Shown here piece by piece: positions 1 to 64,000 of a stretch of 64,000 bases of DNA (the first letter of the stretch is position 1; each line of letters opens with the position of its first letter). Source of the stretch: Blastocladiella emersonii ATCC 22665 (lineage: Eukaryota; Fungi; Blastocladiomycota). A program made the translations under genes and the position numbers. Where the stretch lies: assembly GCA_025594325.1 (NCBI GenBank), contig JANHCV010000001.1, positions 434,001-498,000 on the forward strand, written 5' to 3'. The notes beneath the pieces are model-generated. The model was not told where the DNA came from, did no database searches, and saw only the letters and a list, made by a program, of their open reading frames with translations.

Positions 1-260
1 GAGACGTTTCGCTGACGGTTAACTTAGGGCGATGCGTCACGGGGCCGAACCATGAGCGGGATCAAGTGAGTGGCCGGAGTGCTGCGCCACAGACCCACCC
101 GAGCCACACGCGCGTGCATCGCGGTGCTCTCGGGTCGGGTGTCGAGGCTACCAGTCCGACTTCCGTCGCCTGCTCGAGCACCCCATAAAAGCGACGGACC
201 GCCCTCGACCCGACCCGATCTATCCTCTGCTCCCCTCATAGATTCAGTAGACGAAACGCC

Positions 261-1226
261 ATGATCCACGCCCCCGCCCTCCTCGCCATAATCGCGCTCG
301 CGTCCCTCACCACGTCGGTGCACGCGTGGGGCAACGAGGGCCACGAGGCCGTCGGCACCATCGCCTACAAATTCCTGCAGCCCAAGACCAAGACCACCGT
401 CGACCAGCTGCTCAAGATCGGCAACTACTCGTCCATCGAGCAGGCCGCCACCTGGCCCGACTGGTACCGAGGCACGGGCGGGCACCCCGAGACCACCGCG
501 CACCACTTTATCAATGCGTACGTTGACTGTACTTCGGCTTCGGGCGAGCAATCGACTAACCACGAGCAATCGGACTATAGCCAGGACGAGCCGACGGCGC
601 ACCCGCAAATGTGCGGCCTCGTGTACCCCAAGGACTGCACGTCGGCGTCGTGCGTGGTCGAGCAGATCGCCGTGTCGGCGGGCCACCTCGCAAAGTACCG
701 CCGCCGCCCCGTGTACGGCCGCAAGAACGCGACCGCAGACCTCGAGGCCGGCATGGCGCTGTCGTTCCTGACCCACTACGTCGGCGACATTGCCCAGCCG
801 CTGCACGCGTCGGGCTTCCTCAAGGGCGGCAACGGCGTCAACGTGACCTTCGCCGGCAAGACGGTCAACATGCACAAGGCGTGGGACAGCACCATCCTGC
901 AGAAGACGATCGCAACCGAGTTTGCCGGCGACAAGGCGCAGTGGGTCGACAACCTGATCGCGTCGGCCGATCCCGACGGCGCGACGTACGTGCGGTGCGC
1001 CGAGAAGGTGGATGGGACCGATTTTGCGGCGGCCGAGGCGTGCGCCGTCAAGTGGGCGCAGGAGTCGGTCAAGCTTGTGTGCACGGCCGTGTTCCCAGAG
1101 GACTACTACAAGGAGAACATGGAGATCGCAAACGAGTACTTCGCGTTTGCCCGCCGCATCGTCGACAACCAGGTCCTGACGGCCGGGCTCCGGCTCGCGG
1201 CGGTGCTGAACACGATCTTTGCGTGA
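261..1226 (+). CDS. Secreted S1/P1 nuclease; predicted join(261..517,581..1226)
   Basis: Signal peptide then WGNEGH, plus WPD, HFINA, FLTHYVGDIAQPLH and NMHKAWD zinc-ligand motifs. The 63-nt GTACGT..ACTAAC..CTATAG intron, once removed, gives HFINAQDEP...C. Confidence 0.92.
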   Translation: MIHAPALLAIIALASLTTSVHAWGNEGHEAVGTIAYKFLQPKTKTTVDQLLKIGNYSSIEQAATWPDWYRGTGGHPETTAHHFINAYVDCTSASGEQSTNHEQSDYSQDEPTAHPQMCGLVYPKDCTSASCVVEQIAVSAGHLAKYRRRPVYGRKNATADLEAGMALSFLTHYVGDIAQPLHASGFLKGGNGVNVTFAGKTVNMHKAWDSTILQKTIATEFAGDKAQWVDNLIASADPDGATYVRCAEKVDGTDFAAAEACAVKWAQESVKLVCTAVFPEDYYKENMEIANEYFAFARRIVDNQVLTAGLRLAAVLNTIFA

Positions 1227-1574
1227 TGGCGAGGTGTCGAAGTGGTTGTCCTGATGGAGTAAGGTTGGAGTTCAGTCAATGGAACAGCATAAATGACGTT
1301 GCGCAGCGCAGGGCGCGAGACCGGTGGGCGAGTGCAGTGGTTCGAGACGCGATGCGCCACACCCGCGAGGAACACAACGAAGCCGACTGAACGAGAGGAA
1401 CACGCTGCGAGCTGGGAGGGAACGCAGTGTCACATACCGAGGGGCACTTGACCGATGCGACGGGAGACTAGTACGGGAAACTATTTAGCAACTTTGCGGG
1501 CGTTGTGATCTGACAGCGGCGGACCGCGGGAGTCGACGCGGGCGTATATTGCCAGAGTCTGCAGTATAAACGTT

Positions 1575-1741
1575 GTCGGGCGTTGGTGGAGTGGCATCCA
1601 CCTTCGCCGGGCGCGTACGCGTATAATGCCAGGGATCACCCCCTCCTGAGCCCCGGATCAAATCGCGCCAGGCGACCGGCCCAGCTCAGATGAATAACAA
1701 GCCCGCAAGGGAAGGGGTCCTGGGCAGGTAACGTAACGCAT
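1575..1741. repeat. Conserved non-coding element, copy 1, upstream of SNF2-RING-like gene
   Basis: Reverse complement matches 7623-7796 and 13369-13530. The 44-nt core 1575-1618 is identical to 7753-7796. Confidence 0.85.
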
Positions 1742-2010
1742 GGCAGAACGGTCCAGAAAGAAAGGAGTGTATGAGAAAAAGAAAAAAACAAATTTAATAG
1801 TTTTTTTTTCTCGGAAAACAGGCGACCCACGCAGGCTCGAGCTTTTGCCGTTCGCGCGGCAACGACGCGCTTGACAGGCGCACGTGACCGACGCGTCTTG
1901 GACTGGCCTGTGGCGGCGGCCGTTCCCACACGGCGGTCCGCCATTTCCTCCCTCCCTCCCGCCGCCCCGTTGGTATATCGCCACCCGCATTGCACTAACT
2001 CACTATCTCG

Positions 2011-5000
2011 ATGCAACGAATGGACTCCATGGACCCGACGGCGCTCGCCGACTTTGACGCGCCCGCCGCGCGACACGACCCCATGCGCGAATCGCCGCTA
2101 CTCGCGATTGACGAGGACCCTGTCAACGCTAATCGACAGCAGCTACTCGATCCCGCCACCCCGCCACCGCCGCTCGACGCAGCCGACTTTGACCGCCGCG
2201 TCCTCGCCGAGCGCGTGGCGCGCGGGTGGTGGTGCCCGTTCCCGCACACGCCCGCGTCGCTGCTCGAGCAGCGCTGCAAGGACGGCGCCGAGGCCCGCAA
2301 GCTTCTCAACGAGTGCGCGCCGATCCGGAACCTCGCCGACGAGGACGGCGTCGTGGCTTCCCTGTTGTTACACGACTCTTCGCAGCACACTCGCATTGCT
2401 TCCTTTCCCCAAGCCAATCCCGGCCTGCCCTCGTCCGGGTCCCCTCCTGCCGCTTCTGCCGGTACGTCACGGCACGCCCCTTCCATCTCTAGTAGCGTCA
2501 AACTGACCTGCTGCTCTAACACCTTCGCCCCGCCTGGCAAAAAATCGGCCCGCGTCTAGCCGATCCCGCAACGCCTCCGCAGTACTACTACCTCGCCACC
2601 TACCACGTCCTGCAGCAAGAGCCGCTCCCGCTGGACGGCCACCGCCGCCTCGCCGTTCCTGGCATCGAGTTCCAGAACCGCATCGCCCCCGCCCTGGACT
2701 CGGACCCCAGGCCTGCCGCGACCTACGTGCAGTTCAGGGACCCTGCCGCCGCGCCCTTCTTCGTGGTAGCGGTCCGCGACACCCCCGCCACGCCGCCGCA
2801 CCCGTCGCCGCACCACTCGTTGCCGCGACCGATCCCGGCGTCAGCGGCGGCGGCTTCACCGGCAGCATCTCAGCCGATGCCGAGCGAGAAGTGGAAGAGG
2901 CACCGCTGGCACCACTACACGCTCGAATTTTACCTCGACGCGGACGCCGTCAACCGCAGCCTGCGCGCCGGCGTCCCGGGAGCCGCCCGCGCCGTTCGCC
3001 GGCTGCTGCGGTCGCACCCTCCGATCCCGCCGCGGGCCATGCTCGACGAAGTCGCTTCCGCTTCCTTATCACCGCCGCTGCTCTCGCTCTGGCGCCCGAC
3101 TTGGCCTCCAGCGTCTCTACCGCGAGGCCTGCCGCGAGGGCTGCCCGGATCGCTCAACAACAACTCGAACGACTCCAACGGCATGCTTGTCGCCTGGCTC
3201 GTGCAGCTTGAGGCAGATCCATACGTGCTTCCGGTATCGCCGCCATCCGCTTTGGTGAGGCAGCCATACTTGCGCATCGGGCCCGACGGCGTGCTCTTCA
3301 ACCTCGAACTTGGCGACTGGGCCGAGCACGACGACGTGTGGTCTCCTCCCTTGCCTCAGCAGCCTCAGCAGCCGCAGCGGGCATCGTCACCGCCGCTGCC
3401 GCACTCTCCCGTCGTGCCAGCCGCTGGCGAGGTGATAAGCGCGGGCGCCATCTTCTCGCCGCTGTCCGAGGACCTCTTTCTGTCGATTGCGCAGCTGGCC
3501 CGCGTGCGTCCCGGTCGCTTGGACTCGGCCGCGGCCACAGCCACAGCCACGGTCACGGTCACGGCGGCCCGGCCGACGTACATTTCGTCGCGGGCCACGC
3601 TGCTCGTGCTCAACGCGGCCGACGTGCCCGAGGCGCTGCGTTGCATGTTTGGACTTGGGACGAGCAAGACTTCCCGTTCCGGAAATGCGACGCGGTCCGC
3701 AAGACGAGGCGGTGGACGTAGCGGCGGCGGCGGTCCAGCTGAGGCGACCACCGCTCCACCTCTCCCAGATCCGCCGCGGCCGCTTTGCATCGTCACCATC
3801 TGGAGCATGAAAAAGTACCGCGCGACGACGTGGGACCAGATCCGCGACGCCGACCTTGTGCTTGTTGCGCCGGCCGTCATCATGCGTCCCGACTACCGCG
3901 ACCACATTGCTTCGCTGGTCGGCGAGACCGAGTACCACGGGCCCGGCGCGTTTCGCGGCGGCCGCGACAGTCGTGGTGGTTTCGGGTCCGGCGTCCCCGA
4001 GGACATGTCTCCCCAGCAGTACGAGTTCTCGGAGCTGCTCGCCGAGCGCATCGCGGCCCTCAATGCAGCGGGCCCCGCGGCGTACGGGTCGACGCGGGGC
4101 GAGGTCATCTTCGAGCGCGTCTGGTTCCACCGCGTGTTCCTGTTCAACGCGCACCAGCGCATGGATTTGGTGCAGGTCAACGCATGGAGCGCCCGCCTGG
4201 CCAACTACGGCGCCCTCTTGTCGAAGCGCAGCCGCGCCGGCGAGCACGGGCCTCCGCCCGCGGTCGGCGAGCGGATCACCGCCCTGCAGTCCAAGGTGGC
4301 CTCCCACCAGGTCCTGTGCGGGTTCGCCGGCAGCTTCAAGTACGCCGTCGTGCTGCCGCCGCTGCAGCTGCAGGACGGGCGCGACTTCAAGGACTGGGCC
4401 GACCGGCTGCCGGCCCCAGCGCTGCGTGCATACCTGCAGCATCTCCCGCTCGGCGACGCGCTCCCGAACCTGCCGCACGCCGACTGGGTCGGGTTCATGC
4501 AGCGGGCCACCCGCATGACGACGACCACGGCCACCGCAGCCCCTGCTGTGGCTCCCGCTGCGGTCCCCGCGGCGAGTGCATCGGGGACTCGCACTCCCGC
4601 TCGTGCTGCCGCTGACGCTTCCGTCCCCGTCGCACCGCTTCCTGCTGTCGACCAGTACGCAACATCGGTGGTCGCCGTGGTCCCGACGGCGGCCGAGCTT
4701 CTTCTCGCGCACGGCCAGGCCCCGTTCGCCCTGATCCCAGATCATTCGCCGAGTCGCTCGGCTTCTTTGGCGGCACCTCGAGCTCCTGGTCCGGCAGTCG
4801 GCTTCGTACCGTTTTCGCGGTACCGCCAGCTGCGCGGCCTCATGCGCGGGCTGCAGCACCACCAGCTGTCGTCTCTACCTGCCCTCGCCGCCGCCGCCCC
4901 CGCTGCTGCCGCCGTCGCCGTTCCTCGACCGATTCTCGCTGTCGCGCGGGAGGCCCTCGCGCTCTCGCTCTGCAGGACACGGACGCGGCCGCTGACACCG

Positions 5001-6152
5001 GCAACACGGGCCGCCGCGTGGCTCCTCGCGGCCTCCGCGGCGGCGGCCGCCGCCGTTTCTTCTGCTGCGGCTGCATGTGCATCAGCAACCAATCCCGCGG
5101 CCTCGCTCCGGTGCGCGTCGTGCTCGGCCGCTATTGATATCTCGCGGGACGGGTTCGCCATCACGCCGTGCCACCACGTCTTTTGCCGCGCGTGCCCGGC
5201 GGCGTGCTTCTCGGGCGATAGCAGCAGCACTGGTGGTCTCGAGGCCAGTTGCGGCGCGTGTCGCCAGTCGATTGACCATGACCTCGTCAGCCGCGGGCGC
5301 GGTATCCCGGCTCGACTCGACGATTTCTCGGTTTTGCCGTCGACCATGATGATGACCTCCTCGGCCCCCTTCGCGTCGTCGTCCATCACCCCCGCACCAT
5401 CTGATCCTGCCGCATCGAGCAGCAGCAGCGAGGCCTTTCCGACACCTTCCTCCTCCTCGATCGCGTCGTCGTGCCCAGCGCCGCCACGCCTGCCCACCAG
5501 TCTCTCGTCCGCGCGGTACGGCAGCAAGCTCGCGGCGGTCCTCGAGTACATTGTCGAACAGGAGCACCTGTACCAGTCCGAGCAGCACCAGCACCAGCGG
5601 CAGAAGTCGTCGTCGCAGTCGCGTCGCGCGGCACCCGTGCCATCTGCGCCACCCGCGGCGGCGACAGATCATCCTCGCCGAGGCCCGCGCACCGTCGTGT
5701 GGACCCAGTTTCCGGGATTCGCCGCGCTGCTCGTCGCGGCCCTCGCCGAGCACGGCGGGATCTGCGCCATCGACGGGATCGCGGCAGGCCACCCGGCCGC
5801 TGCCGCCGCAACCGAGGCCGCCTGCCGCGCGTTCGAGCGGCTCGATACGGCGGCGGCGGCGGCAGCGTCGGTGGTCATCTGCCTCAACCCCGAGACCTAC
5901 CTCTACCGCTGCGCCGCCCTCGCGGTGAGCCACGTCGTGTTCGCCCACCCGCTGCTGGCCAAGACCGAGTCGGCCGCGCACGACCTCGAGATGCGCGTCC
6001 TCGCCGCCGTCATGCCCTCCACCGTCGGCCGTCCCGAACGGGCCGCTACTACGGGTGCCGCGGACCGCCGAGTTCGCGTCGCACGCTTCGTGGTTTCGGG
6101 CACGGTCGAGGTCGCGCTGACAGAGCGGCGCACGCGTTCCCTGTGGGAGTAG
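2011..6152 (+). CDS. Degenerate SNF2 (RAD5/16- or DNMT5-like) helicase-fold protein with C3HC4 RING; join(2011..2461,2560..6152), 1347 aa
   Basis: A 98-nt GTACGT..CTAAC..CTAG intron joins the two ORFs in frame. Motifs in order: RATLLVL, DADLVLVA, WFHRVFLFNAH (Walker B position), RING CASC..CHHVFCRAC..CGAC, YGSKLAAV, TVVWTQF, SHVVFAHPLL, RVARFVVSGTVE. Confidence 0.75.
5675..6121. repeat. 447-bp perfect inverted repeat, left arm (partner 8823..9269)
   Basis: Base-by-base comparison with the reverse complement of 8823-9269 showed no mismatch. Confidence 0.9.
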
Positions 6153-6655
6153 TCGTAGTTGCAGCCGGCGCCGCCGCCCATTCGCGCTCGATCGATCACC
6201 ATCGCGGCCGCCGTCGCCGTGGCCACGGCCGCCACGCTGGATCGCTTGCTCACTTGACTTGCTCGCTCTCTGCCGCCCGCCCCTGCGTCGCCCTGTCGTT
6301 TCTGTCGTCGTCGTCGAGATTTGACTCTTACCCCATCATCCCCATCCCCTGTTCATCGCATATACATACATCAATCAGCGCAGCGGGCATGGGCATCAGT
6401 GACCCCGGGTCGTGCGTGACGTGATACTTGGCGCGCGCAATCCGACCAGCGCTCGCGCTTTGAAAAACGATGGAGCCGCGGCGAAATCTCGCGCGTTCGC
6501 CCGCTTCACTCGCCTCACACGGCACACGAGTCGAAGCGGCGAGCGGCTCGCTCGAATCAACGCGGGCAGGGTCGGTGGTCCATCAAGGGTTGCAAGCGCG
6601 GATGGGGAATGAACGGGTTGCGTGTGTGTACATTCCATTTAAGATTTAAGTTGTG

Positions 6656-7224
6656 CTAAGCTAAGGTGGGGAGAGGATGGGTGTTCGAGAGCAGTGGTAG
6701 GAGGGAGGGTGTGGTGGTGGTGGTGGGCGGGTGGAGGACGCGCGGCGGTCGCACCGTGGCCGCTACGGGGTCGTGGCCGTGGTCGAGGTCGCCGCCGGGA
6801 TCGTCGGGGTCGTCGGGGTGCGAGACCGCGAACTTGGCGGTCCGCTTCACCGCCATCGTGTAGTCCATCTTGGACTTGCGGTCGCGGAGCTCGTGCTGGT
6901 AGCGGCGGCGGATGTAGTCGCGCACCTGGGTCGTGAGCTCGAGCTGGCCCTGCGCGCCGATGCGCGCCTTGGCAACGGGCACCACCACCCGCGCGCCACG
7001 CGCTCGGCGAGGACGCGGCGGTCAAAGTCGGCCGCGTCGAGCGGGGGTGGCGTTCGGGGATCGAGATCGAGATCGAGAAGCTGCTGTCCACGGGGTTCAG
7101 GGTGCTGGTCAATCGCAAGCAGCGGCGGCGGCGATGCTCGGACGGGGTCAAGTCGCGCGACGGGCGCGTCAAAGTCGCCCAGCGCCGTCGTGTCCGCCGG
7201 GCCCGCCGAATCCATTCGTTGCAT
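6656..7224 (-). pseudogene. Chimeric third paralog: N-terminal module (ATG 7224) fused at ~6974 to an unrelated coding-like segment that is out of frame by 1 nt
   Basis: MQRMDS...PPPLDAADFDRRVLAERVARGWWCP matches both long paralogs, then homology stops. The downstream frame (KARIGAQGQLELTTQVRDYIRRRYQHEL...) has strong GC3 codon bias. Confidence 0.65.
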
Positions 7225-7622
7225 TGAGCGAGCGAGTTTGCAAGTAGTGCAGGGAGTCTTGTTGTTGAGCAGCAAGCGGCCGGCCTGGTTCTACACATGG
7301 GGGAGAGGCCGCGCGCGGGAGCGGGCGCCGCCACAGCGCGATCGGGCGGAAACGCGAGGTCACGGCGTCGCACGCGCCGCGCCACGTGCGCGTATCCGGA
7401 TATCTCTATATCACCCATTCAGGCTCGACTCGATTGCCGGCCATCATCGGGGCAGTTCTCGAGAGATCATTCTCTCGATCGATTGATAGACAGATAGCAT
7501 GACGAGACGAGACGAACGGCAGGAACGGCAAAAAGAAGTTTACAAGCGTTATTTATATTTTAGTTACTCAAGTTCGTTCTTTTCACCACTCTTCCACCTA
7601 CTCCAAACCGGCTCGTGTCTGC

Positions 7623-7796
7623 ATGCGTTACGTTACTCGCCAGGGTCCCCTTCCCTTTTCGGGCTTGTCATCCATCAGAGCCTTGCCGGTCCGGTCTATG
7701 ACGGGAGTTGATCCGGGGACTCACGGGGGGGAAGATCCCTCAGCTTTGACTCGTACGCGCCCGGCGAAGGTGGATGCCACTCCACCAACGCCCGAC
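7623..7796. repeat. Conserved non-coding element, copy 2
   Basis: GCGTTACGTTAC...CCCCTTCCC...GATCCGGGG...GTACGCGCCCGGCGAAGGTGGATGCCACTCCACCAACGCCCGAC. Confidence 0.85.
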
Positions 7797-8794
7797 CTAG
7801 ACATAGCAAGCAACCTCGCACATCTACCCGTGTCCCGCGGCTCCCCCGTGTTCCTCAGCTCCCTCCGCCGCAGTATCGCCGCCAGCCCTGCTCCCGTTGA
7901 CGATGCGGACGGTTTCCGCTCGTTCTCGCCGCAACCAACTCCTTTGCCGCTCTTGAGGTACCCCGGCACAACCCGACCCGTTCAGCAGCATGGCAACGTT
8001 GACGTCAAAGCGGGCCCGCAGGATCGTTCCACCCGTGAACTCCAAGCGCGTTTGCCAAACACTGACGAGGACTTCTCACGGTCACGCAACGTTGACTCAC
8101 GCTCAGTTTCGCGCGGCCACACGCCTTGCTTCAAGGAAGGTATGGGAGAATGTCGCCCGTCCGCGAGGCCCACTTCACCGAGAACTGATCTCGTCTGCTC
8201 AAGCATCGAGTAAGGAGACTTGTAGACGAGAAATCGGGACCCTTGTCCGCAACTGGTTGTGTCGGACGTCCTCTCGGAGCTGTCCATCGACGCGAGAACC
8301 GAATCGGCGCCCGCAAGCTTCTTGAAGCACGCGTCGATCGCGCCAGTTCCCTTGTCCGCGCACACCCTCACCGATCCGCTTCGCACGAACCCACGATTCG
8401 TATGCGACACGTGCATCCATTACGATCCCGCCGCGTATACATTTGCCCGCGTTAGTTGACTGAACAGCTCTCTGCCTCGTCTCGTCTCGGATCCGCGCCC
8501 CGCATCGCGCGGGTGAAAGTGAAGTGAAGTGAAGGAAGTTGGTCGCTCGCGGGTCGATGATCGCGATCAATGAACGCGCTCGCGCTGCTTTACTCGGCCA
8601 ACACGACTTCGAGTCTGCTCTCTTATCAAGGTTGTGATGCGATGCGATGCAGAACGTGTGTATGCAATGACCGTACTACGGTCAGTGAACAAAGAACAGG
8701 GTGAGTGGACCTCGAGGAGGATGCGGCAGCAGCGCGGCCATGGCCCGATCGATCCGTGGTCCATGGCCGCGGGCAGGGGCCGCGAGCGACGCGA

Positions 8795-11700
8795 CTACCA
8801 CAGGGCACGCGTGCGCCGCTCGGTCAGCGCGACCTCGACCGTGCCCGAAACCACGAAGCGTGCGACGCGAACTCGGCGGTCCGCGGCACCCGTAGTAGCG
8901 GCCCGTTCGGGACGGCCGACGGTGGAGGGCATGACGGCGGCGAGGACGCGCATCTCGAGGTCGTGCGCGGCCGACTCGGTCTTGGCCAGCAGCGGGTGGG
9001 CGAACACGACGTGGCTCACCGCGAGGGCGGCGCAGCGGTAGAGGTAGGTCTCGGGGTTGAGGCAGATGACCACCGACGCTGCCGCCGCCGCCGCCGTATC
9101 GAGCCGCTCGAACGCGCGGCAGGCGGCCTCGGTTGCGGCGGCAGCGGCCGGGTGGCCTGCCGCGATCCCGTCGATGGCGCAGATCCCGCCGTGCTCGGCG
9201 AGGGCCGCGACGAGCAGCGCGGCGAATCCCGGAAACTGGGTCCACACGACGGTGCGCGGGCCTCGGCGATGATAGGTCGCGGGTGCCGGTGCCGCGCCGC
9301 GCGGCTGTTGTTCCCGCTGCTGGTCGTCGTCCGGGTGCGGTGGCTGCTGATGCTGCCGCTGGACAATGTACGCGAGGATCGCCGCGACCTTGCTGCCGTA
9401 CCGCGCGGCCGAGAAGGTGGTGGGCGAGCGCGGCGGGGATCGCAGCAGCGGCGGTGGCGAAGATGGGCAGGATGCAGTCGAGGACAAGAAGTCGCTCTTC
9501 AGCTCGAGGCGGCGGGACCGGGTAGTGCCGTAGTGGTGGACGATGAGTGGGGGGCCGAGGCCATCATGGTCGACGGCGAGAACGAGTCGATGAGTAAAGC
9601 CGAACCAGTGTTGCTGTTCCCGCGGCTGACGAGGTCGCGGTCAATCGGCTGGCGACACGCGGCGCACGCGACAACAGTCAATGCTGGGTCCAGGGCGGTT
9701 CCACCGCTGGCCTCGAAGCTGCCGTCGCCCGAGACGAAGAACGCCAAGCAGCACGAGCGGCAAAAGACGTGGTGGCACGGCGTGATGGCAAACTCGCCGC
9801 GGGAGAGATCAATCGCGGCCGAGCACGACGCGCACCGAAGCGTGACGGCGGTATCGGGTGCTCTTACTGCAGCCGCGGCGGCTCCAGCGAGTAGCCACGC
9901 GGCGGCCCTCGACGTCGGTTCCCGGACGCCGCCCACCGATCGTGTGAGAGCCGCGCGTGCGACGACGAGCACGGGAAGAGGAACGGCGGCGGCGGCGGCG
10001 GGCGCAAGGATCGGCTGCGCTTCGAGGACGTCGCGAGGTGCTGGCAACGACGATGAAGCCGCGCGGTGCGCACCGCTTGCCGTAAAGTCACCCGGCAAGT
10101 CGGACGCGATGGCCAGAGAAGCCAGCTGGTGGTGCTGCAGCCCGCGCATGAGACCGCGCAGCTGGCGGTAACGCGAGAGAGGTACCGGACCGGCCGCTGG
10201 CGTACCGTACGGCTGGGATGCCGCCAAAGCAGACGGATTCGGAAAAGCACCACTGGGTTGCAAAGCAAATGTGGCCTGGCCGTGCGCGAGAAGAAGCTCG
10301 GCCGCTGTCGGCACCACGGTGATCACCGCCGTTGCAAGCCGATCAACGGCAGCAACGGTACGTGGTCCTCGAGCGGGAGCTGTAGCGGGACCAGGCGGTG
10401 CTGCAGTCGTAGCGGGACGGCGACTCGCCGTCGCTGCCGCGGGACCGCGAGGCCCCGCCGCTGCACCGAGAGCGCGACGTGTCGCAGTCGTAGTAGGGCC
10501 GCGAGGTGCCGTGGCTGCGGCGGGAACGGCGGCGGCCGTCGTCACCGTAGTCGTCATGCGGGTGGCCCGCTGCATGAACCCGACCCAGTCGGCGTGCGGC
10601 AGGTTCGGGAGCGTGCTGCCAAGCGGGAGATGCTGCAGGAACGCAGGCAGTTCGCGGGCCGGAAGCTCGTCCGCCCAATCCTTGAAGTCCATGTCGTCGG
10701 GCAGCTGCTTTGGCGGCGGCGGCACGACCGTGTACTTGAAGCTACCGGCGAGTCCGCGAAGCATCTGGTACGAGGTCAGCATGGGCTGCAGCACGCCGAG
10801 TCGCTCGGCGAGCGCGGGAACGAGCCCGCGCTCGCCCGCGCGGCTGCGCTTCGACAAGAGGGCGCTGTACTCGGCCTCGCGGAGGCGCCATCCAGCGACC
10901 GGCACCATCTCCATGCCATGGATGCCATGGTGGTCGTGGAACAGGAACACGCGGTGGAACCATACACGCTCAAAGATGACCTCGCCCCGGGTCGTCCCGT
11001 AACCCGCGGGGCCTGCCGCATTGAGAACCGCGACGCGCTCGGCGAGCAGCTCCGAGAACTCGTACTGCTGGGGAGACATGTCCTCGGGGACGCCGGACCC
11101 GAAACCACCACGACTGTCGCGGCCGCCGCGAAACGCGCCGGGCCCGTGGTACTCGGTCTCGCCGACGAGCGAAGCAATATGGGAGCGGTAGTCGGTGCTC
11201 ATGATGACGGCCGGCGCAACGAGCACAAGGTCGGCGTCGCGGATCTGGTTCCACTTCATGGCAAAGTACGTTTTCATGCTCCAGATGGCGAGGATGCGAA
11301 GCGGGCGCGCTGGCTGATCTGGACGAGGTCCATGAGCAGCCGCTGCTGCAGGCCCGGGCGCCGCCCCGGGTGGACCACCACCTCCCGCGGGCATTCCCGC
11401 GGCCGTCGTTGGAGCAGCCGCCGCGGCAGTGGGACGCGCCGCCGCCGCAATCCCGAACATGCGGTGCAGCACCTCGGGCACGTCGGTCGGTTCGAGGACA
11501 AGCAGCGTGGCCCGCGACAAAATGTACGACGACCGCGCCGCGTGTCTCCCAAGGCAGCGGAAGCAGCGGAAGCGGCGGCGGCAGCCGACGAGGCGAGGCT
11601 GCTCGGACGCACGCGGACCAGCCGATTAATCGACAGGAAGAGGTCTTTGGACAGCGGCGAGAAGATGGCGCCCGCGTGTAGTATTTCCTCCTCACCGCCA

Positions 11701-13084
11701 GCACCGACAGGAATGGCGCGAGAGTTTGCCGATGCCGATGGCGATGGCGATGCCCGCCGTTGAGTGGCGGAAGAAGACGACCACACGTCGTGCTCGGCCC
11801 AAGCACCAGCTTCAACGTTGAAGAGTACGCCGCCAGGGCCGATGCGCAGGTGCGGCTGGATCGTGGGAGCAGAGCACTGCTGCGGCGCCGGGAGCACGTA
11901 CGGATCGGCTTCGAGCTGCACGAGCCAGGTGACGAGCATGTTGTTGAGCGATCCGGGGGGCAGTCGCGGCTGAGACACCGGAGACCAAGTCGGACACCAG
12001 AGCGTGAGCAGCGGCGGCGATAGAGAAGCGGAAGCTACCTCGGCCAGCATGGACCGCGACGGGATCGGGGCGTGCGACCGAAGCAGCACGCGCACGCCGC
12101 GGGCGGCTCCCGGGACACCTGCGCGCAGGCTACGGTTGACGGCGTCCGCGTCGAGGTAGAAATCGAGCTCGCAGTGAAACCAGCGGTGCCTCTTCCACGA
12201 ATTGGCGTCCTGCGGCGCCACCATCTCGGCTGCCGGGATTGGCTGCGTCGAGCGGCGCCACGCCGGGTCCGGCGGCGCGGTCGGGGTCTCGCTGACCGCG
12301 ACCACGAAGTAGGGCGCGGCGGCGGGGGCCCTGAACCGCGCGTAGCTCGCGGCCGGCTCGGGGTCCGAGTCGAGCGCGACCGCAATCTGGTTCTGGAAAT
12401 CGGTGCCAGAAACGGGAACGCGGCCACGGCGGCCGTGCAGCGGGAGCGGGCCCTGCTGTAAGGCGTGGTACGTGGCAAGGTGGTAGTACTGCGCCGATGG
12501 CGGTGCTGCGGTGGTGGCGACTACACGCGGACCGATTTTTTGCAGGGCGGGACGCGCAGGTGTTACAGCAGGAGGTCAGTTTGTCGCTACTCGATGCAAG
12601 CGGTATGCCGTGACGCACCAGCAGAAACCGAAAAAGGTGAAACGGGTGAGAGTAGGCCGAGATTGGCTTGGGCGGAGGAAGCAATGTGAGTGTGCTGCGA
12701 AGAGTCGTGTAACAACAGGGAAGCCACGACGCCGTCCTCGTCGGCGAGGTTCCGGATCGGCGCGCACTCGCTGAGAAGCTTGCGGGCCTCGGCGCCGTCC
12801 TTGCAGCGCTGCTCGAGCAGCGACGCGGGCGTGTGCGGGAACGGGCACCACCACCCGCGCGCCACGCGCTCGGCGAGGACGCGGCGGTCAAAGTCGGCTG
12901 CGTCGAGCGGCGGCGGCGGCAGATTGGCGGGGTCGAGATCGAGATCGCGAAGCTGTTGTCGAGTAGCGTTGTCGGGGACTTGGTCAATCGCAAGAAGCAG
13001 CGATGCTCGGACGGCGTCAAGTTGCGCGACGGGCGCGTCAAAGTCGACCACCGCCGTCGGGTCCATGGCGTCCATTCGTTGCAT
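8795..13084 (-). pseudogene. Inverted paralog of the 2011..6152 SNF2-RING-like gene; intron 12521..12618; two apparent 1-nt frameshifts (~11545-11590 and ~9495-9503)
   Basis: Collinear with copy 1 over its whole length and has a 98-nt phase-1 intron at the same position. The frame changes between ORFs 11274..12305, 9499..11520 and 8795..9487. Assembly error is not excluded. Confidence 0.7.
8823..9269. repeat. 447-bp perfect inverted repeat, right arm (partner 5675..6121)
   Basis: Exact reverse complement of 5675-6121. Confidence 0.9.
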
Positions 13085-13368
13085 CTAGTTAGAGTCGGCG
13101 TGCAATGCGGGTGGCGGTATACCAACAGGGCGGCGGGAGGGAGAGAAAAGTGCGGACCGCCGCGTGGGAACGGCCGCCGCCACTGGCCAATCCGAGACGC
13201 GTCGGTCACGTGCGCCTGTCAAGCGCGTCGTCGTTGCGCGGAACGGCGAAACGTTCAGCAAACCAGAAAACTCAAAAGGAAATTCGGTTTATATTCAGTT
13301 TCAAGTTCACAGTTCTGTCTAGTTCAGTTCTCTAGTCGCTCCAGTGCCCGGCCACACCCTTTTCTGCT

Positions 13369-13530
13369 GTGCGTTACGCTACATGTCGGCTCCCCTTCCC
13401 GCAGGCTTTACATCCATCTGCCCGGGCCCTTTCGTCTGGTGGGATTCGATCCGGGGGGCAGAGGGGGGACGATGCGTGACATACGCGTACGCGCCCGGCG
13501 AAGGTGGGGGCCAATCCACCAACGCCCGAC
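13369..13530. repeat. Conserved non-coding element, copy 3
   Basis: The core at 13487-13530 differs from the other copies at 3 positions, all within the 8-nt spacer. Confidence 0.85.
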
Positions 13531-13696
13531 CTTGCTACGCCGAGAAACTTTGCCCATACCCATGTGCGGTTGTTGCTCGTGCATATCCGTCGCCCTTCTG
13601 CATGGATGGCGGACGGCTGACGCGCGGTCAGGGCCCCGATAGTTCAGTTGCACTCACTCAAAGCCCCTCAACGTCTTGCAGTTTCTTTCTCACTCC

Positions 13697-15150
13697 TCAA
13701 CTCAACAACGTCACAATGTGTGATAGGTGGTTCGCAGTCTCGTGCGGAGCATCGATCGGCTCGCGATGGGATTCAAGCTCGTCAAGCGCCTGGCATGAGA
13801 ACATGATGATGGCCATGGCCTCGGGTCATGCGTTCGCAGAAGCCGATGGCTGCTGCGTTCCACAGCCGCGGATCGGGGTGAAGGCGCATCGTCCGAGCAC
13901 TCGCTGGCCCGCGACGTTGAGTTCGCGGACCACAGTTTCGGGGCCGAAATGAGCAAGGACACGCAGAAGCTTGATCTTGAAAGTCTCCTCGCCATCAGCA
14001 GAAGCGGGATCGGCGTCGTCCGACAAACTGACTCGCGTCCGCTCCATCGGGAGCACTCAATGAAGTGACCGGTCATGCGTCAAGCTCGCAACAGGCACCG
14101 AGTGCTGCGTGAGACTCGGCAGCACGCCGTGAATTTAAGACAAGGCTGATCAGAAAAGCAGCAACCGCAGCTCTTGCCTCAGGGAAAGGTCTCTTGAATG
14201 CTCGACTAGGAAGCTTGCACGAGCACACGCTCTGAATCTGGATAGAACATCGGGCGTCGGACACTCGTCGTCGCCAAACTCGGGATTGTCCTTGCCGAGC
14301 GACGCGAGCCAGTCCAACAGGTGCTCGACGGCGGCTTGCTCGCGTCTCAAAGTACCGGATCGAACTTCCCATGAGCAAAAGGAGGTCAATGACAAAAGAT
14401 ATTGCTTCTGCGAAAGCAGCATCGCAATGCACGCGAGCGATGCAGCGACTGGCCGATGATCCCTGGCCGTTTTGCGGCAGCGGGGAATGGTGCCTGGATC
14501 AGAGCAAGCTGCTTGAGCAAGTCCGACCACTGCACGTTCGCGTTCACTTGTGTGAGGGCTCTTATCTTAGACTTCGACTGGAAAGAATTGGAGAGCTTAC
14601 CGGGGTTGATCAAACTTGAAGTCGGTGCTGTTGATGCAAGCGATTACGTCGTTGGTACTCGCGAGCGAATTCGGCTGTGTTGAGTGGCGAAGGAGGGGAC
14701 TTCGAGGAAACACGATACAGCTAGTCAGGGTTGTGTATTCCTGCCTCGGCCCCGAACCAGGGCTGGGTGAGGGAGAGCTGAAGACAAAAGCGGGAGCGCC
14801 GCCGCGGGGTCGCGGCGGGGCGGAAGAGGCGGTTGCGGGCGAGAACACGCGAGATAAGGTGGACGATCGCCCCGATCACCACCGCATGAACGACGCGTAA
14901 CAGGCTGTTCGCAGGTCCTCGAATCCAAGACGTCGGCCAACGACATCCGCCAGCCGGAAGCAACGCGCTCGGCATGAACAAGGATGGCGCGGTACTCGGA
15001 TCCGGTCACGTCGACGGGAGGACGTGTGTTACGCGGAAGCAGTGCGTCGACGGCAAGCGGAACAAAAGGTGCAAGAACAGGCGCCGCGGCGGCGGACCTT
15101 CGTCCGCGCGTGGTCCGCGGTCGCTTTGCAGCAGGTTCATCAGCTGTCAT
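13697..15150 (-). pseudogene. Decayed gene of unknown family with in-frame stops
   Basis: ORFs 14150..14530 and 13826..14056 share one frame, broken by TGA 14150, TAA 14135, TGA 14057 and TGA 13826. Possible 5' part starts MTADEPAAKRPR at 15150. Confidence 0.35.
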
Positions 15151-17228
15151 GGTGGTCGTAAACCAACCTAAACCAAAACCTTGAGCCTGGAAGCGGGAAG
15201 GGGTGGTCGCACTTTGATCGCGAGCTCCCCTGCATCCGCGGTTCATGGGAGCGCGGCTCGGGCAAGCGTCACGGACAGGTTCATCGAGCGTGTTGCATAG
15301 AGCCTTTCATCTGATTCATGGGCAGCGGCGCCGAGGTGCGATCATAGTTGAGAGCTCGGGTCAAGGGGTCGCGCCGGCGGCGCCTTCACCTCGCGGCTGC
15401 CACACCCTCTCGCTCGCATTCAAGTACTCACGAGGATCGCGGGACGGGTAGCAAAGCGTCTCTTGCGACGAGAAGGAGGAAGGGCGCGCGATAAAAGGCA
15501 TGAAGGGGCGCTGGCTCACGCGACCGACGCGACCAACGCGTCGCTCATCCGAGCCGCGTCGCAGCACCAGCGCGGTGCCGAGAAGTGCGAGAGATCCCAG
15601 GAGTAAGAACGTCCGCGGCGTGTTGGCGGGCGAGAGCAAGTGCAATGGAGCGGAAGCGACGAGATCGAGGGCCCGGCGACGGATCGAGAGCGCGGCTACG
15701 GTGGCCCGACGCGTGTAGGGCGCGATCCGGCTCGCGAGGTCAGGGAACCATGGACGGCTCGATGGAAGAGCGAGGTGGCGGAGATCAATGGTTGCGGGAG
15801 CGAGAGTGCTGCGCCGATGCGGAGAGACGCGGTTGATGAGCGACGAGCGCATGGGAACGGCTTGTGCGCGACTGGCAGCGCTTCATCATCACCGCGCCCT
15901 CGGCCACGTCGGATCAGCATGCCCATCACCGGCCACAGAACAGCAGTGCATCGGCCCCTCGTCGCGCCCATGCTCGGCCGCGCAGCTGGGCAAGATCCGG
16001 TCGGCGTTTTTAGTGGCGCCGCGCATCGGCACCGCCGACCTCGGCCCGTCGCGTTGCACCCAGTCGCGCCCCGACATGTCCTTCTCGTTGGCCCGCGATC
16101 CATCGACCTGCATCTTCATGGGCGAGCGATCGCCGGTCACGGGCGCGGAACACGCTTTCGCTCGCCTCGCCCCCTGCTGCGACCCTGCCTGCTGCCACGC
16201 TCGGACCGCTGGCCGGCACACGCGACGTCTCCCGCCAGCGCACCCACTCGCGCGCCGTGTTCGCGTCCGCACTCTCGGTCAATCGCTTCGCGACCCGCTC
16301 GATCGCCCCGCTCTTATCCGGCGCCATGATAATCACCCGGCAAACGTGCCCGCTTGGCGCAACGCGTCTCGCGTCTCGCGCCCGCACGCGCCGCGCCACC
16401 GCGCCCTTGTCTCCGCTGCCGCGCGAACGACGCCGGTGTCTCCCCGCATGTCGACCGCGACGCGTTCCTCGGCACGAGCGAGAGCGCGAGCGCAATGCAC
16501 CCCGCCGCCCGCCGTGCTTGCCCGCCCGCCGTGCGATGCTGCTGCGATCCATGCCGCGGCCGCCGGTCGCCTCTGCTCTGCTCTTCATTTCAACCCGTGA
16601 GTCCGCAACTCGCGCCGCCCAGATCCGTTCTACATCACCGACCTCCTCTCGGCCTCGATCGGCTCGATCAGCACATCGTCGTCGCTGTCCCTCACGGCGG
16701 CGGCCTCGCGCGACGCGCCGTGGACCTGGCTCCCTGGCTCCCGGACCTCGACTCAACCACCGCGACAACCGCATCCGCGTGGTGGATCGTCCTCTCGGCC
16801 ACCAACTTGACGTTGGTCTCGCCGGGGCCGGCCGCCTCACACACGCGCATCGGCTTTTGGTACGCACCATCCCCTGATCTGCTACCCACCGTACCAACAA
16901 CCCGAATGACACCCGCGTTCCGTGTAGCCCTTGAGGCTCAGCAGCGTGTTTTCGCCAAGGAGGTCGCGCTCACCCAGTACGACCACAAGCCGTTCAAGTA
17001 CCGGTCGCTGCACCCGACCCTGCCGCGGTGACAGGCCACGTGGGAGGCTGAACGCCAAGCCGCGCGCCCATCGCCCGCCGGTCACACGCACCGACAACGG
17101 CGCCATTTTCTGGCCTTGATGAACGACTGATGGGAACCTGACGCTCTCCCTCCCCAGCAACGTAGCAAGTAGCAATGTTAGTCCATGCATCTAGTCCCCC
17201 CGACGACAGCGGCTCCATCGACACCACC

Positions 17229-18225
17229 ATGTCCGCCGCCGAGGCCGTCCTGACGAGCGCCGAGCTCATCTGGGTCGTCTTCGACGTACGCCGCACTCGG
17301 TTTCCCGAGGCTCCGCTCAAGCTCTAAACGCCCTCGTTCCATCGCGTAGCACCTGGACGACACGGACCTGCGCACGCTCGCCATGATGCCCGAGTTCTCA
17401 TCCCTCGTCCGCTCGCCGCCGTTCGCCCGCTCGCGCCGCGCCCGGCACCGCGCGCGCCTGTCGCTCCTCCTCTCGGGCACCGCCGACGCCGCGGCCCCAC
17501 TCGGCCTCGCTCGCGCACGCCGCGCCTCGCTGCCCTCGCTCGTCTCGCGCAACCTGGTCCGCGGGGGCGCCGTGACCGTGCGCCTGGCGTCCGAGGGCTT
17601 CCCGGTACTCGGCCCCGAGCACGCGGCGCGGTGCGAGCTCGCAACGAAACTATCCGACTTTCTCCTGCGCAAGCGGCTGACCGCGCGGCTCGCGGCGCGC
17701 AGCGAGCCGTCGCTGCTCGCCGACCGGAACATCCTCGTGGGCGGGTGGCCGCTCGCGCTGGATGCGCCGGCGCTCGTCCCGCGGCGCGTCGCGCTCGAGG
17801 CGGCAAGAACGCGCGACACGCTGGCGCGGCGGCTCGCGGCGCGGCCGCCCGTCGCGGAGCTGTACGCGGCGGGCGTCGTGCCCGTGCACGCGGTCGCCGC
17901 GCCGTGTGCCGGGTACCTGTCGCTGCTCCCGCAGCAGGTCGTGCTGGCGAACTTGCTGGTCGCGCGGCAGCTCGCGGTGCGGGTCGCGCGGCGGCCGGTC
18001 GTCGTCGAAGATGGGGCGTTGGACCCGAGCTGGCTCACGCCGCCGCTCGTGTCGATCGACCTGGAGCGTGTCGCCGAGGAGATGGACGCGTGGCTGCGTG
18101 CGCGCGTGTCGCCGCTCGACCTCGCGTCGAAAAAGCTGCTCGTCGACCGCGACCTCGCGCTCATGGTGTGCCCGAGCGTGCGCGACAAGGTGCGGTACTT
18201 TGAGACGCTGGCCGCGACCGCGTGA
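17229..18225 (+). CDS. F-box-like plus RPEL-repeat protein; join(17229..17285,17350..18225)
   Basis: A GTACGC..TAG intron gives LTSAELIWVVFDHLDDTDLRTLAMM (F-box-like). RPEL-like repeats: RLTARLAARSEPSLLADRNIL, TLARRLAARPPVAELYAAGVV. Confidence 0.7.
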
Positions 18226-18271
18226 GTTTGGAGGGTGAGAGAGTTAATCCGTTGTCTTCTATATAAAAAAG

Positions 18272-20057
18272 CTACTCTGCTGCTTCCGCCTCCGCCCTGG
18301 CCTTGGCGTGGTGCTGCTGCGGCCGCACGGTCGGGAACGGCATCACCTCTCGGATGTGGTGCACGCCCGTGAGCATCATGATGAGCCGGTCGACGCCGAG
18401 CCCCCACCCGGCCGTCGGCGGGAGACCGTACTCGAGCGCGCGGCAGTAGTCTTCGTCGAGCGGCTGCGCTTCCACGTCGCCCGAGTCCTTGTCCTGTGGT
18501 CGCGCGCGCGAGAGCGTCAGTGAGGGTCGAGCCACGGCCGTAAGCAAGTGAACGGTACCTTTTGCTGCTGCGCAAACCGCGCGCGCTGCTCGTCCGGGTC
18601 GTTGAGCTCCTCGTACGCGTTGACCACCTCCTTGCCGGCAATGAACAGCTCGACGCGCGCCGCGATCGCGGGCTACGATGGAAAAGAGTCAGCTCCCTGC
18701 TCGAACCCAAAAAGCTGCGCCAACGTACGTTCTCGGGAACCGACTTGGCGAGCGGGCTCATGACGCGCGGGTGGCCGCGGACAAAGGTGGGCTGGACACA
18801 CTCGGGCTCGATGAGTTCCGAGATGAGCGCGTCGATGAGCCGCGGGACCGTGTGCGGCGCGTGCGGGAGCTGGACGCGGTGGCGCTTGAAGATGGCGACG
18901 AGCTGGTCCGCCGCGTCGAGGGCCTCGAGGTCGGCGGGCAGCGGCTCGCCGAGCTTGGCGGCGAGGAACGGGACCACATCAATGACGCGGAACGGTTTCG
19001 TGAAATCGATCTCGTGCGTGGTGTGGCCGTCCATGGACACGGGCACGGCGCGCGCGCCGGACTCGCCGTGGACCATGACGGCGAGCTCGCGCAGGAGGTC
19101 CTGGGTCGTGACGAGCAGGTCGTCGAGCGTCGCGTACGCCTGGTAGAACTCGCACGTCACGAACTCGGGGTTGTGGGTGGCGTCGAACCCCTCGTTGCGG
19201 AACTGCTTGCCGAGCTCGTACACGCGCTCGAACCCGGCGACCACCAGCTTCTTGAGGTACAGCTCGGGCGCGACGCGCAGCGACATGCTCATGTCGTAGG
19301 CGTTGGCCGTGGTGACGAACGGCCGCGCGTTGGCGCCACCGGCGAGCGTCGACAGGACGGGCGTGTCGACCTCGACGAACCCGCGCGCGTCAAAGAAGTC
19401 GCGGATCCGGCGCATCACGCGCGCGCGCACCAGCAGCCGCTGCTGCAGGCCGCGGTTCACGAGCAGGTCGACGACGCGGTTGCGCGCGCGCTTGTCGGCG
19501 TCCTTGATCCCGGCCTTGAACGGGATCTCGTGCTTTGCGGGCGCCAGCACCGACCCGGACTCGGCGATTAGGCTCAGCTCGCCCGTCCCCGTCTTGCCCG
19601 GGAACCCCGCAAAGTAGGCGAGGTCGCCGACGTGCATGGCGTGCTTGATCCGGTCCCACTCGGCCGCGTCGGCCACGTTGCTCCGCGACACCATGACCTG
19701 CGCGCGCGCGTCCAGCGACTGCAGCGTGAGGAACACCAGCTTGCCGCTCGCATCCCGCCGCGACACGATGCGGCCCGCGACGGCACGCTTGGTCGATGGG
19801 TCGCGCTCCTTGGCCGCGAACCGCGCGTCGAACTCGGCGTGGAACGCGGCCAGAGGTGTCGGGGACAGCGCGTGCCGGAAGCTCGGGTACTGCGTCGCGG
19901 GTGGCGCGGCAGCGGCGGCGGGCGTGGTCTCGGACGTCGCAGTAGCCGTGGTGGACTCGGCGCGGCAGGTCACGGTCAGGCGCGGCACGACGGCAGCGGC
20001 CGGGCAGCGCAGGCGCGAGGCGCGAGATACATGGGAGCGGGCGGAGGATGCTAACAT
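18272..20057 (-). CDS. MSK1: Mitochondrial lysyl-tRNA synthetase (class II); complement(join(18272..18493,18559..18672,18729..20057))
   Basis: Arg/Ala/Ser-rich presequence, OB-fold, [31 protein letters not shown]...[21 protein letters not shown]. Two canonical phase-0 introns. Confidence 0.92.
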
Positions 20058-20304
20058 GGTGCTAATCGAGCAGGGAGCGGGGGGAGAGAGAGCGTCGATG
20101 GATGGCGATGATCGCTGCAGCGCAACGCGTGCCTTCCTGTCCGAGTTTCGATCACGACGCGGCGCAAAACCGCGGTTTCACCTCATAATCGTCTCGCAGC
20201 GACCACCATCACTCTTTCGCGTTCTCTCTCCCCCCATCCTGCACCTGAAGGCTGCGGCGCGGCACCGGCTCCCTGCAACGGACTCTCATGCATCTCGGGC
20301 GACC

Positions 20305-23300
20305 ATGAGCGGCCGCTACAATGTATGCCGGCCGCTTTCCCCCCGCGATGACTCGGCGGGCAGCTGACAGTGATGCGCAACACCCGCGGCTAGCCCCACG
20401 CCATCGGCAGCGCGCTCCGTGCGACGCTGCTGCCCGTCCTCAAGTCGTTCAGCCAGCAGCACAGCCTCGGCAGGAGCGGCAACAAGCCGCACTTCGTCGA
20501 CCGCATCCTCATCTGGGTCAACTCGGCGCGCAACGCCGACGAGCTGCGGACCCGCGTCAACGCGGTGCGCAACATGGTGTACGTCTCGAGGACTGTGAAC
20601 GACACTGGAGTATGCCCTGGAACCTAACGAGCACGGGCACGGTGCAGGACCCCCGGCCACAAGGACTCGATCGACGTCGAGGCCGAGGTGCGCAACCGCA
20701 TGCCGCAGGCCCCGCCGCCTCCGCCACGGAATCCGCCGCAGCCGGGCTCTTCGTCGTCGAACTCGCACCTGCGCCAGCCGCCGCCGCGGCCGCAGCCGCA
20801 GTTCCAGCAACTGCACCAGCACCAGCCGCCGCCGCGCACCCCCGTCATGAGCGCTCCAACGGCCGCCGGCTGCATCCGGACCGACTGGGGCAACATCCCG
20901 TACGACGACCTCAAGTGGCGCACCGAGCCCTTCTACTCGATCGTGTCCGTGCTCGGGTCCAACCACCTCGCCGCGGGCAACATGTCCGACAAGGTCACGT
21001 TCCAGCTCGACCAGGACTCGCTGCGCAAGATCATGTACGCTCCGACTCTGCTATTCTACTGTTCAAAACCGCTCACTCTACCTTTCGCGCCACTGCATAG
21101 CGACAACGAGAAGCAGTACCGCGTCGTGATCCTGGTCTCGTACAAGGACGCGCTGTACCTGGCGTCGCGCTACACGCTGCGCGGCCGCCCGTGCGCCGCC
21201 CTCATCGAGTCGCGCTTCGTCGACAAGATCAGCGTCAACAGCTCGCCGCTCGAGGGCGTGCGCCAGAAGACGCACCTCACCGACAAGGGGAAACCCGACA
21301 AGGCCCACCCCTTTGACATCACCCACCTCGTCGCCAAGTCTACGACCCAGCAGAATATCGCCATCGTGTCCAAGTTCTCCAACAAGTCCCCGCTCGCTGC
21401 CGTCGTAGCGCTCGTCCGCCGCAAGTCCACCGACGAGGTGCTCGAGCTCATGGGCAAGAACGTCGCGCCCGCCGCTGATCGGATCAAACAGAGTACGTCC
21501 TTTCGAGTACTTGCCGCGCCGAGCGATTCAAACTGACACCTTTCGTCCCATAGTCATCGAGGTTAACAAGAGCGTCGCCGACGACGACGACTTCATCGTC
21601 GAGACGAGCACCATCTCGCTGCGCGACCCGGTCATGGCGTGCCGCATCGCGACGCCGGTCCGCGGCCGCGACTGCCAGCACGCCGAGTGCTTTGACGCGC
21701 GCACCTTTGCCATGATGAACGAGCAGACGCCGCTGTACCAGTGCCCGCACTGCCACAAGCCCGTGGGCGGCGCCGAGCACCTGCCGCTATCCGCCATCGA
21801 CGGGCTGTCGCGCGACTCGGCCTTCTTCAACCACCTCCAGCGCATGGAGCGCACGCTCGGCATGCTCGTCGGGTTCAACGTCCTCGACGAGGTGCTCGTC
21901 GACCAGCACTTTGCCGACATGCTCCCGCGCGTCAGCGAGAACGACGACCAGGTCACGCTCGATATCAACACGGGCATGTGGCGTATCGCTGCCCCCGCGC
22001 CCGCGCCCGTCGCGGCGGCTGCGGCCGTGGCTGCGAAAAAGGAGCAGCCGCGGTCCGCGTCCGCGACCACCGAGTCCCTCGTCCTCGCCTCGGACGACGA
22101 GGACTCCGGCGCAGCGGCACCGGCACCGGCACCGGCACCGAAACCCGCGACCGCGACGCTCGCGTCCAACGTCATCTCACTCCTCGACTCGGACGACGAC
22201 GAGGACGAGGCGCCCGCTGCGCGCGCGTCCGCGCCTGCCGCGTCGTCGACGAGCTGCGACAACTTCATCGACCTGACCATGGACTCGGACGACGAGGTCG
22301 ACGATACCGCGAGCACCGCGACCGTCATCGAGGACGCGCCGTCCGCGGCGGCATTGGCCGCGGCCAGGGCGGCGGGATTTGCAGCTCCTGCTGATGCGGC
22401 ATCGGCAGCTGCTGCGGCTGCTGCGGCATCGGCGACCGCTGGCCGTCCCCCCGCGCCATCGGCCGCGCGAGCCCCGACCGCCGATCTTATTCTCCTGTCA
22501 CCGCCCGCGCCCACGCCCACGCCCGCCCCGGCAGCGCCCGCCTCGGCCGCCGCGCTCGCGCCCGGGCAGGTCCGCCCGCGGACACCGGCGGGCGAAGGCG
22601 AAGGCGAAGGCGAAGGCGAAGGCGAAGGCGAAGGCGAGGCCGAGGCTGACCCGTCGGCCAAACGGCAGCGCGTCGACGGGCCCGCGTCGTCGTCTAGGCC
22701 AACTATGTCGCACCCGCGCCCCGCCACCATCCCGCGAAGCATTGCCCGGTCTGTCGATCGCACGGGCACGGCGTCTCCGCGCGTCGTCATGCCGGTGACT
22801 TCTGGTCGGTCCTCGCCAACCATCGTCAAGGCGCCCGCGCCGGCGCCGGCGGTTCGCGCAAATTCCGCGGGTGCCGTCGCGGGTGGGAGCGGTGCGGGTG
22901 GGACCGGTACGAGCAGCAGCGGTACCGCGCCGGGCGTGACGATCAACGCGGCGGCGCTGCAGCCGCGGCAGTCCATGGCCGAGGTGTACGCCGGGATGCC
23001 GGCGGCGTACCAGCAGAAGCAGCAGGCGGCAGCAGCGGCGTACCAGCAGCGGCAGCAGGCGGCAGCAGCGGCGGCAGCAGCGGCGGCAGCAGCGGCGGCA
23101 GCAGCGGCGGCAGCAGGATCTGGCCGCCCGGAGGGTGTCCCGTGGATCCGCCGCCACGACACGCCGACGCCGCTGCTGGTCCAGCAGGTCACGCAGCTGC
23201 ACCAGAACGTGACCCAGTTCGCCCAGCGCGTCCAGCAGCAGGCGGCCGCCACCGGTCCCCCGGTCCCTCCCCCGCAGCCGCAGCGCCAGCTGTCGATGCC

Positions 23301-23511
23301 CGAGCTCCTCGCGCAGGCCCAGCTCCAGGCGCAGATGGCGCCGCCGCCACCCGCGATCCAGCAGCTGCGGCAGCAGGCCGAGCAGCTCAACCAGATAGTG
23401 ATGCAGACATCGTCGCCGGCGCCGAGCGGAAGCAGCATGGGCCAGGGCTCGAGCAGTATGCCGGGCAGCAGCAGCGGCGCGGGCCCGGGGCAGCCATCAC
23501 CCGAGTACTGA
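20305..23511 (+). CDS. SIZ1: SIZ/PIAS-type SUMO E3 ligase (SAP-like, PINIT-like, SP-RING), about 5 exons
   Basis: ISLRDPVMACRIATPVRGRDCQHAECFD...YQCPHC SP-RING, N-terminal SAP-like LKSFSQQHSLGRSGNKPHFVDRI, SIM-like VISLLDSDDDE, low-complexity tail. Confidence 0.85.
22591..22640 (+). repeat. (GGCGAA)n hexamer tandem repeat encoding GE repeats
   Basis: Visible directly in the sequence, inside the SIZ CDS. Confidence 0.85.
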
Positions 23512-23633
23512 GCTGGCGGAGGTGGAGGGGGTCGTGTATCAATATATGTGCTTGGTCGTACGCCAGCGAACGAGTAGTAGAGGAATGAATTGGGAGTGGG
23601 AGGTGGTATACAAAAAGGTTTGGGCGACAACGC

Positions 23634-24677
23634 TCACGCGCGGAAGTACTGCAGCATGCCGGCCGACTGCGTGGGCGAGGTGCTCGCGTGCGGCGGCGGG
23701 GGCGGGAGCATCCCTGCGACGATCGACGGCGGCGCGGGCGGTGGCGGGAGCATCCCCTCGGGCACCTCCTCGATCGTCGCGCCCGGCGGCAGTTGGTGAT
23801 GCGGGTGCACGTCCTTGTAGCTCGGCGCGTTCTTATACGCCATGGTCGCCTGCGTGACCGCCGACAACGAGGTCAGGAGCGCGCCGCCGACCTTCTGGTG
23901 GACCTGGTACTGGCGGTCGACGTCGATGGCCTTGGTGACGGACGCCTTGCCGAGGGCGACCAGCTTGTCGCGCAGCTTGTACGTCGACTCGAGCGTCTGC
24001 AGCGACTTGATCCCCGCCGACAGCGCGCCGGTCACCGCGTCCGGGATCGGGGACTGCTTGAGCGCCACGGCGCCAGCGACCGCCGCCGTGATGATCGTGT
24101 CCGAGAGTGTCGGCGGCGGGTGCACGTACGCCGCGGGCGCGTAGTGCGGGGGCGGCACGGCGGCGTAGTGCGGGTGAGGCGGGTAGACGGGGGCGCCGGT
24201 CGACGAGTAGTAGAGCGGGGCGACGGGCGGCGGCGCGGCCTGGGCATGAGCCGGTGCGCCGGGGCCGAGCACGACGACGGGGTAGCCCGGCGGGATCGGC
24301 TCGCCGTTCGGCCCGACGTAGGCGGGCACTCCCGAAAACGGCGCGGCCGACGTCGCGGGCTGCGCGCCGCCGCCGGGGTAGGCAGCGACGGGGACGCCGT
24401 CGGGCGTGAAGACCGGGTACTGTCCCGAGACGCGGGCGATCTTGTCGACGACCTGGAGCAGCTTGGCCTGGACGTCGAGCCTGCGGTCCGTGTCGAGGTC
24501 GTGGACGGGCAGCGAGAAGAGCAGTGAGTCGAGCCCGGCAAAGAACAGGTCGAGCGACGTGGTGCGGTTGCCGCGCGCGTCCTCGTCGGCGGCGCGACGG
24601 AGCAGGTACATGCCCGAGTCGATGGCGGCGCGGTTCATGATGGGCGCGTCGGGCTGGGTTGCGGTTGTGGTTGGCAT
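23634..24677 (-). CDS. Conserved hypothetical protein: MIT-like N-terminal helices and Pro/Tyr-rich middle
   Basis: Likely start MPTTTATQ at 24677. AIDSGMYLLRRAADEDARGNRTTSLDLFFAGL resembles MIT helices. GC3-biased codons. Confidence 0.6.
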   Translation of the reverse strand: MPTTTATQPDAPIMNRAAIDSGMYLLRRAADEDARGNRTTSLDLFFAGLDSLLFSLPVHDLDTDRRLDVQAKLLQVVDKIARVSGQYPVFTPDGVPVAAYPGGGAQPATSAAPFSGVPAYVGPNGEPIPPGYPVVVLGPGAPAHAQAAPPPVAPLYYSSTGAPVYPPHPHYAAVPPPHYAPAAYVHPPPTLSDTIITAAVAGAVALKQSPIPDAVTGALSAGIKSLQTLESTYKLRDKLVALGKASVTKAIDVDRQYQVHQKVGGALLTSLSAVTQATMAYKNAPSYKDVHPHHQLPPGATIEEVPEGMLPPPPAPPSIVAGMLPPPPPHASTSPTQSAGMLQYFRA

Positions 24678-24997
24678 TTTAGTGCATGGGCTTACGTTTG
24701 GATGAGGGTGGGAGCGAGAGCGGTTAGGGGAGAGGGGAGAGCTTTCAAGGACCGACCGCTGGCTGCGGCGCGCCGGCGAGCGTGTGGCGTGCAGCTGTGA
24801 TGTCACGGCGGGCACATGAAAACTCGCACGGCCGTCTCGCAGCAGCCCGCACGTGCGGAACGCGTCGGTGCGTCGCGGGTCGCGTCGCGCCTCACCGCGC
24901 CCGCGAGACGAGTCGCCGCCGGCTCCATCCGTCCACCGAGCACGGCTGACGATAGCTGAGTTGCTGCAGCGGCCTGCAACTGGGCGGAACCCCGAGA

Positions 24998-27900
24998 ATG
25001 GCCGACGCAAAGTTCTTCACCAAGGGCACGTCGCTACTCCGAATGGATGCGGGATGCACCTCGCTAACCACCGCAAAAAACAGGCAAGGCCTCGGAGCTC
25101 GAGGCCGAGTTCAAGGCCATCGACAAGACGGGCAAGCACGCCAAGAAAAAGGACGTGCTGAAGCGCGTCATCGCGGGCATGACCATGGGCACCGACATGT
25201 CGTCGCTGTGCCACCACGTCATCCTCTGTGCCTCGCTGCCGGGCGTCGACGTCAAGAAGATGATCTACCTGTACATTGTGCAGTACGCCAAGTCGCTGCC
25301 CGACCTCGCCACGCTCGCCGTCAACCTGCTGTTCAAGGACACGCGCGACGCGAACCCGCTGACGCGCGCCCAGGCCCTGCGCACCATGGGATACATCTGC
25401 ACCCCGGAGATGACCGAGTCGCTCGTCTCGGCGCTCGGCGCCGCCCTCAAGGACGACGACGCGTTTGTCCGCAAGACGGCCGTCATGTGCATCAACAAGC
25501 TCTACGTGCACGACGCGTCCCTGTGCGAGCGCGAGGGCCTGCTCGACGCGCTGCGCGACATGGTGCTGGACCCGAACGGCGCCGTCATGGCGTGCGCGCT
25601 CGCCGTCATGCGCGAGATCGGCGAGTCGCACCCGGCTGTCAACCTGCACATTGACGTCAACCACGCCAGCAAGCTGCTCACCGCCATCAACGAGTGCAGC
25701 GAGTGGTACCAGGTCTACATCCTCGAGGCCCTCATGTTCGTCGTCCCGCAGTCGCCCGAGGACGCGATCCTGCTCGCCGAGCGGCTCGCCGCGCGCCTCC
25801 AGCACGCCAACGCCGCCGTGTCGCTGACCGTGATCCGCGTCCTCCTGCACCTCCTCACCTTCCTCCCCGCGGGCGTCCCGCAGTACGCCGACTTCACGCG
25901 CGCCATGGTCGCGAAACTCGCGCCGCCGCTCGTGACGCTCATGTCGCGCGGGCCCGAGATTCAGTTCACGGCGCTGCGCAACATCATCCTGATCGTCGAG
26001 GCGCACCCGGCGCTGCTGCAGGCCGAGATCGCCGTCTTCTTCTGCAAGTACAACGACCCGATCTACGTCAAGCTGGCCAAGCTCGAGGTCCTGATCCGCA
26101 TCGTCAACGAGAAAAACTGCCCGCAGGTCCTCGCCGAGCTCAAGGAGTACGCGTCCGAGGTCGACGTCGACTTTGTCCGCCGCGCCGTCAAGTACATTGG
26201 CCGGTGCGCGATCCTGCACGAGCCCATGGCCGACGCGTGCATCGCCGCGCTCCAGGACCTGATCGCCACCAAGGTCTCGTACGTCCTGCAGGAGGCCGTG
26301 GTCGTCATCCGCGACGTGTTCCGCCGGTACCCGAACCGCTACGAGGGCCTGCTCGGCGCCCTCACCGAGCAGCTCGACGCCATCGACGAGCCCGACGCGA
26401 AAGCCGCGTATATCTGGATCCTCGGCCACTACGCGGCGCGCATCGACGGCGCGTGCGACGCGCTCCAGCTCTTCACGAAAGACCTGCTGCTGGACCCGCC
26501 CAACGTACAGCTCGCGCTGCTCGGGGCGGTCGCGAAAGCCCTCGTCCACCGCGTCCCCGGCTCGCCCGCCCTGTTCCGCGCCGTGTCCGACCACCTCATC
26601 GCGCACGTCGACCACCCGGACGTCCGCGACCGCGCCGTGATGCTGCAGCGCGCCATGGCCCAGGGCGAGGCCGTTGCCCGCGCGCTCCTGACGGCCGACC
26701 GGCCCGCCGTGTCGCTCAAATCCGACGCGATCCCGCCCCACCTCCTCGCCGAACTCATGCTCCACCTCGGCGCGCTCGCGTCGATCCTGCACCGCCCGCC
26801 CGCCGCGTTTCTGGGCAGTGCCGCGCCGAAAAAGGGCCAGCCGCCCGGGCCCAACGGCGGGATGACCGCGTCGGCTTCCGCGGGTGCAACGTCGGACCAG
26901 CCCCGTGCCCTCGCGCCGCGGTACGACGAGGCCAGCGACGTGATCAACGCGTCGACGCACCGCGTGCTCAACCTGCTCGACATGGACGGCGGCGGTGCGG
27001 GTGCCGAGTCGGGGGTCGCTGAGAACTCGGGCGGCGGGTTCTTCAACGCGCTCATGGGCGGCGGCGGGCGGTCGTCCCCGACCCCGAGCAGCAACCCGTT
27101 CGCGTCGCCCACCTCGGGGGCCGCGGCCGCGGCCGACCGCCGCGAGAGTCTCGGCGCCACGGGCCTGCTGAGCTCGAGTCCGAGCCAGACTTCGGGGATG
27201 CAGCACCAGCAGCACTCGCCCGCGTACGGCGCCGGGCTCATCTCGCCGTCGGCGTCGTCGTACCAGATGACGGGCGGTATGCAGCCGGCGAGCGGCGCGG
27301 TGTCGGCGTCCCCGTCGTACGGCCAGAACCTGTCGCTGCTCGGGTCCGGTACGGGCGTTCCGCACTCGGGCACGTCGTCGAGTCTCCGCGGGATCGCGCC
27401 GTCGCAGGATCTGGGCAGTCCGTCCATGTTCCACGGGGTTCAGGTGCCGTCGACGGGCGCGCCGATCCCGTGGGCGCCGCACCAGCAGCAGCAGCAGCAG
27501 CAGCACGGGTTCGGCATGGGCGTGGGCGGGACCACGTCCGTGTCGGCGACGGCGAGCGCGGGACCGAGTTTGGCGCAGGGGTCGCCGTACCGCGCGCCGG
27601 GCATGGTGCTCCCCCAGCAGCAGGCGCCGCGCCCCGGCGGGTCGCCCGCGGCGATGCCCGACCTCCTCGGCAGCGGCGACGCGAGCCCCGCGTCCGCGCC
27701 GCTCTCGGGCCGCGTGTCGCCGGGCCTCACGTCGCTCGCGACGACGTCGGTGCCGGGCCTGACGAGCGACCTCGCGGGCCTCGCGCTGGCGTCGCCGCTG
27801 CCCGCCGAGCCGCAGGAGGTGTGGCTCAACGAGACCAACGGCAAGGGGTTCGAGATCGCGGGCGCCGTGGTGCGCGACCCGATGGCCGCGTCCAACCCCA

Positions 27901-28559
27901 CGGCGAGCGGGCTCGCCCTGTCGCTCAAGCTCACCAACAAGACGATGAGCGTGCTCGACCACTTTGCCATCAAGCTCAACGGCAACGTGTTCGGGTTCCA
28001 GGCGGGCGCGATGCCCGTGCAGTCCCTCGCGCGCAGCGCGTCGGCCACCGTGACCGTGCCGCTGCTTCGGAGTGGCACCGCGCCGCCCAACCTCGCGGCG
28101 CTGTCGGACGAGATCCGCGGCGTGCCCCTGCACATCCAGGCGGCGATGCGGACCTCGGCGCAGATCCACTACTTCCTGGTCCCCGTCCCGCTGCACCTCG
28201 TGCTCGTCCCCGGCGCCGTGCGCGGGAGCTTCTCGGACTTCATGGTCAGCGGGTGGTTCGACCGCGGCGCGTCCACCCCGCAGACGGTGGCCAAGGCCTC
28301 GACGGCGATGCCGGGCACCGTGTACAACAAGCTGTGCGCGTGCGGCATGGAGGTGGTGGCCGTGCGCACCGCGGCGGATGGGAGCACCCGGACGGTCTTG
28401 GTCGCGGGCAAGCTCATGGCGAATGATCTGGGCGTCGCCGTCGAGCTCACGTCCCCGGTCGTCGGCGGCGGCGGGTTCTACTTCCGCGTCGCGGCGCAGG
28501 ACCCGACCCTGGTCCCGCCCGTCGTCGAGTACGTCGGCAAGCTGGTCATGTCGCTCTGA
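24998..28559 (+). CDS. AP-1/AP-2 complex beta adaptin; join(24998..25025,25084..28559) with a GC-AG intron
   Basis: Spliced N-terminus MADAKFFTKGKASELEAEF...KRVIAGMTMG, KKMIYLY, DPIYVKLAKLE, ELKEYASEVDVDFVRRAV, hinge and ear domain. Confidence 0.9.
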
Positions 28560-28780
28560 ATTTCATTTGAACCGAGACTTGATGTTATACATTTGATTTG
28601 CGTGGCATCGGGATGGACGAGATGCCGACGGCGCGCATGCAGCCGCGCGACCAGCGAGGCGACTTCACTTCGCGCTCGACTACTTCTCCGCGCAACTCTC
28701 ACCTCCCCGCTTGCATCGGGCCGATACACGAACCCCCACTCGCTGCAACCCGCTCGCATCGGGCCTGGAAAGAAGACAAG

Positions 28781-30872
28781 ATGAGCGGAATGACGCGCCG
28801 ATCGCGCGTGTCGTACTTTTACGACTGTGCGTGCGGCTCTCGCCTCTCTCGCCGAGGGCTTAGGCGGCTGCTGACGATGACAAGAACTGTGTAGCCAACA
28901 TCTCGTGCTTTCACTTTGCCGAGAGTGCGTCCTCCTGACCGCGTTGTCAAGGCGACGACGGCTGACCAGCGCTGCGTGTGTAGACCACCCCATGAAGCCG
29001 TTCCGCATCCGCATGACCGACTCGCTCGTCATGAACTACGGGCTGTACAAGCACATGAACGTCAACGTACGCACCATCTCACTGCGGGAGTGGGAACGCC
29101 GCGCTCACCGCCACGCCCTGTGTAGCGCCCCGACCCTGCCACGTTCGAGGAGATGACGCGGTTCCACACGGACGACTACATCCGGTTCCTGCAGCGCGTG
29201 TCGCCCGAGCTGTACGCGCAGGGCCAGGCGCGGCTCCAGGACCGCGACTGTGCGTTTCTTCCCGCTTCTCTGACGACCCCGCCAAGTCTAACGTCCGCCG
29301 CGCGTAGTCAACTTTGGCGACGACTGCCCGCCGTTCGAGGGCATCTTCGACTTCAGCACGCTGTCGGCGGGCGGGTCGATCCAGGGCGCGCAGCTGCTCG
29401 CGTCGGGCGAGTCGGATATCGCCATCAACTGGGGCGGCGGCCTGCACCACGCCAAGAAGACCGAGGCGTCGGGCTTTTGTTACGTCAACGATATCGTGCT
29501 CGCGATTCTCGAGCTGCTCAAGTACGTTCACCCCGCGGGCGTGGGAGGGGTTGGGCTGACGCGACTGTTTGTGTAGGACCCAGGAACGCGTGCTGTACGT
29601 GGACGTCGACGTGCACCACGGCGACGGCGTCGAGGAGGCGTTTTACACGACGGACCGCGTCATGACCGTCTCGTTCCACTTGTTTGGCAACGGCTTCTTT
29701 CCCGGCACGGGGCACGTCTTTGTACGCCCCTCTTCCCTCATACCCGCCCCCGCGTATCGCTAACACTCTCCCCGCCCTCCAGGATGTCGGAGTCGGCAAG
29801 GGCAAGTACTACGCGGCGAACGTGCCGCTGCTGTACGGCATCGACGACGAGGCGTACCACCAAGTCTTCCAGCCCGTCATGGCGCGCGTCATGGAGTGGT
29901 ACCGGCCGAGCGTCGTGGTCCTCCAACTCGGCGCCGACTCGCTCGCGGGCGACCGCCTCGGCATGTTCAACCTGTCGATGCGCGGCCACGGGCGGTGCGT
30001 CGAGTACATGAAGAAGTTCAACGTGCCGATCCTCATGCTCGGCGGCGGCGGGTACACGATCCGCAACGTCGCCCGCGCGTGGACCTACGAGACGGCGCGC
30101 GCCGTCGGCGTGGATTTACCCTCGGCGCTTCCGCACAACGAGTTCCTCGAGTATTTCGGGCCAGAGTACCAGCTCGACGTGCCCGCGAGCAACATCACCA
30201 ACACCAACACCCGCGAGCACATCCAGGGGCTCGTCGCCACCATCACCGAGAACCTGCGCAACCTGCCGTTCGCGCCGAGTGTGCAGCTCCAGGACGTGCC
30301 CGTCCCGTTCGATCTCGGCGAGGGCGACGCCGAGGACGAGGAGGACGGGGATGGCCGCGGCGACCCCATGGACGAGGACGGCCGGCTCGACGATTCCGAC
30401 GACCGCATCCTCGACCTCGTCGACCGCCGCACCGCCGTCGACATCTGGCGGAGGCACGCGCGCCGCCGCCGCCACCGCGAGGCGGACCCGGACGTCCGCA
30501 AGTCGCGTACGTTTTTGCGGTTTCGCTGGCATCGACGTGGTTCTGACTTCCCCGTTCGTGTGGGTAGAGGCCGACAAGGACAAGCGCATCGCGCGCGACG
30601 ACGAGTACTCGGACTCGGACGACGACGGCGACGAGTTCACGTCGGGGACTCGCCCGCGCGCCGACCGCCGCCGTGACGAGCAGGACTACCGCGACGCGCG
30701 CAACGGGGCTGCCGGGAAGGTGTACACGTCCGACCTCGCCGCACCGCTCGCCGCCGCGGCTGCGCCAACACAAGCGTCCGCAGATCTCGCAGCACCGGCC
30801 ACGGCGGCCGCCGCGAAGAAGAAGCGGCCACGCGAGGACGAGGACGAGTCGTCGCCGGCTGCGATGCAGTAA
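28781..30872 (+). CDS. RPD3: Class I histone deacetylase, RPD3/Clr6-like, multi-exon
   Basis: [67 protein letters not shown]-terminal DKRIA.DDEYSDS. Confidence 0.9.
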
Positions 30873-31002
30873 TTGCGGCGGTGGTGGGGTAGCTGAAAGA
30901 GAGAAAGAATATAGCGAAGTTGATTGGATGGATGGATGACTAAACGATGTAATAAATAGGAAGACTCGGTGGGGAGGGAGGGAGAGACCAGCGGCGGCTC
31001 GA

Positions 31003-31572
31003 TTAGTTTGGCGCCGGCGCAATGGGTTTCGCCTTGACCTGCGTGTAGTCGATGGTCTCCTCTACACACACGGAGCGCGGGTTGGGTTCGGATTCGAGTG
31101 ATGGGGGGGGGGGTGAGGGGGAGAGCGTACCCTTGGCCTCGTCGATTCCGCCGACCAGCACACTATACACCGCGGACGGCGACGAGTCAGTTGGTCGGTG
31201 CCGCGAGACGCGCAGCAAAACAACGCACATCTGGTCCCCACGCATCAGAAACGTCCCCCTTGGCACGCGCACCATGCCCGCGTCCTCGCTGTACACGCGC
31301 TCCTCGCACTTTTCCAGGATCAGGTTGTTGAGCTGGTCGAACCCGCGGAGCTTGCCCTACACGTGGCGAGCGGTTATGTCGGGTCCTCAACAAGCCTCGG
31401 TGGAGAGCAAGCGTCGGCGTACCACCAGGACCTTGCCGTCGCGCGTAATCACCTGGACGAGGTCTAGACCACACGCGTCACCCGGGCACAGCGTCAGACA
31501 TTCGGAAACGCGGCAGGATAAATCGCAAGGTCGACAGGAAATACCGTTGAGGTAATCTTGCAGCGAGTCCAT
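31003..31572 (-). CDS. LSM8: Sm-like protein LSm8, multi-exon
   Basis: MDSLQDYLN..V.VITRDGKVL, GKLRGFDQLNNLIL....ERVYS, RGD..VLVG.ID. Confidence 0.85.
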
Positions 31573-31885
31573 GGTGTCCAAATCGCGTGGGGGCGGCGAG
31601 GAGCGGTGGTGAGCGGGAGCGGGGCGCGCGCACGAAGGGGAAGAGGAGGAAGCGAGGCGAAGCAGGGCAGCGTCAGGTGACTCACACGCGCGATAGCCAA
31701 CGCGTCTCGCGCAGCGAAGGACGTGACCACGGTGGGGCTCGGTTGAGGTTGGGCGAGATGGCGCTGAGTGGTAGCCTTCATCTGGGGACAATTGTTTGAC
31801 GAGCAAGATGAGAATTTTTGGCAGCTATTTGGGGACATGTGTGTGCGAGGATAGAATAGAAACATGGGTGTTCGTCGGACGCGCT

Positions 31886-33273
31886 TCAGAAGCCGAGAAG
31901 AATCGCTGCGACCGCCGTTAAGAGGGCGACGTGCGAGACCGCGCGCGTCGCGGCGGAGCTGCTCGTCTGGATCGACACGCCAGCCGTGGGCATCGCCGCC
32001 GCCGCACTCGAAGGCCCGACCGAGGTACTAGCCGTAGGCACCACCGTCATCGTCGCGTTAGCTTGCGCGCGAGCCGTCGCAGCAGTACTGTTCCCCGCGA
32101 GCGGGCCAGTCGCGAGGCGGCGGTGGAGGAACGGGCTCTCGCCGTCGGCGCGGTACGCAGGCACCCCCAAACACTCGGACATGGTCACGGCCCTGAGGTT
32201 CTGGTGCTTGAGGAACGCGACGATTGCGGGAACCGCCTTGGTCGAGTACTGGAACGTGTCGTGCTGCAGGACGAGGAACGACGAGTCGCGGACACGCGCG
32301 GCGTGGTACGCGCTCGTGATCGAGGCCACGAGCTTGTCGACGTCGGCCTCGACCTGCCAGCGCCAATCGTCAGAATCGATGTTGACCCCGGCCACCGTGT
32401 ACCCCATGGTCTCGAGCATCGCCAGGGAGTCCGGCGCCCACTCGAGGTACGGGAGGCGGATGTACGTCGGCCTACGGCCGATCACCGACTGGATCGCCAG
32501 GTCCGTGAACACGGTCTCGGTGCGCACCATGATGTTGTCCATGGTCTTCGACTTGTCCGTCGGCGGATCCACGCGGCCGCCGGCGCCGTAGCTGCGGTGG
32601 CTGAAGCCGTGGATGCCGATCTCATGGCCAGCTACCATCGACTAGGATCGTTAGTTGGAAGTTGGAAGCGTGCAGTGAGAAATGCTACGCACAGTCGACG
32701 ACTGACTTCATAGCCGCGTGGAGGCCCGGGTTGTTGACGATGGTGGCGCCGACCATGAAGAACGTGGCCTTGATCCCGAGCCCGTTGAGCGTCTTGACGA
32801 GCTCTTCCGTGTACTACGCCAATGATCACGTCAGTCGCGGTGTCCACAAGTCATGAAACAGTACGGTGCCCTTCACGAGACCCATCACCGCAAGCGACCG
32901 CACTCTTGGTCAAACACCGCAACCAATAACGTACCGGCGAAACCCCGTCATCAAACGTGAGCGCAATCGTGCCCTCCTTGACGCACCTGTTGATGGGCGC
33001 CAGCATCGTGCACCGGCCGCAGTCCGCGGCGCAGTTCCCACACGACTCGCCCTCGGCCACGTTGCAGATCCCGTCGCCGCAGACGCGCGCGGTGCCGAGC
33101 ACCTTGGTCTCCTGCTCGATCCACGACTTGAGCAGGTCGGCGGGCGGGTCCGGGCACGCGGCCTTGATGCACCACTCGGACTTGGGCGGGAACCGCGCCT
33201 CGACCGTGACGGACGCGAGTAACACAAGGGCGAACAGGCTGGCGAGGGCAACCAGGGTCGTCGTCGACGGCAT
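31886..33273 (-). CDS. Secreted/GPI-anchored chitin (NodB, CE4) deacetylase with Cys-rich N-terminal module, multi-exon
   Basis: Signal peptide, CGDGIC..ESC..C..DCG, TFDDG, KATFF, HEIGIHGFSH, RLPY, LQHD, Ser/Thr/Ala tail and hydrophobic C-terminus. Confidence 0.88.
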
Positions 33274-33761
33274 GCGCCGGGTCTGGGCTCGAGAATCGAT
33301 GGGTGACATGATGAATTTGATGCGTGGGACGGCGGGGAGAGACAGCGCTGCGCCCAGGGAATCTGGAATGTCAGGACAGTCAATCTGATCGCACCGCAAG
33401 CGCCAGGGCTTTTACTCGCGTGCTCTGGTTCGGGCCGCGATCTGATTACGCGGAAGTCGCGGAACCGAAGGGCCAGGTTCCGAAGGGAAAGCGCGCACAA
33501 GGTGAACGGAGGGCTGATGAAGCCCATGCGTGCAACTTTTTTTGTGGAGCTGAGGTTTGCGGGAGAGTAATCAGCGTGATGCACGGGTCAGCTGATTCGC
33601 ACGCTTACCTGACCAACGCGCTATCAAGCCTCATCCCACGCGAGCTAGAAGCAGGGCTGCTACCACCCCTACTCGAAGCACGCTCACGGGTCGCCGCAGA
33701 AGAATAAAACCCGGGTATTTATTGTCAAACACGATGGGGAATTTGTAAAGAGCGCGTGAGA

Positions 33762-35453
33762 CTAGCGAGAAGCGTGCCAGGGCCCGCCGATCACTACGAC
33801 GCGGAGGTAGAGGATGGCTAAGGAAGCGAGAAACGTGGCCGCTCCGCCAAAGATAATGAGGCCACTGTACCCGCCTGCAGGAACTGCCGATGTCGCGGCG
33901 TCCACCGAAGGATCGACCAGCAGTGCTGCGAGGGGAGCGCCTGAGAGCTTGCCCACGGATAGCGCCGAATACACGAGCCCAAGAGTTGCAGCGAGGTTCT
34001 GTACGCCGCACACTTGCGCCGTGACGCTTGGCATAATGCTCATAAAGCCGCCAGCCGCGAGGCCGAAAAAGATAGAGAAAAACGTGAGCATTCTTGGAGT
34101 TGCGGACCACATCCAGATTCCAAGGAAGGCAGCAGATTCGGCAAGTGCCGTGACCAATAGCGAGTTGACGTTGCCGAAGCGGTCCGCCAGGGCACCTCCA
34201 GCGATGCGTCCAACAATGGACGTGCCGTTGATGAGGTCGAGCAAGGAAGGACCCCATGAATGATCAAGGCCGAGGTACTGGACGTACGCTACGAGATGCG
34301 GAAGCGTGAGTGCGGAAGCGGTGGAGAGTGTCGCGAGGGAAACGTACATGGTACAAAGTAGAAGGGAAGGAGGTAGGCGAACTGGTTGACAAAGACGCCG
34401 ACGAGTAGAGGAACAAACTGCGGGTTCGCAAACTGCGAGAAGTCGACGAACGAGCGCATCACTTCGGAAGGATGGCGGCGGCGGTGCGGGACGCGCGTCT
34501 CGAGTAGGGCGACGGCGAGCGAGAGAAGCATGAACGCGGAAGCACCCGTGACTAGAAGCGTCCACTTGAGCCCGAACGAAGTCAGCATCGTATCGGTGGC
34601 AGGAACAATCCCAAGTGCGCCAAAGCCAGCGCCGGATACCGCTAAACCAATGGCGAGCGATCGACGTTTGCTCCACCACTGCGACGGGATGGAAACCGCG
34701 GGATAAAACGCAAGACTGCTTCCAATTCCGACCAGAGCGCCCTGGGTGAGCATGAACTGCCACAGCTCGGTGCTGAAGGCAGCAAGAACAAGACCAGTTG
34801 CCAAGATCACGGAGCCGACGAACATGGTCTGGCGGTAGCCATAAGCCTCGGCAATCCTCCCGCTGAAGACCCCGAACGCGGATATGCAAGTGGTGCTAAT
34901 CTAGACGCGCGCATTGACGTTGGCGATCCTTGTCAGTAGTCAAAGCGCAAGCGGAGAAGCAGGGAAATCGCCATACCGTGCCGATGAGGATCACCTCTGC
35001 TGACGTTGCGCGGCCCTTGAAGACGTCGTTGAGAAAGAAAGGGACGTATGCTCCGAACGAGTACTGAAGACCTGATCGATGAGACATGGGTCAGGGCCGT
35101 GGAGGGCGCTGTACGCGTGGAAAGCGATCAACGATGCGTAAGAAAAAGGTGGGAGCGTACCGTCGACTACGACGTGAGCGAGAAACGACGACGCTACGAC
35201 GAGCCAGGCCCAAAATCCGCCGTCAGGAGCCGCGTCGACGTACGGCCCGAAAACGGTGATCGACGCCTCTACGCGCGCTCAACGCCTGGGTTAACGGCTC
35301 GCGTCCCACACGACGAGATCAGTGATGCATCAGCACACCTTCGTCCTCGATGACAACCGCGTCGGGTGTGTTGAGCTCGTGCAGCAGGAGGAGCTCGTTG
35401 TCGAGCTTCGGCGACTTGATCGCGCCAGCAATGGGGTCATGCCGAGCTGACAT
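33762..35453 (-). CDS. MFS monocarboxylate transporter (MCT/Mch family), copy A, multi-exon
   Basis: PDGGFWAWLVV, SQWWSKRRSLAIGLAVSGAGFG, GRIAGGALADRFG. Confidence 0.85.
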
Positions 35454-35920
35454 GTATCCGTCGCTTCGAGATGCATCAGTCATCGTTCGTCGTTCTGGTG
35501 CTGACAAGAAATTGCTGGTCGGCTCCGTTGGAGAGCGTAACCCGCCGATGCAGTTCAGGGGCGCCACCAACCCAGGACCATCGTGAGGGGCCTTTGCTGC
35601 TCTGCACTGTTCGAACACGTTGGCGTGCCACCGCACACAGATCCAACTATGGAAGGTGGACCTCCCTTTCCGCTAAAACGGTGACCTTCGCCCGCTCAAT
35701 TTCGCTCGGCGCGCTTCCCTCGTGGCCAACCGAGGCGCTCGCATGAACTTCAAGTCCTGCAGCTCACGTGAATCTCACATGATATCGGAACGCGTGACGT
35801 ATCGGGTCAAAGATTACTGAATCAGCTGCTTTGAAAGCGCACATCGACCGTGGAGACGATGGCCTACGCGACGATCAGCGGGACAACGATGGTGGTGGTG
35901 CTTGCGGAAACGTCTTGCGA

Positions 35921-37601
35921 CTAACGAGGCACACGCCAAGGTCCACCGATGACGACAACACGGAGGTACAGAATGGCTAGGGAAGCGAGGAAAGCAATCA
36001 CGCCGCCGAAGGTGAGGAGACCCGTGTATCCGGACGTAGGGACCAGCGATGTCGTGGCACCCATCGAGTTGTCGATCAGTGCCGCTTGCGGCGGACCCGA
36101 TAGCTGGCCGACCGACAGCGCCATGTACACGAGGTCGATCGTCGCGGCGTGGTTCTGTACGCCGCATACCTGCGCCGTGACGCTGGGCATCAGGCTCATG
36201 AAGCCGCCACCCGCAAGGCCGAAGAACACGGCGAAGTATATGAGCATCCCGGGTGTCGCGGACCACATCCAGATCCCGATGCAGGACACAGACTCGGTAA
36301 ATATGGTCACGAATAGCGAGTTGATGTTGCCGAAACGGTCCGCCACGGCGCCTCCGACGATCCGGCCCACGATCGACATGGCGTTGATGATGTTCAGGAG
36401 CAGCGGGCTCCACGACCGATCGAGGCCGATGTGTTGGACGTAGGCTACGAGACGTCAATGTGTGAGCGCGGGAGTTTTGGCGGGTGTTTCGCGAAGGAAG
36501 CGTACAGGGCGCAAAGTAGAACGGCAGCAGGTACGCGAACGGGTTGAGGAACACGCCGACGAGCAGCGGGACGAACTGCGGGTTCTTGAACTGCGAGAAG
36601 TCGACGAGCGCGCGCATCACCTCGGAAAGCGTGCGACGGAGGTGCGGGATACGCGGCTGCAGGAAGGCGAACGCGACCGAGAGCAACATGAACGCGCAAG
36701 CAGCAGTAACGAGCAGCGTCCACTTGAGGCCGAACGAGTTGAGTATCTTGCAGTCGCAGGGACGATGCCGAGCGCACAAAGGCCAGCGCCGGACACAGCG
36801 ATGCCGGTCGCGAGCGATTGCCGCTTGCTCCACCACTGCGATGGAATGGCGATTGCGGGGTAGTAGGCGAGACTGCCGCCAACTCCAACGAGGAAGCCTT
36901 GGGTTAACATGAACTGCCACAGCTCGGTGCTATGAGCAGCAAGGACGAGACCAGTTGCCAGGATCACGGAGCCGGCGAGCATGGTCTGGCGGTAGCCGTA
37001 CACCTCAGCGATCTTCCCGCTGAGCACTCCGAGAGCCACGATGCAAGTGAAGCCGATCTGGTCGCAGCGATTATTGTTAGGCGACAGCACAACTCGAGCA
37101 TGGATGACTGGGGCAACGCACCGTTCCGATGAGGACCACCTCGGCCGACGTGACGCGGCCCTTGAAGATGGTGTCCTGGAAGTAGGGCACGTAGGCGCCA
37201 AACGAATACTGGATGCCTGCGTGTTGATCAAGAAGTCAGTCCATCAATGCCGGTCGCGGATCGTCGAAGAGATTCAGGATCGTACTGAGAACCACGACGT
37301 GAACCAGGAACGAGGACAAAACGACGAGCCACGCCCACAGACCGCCATCATGCGCCGGATCAACGACCTGGTCGCGCACGTCGATCGACGTCTCTACAGA
37401 TCCTCGGCAATAGTGTTAGATCATGGATGATGACGGGGTAATCTAGTCGACCTTGGTGATCGCACCTTCGTCATCAACGAGGACGTCCTCCTTGTGAAGT
37501 AGCTGGTCATACTCGAGCTTCGGCGTCTTGCCAAGGGCACGTTCGAGCTCAGGCTCCTGCTTCGCCGCCTCGTAGCTGGCCGGGTGCGGTGTCTCGGTCA
37601 T
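35921..37601 (-). pseudogene. MCT/Mch transporter copy B, tandem duplicate with an apparent 1-nt deletion near 36750
   Basis: Same exon layout as copy A. The sequence cct gcg act gc aag ata ctc lacks one base relative to PATDTML (A) and PASDAML (C). Assembly error is possible. Confidence 0.7.
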
Positions 37602-37988
37602 GGTGTCGTGGTAACGATGCGATGGTAGACGCAAGAGGAGGAGCGCTAACATCACGACGAGCTGCTCGGAAAAAAGGACCAACGGCGGGCCGGAGCCATC
37701 TGAACCACTGTTCGAGCATCCAACGCGTTGCAACACGCATGAAACGTCAAGCTTCCGTGAAGCGAGGATCGCGCTAATTCATAGCCTCACGTTGCTGGAG
37801 CAATCGTTTCAGGCGAGGAAGCGTCGCGTCAAGATGTCTCGCGTCTCGCGGGCTTGATGTCTCACTCACTACACGTGCATTTCACATGATTACCGATCGC
37901 GTCCTGATCATTTTGCGAGACACTCGAAGGAGACGCGAGGATGCACTGCCAAGTCCTTTATTCGTTAAAAAACAAAAGTCCAAACCAA

Positions 37989-40193
37989 TCACTGCCCTGC
38001 CACAACCTTGCCCGACTTCTTAGCCTCGCCCAGGAGCGGCACACCCATCTCGTCGGCGGGCGCCTTGCTCCGGCCCGAGAATCGCGGCGCCTTCCATTTG
38101 ATCGGCGAGGACGCGCTTCTCTCGGCGGCGGCCTTCGATGCAGCTGGCGCGGGCTCGACGGGAGCCGGCGGTGCAGCCGCGGGCTTCTGGTTGCTCTTCA
38201 TCTCGGCGCGCAGCTTTGTCACCGTGACGAGGAGCACGCACGAAACGATGATCCCAGCGCCCACGAGGTCCGACGCGCGTGGGATCGTGCCGCGAACGAG
38301 CAGGTCGACCGTGAAGGAAAACACGACCTGGAGGAAGTTCATGCACGAGCACTTTGCGGCGGGCTCGTACCGGAGCGCCGTGTTGAGGCACAGCTGGTTG
38401 CCGAGTCCGAGGAGCGACAGGAGGCCGACGAGGAGGACGACCTCGAGGAGCGTCTGTGGAATCACGGCAATGACGCCCTTTGGGCTGCCCTCGAAGATGG
38501 TCACGCCGAGCACCGAGAGCCACGTCGAGTGCAGCGCGAAACACGTCGAGACGTGCAGCGGCGACGCGGCGCCGCGCAGCTTGCGCAGGACAATGTACAC
38601 GCACGCGCCGGCGATCGAGCTCGCGATGCCGAACATGATGGCGACCATGCGGTCCGACGAGGCCGTCACCGACGACACCTCACGCGAGACTTCGCGGACG
38701 ACAGCCGCACCGATAGCGCGGATCGCGACCGTCGTCGTAGCGTTGGCTGGCGCGGCCGCAAAGACGTTGAGCAGCTCGGGCTTGGCAATCACAGCGACGC
38801 CGAGCAGCGAGACCACGGCGGACGCGGCGTCGACCGCCTCCCACTTCTCCTTGAGGATGACGCGGCCGAGGATGCCGACGAAAATGGGCGTGAGGAACGA
38901 AATGACCGTCGCTTCGCCGATACCGAGCGAGCGGATCGAGACGTAGTAGGTTACGATGGACGTGAACCCGATGACGGAGCGGAGCAGCAGCATCCAGCGG
39001 AAGCCCTTGGGGCCGAGCAGGAGGTCGCCGAGTGGCATGTGTGCGGTGCGTGTTGGCGAGAACGAGAGCCATGCGACGCCGAGGAGCGAGACGACGAGCG
39101 AGCGGATGAAGACGAGCTCAAAGGTCGGGTACGCGTAGGGTGTTGACGTCAGCGTCTTGACCGTGAGCGAGATGAGTGAGCCGAGGAACGAATTGAGGAC
39201 CATGAGCGGGAGACCCGGGTTGACCTTGGACAGCCGGTCACGCAGCTTGGTGAGGCGCGAGCGGCGGAGCAGCGCGGGCGACTGGGCACAGACCACCTTG
39301 CTGAGATCCGGTACTGGGGCCGCCGATGTCGACCCAGTCGAGCTCTGCGACGACGTGCGCAGAGGCGACTTGCCCGACTTGGCCGCCTTCATCACGATCC
39401 CGTTCGACGCGGCCGACGAGCCGAGCGGCGCCAGTCCGATACTCGAGCCCGTCGCGCGCCGGTTGATGCTCGGCCGACCCGGCGCGTCGTTACCGCGGAT
39501 CGCGTCCTGGTACGAGCGCACCGCGAGCGACTGGCTCGACGCCGTCCGCTCCGAACTTTTTCCGCCGCTTCCCGAGCCCGTTGACGCCGAAACGGCGGCG
39601 AGCTGCTGCTGGTCGACGATAACCGTCTTGCTGCTGACGCGCCCGAGCGCTGCGCCCGTCGCCGCCTGCTTGAGCTGCTGGTCGTCGAACTCGGTGTGCG
39701 AGTCGCTGTCCTTGCCAAACTTCTTCTTCTTCTTGCGGACGCCCGCGTTCCCGCTCGCGTCGAGCGGCGCGATCACGACGTTGTGCGCGTCGCCGCCGCT
39801 CGCGCCCGCGACAAACGAGTCGCGCTGCGCACCGGCCAGGTCCTTGCGGCTCACCGGCTGGGACTCGCCGGCGCCCGGGAACTCGGACGATGCCGAACCG
39901 CCGATCCCGATCAGGGGCAGCGACTTGCCGCCGCCGGGCATGGCCATGGCGCCGTCGTCGGTCGCGAGCGTGGCCACGTTGATGAGCGCCGTCACGCTTT
40001 CGCGCAGGTGGCTCGACAGCCGGCTGATGAGCGTCGGGCGGGTACGGGGCAGGGCAGTGGCCGCGGCAGCGACGTTAGGCGGGGGAGGCGGGGCCGGGGT
40101 CGCGTCGCGTGGGCTCGTTACATGGGGCTCGGCGACCTCGTCGCTGTCGATGCGCTGGTACGCGTCTTTCTTCGTGTGGTGGGTGCGATGCAT
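37989..40193 (-). CDS. EamA/DMT-family transporter with a long disordered N-terminus
   Basis: ELVFIRS, LLLRSVIGF, SIRSLGIGEATVISFLTPIF..ILG..ILKEKW; about 10 hydrophobic segments. Likely start MHRTHH at 40193. Confidence 0.85.
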   Translation of the reverse strand: MHRTHHTKKDAYQRIDSDEVAEPHVTSPRDATPAPPPPPNVAAAATALPRTRPTLISRLSSHLRESVTALINVATLATDDGAMAMPGGGKSLPLIGIGGSASSEFPGAGESQPVSRKDLAGAQRDSFVAGASGGDAHNVVIAPLDASGNAGVRKKKKKFGKDSDSHTEFDDQQLKQAATGAALGRVSSKTVIVDQQQLAAVSASTGSGSGGKSSERTASSQSLAVRSYQDAIRGNDAPGRPSINRRATGSSIGLAPLGSSAASNGIVMKAAKSGKSPLRTSSQSSTGSTSAAPVPDLSKVVCAQSPALLRRSRLTKLRDRLSKVNPGLPLMVLNSFLGSLISLTVKTLTSTPYAYPTFELVFIRSLVVSLLGVAWLSFSPTRTAHMPLGDLLLGPKGFRWMLLLRSVIGFTSIVTYYVSIRSLGIGEATVISFLTPIFVGILGRVILKEKWEAVDAASAVVSLLGVAVIAKPELLNVFAAAPANATTTVAIRAIGAAVVREVSREVSSVTASSDRMVAIMFGIASSIAGACVYIVLRKLRGAASPLHVSTCFALHSTWLSVLGVTIFEGSPKGVIAVIPQTLLEVVLLVGLLSLLGLGNQLCLNTALRYEPAAKCSCMNFLQVVFSFTVDLLVRGTIPRASDLVGAGIIVSCVLLVTVTKLRAEMKSNQKPAAAPPAPVEPAPAASKAAAERSASSPIKWKAPRFSGRSKAPADEMGVPLLGEAKKSGKVVAGQ

Positions 40194-40419
40194 GGTACGC
40201 CCGAGTGAGTGCGTGTTGTTGCAATGAGGAGGAGAGAGAAGACGAATCGCGTTGTATACTCTGAGATCCAGGCCTGGTTCATAAGCACGCCGCCGTGTCT
40301 CGCACCTCCCTCGACGCGTACGAGCGCGATTGTCTCCTGGATCCGGCAAAAGCTCCGGCCTACCCTAGCGGGAGACGCGTTGCTTTCCTTTGAAAATGTG
40401 TATTGGGCACTTCGGTGGA

Positions 40420-43383
40420 TCAAGGCATTATCAGGCCGCACGCGCTGTCGAGCCGCATCCGCTCATCGTCGACCTGCGCGCGGTAGTGCGCCGTGAACTC
40501 GCGCATCGCGATGCGCCGGAGCGCGCGGTAACTGGCCTCGAGGTCGTCGTTGATCAGCACGCACTCGAACGGCGCCGGTGGTGGGTGCGCCGGGGCCATG
40601 AGGACGTGCAGGACGGGTGCGCCGTCGCGGATCCCCTCGAGCCGCTCCGCGATCCAGCCCATCATGTCGGGAACGCCGGGAAGGTTTGTGCTGCTGCTTG
40701 CGGCGCTGTGGCCGAGGTGCGAGCTCGACGCGGACGTGCCCGCCATGCCCGCCGCCGCCATGGCCCGCAGTGTCGACGCAGGACTCGATGCCGAGAGCTC
40801 GCTCTGCGACCCGCTGGTGGCGGCCTTGTTGAGGCCCGATGACGAGGCGGCGAGCGCGTCGTCGCGGGGCCCGCGCTTCGGCGAGAGCGATGTGGCCGAG
40901 AGGTGCACCGCGGGCTTGGCCGCCGTCCCCCGCTTCGGCGACGTGGCACGCTGCTGCTGGCCATGGAGCGGTACGACGACCGTGGTGGCGAGCCCGCCGA
41001 CCGAGCTGCGGATCGAGCCGACCGAGTTGATGGACGCGGAGAGCGAGCGCCGGCGCGATCCGCGGTCGCGCTGGCACGCCTGCAAGCGGGCCTGGAGCGC
41101 CTCGATCGACGGCGGCGCGACGTACACGAACCGCGCGGCGAACTGGGCCTTGTACAGGGTCATAGCGCCCTCGATCTCCATGCCGACGATCCCGATCTTG
41201 CCCTCGTTGCGGACGCGCTCGCAGCTCTCGGTCGAGGTGCCGTACAGGTGGCCGAGGTGCGCGACGACCGACGCCATCTTGCCCGCGCGCATCATGGCGT
41301 CCATCTCGTCGCGGCTTACAAAGTAGTAGTCGACGCCGTGCCGCTCGCCCGCGCGCGGCCGCCGCGTCGTGTGGCTGATGCACACCCCAAAGATCTGCGG
41401 GAACTCGGCCAGCAGCCGCGCCGTGAGCGTCCGTTTCCCGACGCCCGCGGGGCCGCAGACCACGAGCGGGAGGAACGGGCACGGTTTCCCGCCCAGCCCC
41501 AGCGCGTTGAAGTACAGCGACGGCGGCGGGCGCACCTGCGACGCGTACAGCGCGCGCATCTTGAGCTCGCCCGACGCGGATTTCGGGAGTGCCGAGCCCG
41601 CCCACGCCGTCAGCTCGCCGTCCTCGCCGTCGCTCGACCGCTTGCTGCCGCCCGAGCCGTCCAGCTGGGATCCGCTCGAGTCGCTGCCGCCCCCGCCGGC
41701 CTCGAAGCTGCTGGACCGCCCGAACGGCGAGTCGTTGGCGAGCGACAGAACCGAGGGTACCATGGCGAGTGGCGGGCGCGACACGCTCGAGCGGCTCGAC
41801 GACGTCGCGGTCGCGTTCGCCGGGTCGCGGTTGTCGCGCGGGTGCGCACCCCAGTCGGGCGTGAGCAGCGGCGCGTACAGGGCGGCCTCGCGCTCGAGCG
41901 CGTGCGCGTGGATGACGGCCTCGACGACCTCGGCGGGCGGGTCGAAGGCGTTCTGCGCGGCGACCTTCTCCTCGGCGCCCGCGACGAGCCCGTCGAGGAC
42001 CTGCAGGCGCGGGAGGTGGAAGAGCGTGCGCAGGCGGTACTGCTGCGGCTGTGCGGCGAGCGGGTTGCCGCGCAGCTTGAGGACGCGCAGCGACGGGAAC
42101 TTTTGCAGGTGCAGGACGTCGGCCTCGTTGGTGATGCCGTTCGTGTCGACGGCGAGGACCGCGAGCTTGGTGCACTTGAGCGACAGCTGGCCGCGAAGCT
42201 GCGGGACCGTGTTGTGGCTCAGGTGCAGCTCGGTCAGGTCCGGTAGGTGCTCGGTCTCGGTCAGCGAGCTGATGCGGTTGCGGCGCTAGACAACTCGCGG
42301 TGAGGTTAGTCCGCGCGTCGGATGTTCGGCGTCAAGTGGAGATGTACGAGGTCGAGGAACTGGATCGGCAGCCCCTCGAGGCCCGAAAGGCTCGTGATGG
42401 CGTTGCTGACGACGCTGAGGTGCGTGAGGAATCGGCAGTCGTGGAGGCCCTGGATGCTCTTGAGCAGGTTTCCTAGGAACCGAGCAACAGCGTCAGCAGA
42501 CAGTTTGAGGGACAGCCGCGGCAACTATACGTACGGTCGAGCGAGAGGTGCCGGAGATACCGATGCTTTCCGAGCTCGCCAATCGACGTGAGCTGGTTCC
42601 TCGACAGGTCGAGGTACTGGAGATTGACGGGCTCGGTGGCCATCTCGAACTTGGCGAGCCGGTTGTCGGACAGGTCAAGCGTGAAGAGGTACGGCAGCGA
42701 GGCGAGCGCCGAGACGTCTACACTCGCGAGAGTCAGCACGTCGAAGCGCGCATGGCAGTCGCAGCGTACCGTTGATCGCGTTGCTCGGAAGCTCGAGGTA
42801 CTCGAGACACGGGTATCGCCGCACAAACGAGATGTCGGTCACGTTGGCGCCCTACAGGCACAATTGAACGTGTGAGCCGCCGAGCTCAGCTCCAGGAGTG
42901 CGACGGAAGTACCGGCAGCGAGAGCTTACGAAACACGAGCCCGAACCCGCCGCCCGCCGACTGCCCGAGCATCGAGAGAGCGCCAGCGAGTTGAGCGTCG
43001 GTTGGAAGCGGTCCGACGACGCGGGTCGGCGGGGCGGAGCGCGAGCGCGAGTTGAGCCTCGGCGTGTCCGATACCCGGCTTGGGTCGAACCCGAGCGGGT
43101 TCGCGTGGTCGTCGCTCTCATCCTCGCCCTCCTCCTCGTGCGACACATCGACTGGCTGCTCCGCTGGCTCGACTTCGACTGGTACAGCGTCAGCGGCGGG
43201 CGCGCCGGGCTCCACAATCGTCGGCTGCTGCCGTTTCTTCATGTCTTCGTCGTCAAGTCCAGTTTCCAACTGTGCTGCATCAAGGTTCAGCGGCTGCGTG
43301 GTTCCAGTCGGCGATCCCGGGTCGACGACGGTCGCGACCACGATTTCGACAAACGAGGAGGGCTCGGCTGGCGGGTTGCTCAT
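40420..43383 (-). CDS. LRGUK: Leucine-rich repeat and guanylate kinase domain protein (flagellar), multi-exon
   Basis: SDS22-like LRRs (LDLSDNRL, LDLSRNQL, LRGNPL) followed by guanylate kinase GPAGVGK...SHTTRRPRAGERHGVDYYFVS. Start codon uncertain. Confidence 0.85.
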
Positions 43384-43627
43384 GTCGGCGACGGTTTCAT
43401 CGGCTTCCGTTTGCAGGGGTACAAACGGTGCTGCGAACACGACTCCTCAAGCGCTCTCCGCGGCCTCGACGCGCGACGCGACGCGAGATGAAACGCGTCG
43501 CGACGCAGCGCAGATGACCACACGTGTTTTCCGAACGCGTCGGTGGCGAGTGTCTCGCACCGGGCCGCGACCTCGAGGCACGCGCTTTCTCGCCTCTGGG
43601 ACCCCTCTCCATGCAAACGAAAAGCTG

Positions 43628-44481
43628 ATGAAAACCCCTGCCATGTTACGCAGACCATCCGCAAGCACCTCGAACGGGCGCATCTCCGCCGCGTCATCGC
43701 ACCGCGCCATGGGCGGCGGCGGTCCCTCGGGCGCGCAGACGCCGGGCATGAGCGCGGCGACGCAGCAGCTGCTCCACTCGATGCTCGGGCGGTCCGGCAT
43801 GAGCAAGCGCCGCCAGCAGGAGATTTTGCGCCATGTGACCGAGTGTACGCGCACAACACGAACGCTGCCTGATCGCCGCTAACGCGCGAGCGACGACGAC
43901 AGCGAACGGCACGCTTCCCGCTGCCCTCAACGCACGACGCGCGGCGCCCGCGTCAGCCGCGGTCCCGCCGATCCGTGTCGCGTACCGCATGGAGCCGGGC
44001 CCGTTTCGGCCGGGCCTGCGGTTGCAGGACGAGATCGTCAAGCAGTGCGACAACTACGCCGTCGAGAAGTTTCGGCCGACGGCGACGAGTACGCTCCCAT
44101 CCACTCCCGCCGCCCGCGCGCCACGAGCTCACACTTTCGCTGCCCCGCGTAGAGGACCGGACCAAGGAGATCGAGCGCCTGCAGCGCGTGATGAGCCAGG
44201 ACGCGGCCGACGACGTGGCCAAGATGAAGAAGAAGCGCGCGCCGGCGCCCGCCGACGCGGAGCCCATCGATCCCGTGGCGGAACTACTGGCCGAGATCGA
44301 GGAGCGGCGCGACTGGCTGACGCGCATGGAGGCGCTCGGCAAGGCCGACGAGTACCGCATGCAGATCCAGACCGAGATCAATATCCGCGTGCGGCAGATG
44401 GAGCAGTGGACGGCGCGGCTAAACCGCGAGGAGCTGGGCGGCGGCGAGGGTGCAGGCGCGGGGAGGCTGCCGCCGCTATGA
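43628..44481 (+). CDS. UPF0193/EVG1-like ciliary protein, 3 exons
   Basis: TQQLLHSML..SGMS.RRQQEI, KEIERLQRVM, ELLAEIEERRDWL..MEALG....YR.QIQTEI..RVRQME. Confidence 0.72.
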
Positions 44482-44670
44482 CTGACCCGCACCGCGTCGC
44501 GAGTCGAAGACGGAGAATACACGGCAACGTGATGACGCAAAGAGTTTATGGTGTAGTAAAGGGCGAAATGAGAGAAGGGGGAAGCGCGGAGGGAAGAAAA
44601 TTTGTACACGGAGGCACCGTCAAAAACCGCATCAGTTGATCGAGGACCACGGCGCAAACGACTGGGCCTG

Positions 44671-47600
44671 CTACGCCTGGCGCCGTGCGCGCGTCGACCG
44701 CCGCGGCCGCACCGAGTCCTCGTCTGGACTCGGCGGCTGGCTGGCCGCCTCGCCGCTTTCGCCACCGCCGCCGCCGCCGTCCTCGTCGTCATCTTCATCA
44801 TCGTCGTCCACGACGCGCCGCCGCTTGAGCGCCGCAGACCGCGACGACCGGCGGCCGAGTCCCGCGGGCGCCGGGACCGCTTCCTGCGAGCTCTCGGGGT
44901 CGGCGGGCGCCGCGGAACCCGCACGAGCGAGCGCCGCGGCAGCGGCGGCGGCCTGTTTCCTTGGCGACATGGGTCCGCGGGCCGCGTCGGATGAGGATGC
45001 GGGCGGCGCGGGTGCGGGGACGGTGGGAGCAGGGACCGTCGGGATCATGGGCGCGGCGGCGGCGGCACTGCGGAGTGCCGCGTCGGCACCCGTCGCGGGT
45101 CCGGCCGAGTTGGCGCCCGCGACTGCCGCAAGCGTCGCTGCAGCCGTCATGGCGGACGTTGGGCCGGCGGCCGAGGCGCTCGCGGGTCGCGCGGGCGGTG
45201 GCGGTCCTCCGAGTCCGAGCCCGCTCGCCGCGGCCGACCACTGCTGCTGCTGCTGCTGGAGCTGCGGCTGTTGTGGTGGCGGAACGACACCCTGCGGCGC
45301 GCCGCCGACGGGCGTCGTAGCCTGCGGGGTCGACGCGGCGCTCGCGGCGGCAGCGACTGCGGCTGCAGCCGCCTGCTGTTGCTGCTGTTGCTGCTGGGCC
45401 TGCTGGGCCTGCTGTTGCTGTTGCTGAGCCTGCTGCTGCTGCTGGGCCTGCGCCATCGCCGCGGCGGCCGCGATCGTAGCATGCGACATGCCGTACGACG
45501 GCATCCCCGCGGCCTGGAGCGCGGCGGCGACCTGGGCGGGGAGCATACCCTGGAGCGGCATGCCCGCGCGGTACGGCATCCCGCCGGGTAAGCCGCGCAT
45601 GACCATGGGGAGGCCCTGGTACCCGCCGGCGCCGAGCATGTTGGCCATGCCGGGGTGCATGCCCATCGGGAGCATGCGCGGCTGGCCGAGGTGGCTGCCC
45701 GGCTGCACCATGTGCCCGTGCTGCATCATGCCCATGCCGTGCATGTTGAGCAGGTGCTGCGAGACGGCCGGGTTGGTCTGCGGCATCGACACGGCGGCGG
45801 CGGACGTCGGCGGGACCGTCATGGAGCTGCCGGGCGGCGTCGTGGCGTTGCTTGCGGGCGCGGACCCGCTGTTGGGCGGGAGCGGCGGCGCAGGGAGCGG
45901 GGACGCGAAATTGGACGCGGCCTGGCTGCCCGTGCCCGAGACGGCGGACAGCGACGACGGGAGCGAAGATGAGCTGGATCCCGCGGGCTGGAGCGGCGGC
46001 TGCGCGCCGAGCGCCGCGCTGAGCGCCGAGGTGCCCGCGACGGACCCGGGCTTGCTGTCACCGCTCGGGTGCTCCTGGACCGCGGCTGCGGCGGCGGCGG
46101 CAGCGGCAGCCGCCTGCTGCTGCGCCTGGAGCTGGCCCTGGAGCTTGGCGAGCGCCTGCTGCTGCTGTTGTTGTTGTTGCTGCTGCTGGAGCGAGTACTG
46201 GAACGCGGCAGCGGCGAGCTGTTGTTGTTGCTGCTGCTGCTGCTGAGCCTGCTGCTGTTGTTGAGCTTGCTGCTGCTGCTGGGCCTGGTGCTGCTGCTGC
46301 TGTTGCTGGGCCACCGCCTGCTGCATCTGCTGGTTCTGCTGTTGCTGCTGTTGCTGTTGCTGCTGAAAGTACCGCTGGTTCATGAGCTGGTAGTAGTTGA
46401 GCGGCTGCGCGTGGCGGAGCTGCGCGTTCTGGAGCTGGGCGGCGACCGCGGCGGCCGTCGCGGCGGCCGACTGCGCCGTGGCCTGAGCGGCCGAGGTCGC
46501 GGGCGTCGGCACGTCGGCGATGGCTTGCGCGAGCGACCCGTTGAGCATCGACTGCTGCGGCTGCTGTTGCGGCTGTTGAGGCTGAGCAGGCGCGGGTGCC
46601 GAGGCGGGAACTGGCGCGGCGGCGGTCATCGAGACGGGGACCGGCTGCTGCTGCTGCTGCTGCTGCTGCGGCTGCGGCGCCGGCGAAGGCTGCGGCGGGA
46701 CCGAGCTCCGCGGGGTCGACGACGCCATGGGCGTCGGGACCGGCGGGGCCGACGTCGCAATGGGCTGCTGCTGCGGCTGCGAGGGTGGACGCATTGGGAC
46801 CTGCAGCGGCTGCTGAGGAACCGACGCGGCCGGGACCGAAGTCGCGGGCAGGACGGGCGACGGCTGCGCGAGTGCGCTCGCGAGACTGCCCGCGGACGCG
46901 TTCGCGGCGACCTGCGGCTGCTGCGGCGGCGGGGCGGGACTCGACCGCGCCATGGCGGCGGCGGTCTGCGCGAGCTGCTGCTGCTGCTGCTGGATCGCGG
47001 CCGCGGTGGCGGTTGGTGGCGGGCCCTGCGGCGCGGGCGACGCGTGCGACTGGCCGGGCGCTGCCGCTGCGCTGGTGGTCGGGAGCTGCGGGGTGCCAAG
47101 CCGCTGCTGCTGCTGCTGTTGGGCGGCGAACTGGCCAGCGGGCGAGTTGGACGCGGCAGACGCCGTGGCGATCGCGTGCGAGAGCTGCTGCTGGGCAACT
47201 GACGGCGAGTGTGTCTGGGCGACGCTGACCTGCGGCGATGGCATCGACTGCTGCTGCTGCTGGAGCTGGTGGAGCTGCTGTTGCTGTAACTGCTGCTGCG
47301 CCTGCTGCTGCTGGAGCTGGAGCTGCTGCTGCTGGCGCTGCTGTTGCTGAGCGAGCTGCTGCTGCTGTGCAATCTGCTGGAGCTGGCGCTGCTGCTGCTG
47401 TTGTTGCTGCTGCTGAAGGAGGAGCGCCTGCTGTTGCTGCTGCTGCGCCTGGGCCTGGGCCTGGGCCTGGGCCTGGGCCTGGGCCTGGAGTTGCTGCTGC
47501 TGCGCCTGCTGCTGCTGCATCTGGAGCTGCTTCTGCCGCTGGGCCTGGAGCTGCTGCATCTGCTGCTGCGTGAGCTGCATCTGCTGCGGGGCGGGTGAGC

Positions 47601-48224
47601 CCTGGGCGCCGACCGCGGACGCGGGACTCGTGCCGGACATCACACCCGCGGCGGCGGCAGCGGCCCCGCCCTGCGTGATAGCGGGCGATCGCGGTCCCGC
47701 GCCATTAGCACCGCCGGCGCCAGCGGCAGCAGCGTTGCCCTGGACCTGCTGCGCTTGCTGCGCCTGGGCGATCCGGATCGCAGCGACCTGGAAGTGCGCG
47801 TGTATGAGGCGGTTCGGGTTGTTGGGGTTGTTGCTGGCCGCGGCCGCGGACTGGGTCATGGCGGCGGCGCGCTGGATGAAGGCCTGGAGCTGCGGGTCGA
47901 CGTTGCTCGGGTGGAGCTGCCCGTTGGCGACGGCCGCGGCGGCCTGCGCGGCCGCCGCAAACTGCTGCTGCGCGTTGGCCGGGAGCACGCCGGGGACGGG
48001 CGGCTTTTGGTCGGCGAGCTGCTGCATTTGCTGGGCCTGCTGCTGGAGCTGCATCTGCATCGGCTGCTGCTGCTGCGACACGGCGCCGGGCAGACCCTGA
48101 ACGGAACTGGCCTGCGCGAGCGACGCGGGCGCGAACTGGGCGAGGAGCGGGTTCGCGCCGGGTCCCGCCGACGCGCCGAACTGGCTGCTGCTCTGCGCCG
48201 CGGCCTGGGCGAGGACCTGCTGGA

Positions 48225-48256
<32 letters not shown>

Positions 48257-51200
48257 ATCCCACCCGCGTTACCCGCTGCTGCGGCGGCCGCGGCGGCGGC
48301 GGCAGCCGCGCGCTGCTGGGCGAGGAACTGTTCCTGGGTGAGCATCTGTGGCTGCTGCTGCTGCTGCTGCTGGACGGGCGGGGTGCCGGCCATGGCGCTG
48401 CCGCCGTGGACGATGGGCGACATGTTGGCGGCGCCGATCGGGCCGCCGAGCCCTACGGGCGTGCGGTTCGCGGCGACGGCCGCGGAAGCTGCTGCAGCTG
48501 CGGCGGCGGCGAGGGCAGGATCCGCCGCGTTGCCGACGGGCGGGGTGCCGAACGCGGGCGACGACGACATGGCCTGGACGGCGTTGGGCTGCATCGGGAA
48601 CCCGGCGCCGCCGTTCGGGAGCTGCTGCTGCTGCGGCTGGCCCGGCTGCGGGTTCTGCATGGGCGACTGGCCGAACTGACCGGCCTGCTGCTGCTGCGGG
48701 AACCCGAGCTGTCCGGGCACGCCGGGCACGCCGCCCTGCATCGGCTGCTGCTGCGGCTGCTGGGGCAGCGGCTGCTGGTTTGGCGGGAGCGCCCGCTGCT
48801 GCTGCTGTTGTTGCTGGAGCTGCTGCTGGCGGGCAGCCTGCTGCTGGGCCTGCGCGGCCTGCTGCATGTTGATAGCCTGCATGTGCGCGAGCTGGTGGGC
48901 CTGGGACGCGCGGAGCTGGGCCTCGCGGCGGACCTTCTCCTCGAGCTCCCATTTCGCGTGGCTGATTTCGAGCGGTGTCGGGATGCGCGCGTCGGGCGGG
49001 AGCGGGTCGGTGAGGGACCCGGCGGCGGACCCGGCGGCGGCCGCCGCGGCCTCGGCGTTCTGCTGGTCCTGGACGAGTTTCGACTGCTCGCGGCGTTTCA
49101 CGGCGCGGTTGATGTTGTCGAGGAACCCGAGGTGCCGCAGCTTGCGCTTCTTGGTGCCCTCCTTCATGATGCGCTGCTGCGTCGCGAGGTCGGGCGCGCG
49201 CGACAGCGGGGCGGCTACGGCGGCGACGGGACCGGCGGACGGTGGTGCTGCGCTGGCCGCGGTCGCGGGCGGCGGCGCCGGATAGCCGGGAAGCACGGCG
49301 GTCGCGGGCGTCGCGGTCGCCGACGTGGACGCGGATGCCGCGGCGCTGCGACCGCTGGACCGCGTGGTGCGCGTCGTCGCGACCGCATCTGCTGCTGCTG
49401 TCGCTGGTCCCGCCGAGTTGGGCGACACCGCGGAATTCGCACCCGCACCACTACCCGCCGCGTTCGCCGCGTTCGCCGCCGCCGCTGCAGCCGCGGCCGC
49501 GGCCTGGCTATCCTCGGTGAGCCGGATGAACCGCTCGTAGCAGTCGGACGGCGTGCAGCGCGAGGTGCCGCGGCGGTGCTGCGAGTTGATGACGTCGGAC
49601 ACGAGGCGGAAGTTGAAGTGGTACTCGCGGGCGAGCTGGAGGAGCACCTCGTCCTCGTCGGCGTTCCATGGCGGGCCCGCGGCGGCCGCGGCGGCCGAGT
49701 GCGAGATGGACGCGGCGTCGGCGGGCCGGTGCAGGATGTGCGTGCCCGGGTCGCGTTTCCGCGTCAGGAACGGGAGCGAGACCTTGGCCGCAGGCGCGGC
49801 GGCGGTGGGGTCGGTCGCGGATGTCGGTGCCGCGGTAGATGACGAAGGGATCGAGGACGAGGACGGCAGCGGGCCGGCGAGGAACGGGAACGGGCGCGAT
49901 GCGGAGGCGGGGGTCGCCGCGACAGACGAAGCGGCGGACGGGAGCAGGTGCATGCCGTTCGTGGCAATCGAGAGTGGTGGTGGGAATGGCCCGTTGGCGG
50001 CCGAGAACGCGGCGCGGCGCGGGGACACGAGCGCGCCCGGGGCGGACGCGGGCGGTGGCGGTAGCGGCGCGAGCATGCCGGGAAGCGCGAGATCAAGCGG
50101 GCGGAACCCCCACGCGTCGTCGTCGGCCTCGTCGTCGTCCGGGTCGCCGAGCATGCGGCGCGAGACGGGGACGAGGCGGAGAGCCTCGGTCGAGTCGAGG
50201 TAGATGCCGTCGGCGGGGAACATGTAGCCCGGCGCTTCGGGGACGGCGTGAAACATGTGCGAGGCGGCGAACAGGAGCGGCTGCTGCTGCTGCGGTTGTT
50301 GTGGCGGGACACCGTCCACATCCTCGCCGGCGTCGTCGCCGCGGATGATGCGCGACCCGGTGCGGTGGAACTCGCGGATCCACTTGCTGACCTGGGCGCA
50401 GACCATGACCTTGAGTCGGTGCTCCTCGACGAAATCGGTGCGCATCCACACGACCTCCTCGAGGAGGTAGTCCCAGTGGGCCATGGCGCGGGGCGGGAGC
50501 CGCTGCTTGCGGATCTGGCGGAACGACCATTTCCCGTCCTGCTTGAGCTGGTTGACGCGGTTGAAGGTGTTGAGCAGGTTGCCCTCGCGCAGCGCCGTGA
50601 GCCAGTCGGCGGTGGTCACGGACTTGGTCGCGTGCTTGATGGCGCGCGGCACCGGGTTGAGCGACATCTTCACCTCGAGCTTGAGCAGGGCCAGCCTCCG
50701 CTCCTCGGCCGCCTGCGTCGTGCCGGGCGGCAGCGGGTGCGTCACGACAAAGGTATCGGGCTACAAACGCACAATCGCACAGACGTCAGCTCGAGCACGC
50801 ACGCGGTCAGCGATCGCGGCGAAGCAATCGCACCTTGGGCGGCGGGAGCGACCGGATCAGCTGCGCGAGTTGGGCGGGCGAGATGCGCGGGTCGTCGAGG
50901 CCGAGCGAGGATTTGCGGCGGATCGCGTGCTGGTACTCGGGCGGCGGGATCCCGCCGTCGGGAACCGAGCCGTCGGAGCCGGCCCACCGCGCAGCGGCGC
51001 CGCTTGCGGCGGTCGTATTCGCGGCAGCGGGGTCGACGGACGGCGAGGGAGCGGCCGCGTCGTCGAGCTCCGAGTCGGGTTCATTTGCGCAGTCGATTTT
51101 GATGGGGTTCTCGGACACTAGACGCGGATTGTGAGACATTCCGCGCTCTTCTGCGACGGCAAAAGGTCGTACTCTGGAAGAGCGACAATGGAACTGGCGG

Positions 51201-51726
51201 GAACGGGATCAGCGTGTGTTGCTACACGCGAGCAACGAAGCGGACCGCGTCAGGCCCTGGCATCCCACACAATCGCGGCCGAGGATCATCGTGTGAGCGT
51301 ACATGTGTCCTACACATCGAATTCGGACGTCAGTCCACCCCGCTCGCCCACCCCACCCTCAAACGGACCCGACGTACAGGGACACGGGGTGTTTCTGAAA
51401 GAACTCGAGCTTGTCCTGCGAGTCCTCGTGGACATGCTGGTCGAAGAGCGCGCCGGGCGAGTTGTAGGTGTTGAGGAGGCAGTACACCTCGGACAGGAGC
51501 GAGTTGCGGATCCTGCATTCGGCGATCGGTCAACCTCACATCTACCCGATCCCATCGAAGCAAACCGCACTCACAGGACTCGGTCGGGCGCCAGGCCAGG
51601 CGGGTCGCCGGCCGGATGGGCGGCCATGACATGGAGGCCACCAGCAGCGGCAGCAGCCTCGGCGGCGGCGTTCGTTGCAGCAAGAGACGGATGCTGCGGG
51701 GACGGCGCCGTGTCGTCAAGATGCAT
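44671..51726 (-). CDS. EAF1: NuA4 scaffold Eaf1/Vid21 (HSA plus SANT/Myb), multi-exon, with polyQ tail
   Basis: WSFRQ..KQR.P....HWDYLLEEV.WMRTDF.EE (HSA) and PWNADEDEVL..L...Y..NF.LVS....TPSDCYERF (SANT). 5' exons are tentative. Confidence 0.85.
46170..47580 (-). repeat. CAG/CAA-rich polyQ tracts and (CAGGCC)n QA repeat within EAF1
   Basis: Direct tandem triplet and hexamer repeats. Confidence 0.85.
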
Positions 51727-51976
51727 GGAGTCGTGGAGCGTCTCGCGTTCCTAGATATGAGATATTGGAGAGCGCGGGTCCTCTCGCGAAGCCGAGTCGC
51801 GACGAAATGTCACGCCCATCGAACTGCACATGACGTCAGATGATGCCTACAGGTCTCGCTAAGTTCAAAAGTTTCGAAAAACGTCAAAAGCTCGAAATCT
51901 CGCCACTACAGTTGTTGCTTTCTTCCGGCGAAGTACGAACGAGTTTGTATTACGCGGGCAGTTGGGTCCTAGTGCC

Positions 51977-52989
51977 CTAGGTAAACTTGCGCGCGAGAAT
52001 CGCAATGATCACGACGAGCACCGCGACAATCGCGAGGTCGAGCGTCGCGAGCTTGCGCTCGTGCTCGGTCGGTTCGCGAGCGACGGCCACGGGCACCGGT
52101 TCCGCCACCGGCCGTGGTGATGGCGGAGCGCGGGCAGCCACAGGCGACGGCGAAAGTCTCGCAACGGCGGCGGGTGCTGATGCAGGCGATAGAGGTGGCC
52201 GCGTTTCGGCCGCGGCCTCGGGATCGCTCGCGCCGGCCGACGCGGATGAAGCCTTGGCTGCCTCCTCGTCCTTCTTGTACGCGAACGAGAGCTCGTGCAC
52301 CTCGCCGCCGTCGGGGAGCGGGCGGACGGCGCCCGTGATGGGGAGGATCTCGGCGTTGGACTGCCCGCAGTCCTTGCACGTCCACGTCAGCGACCTACCG
52401 AGGTGCGCGTTAGTCGTGTTACGCGTCGTCGAGTGTGGCTCGGAGACCCGTACTCTTTCGCGAGCTTGAGCCGCTCATCCGCGTTCCAGCGGATGCTGCC
52501 GACGGACCCGTCGCTCTCGGTGGCCATGAAGCTGGCGAGGCCGATGAGGATGGTTCGGACTGACGGGGCACAACGTCAGACCAAGACGCGCACACATCGG
52601 CAATCGCAAGGTACGTACTCCCCCACGCAGGCTGCCACGACTCGGAGTGGAACGACGTCATGGACAGGCAAATCCGCTCGCGGGTCTCGAACCGGCCACT
52701 CGGGGTCCAAAAGAAGATCTCGGGCGGTGCGTATGGGTATTGGGAGGGCAGGACCAGGATCCCGTGGTACAGGCCGTCGGCGAAGGGCGTGTCTGCTGGA
52801 CCACTGTCTCAGACTGTGTCAGGATATCCCAACCTCAGCAGACCCGCATTGCACGTACCGGATGGTAAAGTGCAGCTCAAAGATGTTCTCGCCGGGCAGC
52901 GTGACCTTGTACCGGTCCGAGCCCTCGCGCTCGAGTTCGGCGATTTCGCGCATGATGCGGCGCGCGCCCGGGTTCTTGGTGCTGCTCAT
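51977..52989 (-). CDS. UBC6: Tail-anchored ER ubiquitin-conjugating enzyme (Ubc6/UBE2J1 type), multi-exon
   Basis: RRIMRE, HFTI.GP.DTPF.DGLYHG.L.LP.QYP..PP.I, PSGRFE, ICLSMTSFHSESWQPAWG, C-terminal transmembrane helix. Confidence 0.85.
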
Positions 52990-53215
52990 GGTGTCGGTGC
53001 GTTGCAGGGTCTGCTTCAGTGTTCCATGGAGGTCAAGGTTCTGAGAGGAAGGGCGAGCGATGGGCGACGCCGACCCGATGGGTCCTGCGCCACGTCGAGC
53101 CGACTGACGAACGACGCGTTGACGTGGCGCGCCTCACCCACGCTCAGCCCAAAGCTCGAACAGAAACAGAACCGCTTCGTATATTCCCAACCTAAGCGCG
53201 ATTACACGCGCTCAT

Positions 53216-54022
53216 TCAAAGCGACGCGCGCACGAGCGCGCCACCGTCGACGGGGATAACGGCGCCGGAGACGTACGCGCCGGCCTTGGACGCGAGGTAG
53301 ATGCAGACGCCGGCCATGTCGGCGGGGTGCCCGATGCGGCCGAGCGGGATCCCGGCGACGATCGCGTCGTGGAACTTGTCGAGGGTGGCCTTCATCATCT
53401 TGGACTCGAACGGGCCGGGGGCGACGGCGTTGACGGTGACGGGCCCGCGGGTCGGGAACTGCCCCGCCATGACGCGCGTGAGGTGGTGCAGCGCGGCCTT
53501 GGACGCCGAGTACGCGTAGGTCTCGAGGTTCGGGACGCGGATCCCGTCGACGGACCCGATGTTGATGACGCGCGCCGGGTCGGCGTCGGTGCCGGCCTTG
53601 AGGAGCAGCGGCAGGCACGCCTGCGTCAGGGTGAAGACGCGGCGGACGTTGAGCGTCATGACCTTCTCGAAGGCGGCGTCGGGGTACTCCTCGACGGGCG
53701 CGCCCCAGTTGGCGCCGGCGTTGTTCACGAGCACGTCGAGCTTGCCCTCGCGCGCCTCGATCTCGGCGACGAGCCGCTTGATGTCGTCGAGCGATTGCAG
53801 GTCGCCCGTGATGGCGTGGCAGGACCCGGGCCCGCGCTTGGTCAGCTCGGCGGCCACGGCCTCGTTCACCTTGGCGGACCGCGCCGTCACGTACACGGTG
53901 GCACCGTTCTGCACGAACCCGGCCGAGATCATGAGCCCGATGCCGCGCGACCCGCCCGTCACGAGGACCACCTTGCCCTTGACGTCGAAGAGGGTTGAGT
54001 TGGCGAGCGAGTCGGATGACAT
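53216..54022 (-). CDS. Classical short-chain dehydrogenase/reductase, intronless
   Basis: TGGSRGIG, NNAG, YSASK, VNAVAPG. Likely start MSSDS at 54022. Confidence 0.92.
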   Translation of the reverse strand: MSSDSLANSTLFDVKGKVVLVTGGSRGIGLMISAGFVQNGATVYVTARSAKVNEAVAAELTKRGPGSCHAITGDLQSLDDIKRLVAEIEAREGKLDVLVNNAGANWGAPVEEYPDAAFEKVMTLNVRRVFTLTQACLPLLLKAGTDADPARVINIGSVDGIRVPNLETYAYSASKAALHHLTRVMAGQFPTRGPVTVNAVAPGPFESKMMKATLDKFHDAIVAGIPLGRIGHPADMAGVCIYLASKAGAYVSGAVIPVDGGALVRASL

Positions 54023-54252
54023 GGCTTTACGGTGGTTGATGCGTTGCAGAGAGCCGTGGAGGTTGGGAGAGCGGGGACGGGTCGAAGGGGACGCCCGCGA
54101 GTTGGCGTGCAGCGACGCGTTCGGAAAGCTCGGCTCTCGACGTGACCGCGCCGAGCCGGCCGAGCGTTCCGAGAGCGCCTCTCCAAAACTCATGAATTTC
54201 GACTGACACTCTCAAGTCAAGTCAAGGGCGGGACTAGGCAAGGTGGATCATG

Positions 54253-55149
54253 TTATAGCTGTTGCGACTCGGTTGCCTGCGACGCAGATGCCGAGTGGGG
54301 CGGGACGTTCATCGATCGTGGCGACGGGAGCGCGCCGGCCCCGGCCCCACCGCTCTGCTGGGACTGCTGGGACTGCGTCTGCGACGACTGCTGCGACGAG
54401 AACTGCGGTAGCGGCGCGGGTGGTGGTGCAGTTGATGGTCCCGGCGCGCCCGCCGCGCCCGCGTCGACCTCGTCGAGGAACCCGTCGGGGAACACGCTCG
54501 CGAGCTCGGCCGCCATCGCATCCCTGAGCCGCGCCGCGGCGTCCACCTTGCCGTGCGTAAACTGGTTCTCGCCGGCGACGCGCTCCATGACCTCGGACGT
54601 GGCGCGGTGCGGGTTCTCGCCGCGGTCGACGAGCTCGAGGACGCGCGCGGGGATCCAGACCGTCGACAGGGGCGGCGGCGGTTGCTGCGTCGCCCCCGTA
54701 GCGGAATCGCCCGCAGGGTACTGGGCGAGCGCGTCGAGGTCGGCCATGTGCGCCGTGAAGGCCGCGAGGTGCGCGGCGAGCGCGGGGCGCGACTCGTCCT
54801 CGAAGTGCAGCACCTCGCGCGCGACGTCCGTCAGCGACGCGAGCGCCGCCTGGACGACGGCGAGCGCTGGGTCGATGGCGTCCGCGTCGGGGCTGTACGT
54901 CGGTGACTCGGGCGCAGGCGCGGCGTGTGGTGGTGGTGCGGAGGAGAACGAGCCGTTGGGCAGCGCGGCAGACCACGCGGGCGGCGCAGTTCCTTGATGG
55001 TGGGCAGGCGGTGCTTGGGCAGCGAGCGCGGCGGCGACGGAGCCGAGTGGCCGCTGCGACGTCGGTGCCGGGTGCTGCAGCGGCGTCGTGGTCGACGCGA
55101 GCGGATCGCGCAGGAGCCGCGACGCCGTCGGTGCGTGTCGGTCGGCCAT
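54253..55149 (-). CDS. MED10: Mediator subunit Med10/Nut2
   Basis: IPARVLELVDRGENPHRATSEVMERVAGENQFTHGK matches the Med10 core. Confidence 0.8.
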   Translation of the reverse strand: MADRHAPTASRLLRDPLASTTTPLQHPAPTSQRPLGSVAAALAAQAPPAHHQGTAPPAWSAALPNGSFSSAPPPHAAPAPESPTYSPDADAIDPALAVVQAALASLTDVAREVLHFEDESRPALAAHLAAFTAHMADLDALAQYPAGDSATGATQQPPPPLSTVWIPARVLELVDRGENPHRATSEVMERVAGENQFTHGKVDAAARLRDAMAAELASVFPDGFLDEVDAGAAGAPGPSTAPPPAPLPQFSSQQSSQTQSQQSQQSGGAGAGALPSPRSMNVPPHSASASQATESQQL

Positions 55150-55479
55150 GATGTGTGTTACGTTGCGCTACGTCGGGTTGTGTTTCGTTGGGTTGGGGAG
55201 AGAGCGAGAAACGAAGCGAAGCTAGGGCCGAGCTGCAGGCGGTCCGATTTTATCCGAAGGTCGGATATTATTCGCTCACGTGCGCAAGGCCACCACGACG
55301 CGACGCGACGCGCGTCTCGTTCGGCGCGTCGAGCCCAACTGCTTGTCCTACACCTAGCACACGAATCGGATGGAATAGGCTTGCATTTGCACAAGGACTC
55401 GGTGCACCTCCTTACTGCACCGCCAGACCAGACCATCACCTTTCTCCCCGGCACCTTCCACCTTCGACTCGCCGCCACC

Positions 55480-57175
55480 ATGACCATTCCCAAGGTACGG
55501 TGCCTCCCCCTCTGCCGTCACTGCGCCGCGATACGAGCAACTTCTGACCTCGGCCGCCCGTCTATCCCAGCTTACCAATCCGGCCCCGGATCACCTCCGT
55601 CCCGCGCGCCGCGCCCTCATCAACCGGCTCCTCGTGTCCGGCCACCTGCCCAAGGTGCGGACCACGCTCGAGCCCGGCCGCTACCCGACGCCCTTGGCCT
55701 GCAGCACCATCGCCACCGCCGGTCTCTCGCTTCTCTGCGCGAACGGCGCCGAGCTGGCCGCGCCCACCCTTGACTACGCCCAGGCCGCCCACCGGGCTGC
55801 GATGCGGCCCGTCTTCGCTCCCGTGGACCCGCAGCAAGACCCCGAGTTCCCCGAGGTGTTCAAGTCGACCTCGCGCGCCCTGCTCGCCGACACGCAGACC
55901 CCCGTCGACGCGCAGATCCACACGTGCCAGCTTCTTGCACATGGCGCCGCCAAGCATCAGCTCAATGTGCTTCGCGTTTTCGACGACCACAAGGATGCCG
56001 CGCAACGTCAAAAGTCGGGTCTTCCTCCTCGCCCGGCACGCGCGCCGCCCCGCTACGCCGAGTACGCAGGCCGGCTCGAAAAGGAGGCGCTCGCCCTCGG
56101 CCTCGGCTCGGGCCAGCCGAAATGCTACGTCGGCCTCCTTCGGCGTCTCTTCACCATGGCGCCCGGCAACCCCAAGTGGCGGCGCTCCGACGTGCCCATC
56201 CTGCTTGCCCAGATCGAGCTGCTGATCAGCGCCACGCCCGACGCGGAGCTCTCCAAATCCGAGTTGCGCAAGCGCAAGAGCGACCACGTCGAGCTGTACG
56301 GCCTCCGGCTGATCGAAGTGGTGATCTACCTCTTCGAGTACTCCCGCTTCCACCTCGTTCTGCACGCCGCGGGCATCGAGCTCGCTGCCGACAAGTTTGC
56401 CTTCTTGCAGCTGTACATGTCCATGGCGGACGACGAGGTCATGGAGCGGCACGTACTTGCTGCTGCCGATCTGGCTGCTCCGAGTACACTTCCCGACGAG
56501 GCTCGGCTACTCTGCGACGCGCTGCGTTCGTACGGCCTCGACGCCAAGGCGCTGACGGACACGCTCATCGCCGAGGGCATCGACATGGTCGGCCGCCGCG
56601 CGCGGCGCGGCATGGTCCACCTGCTCATCCAGTGCTGTACGCCGCTAGGTGCGCTCACTGGCGGCCCGCGCCCGCGCATCTTAGTCGCGTGGGACCTCGG
56701 CAACGTCGTGCCCGCCACCAAGGAGCAGCTCGCCACGTTCGACAAGGACTCGTTCGAGACGCGGCTCTACGCGCTCGCCTACACGGTCGCGGCTGAGGTA
56801 CGGGCGAGCGTGCCTCTCTCTCTCCACGTCCGCACGCGCTAACCCATGTGTCTGTGGTGGTAGACGCACGAGAAACTCGAGGGCCTCAAATTCATCGAGC
56901 CCGACCTGATCTACATCAACCAGGAGAAGGTCGTCATGGACAAGGTGCTCCTCGAGCTCTCGCACCGCCGCGAGCAGCTCCGCCGGCAGCCCGTGATCCT
57001 CGTGTCGGACAACGACTCGTTCGACCGCATGGAGAAGATGGTTTGCGAAAATGGCGGCTGCTGGGCGTTCTGTGTGCGGTCGACGCTCGCGGCCACCGTG
57101 ATGGGGGCGTGGGCCGAAATGTGTACGGGCGCGCTGGTGGTGGCCGACGGTGAGAAGGAATTACGGTATACATGA
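55480..57175 (+). CDS. Protein with C-terminal NYN (PIN-like) domain; join(55480..55494,55571..56797,56864..57175)
   Basis: Two canonical phase-0 introns join the ORFs. NYN-like motifs: ILVAWDLGN, MDKVLL, VILVSDNDSF. Confidence 0.6.
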
Positions 57176-57572
57176 TGGTTCTGGGTGCATGCACAGACTT
57201 TCTGGTTGCGGCGGTGGCTCATCCGTGGCGCAGCAGCGTCGAGTCGCTACCGCGGCGCACTGAGACGGTCCAACAAGTGGCGATCAAAGAAAGTGTATTA
57301 TCATGCTCGGATCCCTTTCAGCTCATCAGTTCCCGTTCACGAAGCGGTAGCGGCAGCCGCAGCGGTCGGGCTGCGCAGGAACTTGCACCGCGAGTGCGGC
57401 GCGATGCGAACGCCGATCGCGGGTTCGCGGTCGGGGCACAGAGTAGGCGGTCGTGTCGAGGTTCAGCTTCTGCTACAGCTCGAGACCGAGGTGATGCAGC
57501 GCGCCGTCGATGGCGGAAACCCGGCGGAACGTCGCGCTTACCCGTGGCGATGAGCGTACACTGGGCGAGTTA

Positions 57573-58220
<648 letters not shown>

Positions 58221-58418
58221 TCAAGCGAGTGAAGGAAGACAGGAACTCGCAGACAAGCGCGAAGGCCGAGCCGAGGAGATGTCGACGGCCGAGACACGGC
58301 TCACGTGGGCGCGATCGTCGACGTGTCGCTCGCCTCGCCTCAGCGCCGCCCTCTTCCTTCTGAGCTCCCGCAACGCACACTCACGCAACGCAACGAAGCC
58401 AACGGACGAATCAACACC

Positions 58419-59033
58419 ATGCACAGCGTGTGGATGCGCGTGAACGCCGTGTTCGCGGTCGCGACGACGGGCCTGTTCCTCCTGTCGGCGCTGATCGCGG
58501 GCGCGTCGCTGTCGGGCTACCTGACGCCGACCTCCCTCCCCGTCGCGCCCGCCCTGTCCGTGTCGCGCACCGCAGTCCTGCGCCCCGAGACCTACCTGCA
58601 CCAGCGGTGGCAGTCGTACTACCACTCGCCGCGCCACTACGGCCACGTGCACTTCAACCTGACGGCCGACCTCGCCCCGCTGTTCGGGTGGAACGTCAAG
58701 CAGGTCCACGCCATGGTGACGCTCGAGTACGCGTCTCCGGCTTCCGCGTCGTCCGGCGGCCGCACCTTCACCGGCAACAAGATGACCATCTGGGACGCGA
58801 TCGTGACGACGCCCGAGGACGCGCGGCTGGTCCTCGCCAACAAGGAGAACACGTTTGCCGTCACCGACATCCGCCACCGCAGCGACCGCCGCCTCGATGC
58901 CGCCGACGCGACCCTGCGCCTCGAGTGGTGCGTGCACACGCTCGTCGGCGCGATCCGGTGCGCGGCCGCGCCCGATGCGGCAGAAGCCAAGTTCGTGTTT
59001 CCGCGCCTCGGCGAGCCCGCCGTCTCGTTCTGA
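58419..59033 (+). CDS. SPC3: Signal peptidase complex subunit SPC3/SPC22
   Basis: MHSVWMRVNAVFA, FNLTADL.PLF.WNVKQV, N...IWDAIV. Confidence 0.88.
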   Translation: MHSVWMRVNAVFAVATTGLFLLSALIAGASLSGYLTPTSLPVAPALSVSRTAVLRPETYLHQRWQSYYHSPRHYGHVHFNLTADLAPLFGWNVKQVHAMVTLEYASPASASSGGRTFTGNKMTIWDAIVTTPEDARLVLANKENTFAVTDIRHRSDRRLDAADATLRLEWCVHTLVGAIRCAAAPDAAEAKFVFPRLGEPAVSF

Positions 59034-59076
59034 TTCGTTGATATCAGCCAAAATGTATCACCCTCTCCCACCCAGA

Positions 59077-61858
59077 TCAATAAAACGGCGGCGCATACCG
59101 CGTCGACGTCGCGTACACGATACTCGCGAGCACGAGCCCCGGCGCCGCGGACCGCCGGTAGTCGGCCGCCCACATGCGGATCCTCTCTCTCCCCGGCGTG
59201 GGCGGCGCCAGCGCCTCGACCCGCCGAACCTTGACCGCGAGCACCGCCATCACGAACGCGTGCGCGACGAGCCCGGTCCCCGCGAGCGCCGCGAGCAGCA
59301 CCGCGCGCAGCGTCCACGCCGGCGTGACACCGCCGTGTCCCGGGACCGCGAGCTGCATCAGCGCGGCGAGCGCGAGGCTCGACAGCGTCGCGAACCGCGC
59401 TACCATCGTGTGCTGCGTCCGGTCCACCTGCAGCCGCACCGACGCGTGCCATTGCCGCACCACGGCTGGGAGGGGTGGTGGCGCGGGGTCGGAGGAGACG
59501 ATGGCGGGGCTGTCGGCTTCGGGGATCGGCGACCCCGAGCCCGGCCGCGAGCTGACGGGCGACGTGGGCGACGACGCGGATGCGGGTTCCGAGATCACGG
59601 GCGACGACGGGACGCCCGCGGGCGCGATGCTCGGGCGCGACCCGTTCAGGTCCGCCGTGACGACGACGGGGCGGAATCGCGGCGCCTGCGGCGAGGGCGG
59701 GACGTGCGGCGACGCCGGCTGCTGCGCGTGCCTGGTCTGCGGCACGGCGACGGGGCGGAGGTGCGACGGGTAGTGTGAGATCGAGTGGCGGAAATTCCGT
59801 GGCGACTGCCTCGCGCGGTCCGCGAACGGGCTCGGCGGCGCCGCGAGGTGCGGGGGCGGGGACCCCGACCCGGACCCGCTCGCGGCCGCGAGCTGCTGCT
59901 GCGACGACACGTCGTTCCACGAGCTGGCCATGGCGCGGCCGAGCGTCGGGAGCGGCGCCTCGACGAGGTTGCCGAAACTCGTGCGCATGCCCGGATCGTC
60001 ACCGTCGTCCGCGTCGCCCTCGTCTTCGTCCTCTTCGGGGACCACGGATTCGCTCAGCGTCAGCCGGCTGCCCTCCTCGCCGCCGTCCTCGCGCGCGCCG
60101 TTACCGCCGACCTTGCGCATCGCGTCGCTGATGCGTTCCGGGATCGCCGTCAGGCCCGCGGCGATGGACGAGGTCATGGACGCGCTTGACCGTTTGCGCC
60201 CGACCATCCCGACCATCCCGGCGCCCCCGCCTCCGCCGCCGGTGAAGGACGTCCGCCGCGCGCTGCTGCTGCGCCGCGACTGGCTGAACGGCGACGCGGG
60301 CGCCGTCGAGTGGACGGGTGACCGGAGCGACGAGTCGGGCGTGTGCGCGCTGCCCGAGTGCGTCGGCGAGTGGGGGTGCGTGTCGGCTGCCGCTGCCGTC
60401 GACACGATTTTGCTGGACTCGGAAACCGTGGCCTTGACGTGGTCCGGCACGCCGACCATGATCGAGACGCGGCGCGGGATCGAGATGCGGCGCATGATCG
60501 AGGCCGAGCGCGTAGGTAAAGTCGGGATACGGGCGGACCCGACACCATCGCCCGTCAAACTCGCCGTCGTCGAGTTGGCCGATTCGGGCGACAACAGCGC
60601 GCCCGTGTACAGGTCGGTGAGGGCGACGCGGTGGTTGAAGGCGAGCAGCGCGTCGTCGACGATGCCCGAGTCCTTGATGGCGACGATGGCCAGGTTGAAG
60701 ACGGACGTGATGATCAGCGCCGGGTAGTCGGTCATGTTGTCGAGTGTGATGGACGTCACGGTCAGGTCCTCGAGGATCTACACTGGTTCGAATCAGCCAG
60801 CGTGCATGTGGAGCGAGAGTGGCCCGTACCCGCAATCCGAATGAGAGCCAGCAATCGTCCTGGCCAAAGATCATGCCCATGGATACCTCGGCCATGAGCA
60901 CGACGCTGCCCATCACGGCGCGCGTCATAGCGAGCGTGGTCGCGTGCGCGACGGGTCCCGCGCCCGCGAGAAACGACGCGAGCACCTTTGCCGAGTTGAT
61001 CTCCATGCCGCGGAACAAAAAGTACCCCGAGCAGTAAATGTAGACGAGGTCGGCGTGGGTGCGGATCGCGTCGACGGTCCCCGCGCGCGTGTGGGCGATC
61101 CCGAGCACCGTGTAGACGACGAGCGTGAGGACGACGGTCCCCGAGAGCGCGACCGTGGCCCACTCCTTGTGCAGGAGGACGCCGACCCACATGGACAGCG
61201 AGACGGCGATCGACAGGTGCAGCGGCGTGTGCAGTTTCGCGGTCGGCGAGGTCGGGCACGCCCGCGGGATCCACCAGCGTAGCATGAGCGGGGTAACGAT
61301 GCTCGCGAAGCTGAAGCTGACCGACTCGCTCACGGCGTTGATGAAGGCCGGGTTCCACCAGTCGCCCTCGACGTACGGGACCGCGGTCTGGATCGGCGAC
61401 CCGTCCTCGTGCGGCGAAAAGTAGTTGAGGATGACCGTCGCCTCGACGACGATCCGCAGGACGAGCGAGGCGATGAAGGCGATCCCCCAGATTGTAAAGA
61501 AGACGACAGACGTGCGCCCGTGTCGTGGTGGCGGTTGCGCGGTCGGGTGGTCCGCGGCGGACGCCTGTTGCTCGCCGCTCGGTCGGGTGGCGTATTGCGA
61601 TAGCATTCTTGGAAAGAGCGTGGGGCACCCGACGACATACGTGTAGATGATGAGCAGCGTGGTGACGACCCACGCGGCCTGGACGTGGCCGAGCTGGATG
61701 AGGTGTCCGCTGCCCGACTCGGGGTAGTGGACCAGGTAGTACTGCTCGGTCAGGTGCAGGCCGCGCCACACGGCCGTCGACGCGAGCGCGTAGGTGGTCG
61801 TGACGCCAATCGAGCGGACAAACGGATTGATTGCATGTGGTTCATTGCGTGTGCTCAT
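59077..61858 (-). CDS. Unknown polytopic membrane protein with a long Ser/Pro-rich loop; complement(join(59077..60777,60830..61858)), 909 aa
   Basis: A 52-nt GTACGG..CTGAT..TAG phase-0 intron joins two long ORFs. About 10 hydrophobic segments before the loop and 2-3 after. Confidence 0.7.
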
Positions 61859-62308
61859 GGCGTGGCGGGGAGTGAGGATGTGGTCCGTCGCGTTGCCCCC
61901 GCCGTTGAGTCACGCCGGCCGGCCATCGATACGCGATATAATTGTGCGCGACCACATGCGCGTGTCTCGCACATTGGCAGGGCCGGACGCGTCTCGCGCG
62001 TGGCGCAACGCGTCTCCCACGGGCCGGCCCGACCGCCGGGACCCGATGAGTCCACCACGTGACGCAAGCCGGATTGTCTCCCCCGGGTCCGCGGCCGATT
62101 CCGAGGTGTTGCACCCGCGAGTCCCGGCTCCGCTCTCCCTCCCACCCTGCGGCGCCGCTCACGGCCCTCCCATGCAGCCTGCTACTTAAGCGACCGCGCG
62201 CCACGAAGCCCCAGCGCCGCTGATCCACCGCGGACGCTACGACGGTCTCCTGTAACCCATCACAACGACGAGTGCTCGTGCTCCGACACGACCAACGACA
62301 CGATCACC

Positions 62309-64000
62309 ATGACGCGCACGTCCAACGAGTACTCGATGGCCAAGCAGGGCCCCGAGACCGACGAGTCCATCGTCAAGGCCATCCCCGACGAGGAGGAGGT
62401 CAAGCTCAACCCGAGCAGCGACGAGGAGGGTTCGTAATCCCGTTTACCGACCTCTCCGCCGTGATCGCACCACTGATGACGTGTGCGATGACGTGTAGCG
62501 CCCGCCAAGACGCAGGCGCAGATCCTCGAGGACGCGCCCGACGGCGGCCTGAGAGCGTGGCTCGTCGTGCTGTCGTCGTTCCTGGTCCACGTCGTGACCT
62601 TTGGTACGGCCCTTCGTCGCCTCGATCGACCTCACGTTCCATAGCAGCATCGGCGGAACGTCACGCCGCCTCGCATCGCTGCCGATGGCCACGCGGGCCG
62701 ATCAGCGTCCCTGCGTCTTAGCTCCAAACTCAATCGGGCGACGGATCACTGACCGGCCCTGCCTTTGCCGCACCGCCGCCCTGCCCAACCGTAGGCATCC
62801 AGTACTCGTTTGGCGTGTACCAGTCGTACTATGTCAACAACACGTTCAAGGGCCGCGCAACACCGGCCGAGATTGCCCTGATCGGCACGGTACGCACGCG
62901 AGTCTCCGCCTCGGTTCCCCGCCGCCCCGCGCTCACTCGTCACCGCCCGCCCCGTCTAGGTCGGCTTCGCGGCCATCTTCTGCATCGGCATCTTCAGCGG
63001 CAAGATCGCCGAGGCGTACGGGTACCGCCAGACGGTGCTGGTTGGGTCCGTGACCATGGTGGTCGGCCTGGTCCTCGCCGCCTTCAGCACCGAGCTGTGG
63101 CAGCTGCTGCTGACGCAGGGCCTGATCGTCGGTCTCGGCAGCAGTCTGGTGTACTACCCGGCGGTCTCGATCCCGTCGCAGTGGTGGCGGAAACGGCGGT
63201 CGCTCGCCACGGGGATCGCGGTCGCCGGGTCGGGGCTCGGCGCGCTGGGGATTGTGCCCGCGAGCGACGCGATGCTGATCCACCTCGGGCTCAAGTGGAC
63301 GCTGCTCGCGACGGCGGCCTTCTCGTTCGTGTTCCTCGCGATTGCCGTCGCGCTCCTCGAGACGCGCGTCCCGCACCGCCGCCGCCAGCTGTCCGAGGTG
63401 ATGCGCACGCTCGTCGACTTCTCGCAGTTCAAGAACCCGCAGTTCGTCCCGCTGCTCGTCGGCGTGTTCCTCAACCCGTTCGCGTACCTCCTGCCGTTCT
63501 ACTTTGTGCCATGTACGGCTTCCGCGACGCGTCAATGCGAACTCGGGCGCTAACCCCTCGCGCTCACCGTGTAGCGTACGTCCAGTACCTCGGCCTCGAG
63601 CGGTCATGGGGCCCGCTGCTCCTGAACATAATCAACGCCATGTCGATTGTGGGCCGGATCGCGGTGGGTGCCGTGGCCGATCGCATTGGCAACGTGAACG
63701 CGCTGTTCCTCGCATGCATCGGCGAAGCCGTTTCCTGCATCGGGATCTGGATGTGGTCCGCGACCCCGGGGATGCTCATCTTCTTCGCCATCTTCTTCGG
63801 GCTCGCGGGCGGCGGGTTCGTGAGCCTGATGCCGAGCGTGTCGGCGCAGGTGTGCGGCGTGCAGAACCTCGCCGCGACCATCGGCCTCGTGTACACGGCG
63901 CTGTCGGTCGGGCACCTCGCGGGCCCGCCGCTGGCCGCGCTGCTCGTCGACAACTCGGTCGACCCGGCGACCGCCGTGGTGCCCGCGGGCGGGTACGCCG
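62309..64000 (+). CDS. MCT/Mch transporter copy C, multi-exon, truncated by the window end
   Basis: APDGGLRAWLVV, GIQYSFGVYQ, SQWWRKRRSLATGIAVAGSGLG. Confidence 0.87.

Follow-up and report, generated by a model that had tools for sequence, protein, structure and literature searches.

A conserved element upstream of SNF2-RING-like genes in Blastocladiella emersonii is a candidate gene for a tRNA-like small structured RNA

What is the palindromic element that precedes each of three paralogous genes in the water fungus Blastocladiella emersonii? The original prediction described three copies of a core, with two 11-nt arms around an 8-nt spacer, in a conserved element of ~165 nt. It offered three explanations: a structured non-coding RNA, a dimeric transcription factor site or a lox-like recombinase core. 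We analysed the 64,000 nt stretch of DNA that contains the locus (hereafter the window). All sequences derive from one genome, that of strain ATCC 22665, an early-diverging fungus. The pattern GGCGAAGGTGG-N8-CCACCAACGCC has exactly three matches in the window, at 1579-1608 (- strand), 7763-7792 (+) and 13497-13526 (+), compared with 0.00 expected from dinucleotide-preserving shuffles. As described, the 44-nt core is the same throughout in copies 1 and 2. The core of copy 3 has three differences, confined to the 8-nt centre (ATGCCACT vs GGGCCAAT). The element also has the same relative orientation upstream of all three paralogs. The distance from its near edge to the ATG is 268 nt (E1), 397 nt (E2) or 283 nt (E3). 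The gene below E2 is a truncated, chimeric paralog on the minus strand (ATG 7224). Coordinates are collected in Table 1.

Table 1. Positions of the element copies and associated sequence features in the window.
Feature	Position	Strand	Details
Element copy E1	1572-1742	+	Sense of downstream gene 1 (H9P43_000170); covariance model R2, 168.4 bits
E1 5' hairpin H	1575-1612	+	3+4+(2)+6 pairs, 6-nt loop; includes 11-8-11 palindrome 1579-1608
E1 A-box-like, D-loop-like motif	1584-1594	+	TGGTGGAGTGG; within hairpin H, pattern scan
E1 helix P1, 5' strand	1613-1619	+	GCGTACG; partner 1732-1739
E1 B-box-like, T-loop-like motif	1655-1664	+	GGATCAAATC; tip of P1-P5 stack
E1 helix P1, 3' strand	1732-1739	+	CGT[A]ACGC, A bulged
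T9 run	1801-1809	+	First T run past E1, in unconserved AT-rich spacer; candidate RNA polymerase III terminator
Gene 1 promoter-like conserved block	1881-1917	+	CACGTG to GTGGCGGC; between E1 and ATG 2011
CACGTG	7383-7388	.	Promoter-like block, interval from E2 to gene
Element copy E2	7622-7799	-	Model R2, 161 bits
E2 B-box-like motif	7705-7714	-	
E2 hairpin	7759-7796	-	
E2 A-box-like motif	7777-7787	-	
CACGTG	13207-13212	.	Promoter-like block, interval from E3 to gene
Element copy E3	13368-13533	-	Precedes H9P43_000171 (ATG 13084, minus strand); model R2, 164.6 bits
E3 B-box-like motif	13443-13452	-	
E3 hairpin	13493-13530	-	
E3 A-box-like motif	13511-13521	-	

Covariance-model searches identified six extra copies, comprising three new distinct sequences, upstream of more distant paralogs (protein identity at least 43%). 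The total in the searched sequence is nine copies and six distinct sequences, all linked to one gene family. The associated genes are SNF2-RING-like in a Pfam scan, and the family is apparently specific to B. emersonii and inactive. Whether copies always precede this family was a question raised at the outset. All nine do. Their distance to the conserved start ATGCAACGAATGGA (the ATGCAACGAATGG start) is 200-400 nt, and their orientation relative to the gene is constant. Copy E7 scored 41.4 bits (E about 2e-7) though absent from the seed alignment. It lies at the expected site, 311 nt upstream of the H9P43_002960/002969 start. The identity of E7 to other copies is only 44-52% (about 48%); its architecture is fully kept. 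Among the compared copies, pairwise identity is 44-77%, and the length of the element ranges from 150 to 178 nt. Indels of 1, 2 and 4 nt occur between copies. Hence, the element is non-coding.

The element is an island of conservation with unalignable flanks on both sides. For the three window copies, mean column identity in the ~170-nt block is 82-84%. When the entire upstream region of four copies was aligned, the fraction of invariant columns per 30-nt interval was 0.33-0.73 in the block, compared with 0-0.2 in the AT-rich spacer on the gene side and 0-0.17 on the far side. The original prediction would have been undermined by conservation no higher than that of neighbouring duplicated non-coding DNA; the element is the more conserved. 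All copies are found inside segmental duplications, at the homologous position of the cassette, and none is at a new insertion site. Contig depth at E2 and E3 is ~1.4-1.9x the single-copy level, for which the known copies account. Each copy co-diverges with the neighbouring paralog, without homogenisation. The hairpins of E1 and E2 are identical, and the remainder of these two elements is ~70% identical. Gene conversion could contribute to this perfect hairpin identity.

The copies fit a common RNA fold, consisting of a 5' hairpin (H), a long helix stack (P1-P5) and a side hairpin (P6). Pairs changed on both sides number 20 of 49, compared with 9.2 in shuffles, among six distinct sequences that come from a single genome and are related by descent. 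The proportion of cells paired is 83.5%, compared with 75.8% in shuffles. Neither value was reached by any of 500 shuffles. In controls where partners were slid by 1-3 columns, 36-42% of cells were paired and 2-6 pairs were double-changed. Compensatory change, the generic criterion for a structured RNA, is therefore seen beyond the level of the controls. Compensatory changes affect 28 of the 49 pairs in a hand-curated alignment, which, like the model-fitted alignment, is biased towards structure. RNAalifold independently recovers H, P1, P2, P3, P5 and P6. Across the six distinct copies, the compensated helices join strands up to ~130 nt apart, which supports the structured RNA alternative. Helix P1 has seven pairs; all are paired in 100% of cells and five covary. 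Part of the long-range pairing proposed originally corresponds to this helix, since GCGTTACG pairs with CGTACGC. Conversely, the proposed GGGTCCCC/GGGGACTC pairing of copy 2 is not conserved.

For helix H, 87.6% of cells are paired and four pairs are altered on both sides. The idea of invariant arms around a variable spacer did not survive the additional copies. The arms are changed by 8 of 30 positions in E4, and almost wholly in E7; pairing is maintained in both. The spacer does differ in copy 3, but none of the six distinct copies departs from GGC at the centre, in the hairpin loop.

The RNA strand probably matches the downstream gene in sense, and is thus the complement of the strand on which the core was first written. 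The curated alignment contains 21 G-U cells for the gene-sense strand, compared with 9 for the opposite strand; paired cells amount to 87.7% and 83.6% respectively. Read in the gene sense, the E4 hairpin forms an uninterrupted helix of 12 bp that includes three G-U pairs; read from the opposite strand, it contains three A-C mismatches. The outer hairpin stem, GUC/GGC, is paired on the gene-sense strand only. Contrary cells, which favour the opposite strand, are A-C 18:27 in E6, A-C 19:26 in E3 and, in four copies, a C-A at the innermost position of P3.

Genes for tRNAs and RNA polymerase III type-2 genes have internal A and B boxes, which are bound by TFIIIC. Similarly, when the element is read in the gene sense, a motif resembling an A box is found within the hairpin of every copy, ~10 nt into the conserved region, and one resembling a B box follows ~60 nt downstream. 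The D-loop-like hairpin loop with its invariant GG, and the presence of a T run downstream, are further likenesses. Alignment columns G22, G23 and C24 of the A-box-like motif are invariant. In E7, the B-box-like motif matches GGTTCGAATCC perfectly; its stem is 5 bp long and its loop 7 nt. We scanned both strands of 188 kb for TRGYNNANYGG and GGWTCRANNC spaced 30-80 nt apart. Solely the six distinct copies were matched, compared with 0.15 matches expected, an enrichment that is partly circular because the patterns were defined and relaxed with the copies already known. No copy has an internal T4 run on the gene-sense strand; TTTT is present within E2 and E4 on the opposite strand. A T4-T9 run is found on the gene-sense strand 44-117 nt beyond the end of every copy. 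Since the spacer is AT-rich, such runs are expected anyway and argue only weakly for a terminator.

The element does not correspond to a tRNA gene. It lacks both a cloverleaf and an acceptor stem that would join its ends and, unlike tRNA genes, it forms a long helical stack and extends to 150-178 nt. ARAGORN, applied to the window and to six loci, detected no tRNA; with lowered thresholds, it returned only inconsistent pseudo-matches that differed between copies. The Rfam tRNA model gave no match at E up to 10. A match to an Rfam family or a known transposon end had also been named as evidence against the original prediction, and searches of Rfam and application of Helitron end criteria found neither. 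Rfam returned nothing for E2 at E up to 10. Window positions 1-16000, searched at E up to 1, gave no match that overlapped any of the three copies. The only Rfam matches in that interval, at 3334-3395 and 5345-5406 (E = 0.12 and 0.32), lie outside the copies. For E6 and E7 no Rfam family was assigned. The sole match was to mascRNA-menRNA, at 15.9 bits (E = 7.4) compared with a gathering score of 42.5, and involved the T-arm of E7 alone.

The best reading of these sequence features is a new small structured RNA of the RNA polymerase III type. We assign a probability of about 0.5 to each copy being a candidate gene, or transcribed unit, for a ~170-nt structured RNA that was co-duplicated with the promoter and first exon of its paralog. 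The RNA would start with a hairpin of ~38 nt, whose upper stem and loop resemble a tRNA D-arm and carry TRGYNNANYGG. A coaxial stack, P1-P2-P3-P4-P5, would follow, with GGWTCRANNC at its tip and the small P6 in a three-way junction. With the internal A and B boxes as promoter, RNA polymerase III would transcribe the gene-sense strand and may terminate at the T4-T9 run 44-117 nt downstream to generate a primary transcript of roughly 215-300 nt. Co-divergence with the paralog in the absence of homogenisation suggests, less strongly, that the element and this gene probably function together. The RNA could be a partner of the protein that the gene encodes, or a unit bound by TFIIIC and RNA polymerase III could shield or tune the adjacent RNA polymerase II promoter.

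Two rival explanations also invoke RNA. In one, the element forms the distal portion of a long RNA polymerase II 5' leader, or of an upstream RNA polymerase II transcript, and would control the translation, stability or transcription of the paralog as a cis-acting structured RNA. The strand would be as in the RNA polymerase III reading and the structural evidence is the same. The fixed gene-sense placement 200-400 nt upstream agrees with a leader, and co-divergence with each paralog is as expected of a cis-regulatory RNA. However, an unconserved AT-rich spacer and the promoter-like block separate the element from the ATG, and the position of the CACGTG/GTGGCGGC block suggests that the mRNA start site lies past the element. 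Furthermore, a long leader would contain out-of-frame, unconserved upstream AUGs (in J4/6, AUG in E1, E2 and E3 but ACG in E4), which would hinder its translation. We consider this explanation unlikely. A divergent non-coding RNA from the opposite strand is a distinctly poorer prospect. It would start near GCGTTACG, by an AT-rich patch, and the hairpin would be a 3' terminal stem-loop. All Watson-Crick helices are present on both strands, TATA-like AT-rich sequence occurs 60-75 nt upstream, and two features form on the opposite strand only: a terminal U-G that lengthens P1 in four copies, and a G-U closing the E3 hairpin. Against this stand the counts of G-U and paired cells, the mismatches in the E4 hairpin, a C-A in the outer hairpin stem of four copies and the internal TTTT of E2 and E4. 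In addition, no gene or sequence downstream on that side is common to the copies.

The remaining rivals require neither a functional RNA nor its fold. The element could be a functionless relic, a decaying tRNA gene or tRNA-derived SINE, kept similar by gene conversion between paralogs. Its tRNA-like A and B motifs fit such an origin, as does the identity of the E1 and E2 hairpins relative to the ~70% seen elsewhere in the element. Like tRNA-derived SINEs, which are 150-300 nt long, it has a tRNA-like head with A- and B-box-like motifs, and a comparable length. Yet gene conversion yields contiguous identical tracts, rather than compensatory double changes between copies that are 44-77% identical. 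Moreover, the flanks have diverged beyond alignment where the element has not, and the E7 architecture is complete at ~48% identity. Unlike SINEs, the sequence searched contains no target-site duplications, 3' tail repeat or dispersed copies; at the loci searched, all nine copies occupy the same position of homologous cassettes. We therefore regard a relic as very unlikely. Least probable of all, and close to dismissed, is an element acting as DNA: a dimeric transcription factor site, a lox/FRT-like core or a transposon end, such as a Helitron-type 3' hairpin, that would move or invert gene cassettes. The 11-nt inverted arms about a 6-8 nt centre do resemble lox/FRT cores, the cassettes are present in both orientations and the element is near the edge of detectable homology between older duplicates. 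However, the covariation of P1 and P2 across ~130 nt is unexplained in duplex DNA. The lox core and the transcription factor site, both put forward originally, are unsupported because neither explains this long-range covariation. Unlike lox/FRT sites, which have invariant inverted arms, a freely variable asymmetric spacer and a cognate recombinase, the element has arms that are conserved as pairing, not as sequence, and a conserved centre. We agree that the window has no recombinase gene; a Pfam scan of the flanking ORFs detected no recombinase domain. At the hairpins, contigs from four DNA runs contain neither strand-switch joints nor inversion joints. The single joint seen (7736 to 13509) is an E4/E5 contig mapping over two copies. 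A Helitron 3' end, which has its hairpin 10-12 nt before a terminal CTRR and is accompanied by a RepHel gene, was rejected, since CTAG follows the hairpin in E2 alone, a conserved CTRR is absent across the compared copies and the associated gene is SNF2-RING-like, not RepHel. The location of all copies within segmental duplications, rather than at new insertion sites, also speaks against this explanation.

The RNA polymerase III reading has parallels elsewhere. BC1 of rodents, the 4.5S RNAs and mascRNA have a tRNA-related 5' region with an internal promoter, and an extended hairpin rather than a cloverleaf. Such tRNA-derived RNA polymerase III transcripts of the BC1 type are small and lineage-restricted. 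The element has no sequence relationship to them and, unlike them, its copies are tied one-to-one to protein-coding paralogs, with which they diverge. As at tDNA/TFIIIC boundaries and in trypanosomatids, a tRNA-like unit is positioned directly upstream of another gene. Unlike a pure DNA boundary, the RNA fold itself is under selection here. In both settings, the A and B boxes of that unit influence the adjacent gene. The trypanosomatid case is that of the upstream tRNA-like promoter elements of snRNA genes (PMC4950102). There, the neighbour is an RNA polymerase III snRNA gene in divergent orientation; here, it is a protein-coding gene in tandem orientation.

Over at least four rounds of duplication, one copy of the element has been retained per paralog, and its sequence has drifted to ~48% identity with the fold preserved. 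Taken together, copy-per-paralog retention and preservation of the fold point to a one-to-one functional tie between RNA and protein gene. A more specific proposal, which we hold only tentatively and think improbable, is that each SNF2-RING paralog and its own dedicated, co-evolving tRNA-like small RNA gene are a cognate RNA-protein pair. The pair might form a ribonucleoprotein, with the RNA as scaffold or guide for the remodeller-like protein. Alternatively, the RNA polymerase III unit might gate the neighbouring promoter. If the element is transcribed, it would define a new structured RNA family in an early-diverging fungus in which non-coding RNAs have scarcely been explored. It would also exemplify the re-use of tRNA promoter and loop motifs in a different fold. 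A one-to-one tie between an RNA and its neighbouring gene is rare in eukaryotic nuclear genomes. The cognate pair, if true, would be a eukaryotic nuclear protein gene and a partner RNA that are inherited and duplicated as a single cassette.

The palindrome of the original prediction is part of a longer conserved block. A pattern scan for GGCGAAGGTGG-N8-CCACCAACGCC gave three matches in the window and none in dinucleotide-preserving shuffles. Alignment of the three regions placed each match in a conserved block of ~170 nt, with a mean column identity of 82-84%. As originally described, copies 1 and 2 share an identical 44-nt core, and copy 3 carries three changes, all within the central 8 nt. 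The relative orientation is also the same for all three copies; each block lies upstream of a paralog starting ATGCAACGAATGG. The open reading frame of gene 1 (1141 aa) is 96% identical to H9P43_000170 of Blastocladiella emersonii ATCC 22665, and the window begins near position 434,010 of contig JANHCV010000001.1. On the far side of E1 is a convergent S1/P1 nuclease gene (window 261-1226, + strand, Pfam E = 1.2e-53), which is situated outside the duplicated cassette.

Element copies, helices and associated features. Positions refer to the window unless a locus outside it (L001, L002, L004 or L005) is named; R1 is a covariance model described in the text.
Feature	Position	Strand	Detail
Element E1	1572-1742
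Element E2	7622-7799
Element E3	13368-13533
Elements E4/E5, diverged	L001 and L002 9507-9676		85 bits, R1 search
Element E6	L004 4663-4833		73 bits, R1 search; contig 3, present twice
Element E7	L004 6157-6307		19.9 bits, R1 search; contig 3, present twice
11-8-11 pattern, copy 1	1579-1608	-	pattern scan of window
11-8-11 pattern, copy 2	7763-7792	+	pattern scan of window
11-8-11 pattern, copy 3	13497-13526	+	pattern scan of window
Start ATGCAACGAATGG, gene 1	2011	+
Start ATGCAACGAATGG, copy-2 paralog	7224	-
Start ATGCAACGAATGG, copy-3 paralog	13084	-
ATGCAACGAATGGA, window	2011-2024, 7211-7224, 13071-13084
ATGCAACGAATGGA, L004	5031, 6617
ATGCAACGAATGGA, L005	2941, 4406, 5992
Promoter-like block	1840-1920, 7290-7390, 13140-13215		between element and ATG, three loci
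Hairpin H		sense	3+4+(2)+6 pairs, 6-nt loop
Helix P1		sense	7 pairs, one-base bulge
Helix P2		sense	8 pairs
Helix P3		sense	5 pairs, C run vs G run
Helix P4		sense	6 pairs
Helix P5		sense	ends in motif GGAUCGAAUCC
Hairpin P6		sense	small; in P4-P3 junction

Model R1, built from the three window copies on the strand of the original prediction, detected diverged copies elsewhere in the genome (E4-E7). One of these lies ~310 nt upstream of the H9P43_000161 start, and an identical copy is upstream of H9P43_000142. Here, a 6.9-kb segmental duplication (L001 7164-14053 vs L002 7160-14053, 99.35% identity, inverted and ~100 kb apart) carries the paralog together with its upstream element, identical in both. 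The start downstream of E6, 197 nt away, is a ATGCAACGAATGGAC remnant. E7 is 311 nt upstream of what appears to be the real start of H9P43_002960/002969, whose protein identity to the query paralog is only 43%. In total there are nine copies, with six distinct sequences, and all nine are 200-400 nt upstream of a conserved start context in the same orientation. Across four DNA runs, the contig depth over E2 and E3 can be explained by the copies already known.

The 14-nt start ATGCAACGAATGGA occurs exactly at eight places, degenerate first-exon remnants included, and its nucleotide conservation is tighter than that of the remaining exon 1. At L005 2941, the remnant has kept the CACGTG block, with no recognisable element upstream. 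The annotated model of H9P43_002960 (L004 6001-11042) crosses E7 and encodes no more than 922 aa in 5 kb of gene. Together with the conserved start, the sister model H9P43_002969 suggests that the gene really begins at L004 6617.

Pfam searches of the paralog proteins detected a RING finger only, scoring below the gathering threshold, and more distant relatives gave weak SNF2 and RING matches. All 15 relatives detected in an exhaustive protein search belong to Blastocladiomycota. Even with filters off, the covariance models found no element near the more distant family members (contigs 7 and 11), and none in the syntenic Blastocladiella britannica locus. The B. britannica homologue (MU624603.1, L007) adjoins a Peptidase_M3 gene, as does the locus in the window, and its protein is without the first ~350 residues. 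Because this homologue lacks both the ~350-aa N-terminal module and the element, the two may have originated jointly within the lineage of B. emersonii. In the ~108.9-125 kb region of JANHCV010000007.1, a called gene (L010 1-1065, + strand) ~5 kb from family member H9P43_006013 has a product matching PF07282 (Cas12f1-like_TNB), a TnpB/Fanzor-like nuclease.

Single-sequence folds of the element were no better than those of shuffles (z-scores of -0.42, +0.68 and -0.19); in this GC-rich DNA, energy alone is uninformative. The diverged copies, however different in sequence, have a common architecture consisting of a 5' hairpin (H), stacked helices (P1-P5) and a side hairpin (P6). Hairpin H consists of the original palindrome and an outer stem, GUC/GGC; the latter accounts for conservation of the CCCGAC tail. 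The sequence of helix P1, GCGUACG/CGU[A]ACGC, is replaced by GUGUGCG/CGCACAC in E4 and by CACCGCG/CGU[C]GGUG in E7. In a curated alignment, with every sequence reproduced exactly, 28 of 49 pairs had compensatory double changes. The interior structure of R1, from three copies on the originally proposed strand, was wrong. It was replaced by R2, a sense-strand covariance model of five copies and the structure described here. The score of E7, which was outside the seed, rose from 19.9 bits with R1 to 41.4 bits with R2.

Pair counts were made on a model-fitted alignment that, like the curated one, leans towards the structure and holds six related sequences from one genome; 83.5% of cells were paired, compared with 75.8% in shuffles (0 of 500 reached the observed value) and 36-42% when the partner was slid by 1-3 columns. 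Both sides had changed in 20 pairs, compared with 9.2 in shuffles (again 0 of 500) and 2-6 after sliding. P1 was 100% paired, and five of its seven pairs covaried. RNAalifold, run independently on the model-fitted alignment, recovered H, P1, P2, P3, P5 and P6. A search of the window for sequences that the conserved single-stranded motif could target in trans found none.

Since Watson-Crick helices exist on both strands, only G-U versus A-C cells can discriminate between them. In the curated alignment, G-U cells number 21 on the sense strand, which is that of the downstream gene, and 9 on the opposite strand; mismatches number 36 and 48, respectively. The clearest case is the E4 hairpin. On the sense strand its 12 bp form an unbroken helix that includes three G-U pairs; on the other strand there are three A-C mismatches. 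Four copies have U-G in the outer stem of H, whereas E6 has C-G and E7 has U-A; only on the sense strand, therefore, is this stem paired in every copy. Cells favouring the other strand are 18:27 in E6, 19:26 in E3 and those at the inner end of P3. On balance, the RNA is quite likely to have the sense of the gene.

We scored invariant columns in a four-way alignment that began within exon 1 and ended 600 nt past the element. The fraction was high both in coding sequence and in the GCCGCCAC ... CACGTG block, which is promoter-like; past the element it was about 0-0.17. The original prediction would have been refuted by an element conserved no better than adjoining duplicated non-coding DNA; with values of 0.33-0.73 across the element versus 0-0.2 in the AT-rich spacer, the element is the better conserved. 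Moving from the element towards the ATG, this unconserved AT-rich patch precedes the conserved block, which is ~100-170 nt before the start codon. In gene sense the block reads TTTTGCCGTTC, CACGTG, a CCAAT-like GGCCAAT (or variant) and then GTGGCGGC, and it looks like the paralog's own promoter. Because the block sits between the element and the ATG, the element is probably a separate upstream unit, outside the mRNA, although it may instead be part of a long mRNA leader. A coding element was rejected; the copies are separated by 1-, 2- and 4-nt indels, and their short upstream ORFs do not stay in frame from copy to copy.

The classical A box consensus is TRGCNNAGTGG. The sense-strand hairpin carries TGGTGGAGTGG, TAGTGGATTGG or TGGCGGAGCGG, which match at 9-10 of the 11 positions. 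The hairpin loop has an invariant GGC that resembles G18-G19 of the tRNA D-loop. Every copy has GGATCRANNC ~60 nt beyond the hairpin motif, and E7 has a perfect GGTTCGAATCC, with the 5-bp stem and 7-nt loop of a canonical T-arm. Using patterns relaxed after the fact, paired A-like and B-like motifs were found in 188 kb only at element copies (0.15 expected). Inside the copies, T4 runs are absent from the sense strand; on the opposite strand, E2 and E4 each contain one. A T4-T9 run follows every copy within 44-117 nt. The A- and B-like motifs and T runs would fit a Pol III type-2 gene; the element's transcription, polymerase and function are all inferred. The element is not a tRNA, having no cloverleaf and no ARAGORN or Rfam match. 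The tRNA/tmRNA search found none, and ARAGORN at lowered thresholds returned inconsistent noise. Membership of an Rfam family, raised in the original prediction, was not borne out for the window or single copies at gathering or permissive thresholds. A bacterial promoter and terminator scan, irrelevant to a fungus, found none, and a literature search for RNA of such kind in Blastocladiella found nothing relevant.

Three explanations had been offered for the palindrome: a structured RNA, a transcription factor site or a lox-like core. The compensatory changes favour the first. Neither of the others can explain covariation across ~130 nt, and the invariant arms and free spacer that both predict are the opposite of what was seen. 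There is no recombinase gene in the window, as already stated in the original prediction. The rearrangement proposed at the spacer did not appear in contigs of four DNA runs, which contained no inversion joint; the sole joint at an element is the E4/E5 contig mapping over two copies. One DNA run did yield a contig loose end, TCGTATAACTTCGTATAATGTATG at window 11226, that is loxP linker sequence. Its likeliest source is the linker of a paired-end library made with Cre-lox, which would make it an artefact and no evidence of a lox site in the genome.

A Helitron-type end was also rejected, the CTRR not being conserved and no RepHel gene being present. A neutral relic, kept alike by gene conversion, would leave both the compensatory changes and the preserved architecture of E7 unexplained. 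Gene conversion may nevertheless contribute to the perfect hairpin identity of E1 and E2.

We favour a structured RNA. Identity is 60-77% among E1-E4, 60-67% between E6 and the others, and 44-52% for E7; each copy and its gene have diverged together. Homogenisation is the usual fate of housekeeping RNAs present in many copies. Its absence here suggests a working relationship between each copy and the gene beside it. Taken together, the element is a structured RNA element, specific to the lineage, that carries promoter and loop motifs of tRNA type and whose transcription we infer; duplication has copied it in one cassette along with the promoter and first exon of the gene family. The original observation holds up, and there is more to it than the earlier reading of the sequence could show.

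Follow-up and report, generated by a model that had tools for sequence, protein, structure and literature searches.

A Blastocladiella emersonii-specific family of probable SNF2-RING pseudo-ATPases related to the ATPase module of DNMT5

The aquatic fungus Blastocladiella emersonii possesses a family of proteins that are best understood, with a probability that we put at about 0.6, as species-specific pseudo-ATPases that arose by birth-and-death evolution from an intact SNF2-RING-Helicase_C family, with kinship to DNMT5 and a putative role as scaffolds. Among known proteins, the ATPase module of that intact family is most closely related to the ATPase half found in DNMT5 cytosine methyltransferases, and purifying selection has continued to act on the proteins of the dead lineage. 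The original prediction from the nucleotide sequence, an expanded, lineage-specific family of catalytically dead SNF2-RING proteins lacking a methyltransferase, is supported in its overall interpretation; its further suggestion of derivation from DNMT5 stands as regards kinship, on the evidence of the dead-only profile, structural comparison and phylogeny, while descent by loss of the methylase is a possibility.

Gene organization

The window, a stretch of 64,000 nucleotides from B. emersonii ATCC 22665, contains two convergent neighbouring paralogues, H9P43_000170 (copy 1) and H9P43_000171 (copy 2), with an orphan exon-1 fragment of a third copy between them (Table 1). The ATG of copy 1 precedes the annotated start at 2020. 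Copy 2 is colinear with copy 1, yet is spread over three frames, with its two frame changes (near 11555 and near 9500) both situated in low-complexity linkers. No downstream part of the third copy is present 3' of the orphan piece. Copies 1 and 2 share a gene-conversion tract with a local dS of 0.08 as against 0.39. Copy 2 and the exon-1 fragment would appear to be recent casualties of family turnover.

Table 1. Coordinates in the window of the two paralogues, the orphan fragment and their sequence features
Feature	Position	Strand	Remarks
Copy 1, gene H9P43_000170	2011..6152	+	ATG at 2011; database protein P0001, 1301 aa
Copy 1 exon 1	to 2463	+	
Copy 1 intron	2464-2558	+	GT..AG type (GTACGT..TAG)
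Copy 1 ORF within exon 2	2727-6152	+	one unbroken ORF of 1141 codons
Copy 1 Q-motif / "WL..LE" helix remnant	3183..3224	+	MLVAWLVQLEADPY; W, L, E family-invariant; Y-x-Q gone
Copy 1 former Walker A (motif I)	3441..3479	+	AGAIFSPLSEDLF, opposite GAIDASRVGAGKT of intact paralogue; G-x-G-K-T gone
Copy 1 motifs Ia-Ic, RecA lobe 1	3588..3923	+	SRATLLVL ... DADLVLVAPAVIMRPDYRDHIASLVG; retained; aligned to DNMT5 residues 1455-1538
Copy 1 former Walker B (motif II)	4119..4154	+	VWFHRVFLFNAH, opposite IYFHRVIVDEMH; D-E gone
Copy 1 former motif III	4314..4343	+	LCGFAGSFKY, opposite ILGLTGSPVL
Copy 1 RING	5109..5267	+	inserted between RecA lobes; all eight C3HC4 ligands
Copy 1 RecA lobe 2	5514..6131	+	RYGSKLAAV, motif IV RTVVWTQF, degenerate motif V, DNMT5-type insertion HPLLAKTESAAHDLEM, former motif VI, VRVARFVVSGTVE
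SHVVFAHPLL..LEMRVLAAV, copy 1	5928-6011	+	
SHVVFAHPLL..LEMRVLAAV, copy 2	9016-8933	-	
Gene-conversion tract, copy 1	5671..6197	+	95-100% identical to copy 2 tract vs ~75% elsewhere
Gene-conversion tract, copy 2	9273-8747		
Orphan exon-1 piece of third copy	6970..7215	-	69-74% amino-acid identity
Upstream-like sequence	7725-7823		belongs with orphan exon-1 piece
Copy 2, gene H9P43_000171	13084-8795	-	architecture and dead motifs as in copy 1
Copy 2 ORFs	12305-11274, 11520-9499, 9487-8795	-	
Copy 2 former Walker A	11675-11637	-	AGAIFSPLSKDLF
Copy 2 former Walker B	10965-10930	-	..FLFHDH
Copy 2 RING	9837-9649	-	

A SNF2 fold with eroded ATPase motifs

Pfam searches did not detect a SNF2 domain in either window copy. 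A phmmer search with copy 1 against 1.84 billion proteins matched 13, all from Blastocladiomycota, and reached intact SNF2 proteins with E-values of 3e-12 and 7e-10. In these distant matches (H9P43_008249 of B. emersonii and proteins of B. britannica and Allomyces), Pfam SNF2-rel_dom scores above threshold and is accompanied by a RING and by Helicase_C, and the GxGKT, DExH, LTG[ST]P and Q..AR..RAGQ motifs are intact. Profile-profile comparison of the dead and intact members using hhalign unites them across 773 columns (probability 100%, E 4e-69). When run against the whole PDB, a profile of only the dead members recovered two proteins, the Cryptococcus DNMT5 (7r76; E 4e-17, 65 bits) and Rad5 (E 3e-4, 23 bits), and no other known family fits better. 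In the AlphaFold2 model, which shows two alpha/beta lobes and a RING, 488 residues reach a pLDDT of ≥70. In Foldseek searches the model retrieved DNMT5 as the best match (3e-10), followed by Rad5 (7e-9) and ISWI or INO80 (~1e-3), thereby recovering the SNF2 fold. The phmmer, hhalign and Foldseek scores all lie well outside the reach of chance. A C5-methyltransferase domain was not detected in either exon, as had been surmised from the missing motifs, or in any other family member.

Alignment with the intact relatives shows that five motifs have been replaced: NGMLVAW lies opposite YPYQKRTIDW at the Q motif, SEDLF opposite GAGKT at Walker A, LFNAH opposite DEMHE at Walker B, GFAGS opposite GLTGSP at motif III, and LEMRVLAAVMP opposite YETQGIARAVRAGQ at motif VI, where both arginines are lost in copy 1 (RVLAAV). 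We assign these strings to the motif positions because they are placed there by homology alignment and not by mere resemblance. Two arginines of DNMT5, R2265 and R2268, contact the gamma-phosphate (10.1101/2021.10.01.462825), and the equivalent positions in the dead family are occupied by other residues. All the motif positions fall within one continuous ORF and every paralogue displays comparable replacements; the strings originally singled out as SNF2 remnants are indeed at ATPase motif positions in both copies, and no Walker A or B is hidden in a missed exon. We infer that the dead proteins are unable to bind or hydrolyse ATP in the manner of SNF2 enzymes and, therefore, that they would not translocate on DNA. 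They are probably non-catalytic scaffolds rather than enzymes.

Affinity with DNMT5 and the parental family

In a tree rooted with bacterial SNF2 proteins, the family and the DNMT5 ATPases are joined with support of 100/99, in agreement with the predicted relationship, and an alternative grouping is rejected by the AU test (p 0.005). As this tree includes a single fungal DNMT5 and no bona fide RAD5, RAD16, RIS1 or HLTF, and the branches of both DNMT5 and the family are long, long-branch attraction is possible. DNMT5, in which maintenance methylation of cytosine is coupled to a SNF2 module (structures 7R76, 7R77, 7R78 and 7T02, from Cryptococcus neoformans), is also the best PDB match in sequence for the dead-only profile and for single intact relatives, and the best in structure. 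Its lobes 1 and 2 are colinear with those of the dead family, a RING and helical insertion lies within lobe 2 (the RING2 of DNMT5), and an R/K-Y-G-[AS]-K element precedes lobe 2. The family and DNMT5 also have in common an insertion of 6-7 residues that separates motif V from motif VI, together with the Walker A and B signatures G[AGS]GKT and (I/V)DE[CIV]HE. Unlike DNMT5, which strictly requires ATP hydrolysis, the dead family has had all its ATP-binding and hydrolysis motifs destroyed, and it shows no detectable C5-methyltransferase domain, chromodomain or RING1. A review counts Blastocladiomycota among the early-diverging fungi, in which 5mC is reported to be near-undetectable (PMC13297926).

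Descent from DNMT5 through loss of the methylase would predict nesting of the family beside fungal DNMT5. In the maximum-likelihood tree the Blastocladiomycota family branches as the sister group of all the DNMT5 ATPases that were sampled, and the nested arrangement is not rejected (p-AU 0.089); such a descent is compatible with the data. The dead proteins did not come directly from a DNMT5; their immediate ancestor is an intact SNF2-RING family, already devoid of the methylase, that occurs in Blastocladiella, Catenaria and Allomyces (H9P43_008249, BCR44DRAFT_1484339, and AMAG_03517 with its paralogues, all annotated as hypothetical). The dead clade (support 100/100) lies within the family clade (likewise 100/100), and the two groups share domain order, a conserved N-terminal region and the lack of a methyltransferase domain. 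In contrast to its dead offshoot, the intact family retains the Q motif, motifs I, II, III and VI, and CP[IVL]C in its RING, and as judged by branch lengths it evolves far more slowly.

Expansion and proposed mode of action

B. emersonii has at least 13 dead paralogues in four genomic clusters as against one intact gene, H9P43_008249, bearing out the expansion that had been proposed from the window alone. Its presumed lineage-specificity also holds: the dead clade was found in B. emersonii alone, and the wider SNF2-RING-Helicase_C family in no group other than Blastocladiomycota. The full support for the dead clade points to a single origin: inactivation, in which the Q motif was lost along with motifs I, II, III and VI, took place once, and the dead lineage was then duplicated into the clustered genes. 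Both RecA-like lobes were kept, as were the helical insertion and the RING that binds zinc. The products would work through binding, and the role that we find most likely is that of static scaffolds or adaptors sitting on the partners (DNA, chromatin or protein) of H9P43_008249, the one active paralogue that remains, which they would modulate or replace. This scaffold or decoy mechanism is purely conjectural, and the roles first suggested for the family, as chromatin reader, decoy or regulator of DNA methylation, are likewise hypothetical.

Alternative explanations

An origin from a repair protein of the Rad5/Rad16/SHPRH type, with the DNMT5 likeness reflecting shared fast evolution, is very unlikely. 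A RING is placed between the lobes throughout the Rad5/16-like group, the K. lactis Rad5 (6L8N) resembles the family, as does HLTF, in its SNF2 lobes with a C3HC4 RING before lobe 2 and is the second Foldseek and PDB match, SHPRH, a RING-bearing SNF2 protein of that group, is a weak match of the intact paralogue, and with a profile built from the intact members Rad5 comes out slightly ahead of DNMT5 (88.9 vs 83.7 bits), in effect a tie, mainly through the RING. However, single intact relatives retrieve DNMT5 as their first PDB match, the dead-only profile clearly prefers DNMT5, and the lobe-1 alignment continues through motif Ic with DNMT5 but ends after motif Ia with Rad5. The V-VI insertion is absent from Rad5 (which has GLGKT and DEAH-type motifs), SHPRH and SHPRH-like proteins, P0035 and P0036. 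Pfam searches found neither the HIRAN domain of Rad5 and HLTF nor the helical domains of SHPRH, which has full-length Pfam SNF2 and Helicase_C matches and falls outside the clade of DNMT5 and the family. More improbable still is that the proteins remain active ATPases, whether through an exon missing from the annotation or through catalytic residues of a non-canonical kind. We found nothing in favor of this, beyond the point that the gene models are in principle not dependable. Against it, the motif positions of both copy 1 and H9P43_000161 align without gaps within one ORF, the five motifs were replaced together, with loss of the P-loop lysine, of the acidic pair in Walker B and of the two arginines in motif VI, and Pfam detects no second P-loop domain.

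Two further alternatives, which we regard as unlikely to the same degree but less so than the preceding two, accept the loss of ATPase activity. One holds that an inactivated SNF2-RING gene was merely spread by segmental duplication and gene conversion, leaving decaying pseudogenes with no functional copies. The breaks in copy 2, together with at least one more divergent member split over two frames (L001, 3078-6310), do indicate that part of the family is decaying, and the orphan fragment points the same way; moreover, the family's gene models are ab initio, the annotators' models splice around problem regions, and at 68% GC long ORFs come easily, as illustrated by one of 565 codons antisense to copy 2. 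However, comparing copy 1 with H9P43_000161 gives an in-frame dN/dS of 0.52 (95% CI 0.45-0.62) as opposed to 1.07 and 1.63 off frame, indicating that the family is under selection. Omega on the three branches is 0.50, 0.55 and 0.44, GC3 is 0.82, two ORFs (1141 and 1095 codons) run without interruption, and dead subfamilies with just 21-37% identity still share colinear blocks and RING cysteines. Omega values near 0.5 do, on the other hand, indicate relaxed constraint. The other alternative sees them as functional E3 ligases of the RING type, for ubiquitin (or SUMO), in which the dead SNF2 shell does no more than offer a platform for binding substrate or DNA. Ligase activity has precedent in this architecture in Rad5, HLTF and SHPRH, and the RING (C-x2-C-x15-C-x-H-x2-C-x2-C-x(n)-C-x2-C), modelled at pLDDT ~80-89, retains 8/8 zinc ligands in both window copies, as was first noticed in the sequence, and in H9P43_000161, 006013 and 006071. 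The E3 role is nevertheless doubtful because, two residues past the first cysteine, where the RINGs of BRCA1, c-Cbl and RNF4 make their main contact with the E2, the dead proteins have S, R or C in place of the hydrophobic I, V or L of intact relatives (CASC in copy 1 where they have CP[I/V/L]C). Additionally, the best Pfam RING score (23.4 bits) is below the 27.9 cut-off, omega across the RING is 0.88, and some dead members have lost the RING wholly or in part. The RING is more likely a structural or protein-docking zinc module than a classical E2-recruiting ligase, albeit one that in the window copies keeps the arginine following its last cysteine.

Loss of the ATPase motifs in an SNF2-type fold

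Pfam searches with the two window copies (copy 1, H9P43_000170; copy 2, H9P43_000171) recovered no SNF2-rel_dom or Helicase_C domain even at E-values up to 1, and a phmmer search of the PDB with copy 1 returned low-complexity antibody-linker noise and weak RING matches, with Rad5 at E 2. A word-indexed search with copy 1 retrieved only four near-identical paralogues, and an exhaustive phmmer search of 1.84 billion representatives gave just 13 matches, all from Blastocladiomycota; by species the Blastocladiomycota matches are eleven from Blastocladiella emersonii, two from B. britannica and one each from Allomyces arbusculus and A. macrogynus. The four most distant (P0010, P0012, P0014 and P0015; E 3e-12 to 2e-5) are intact relatives that keep the ATPase motifs: SNF2-rel_dom is above the Pfam threshold in 4/4, and RING and Helicase_C are likewise matched in 4/4, above a curated threshold in 3/4 and above threshold in 1/4, respectively. 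When a profile of the dead members, i.e. the SNF2-RING paralogues devoid of ATPase motifs, was aligned by hhalign with one of intact members, the two matched over 773 columns with a probability of 100% and E 4e-69, and because of this match we regard the degenerate SNF2 motifs as confirmed, with chance resemblance excluded. The strings that the original prediction had placed at the ATPase motif positions fall exactly on the catalytic motifs in alignments with intact relatives. In DNMT5 two arginines of motif VI touch the gamma-phosphate of ATP (10.1101/2021.10.01.462825), and both corresponding positions are non-arginine in the window copies.

Table. ATPase motifs of intact relatives and their counterparts in the window copies
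Motif	Intact relatives	Window copies	Status
Q motif	YPYQKRTIDW	NGMLVAW	
Motif I, Walker A (G-x-G-K-T)	GAGKT	SEDLF (copy 1), SKDLF (copy 2)	lost
Motif II, Walker B (D-E-x-H)	DEMHE	LFNAH / LFHDH	lost
Motif III	GLTGSP	GFAGS	
Motif VI (Q-x-x-G/A-R-x-x-R-x-G-Q)	ETQGIARAVRAGQ	EMRVLAAVMPS	both arginines lost

An AlphaFold2 model of copy 1, built from a 31-row family alignment that included the intact relatives, has a mean pLDDT of 61.8. The 488 residues at 70 or more make up a RING finger, a helical insertion and a pair of alpha/beta lobes, and the low-complexity linkers are disordered. A Foldseek comparison of this model with the PDB, which had been put forward as a check on the prediction, recovered the SNF2 fold with DNMT5 as the best match (7R77, 7R78 and 7R76; E 3e-10 to 3e-9), followed by Kluyveromyces lactis Rad5 (E 7e-9) and the generic SNF2 lobes of ISWI, INO80 and SWR1 (E about 1e-3). 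With several domains and half of it disordered, the model yields low TM-scores. Copy 1 is accordingly best described as a predicted SNF2-type fold with two RecA-like lobes, homologous to SNF2 proteins.

Affinities with DNMT5, Rad5 and SHPRH

In searches of the PDB, single intact relatives retrieve Cryptococcus DNMT5 (7R76, whose entry name is 'DNA repair protein Rad8') first, at E 1e-14 and 7e-15, with Rad5 lower. Rad5 (88.9 bits) and DNMT5 (83.7 bits) tie when the profile is built from 14 intact members, the RING favouring Rad5, and a profile of dead members alone retrieves only two proteins from the whole PDB, namely DNMT5 (65 bits over both lobes, E 4e-17) and Rad5 (23 bits, E 3e-4). An examination of the alignments points to several features shared by DNMT5 and the family. 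Both have an insertion of 6-7 residues that separates the 'HP' of motif V from the 'E-x-Q' of motif VI and is absent in Rad5, SHPRH and the database proteins P0035 and P0036 (Cyanophora). DNMT5 and the intact family members have G[AGS]GKT rather than G[LM]GKT at Walker A and (I/V)DE[CIV]HE at Walker B, the lobe-1 alignment between DNMT5 and the family is contiguous through motif Ic, and fungal DNMT5 and the family share [RK]-Y-G-[AS]-K preceding lobe 2. In copy 1 the RING and the helical insertion are arranged like the RING2 and helical domain that interrupt lobe 2 of DNMT5 (10.1101/2021.10.01.462825). Pfam found the HIRAN domain of Rad5/HLTF neither in the window proteins nor in their intact relatives.

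A first tree was uninformative on kinship with DNMT5 because the four Rad5/16-like sequences were all placed on the same side, and three bacterial plasmid SNF2 proteins were hence added as an outgroup. The resulting tree, which was computed with one fungal DNMT5 and without bona fide RAD5, RAD16, RIS1 or HLTF, and has long stems, unites DNMT5 and the Blastocladiomycota family with support of 100/99; DNMT5 is monophyletic (96/93) in the maximum-likelihood tree, and the family is the sister group of every DNMT5 sampled. With groups named after the tree had been seen, an AU test rejects the alternative of uniting the family and the Rad5/16-like proteins (p 0.005); a placement beside the fungal Microbotryum DNMT5, likewise named post hoc, is not rejected (p-AU 0.089). 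Given the PDB profile matches, the shared insertion and motifs, the rooted tree and the AU test, the ATPase module of the family is, as far as sequences and the model can tell under limited outgroup sampling and long branches, of the DNMT5 type.

The prediction had further described the family as apparently derived from DNMT5 and devoid of the methyltransferase. The absence holds for the gene: PF00145 (C5 cytosine methyltransferase) is not found in exon 2 of copy 1 or the three pieces of copy 2, each searched separately, nor in exon 1, searched as residues 1-240 of P0001 (the database protein of copy 1) and as the window ORF; it is also missing from the Blastocladiomycota relatives listed, while the diatom DNMT5 control P0038 does match. 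As to derivation, the DNMT5-like ATPase module is borne out by the profiles, Foldseek, the V-VI insertion and the tree (100/99), and we infer beyond this that the module may have descended from a methylase-bearing DNMT5. Such descent would be consistent with a review that reports almost no 5mC in early-diverging fungi and counts Blastocladiomycota among them (PMC13297926). Separately, a set of stramenopile/haptophyte-type proteins of 1300-2234 aa (P0040, P0042-P0044, P0048, P0056, P0057, P0067-P0069, P0081 and P0082) has a DNMT5-type ATPase, up to 56% identity to diatom DNMT5 and no PF00145 on record; these are metagenomic models that have been truncated, or else non-fungal relatives of DNMT5 that lack the methylase.

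The RING finger

The RING lies at residues 795-847 of the copy 1 ORF, between the helical insertion and lobe 2, and is modelled at a pLDDT of about 80-89. Alignment shows that all eight zinc ligands (8/8), in C3HC4 spacing, are retained in both long copies, as predicted; the best Pfam RING scores (zf-RING_5, cut-off 27.9 bits) are sub-threshold in both, at 23.4 bits in copy 1 and 17.1 bits in copy 2. Well-studied RINGs make their main E2 contact through the position two after the first cysteine. At this C-x-[ILV]-C site 15/15 intact relatives have CP[I/V/L]C and the window copies CASC, with S at the contact position; other dead members have R or C there. This replacement of I/V/L makes a classical E3 ligase role doubtful.

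Locus structure and family history

The window comes from contig JANHCV010000001.1 of B. emersonii ATCC 22665 and has a G+C content of 58-74%; family members occur in it only within 1850-13250. Relative to copy 1, copy 2 has two net frame-changing indels, near 11555 and near 9500, both within low-complexity linkers. The orphan exon-1 fragment between the copies lacks the remaining gene. Along the two copies nucleotide identity varies in mosaic fashion from 57 to 100%: a 3'-end tract is 95-100% identical (dS = 0.08) and extends about 45 bp beyond both stop codons, against about 75% identity (dS about 0.39) elsewhere. This high identity indicates recent-looking gene conversion at the 3' ends.

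Table. Features of the window and of L001 and L002, two other loci that share a contig
Feature	Position	Strand	Remarks
S1/P1 nuclease ORF	261-1226	+	321 aa, directly upstream of copy 1; full domain, E 1e-53
Copy 1, H9P43_000170	2011-6152	+	ATG at 2011, annotated start 2020
Copy 1 exon 1	ends 2463	+	
Copy 1 intron	2464-2558	+	ends GTACGT..TAG
Copy 1 ORF	2727-6152	+	uninterrupted, 1141 codons
3'-end tract, 527 nt	5671-6197 / 9273-8747		copy 1 / copy 2
Orphan exon-1 fragment	7215-6970	-	third family member, 69-74% amino acid identity
Upstream-like sequence	7725-7823		accompanies orphan fragment
Copy 2, H9P43_000171	13084-8795	-	convergent and colinear with copy 1
Copy 2 ORFs	12305-11274, 11520-9499, 9487-8795	-	three frames
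258-nt stretch	14903-15159; L001 6238-6485		downstream of copy 2's start; 88% identical to L001 partner, which lies at a divergent family member's 5' end
Class II aminoacyl-tRNA synthetase	17178-20057	-	Asp/Lys/Asn type
SP-RING/MIZ zinc-finger protein	21511-23511	+	
Adaptin N-terminal domain protein	25155-28559	+	
EamA-type transporter	37989-40349	-	
Myb-like ORF	44671-50745	-	2024 codons, single repeat
H9P43_000161 segment	L001 7164-14053		
H9P43_000161 ORF	L001 10720-14007		continuous, 1095 codons
H9P43_000142 segment	L002 7160-14053		
Divergent dead members	L001 249-2231	-	about 25% identity to window copies
	L001 3078-6310	-	split across two overlapping frames, 4241-6310 and 3078-4466
	L002 15208-16248	+	

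Besides H9P43_000142, 000161, 000170 and 000171, the dead members of B. emersonii include the three more divergent neighbours in L001 and L002, which adjoin closer paralogues, as well as 002960, 002969, 006013, 006041, 006048, 006071 and 006081; they are clustered, on three contigs. The segments bearing 000161 and 000142 are 6.9 kb long, 99.3% identical, inverted and about 100 kb apart. The sole intact member found in B. emersonii is H9P43_008249, and all members examined from Allomyces, Catenaria and B. britannica are intact. The multiple dead genes of B. emersonii, together with phmmer matches drawn entirely from Blastocladiomycota, agree with the claim of a lineage-specific expansion. Both trees group the dead proteins in a single clade (100/100) within the Blastocladiomycota clade (100/100), and this monophyly points to a single inactivation followed by expansion.

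Selection and alternative explanations

The proposal that the whole family is nothing but decaying pseudogenes would account for copy 2, the exon-1 fragment and one split neighbour, but it does not fit the in-frame constraint, and we consider it unlikely. Over 1010 ungapped codons, copy 1 and H9P43_000161 give a dN/dS of 0.52 (bootstrap 95% CI 0.45-0.62), and for the two alternative reading frames of this DNA the values are 1.07 and 1.63 (GC3 0.82). A three-taxon decomposition yields 0.50 for copy 1, 0.55 for 000161 and 0.44 for copy 2 (CI 0.32-0.61); the last value shows that copy 2 evolved under constraint for the greater part of its history. Either its frame breaks arose recently or splicing bridges them, a short GT..AG intron being a candidate at the first break, or they are errors of the assembly, in which PacBio HiFi data were polished by Pilon with 65-nt Illumina reads that could have miscorrected a paralogous region. 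By region, dN/dS is lowest in lobe 2 (0.34) and highest in the RING (0.88, for 55 codons only). Dead subfamilies only 21-37% identical keep the same order of conserved blocks, namely WL..LE, SRATL.V, AD.V.V and FER.WFHRV, followed by YG.K, VVWTQ, HVVFAHP..A....A..LEM and V.RFVA.GT.E.

Two further candidates were rejected. Transposon-type domains were not found in the ORFs flanking the copies, and a mobile element was dismissed as the cause of the duplication because duplication took in only the gene itself plus about 170 bp of upstream and 45 bp of downstream sequence. RIP-like mutation was likewise dismissed because G+C remains at 64-71% throughout the copies.

Functional implications

In B. 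emersonii a two-lobe SNF2 fold with a RING finger, lacking the canonical nucleotide-binding residues, has been kept by selection and repeatedly duplicated. The dead members would neither hydrolyze ATP nor translocate on DNA, so their function would have to come from binding. We favor a putative role as scaffolds, adaptors or competitors towards the partners of the one active paralogue, which might be DNA, chromatin or proteins. A more specific scenario, to which we give only about one chance in eight, is that in the Blastocladiomycota, which belong to the early-diverging fungi that reportedly have little 5mC and much 6mA, the DNMT5-type ATPase-RING module outlived the loss of the methyltransferase and gained a new job, and that in B. 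emersonii it later founded a rapidly diversifying set of paralogues working without ATP. These would read DNA or chromatin in a sequence- or modification-specific manner, or antagonize the active enzyme, forming a pseudo-remodeller system whose birth-and-death dynamics resemble those of gene families in genetic conflict.

In a limited literature search, SNF2 ATPases are treated as obligate motors, and we found no description of a selected, expanded SNF2 pseudo-ATPase family keeping fold and RING, or of a methylase-less ATPase-RING relative of DNMT5; a DNMT5 that has lost its ATPase is described. The family, whose function is putative throughout, is of interest for both SNF2 and DNMT5 biology. 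If expressed, the dead members would offer a natural separation-of-function set for a DNMT5/Rad5-type scaffold working without ATP, would mark the fate of the DNMT5 machinery within a lineage of fungi whose 5mC is reportedly low, and would show that the hypothetical-protein gene models at the locus need correction.

Gene models and compositional features

The annotation of the assembly is ab initio, and in the public models of 000142, 000161 and 000171 (P0003, P0002 and P0004) predicted introns excise the RING or the Walker A region; the continuous ORF of 000161 reads through the region that its model splices. These three models are probably wrong. P0006 (H9P43_006081, 1609 aa) joins mRNA capping enzyme domains (residues 37-337) to a dead SNF2-RING body, probably because the predictor merged two adjacent genes. 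Elsewhere in the window, the region of the Myb-like ORF has an unusual strand composition, with a G+C of 0.72-0.74 and an AT skew reaching -0.35 at 46001-48000.
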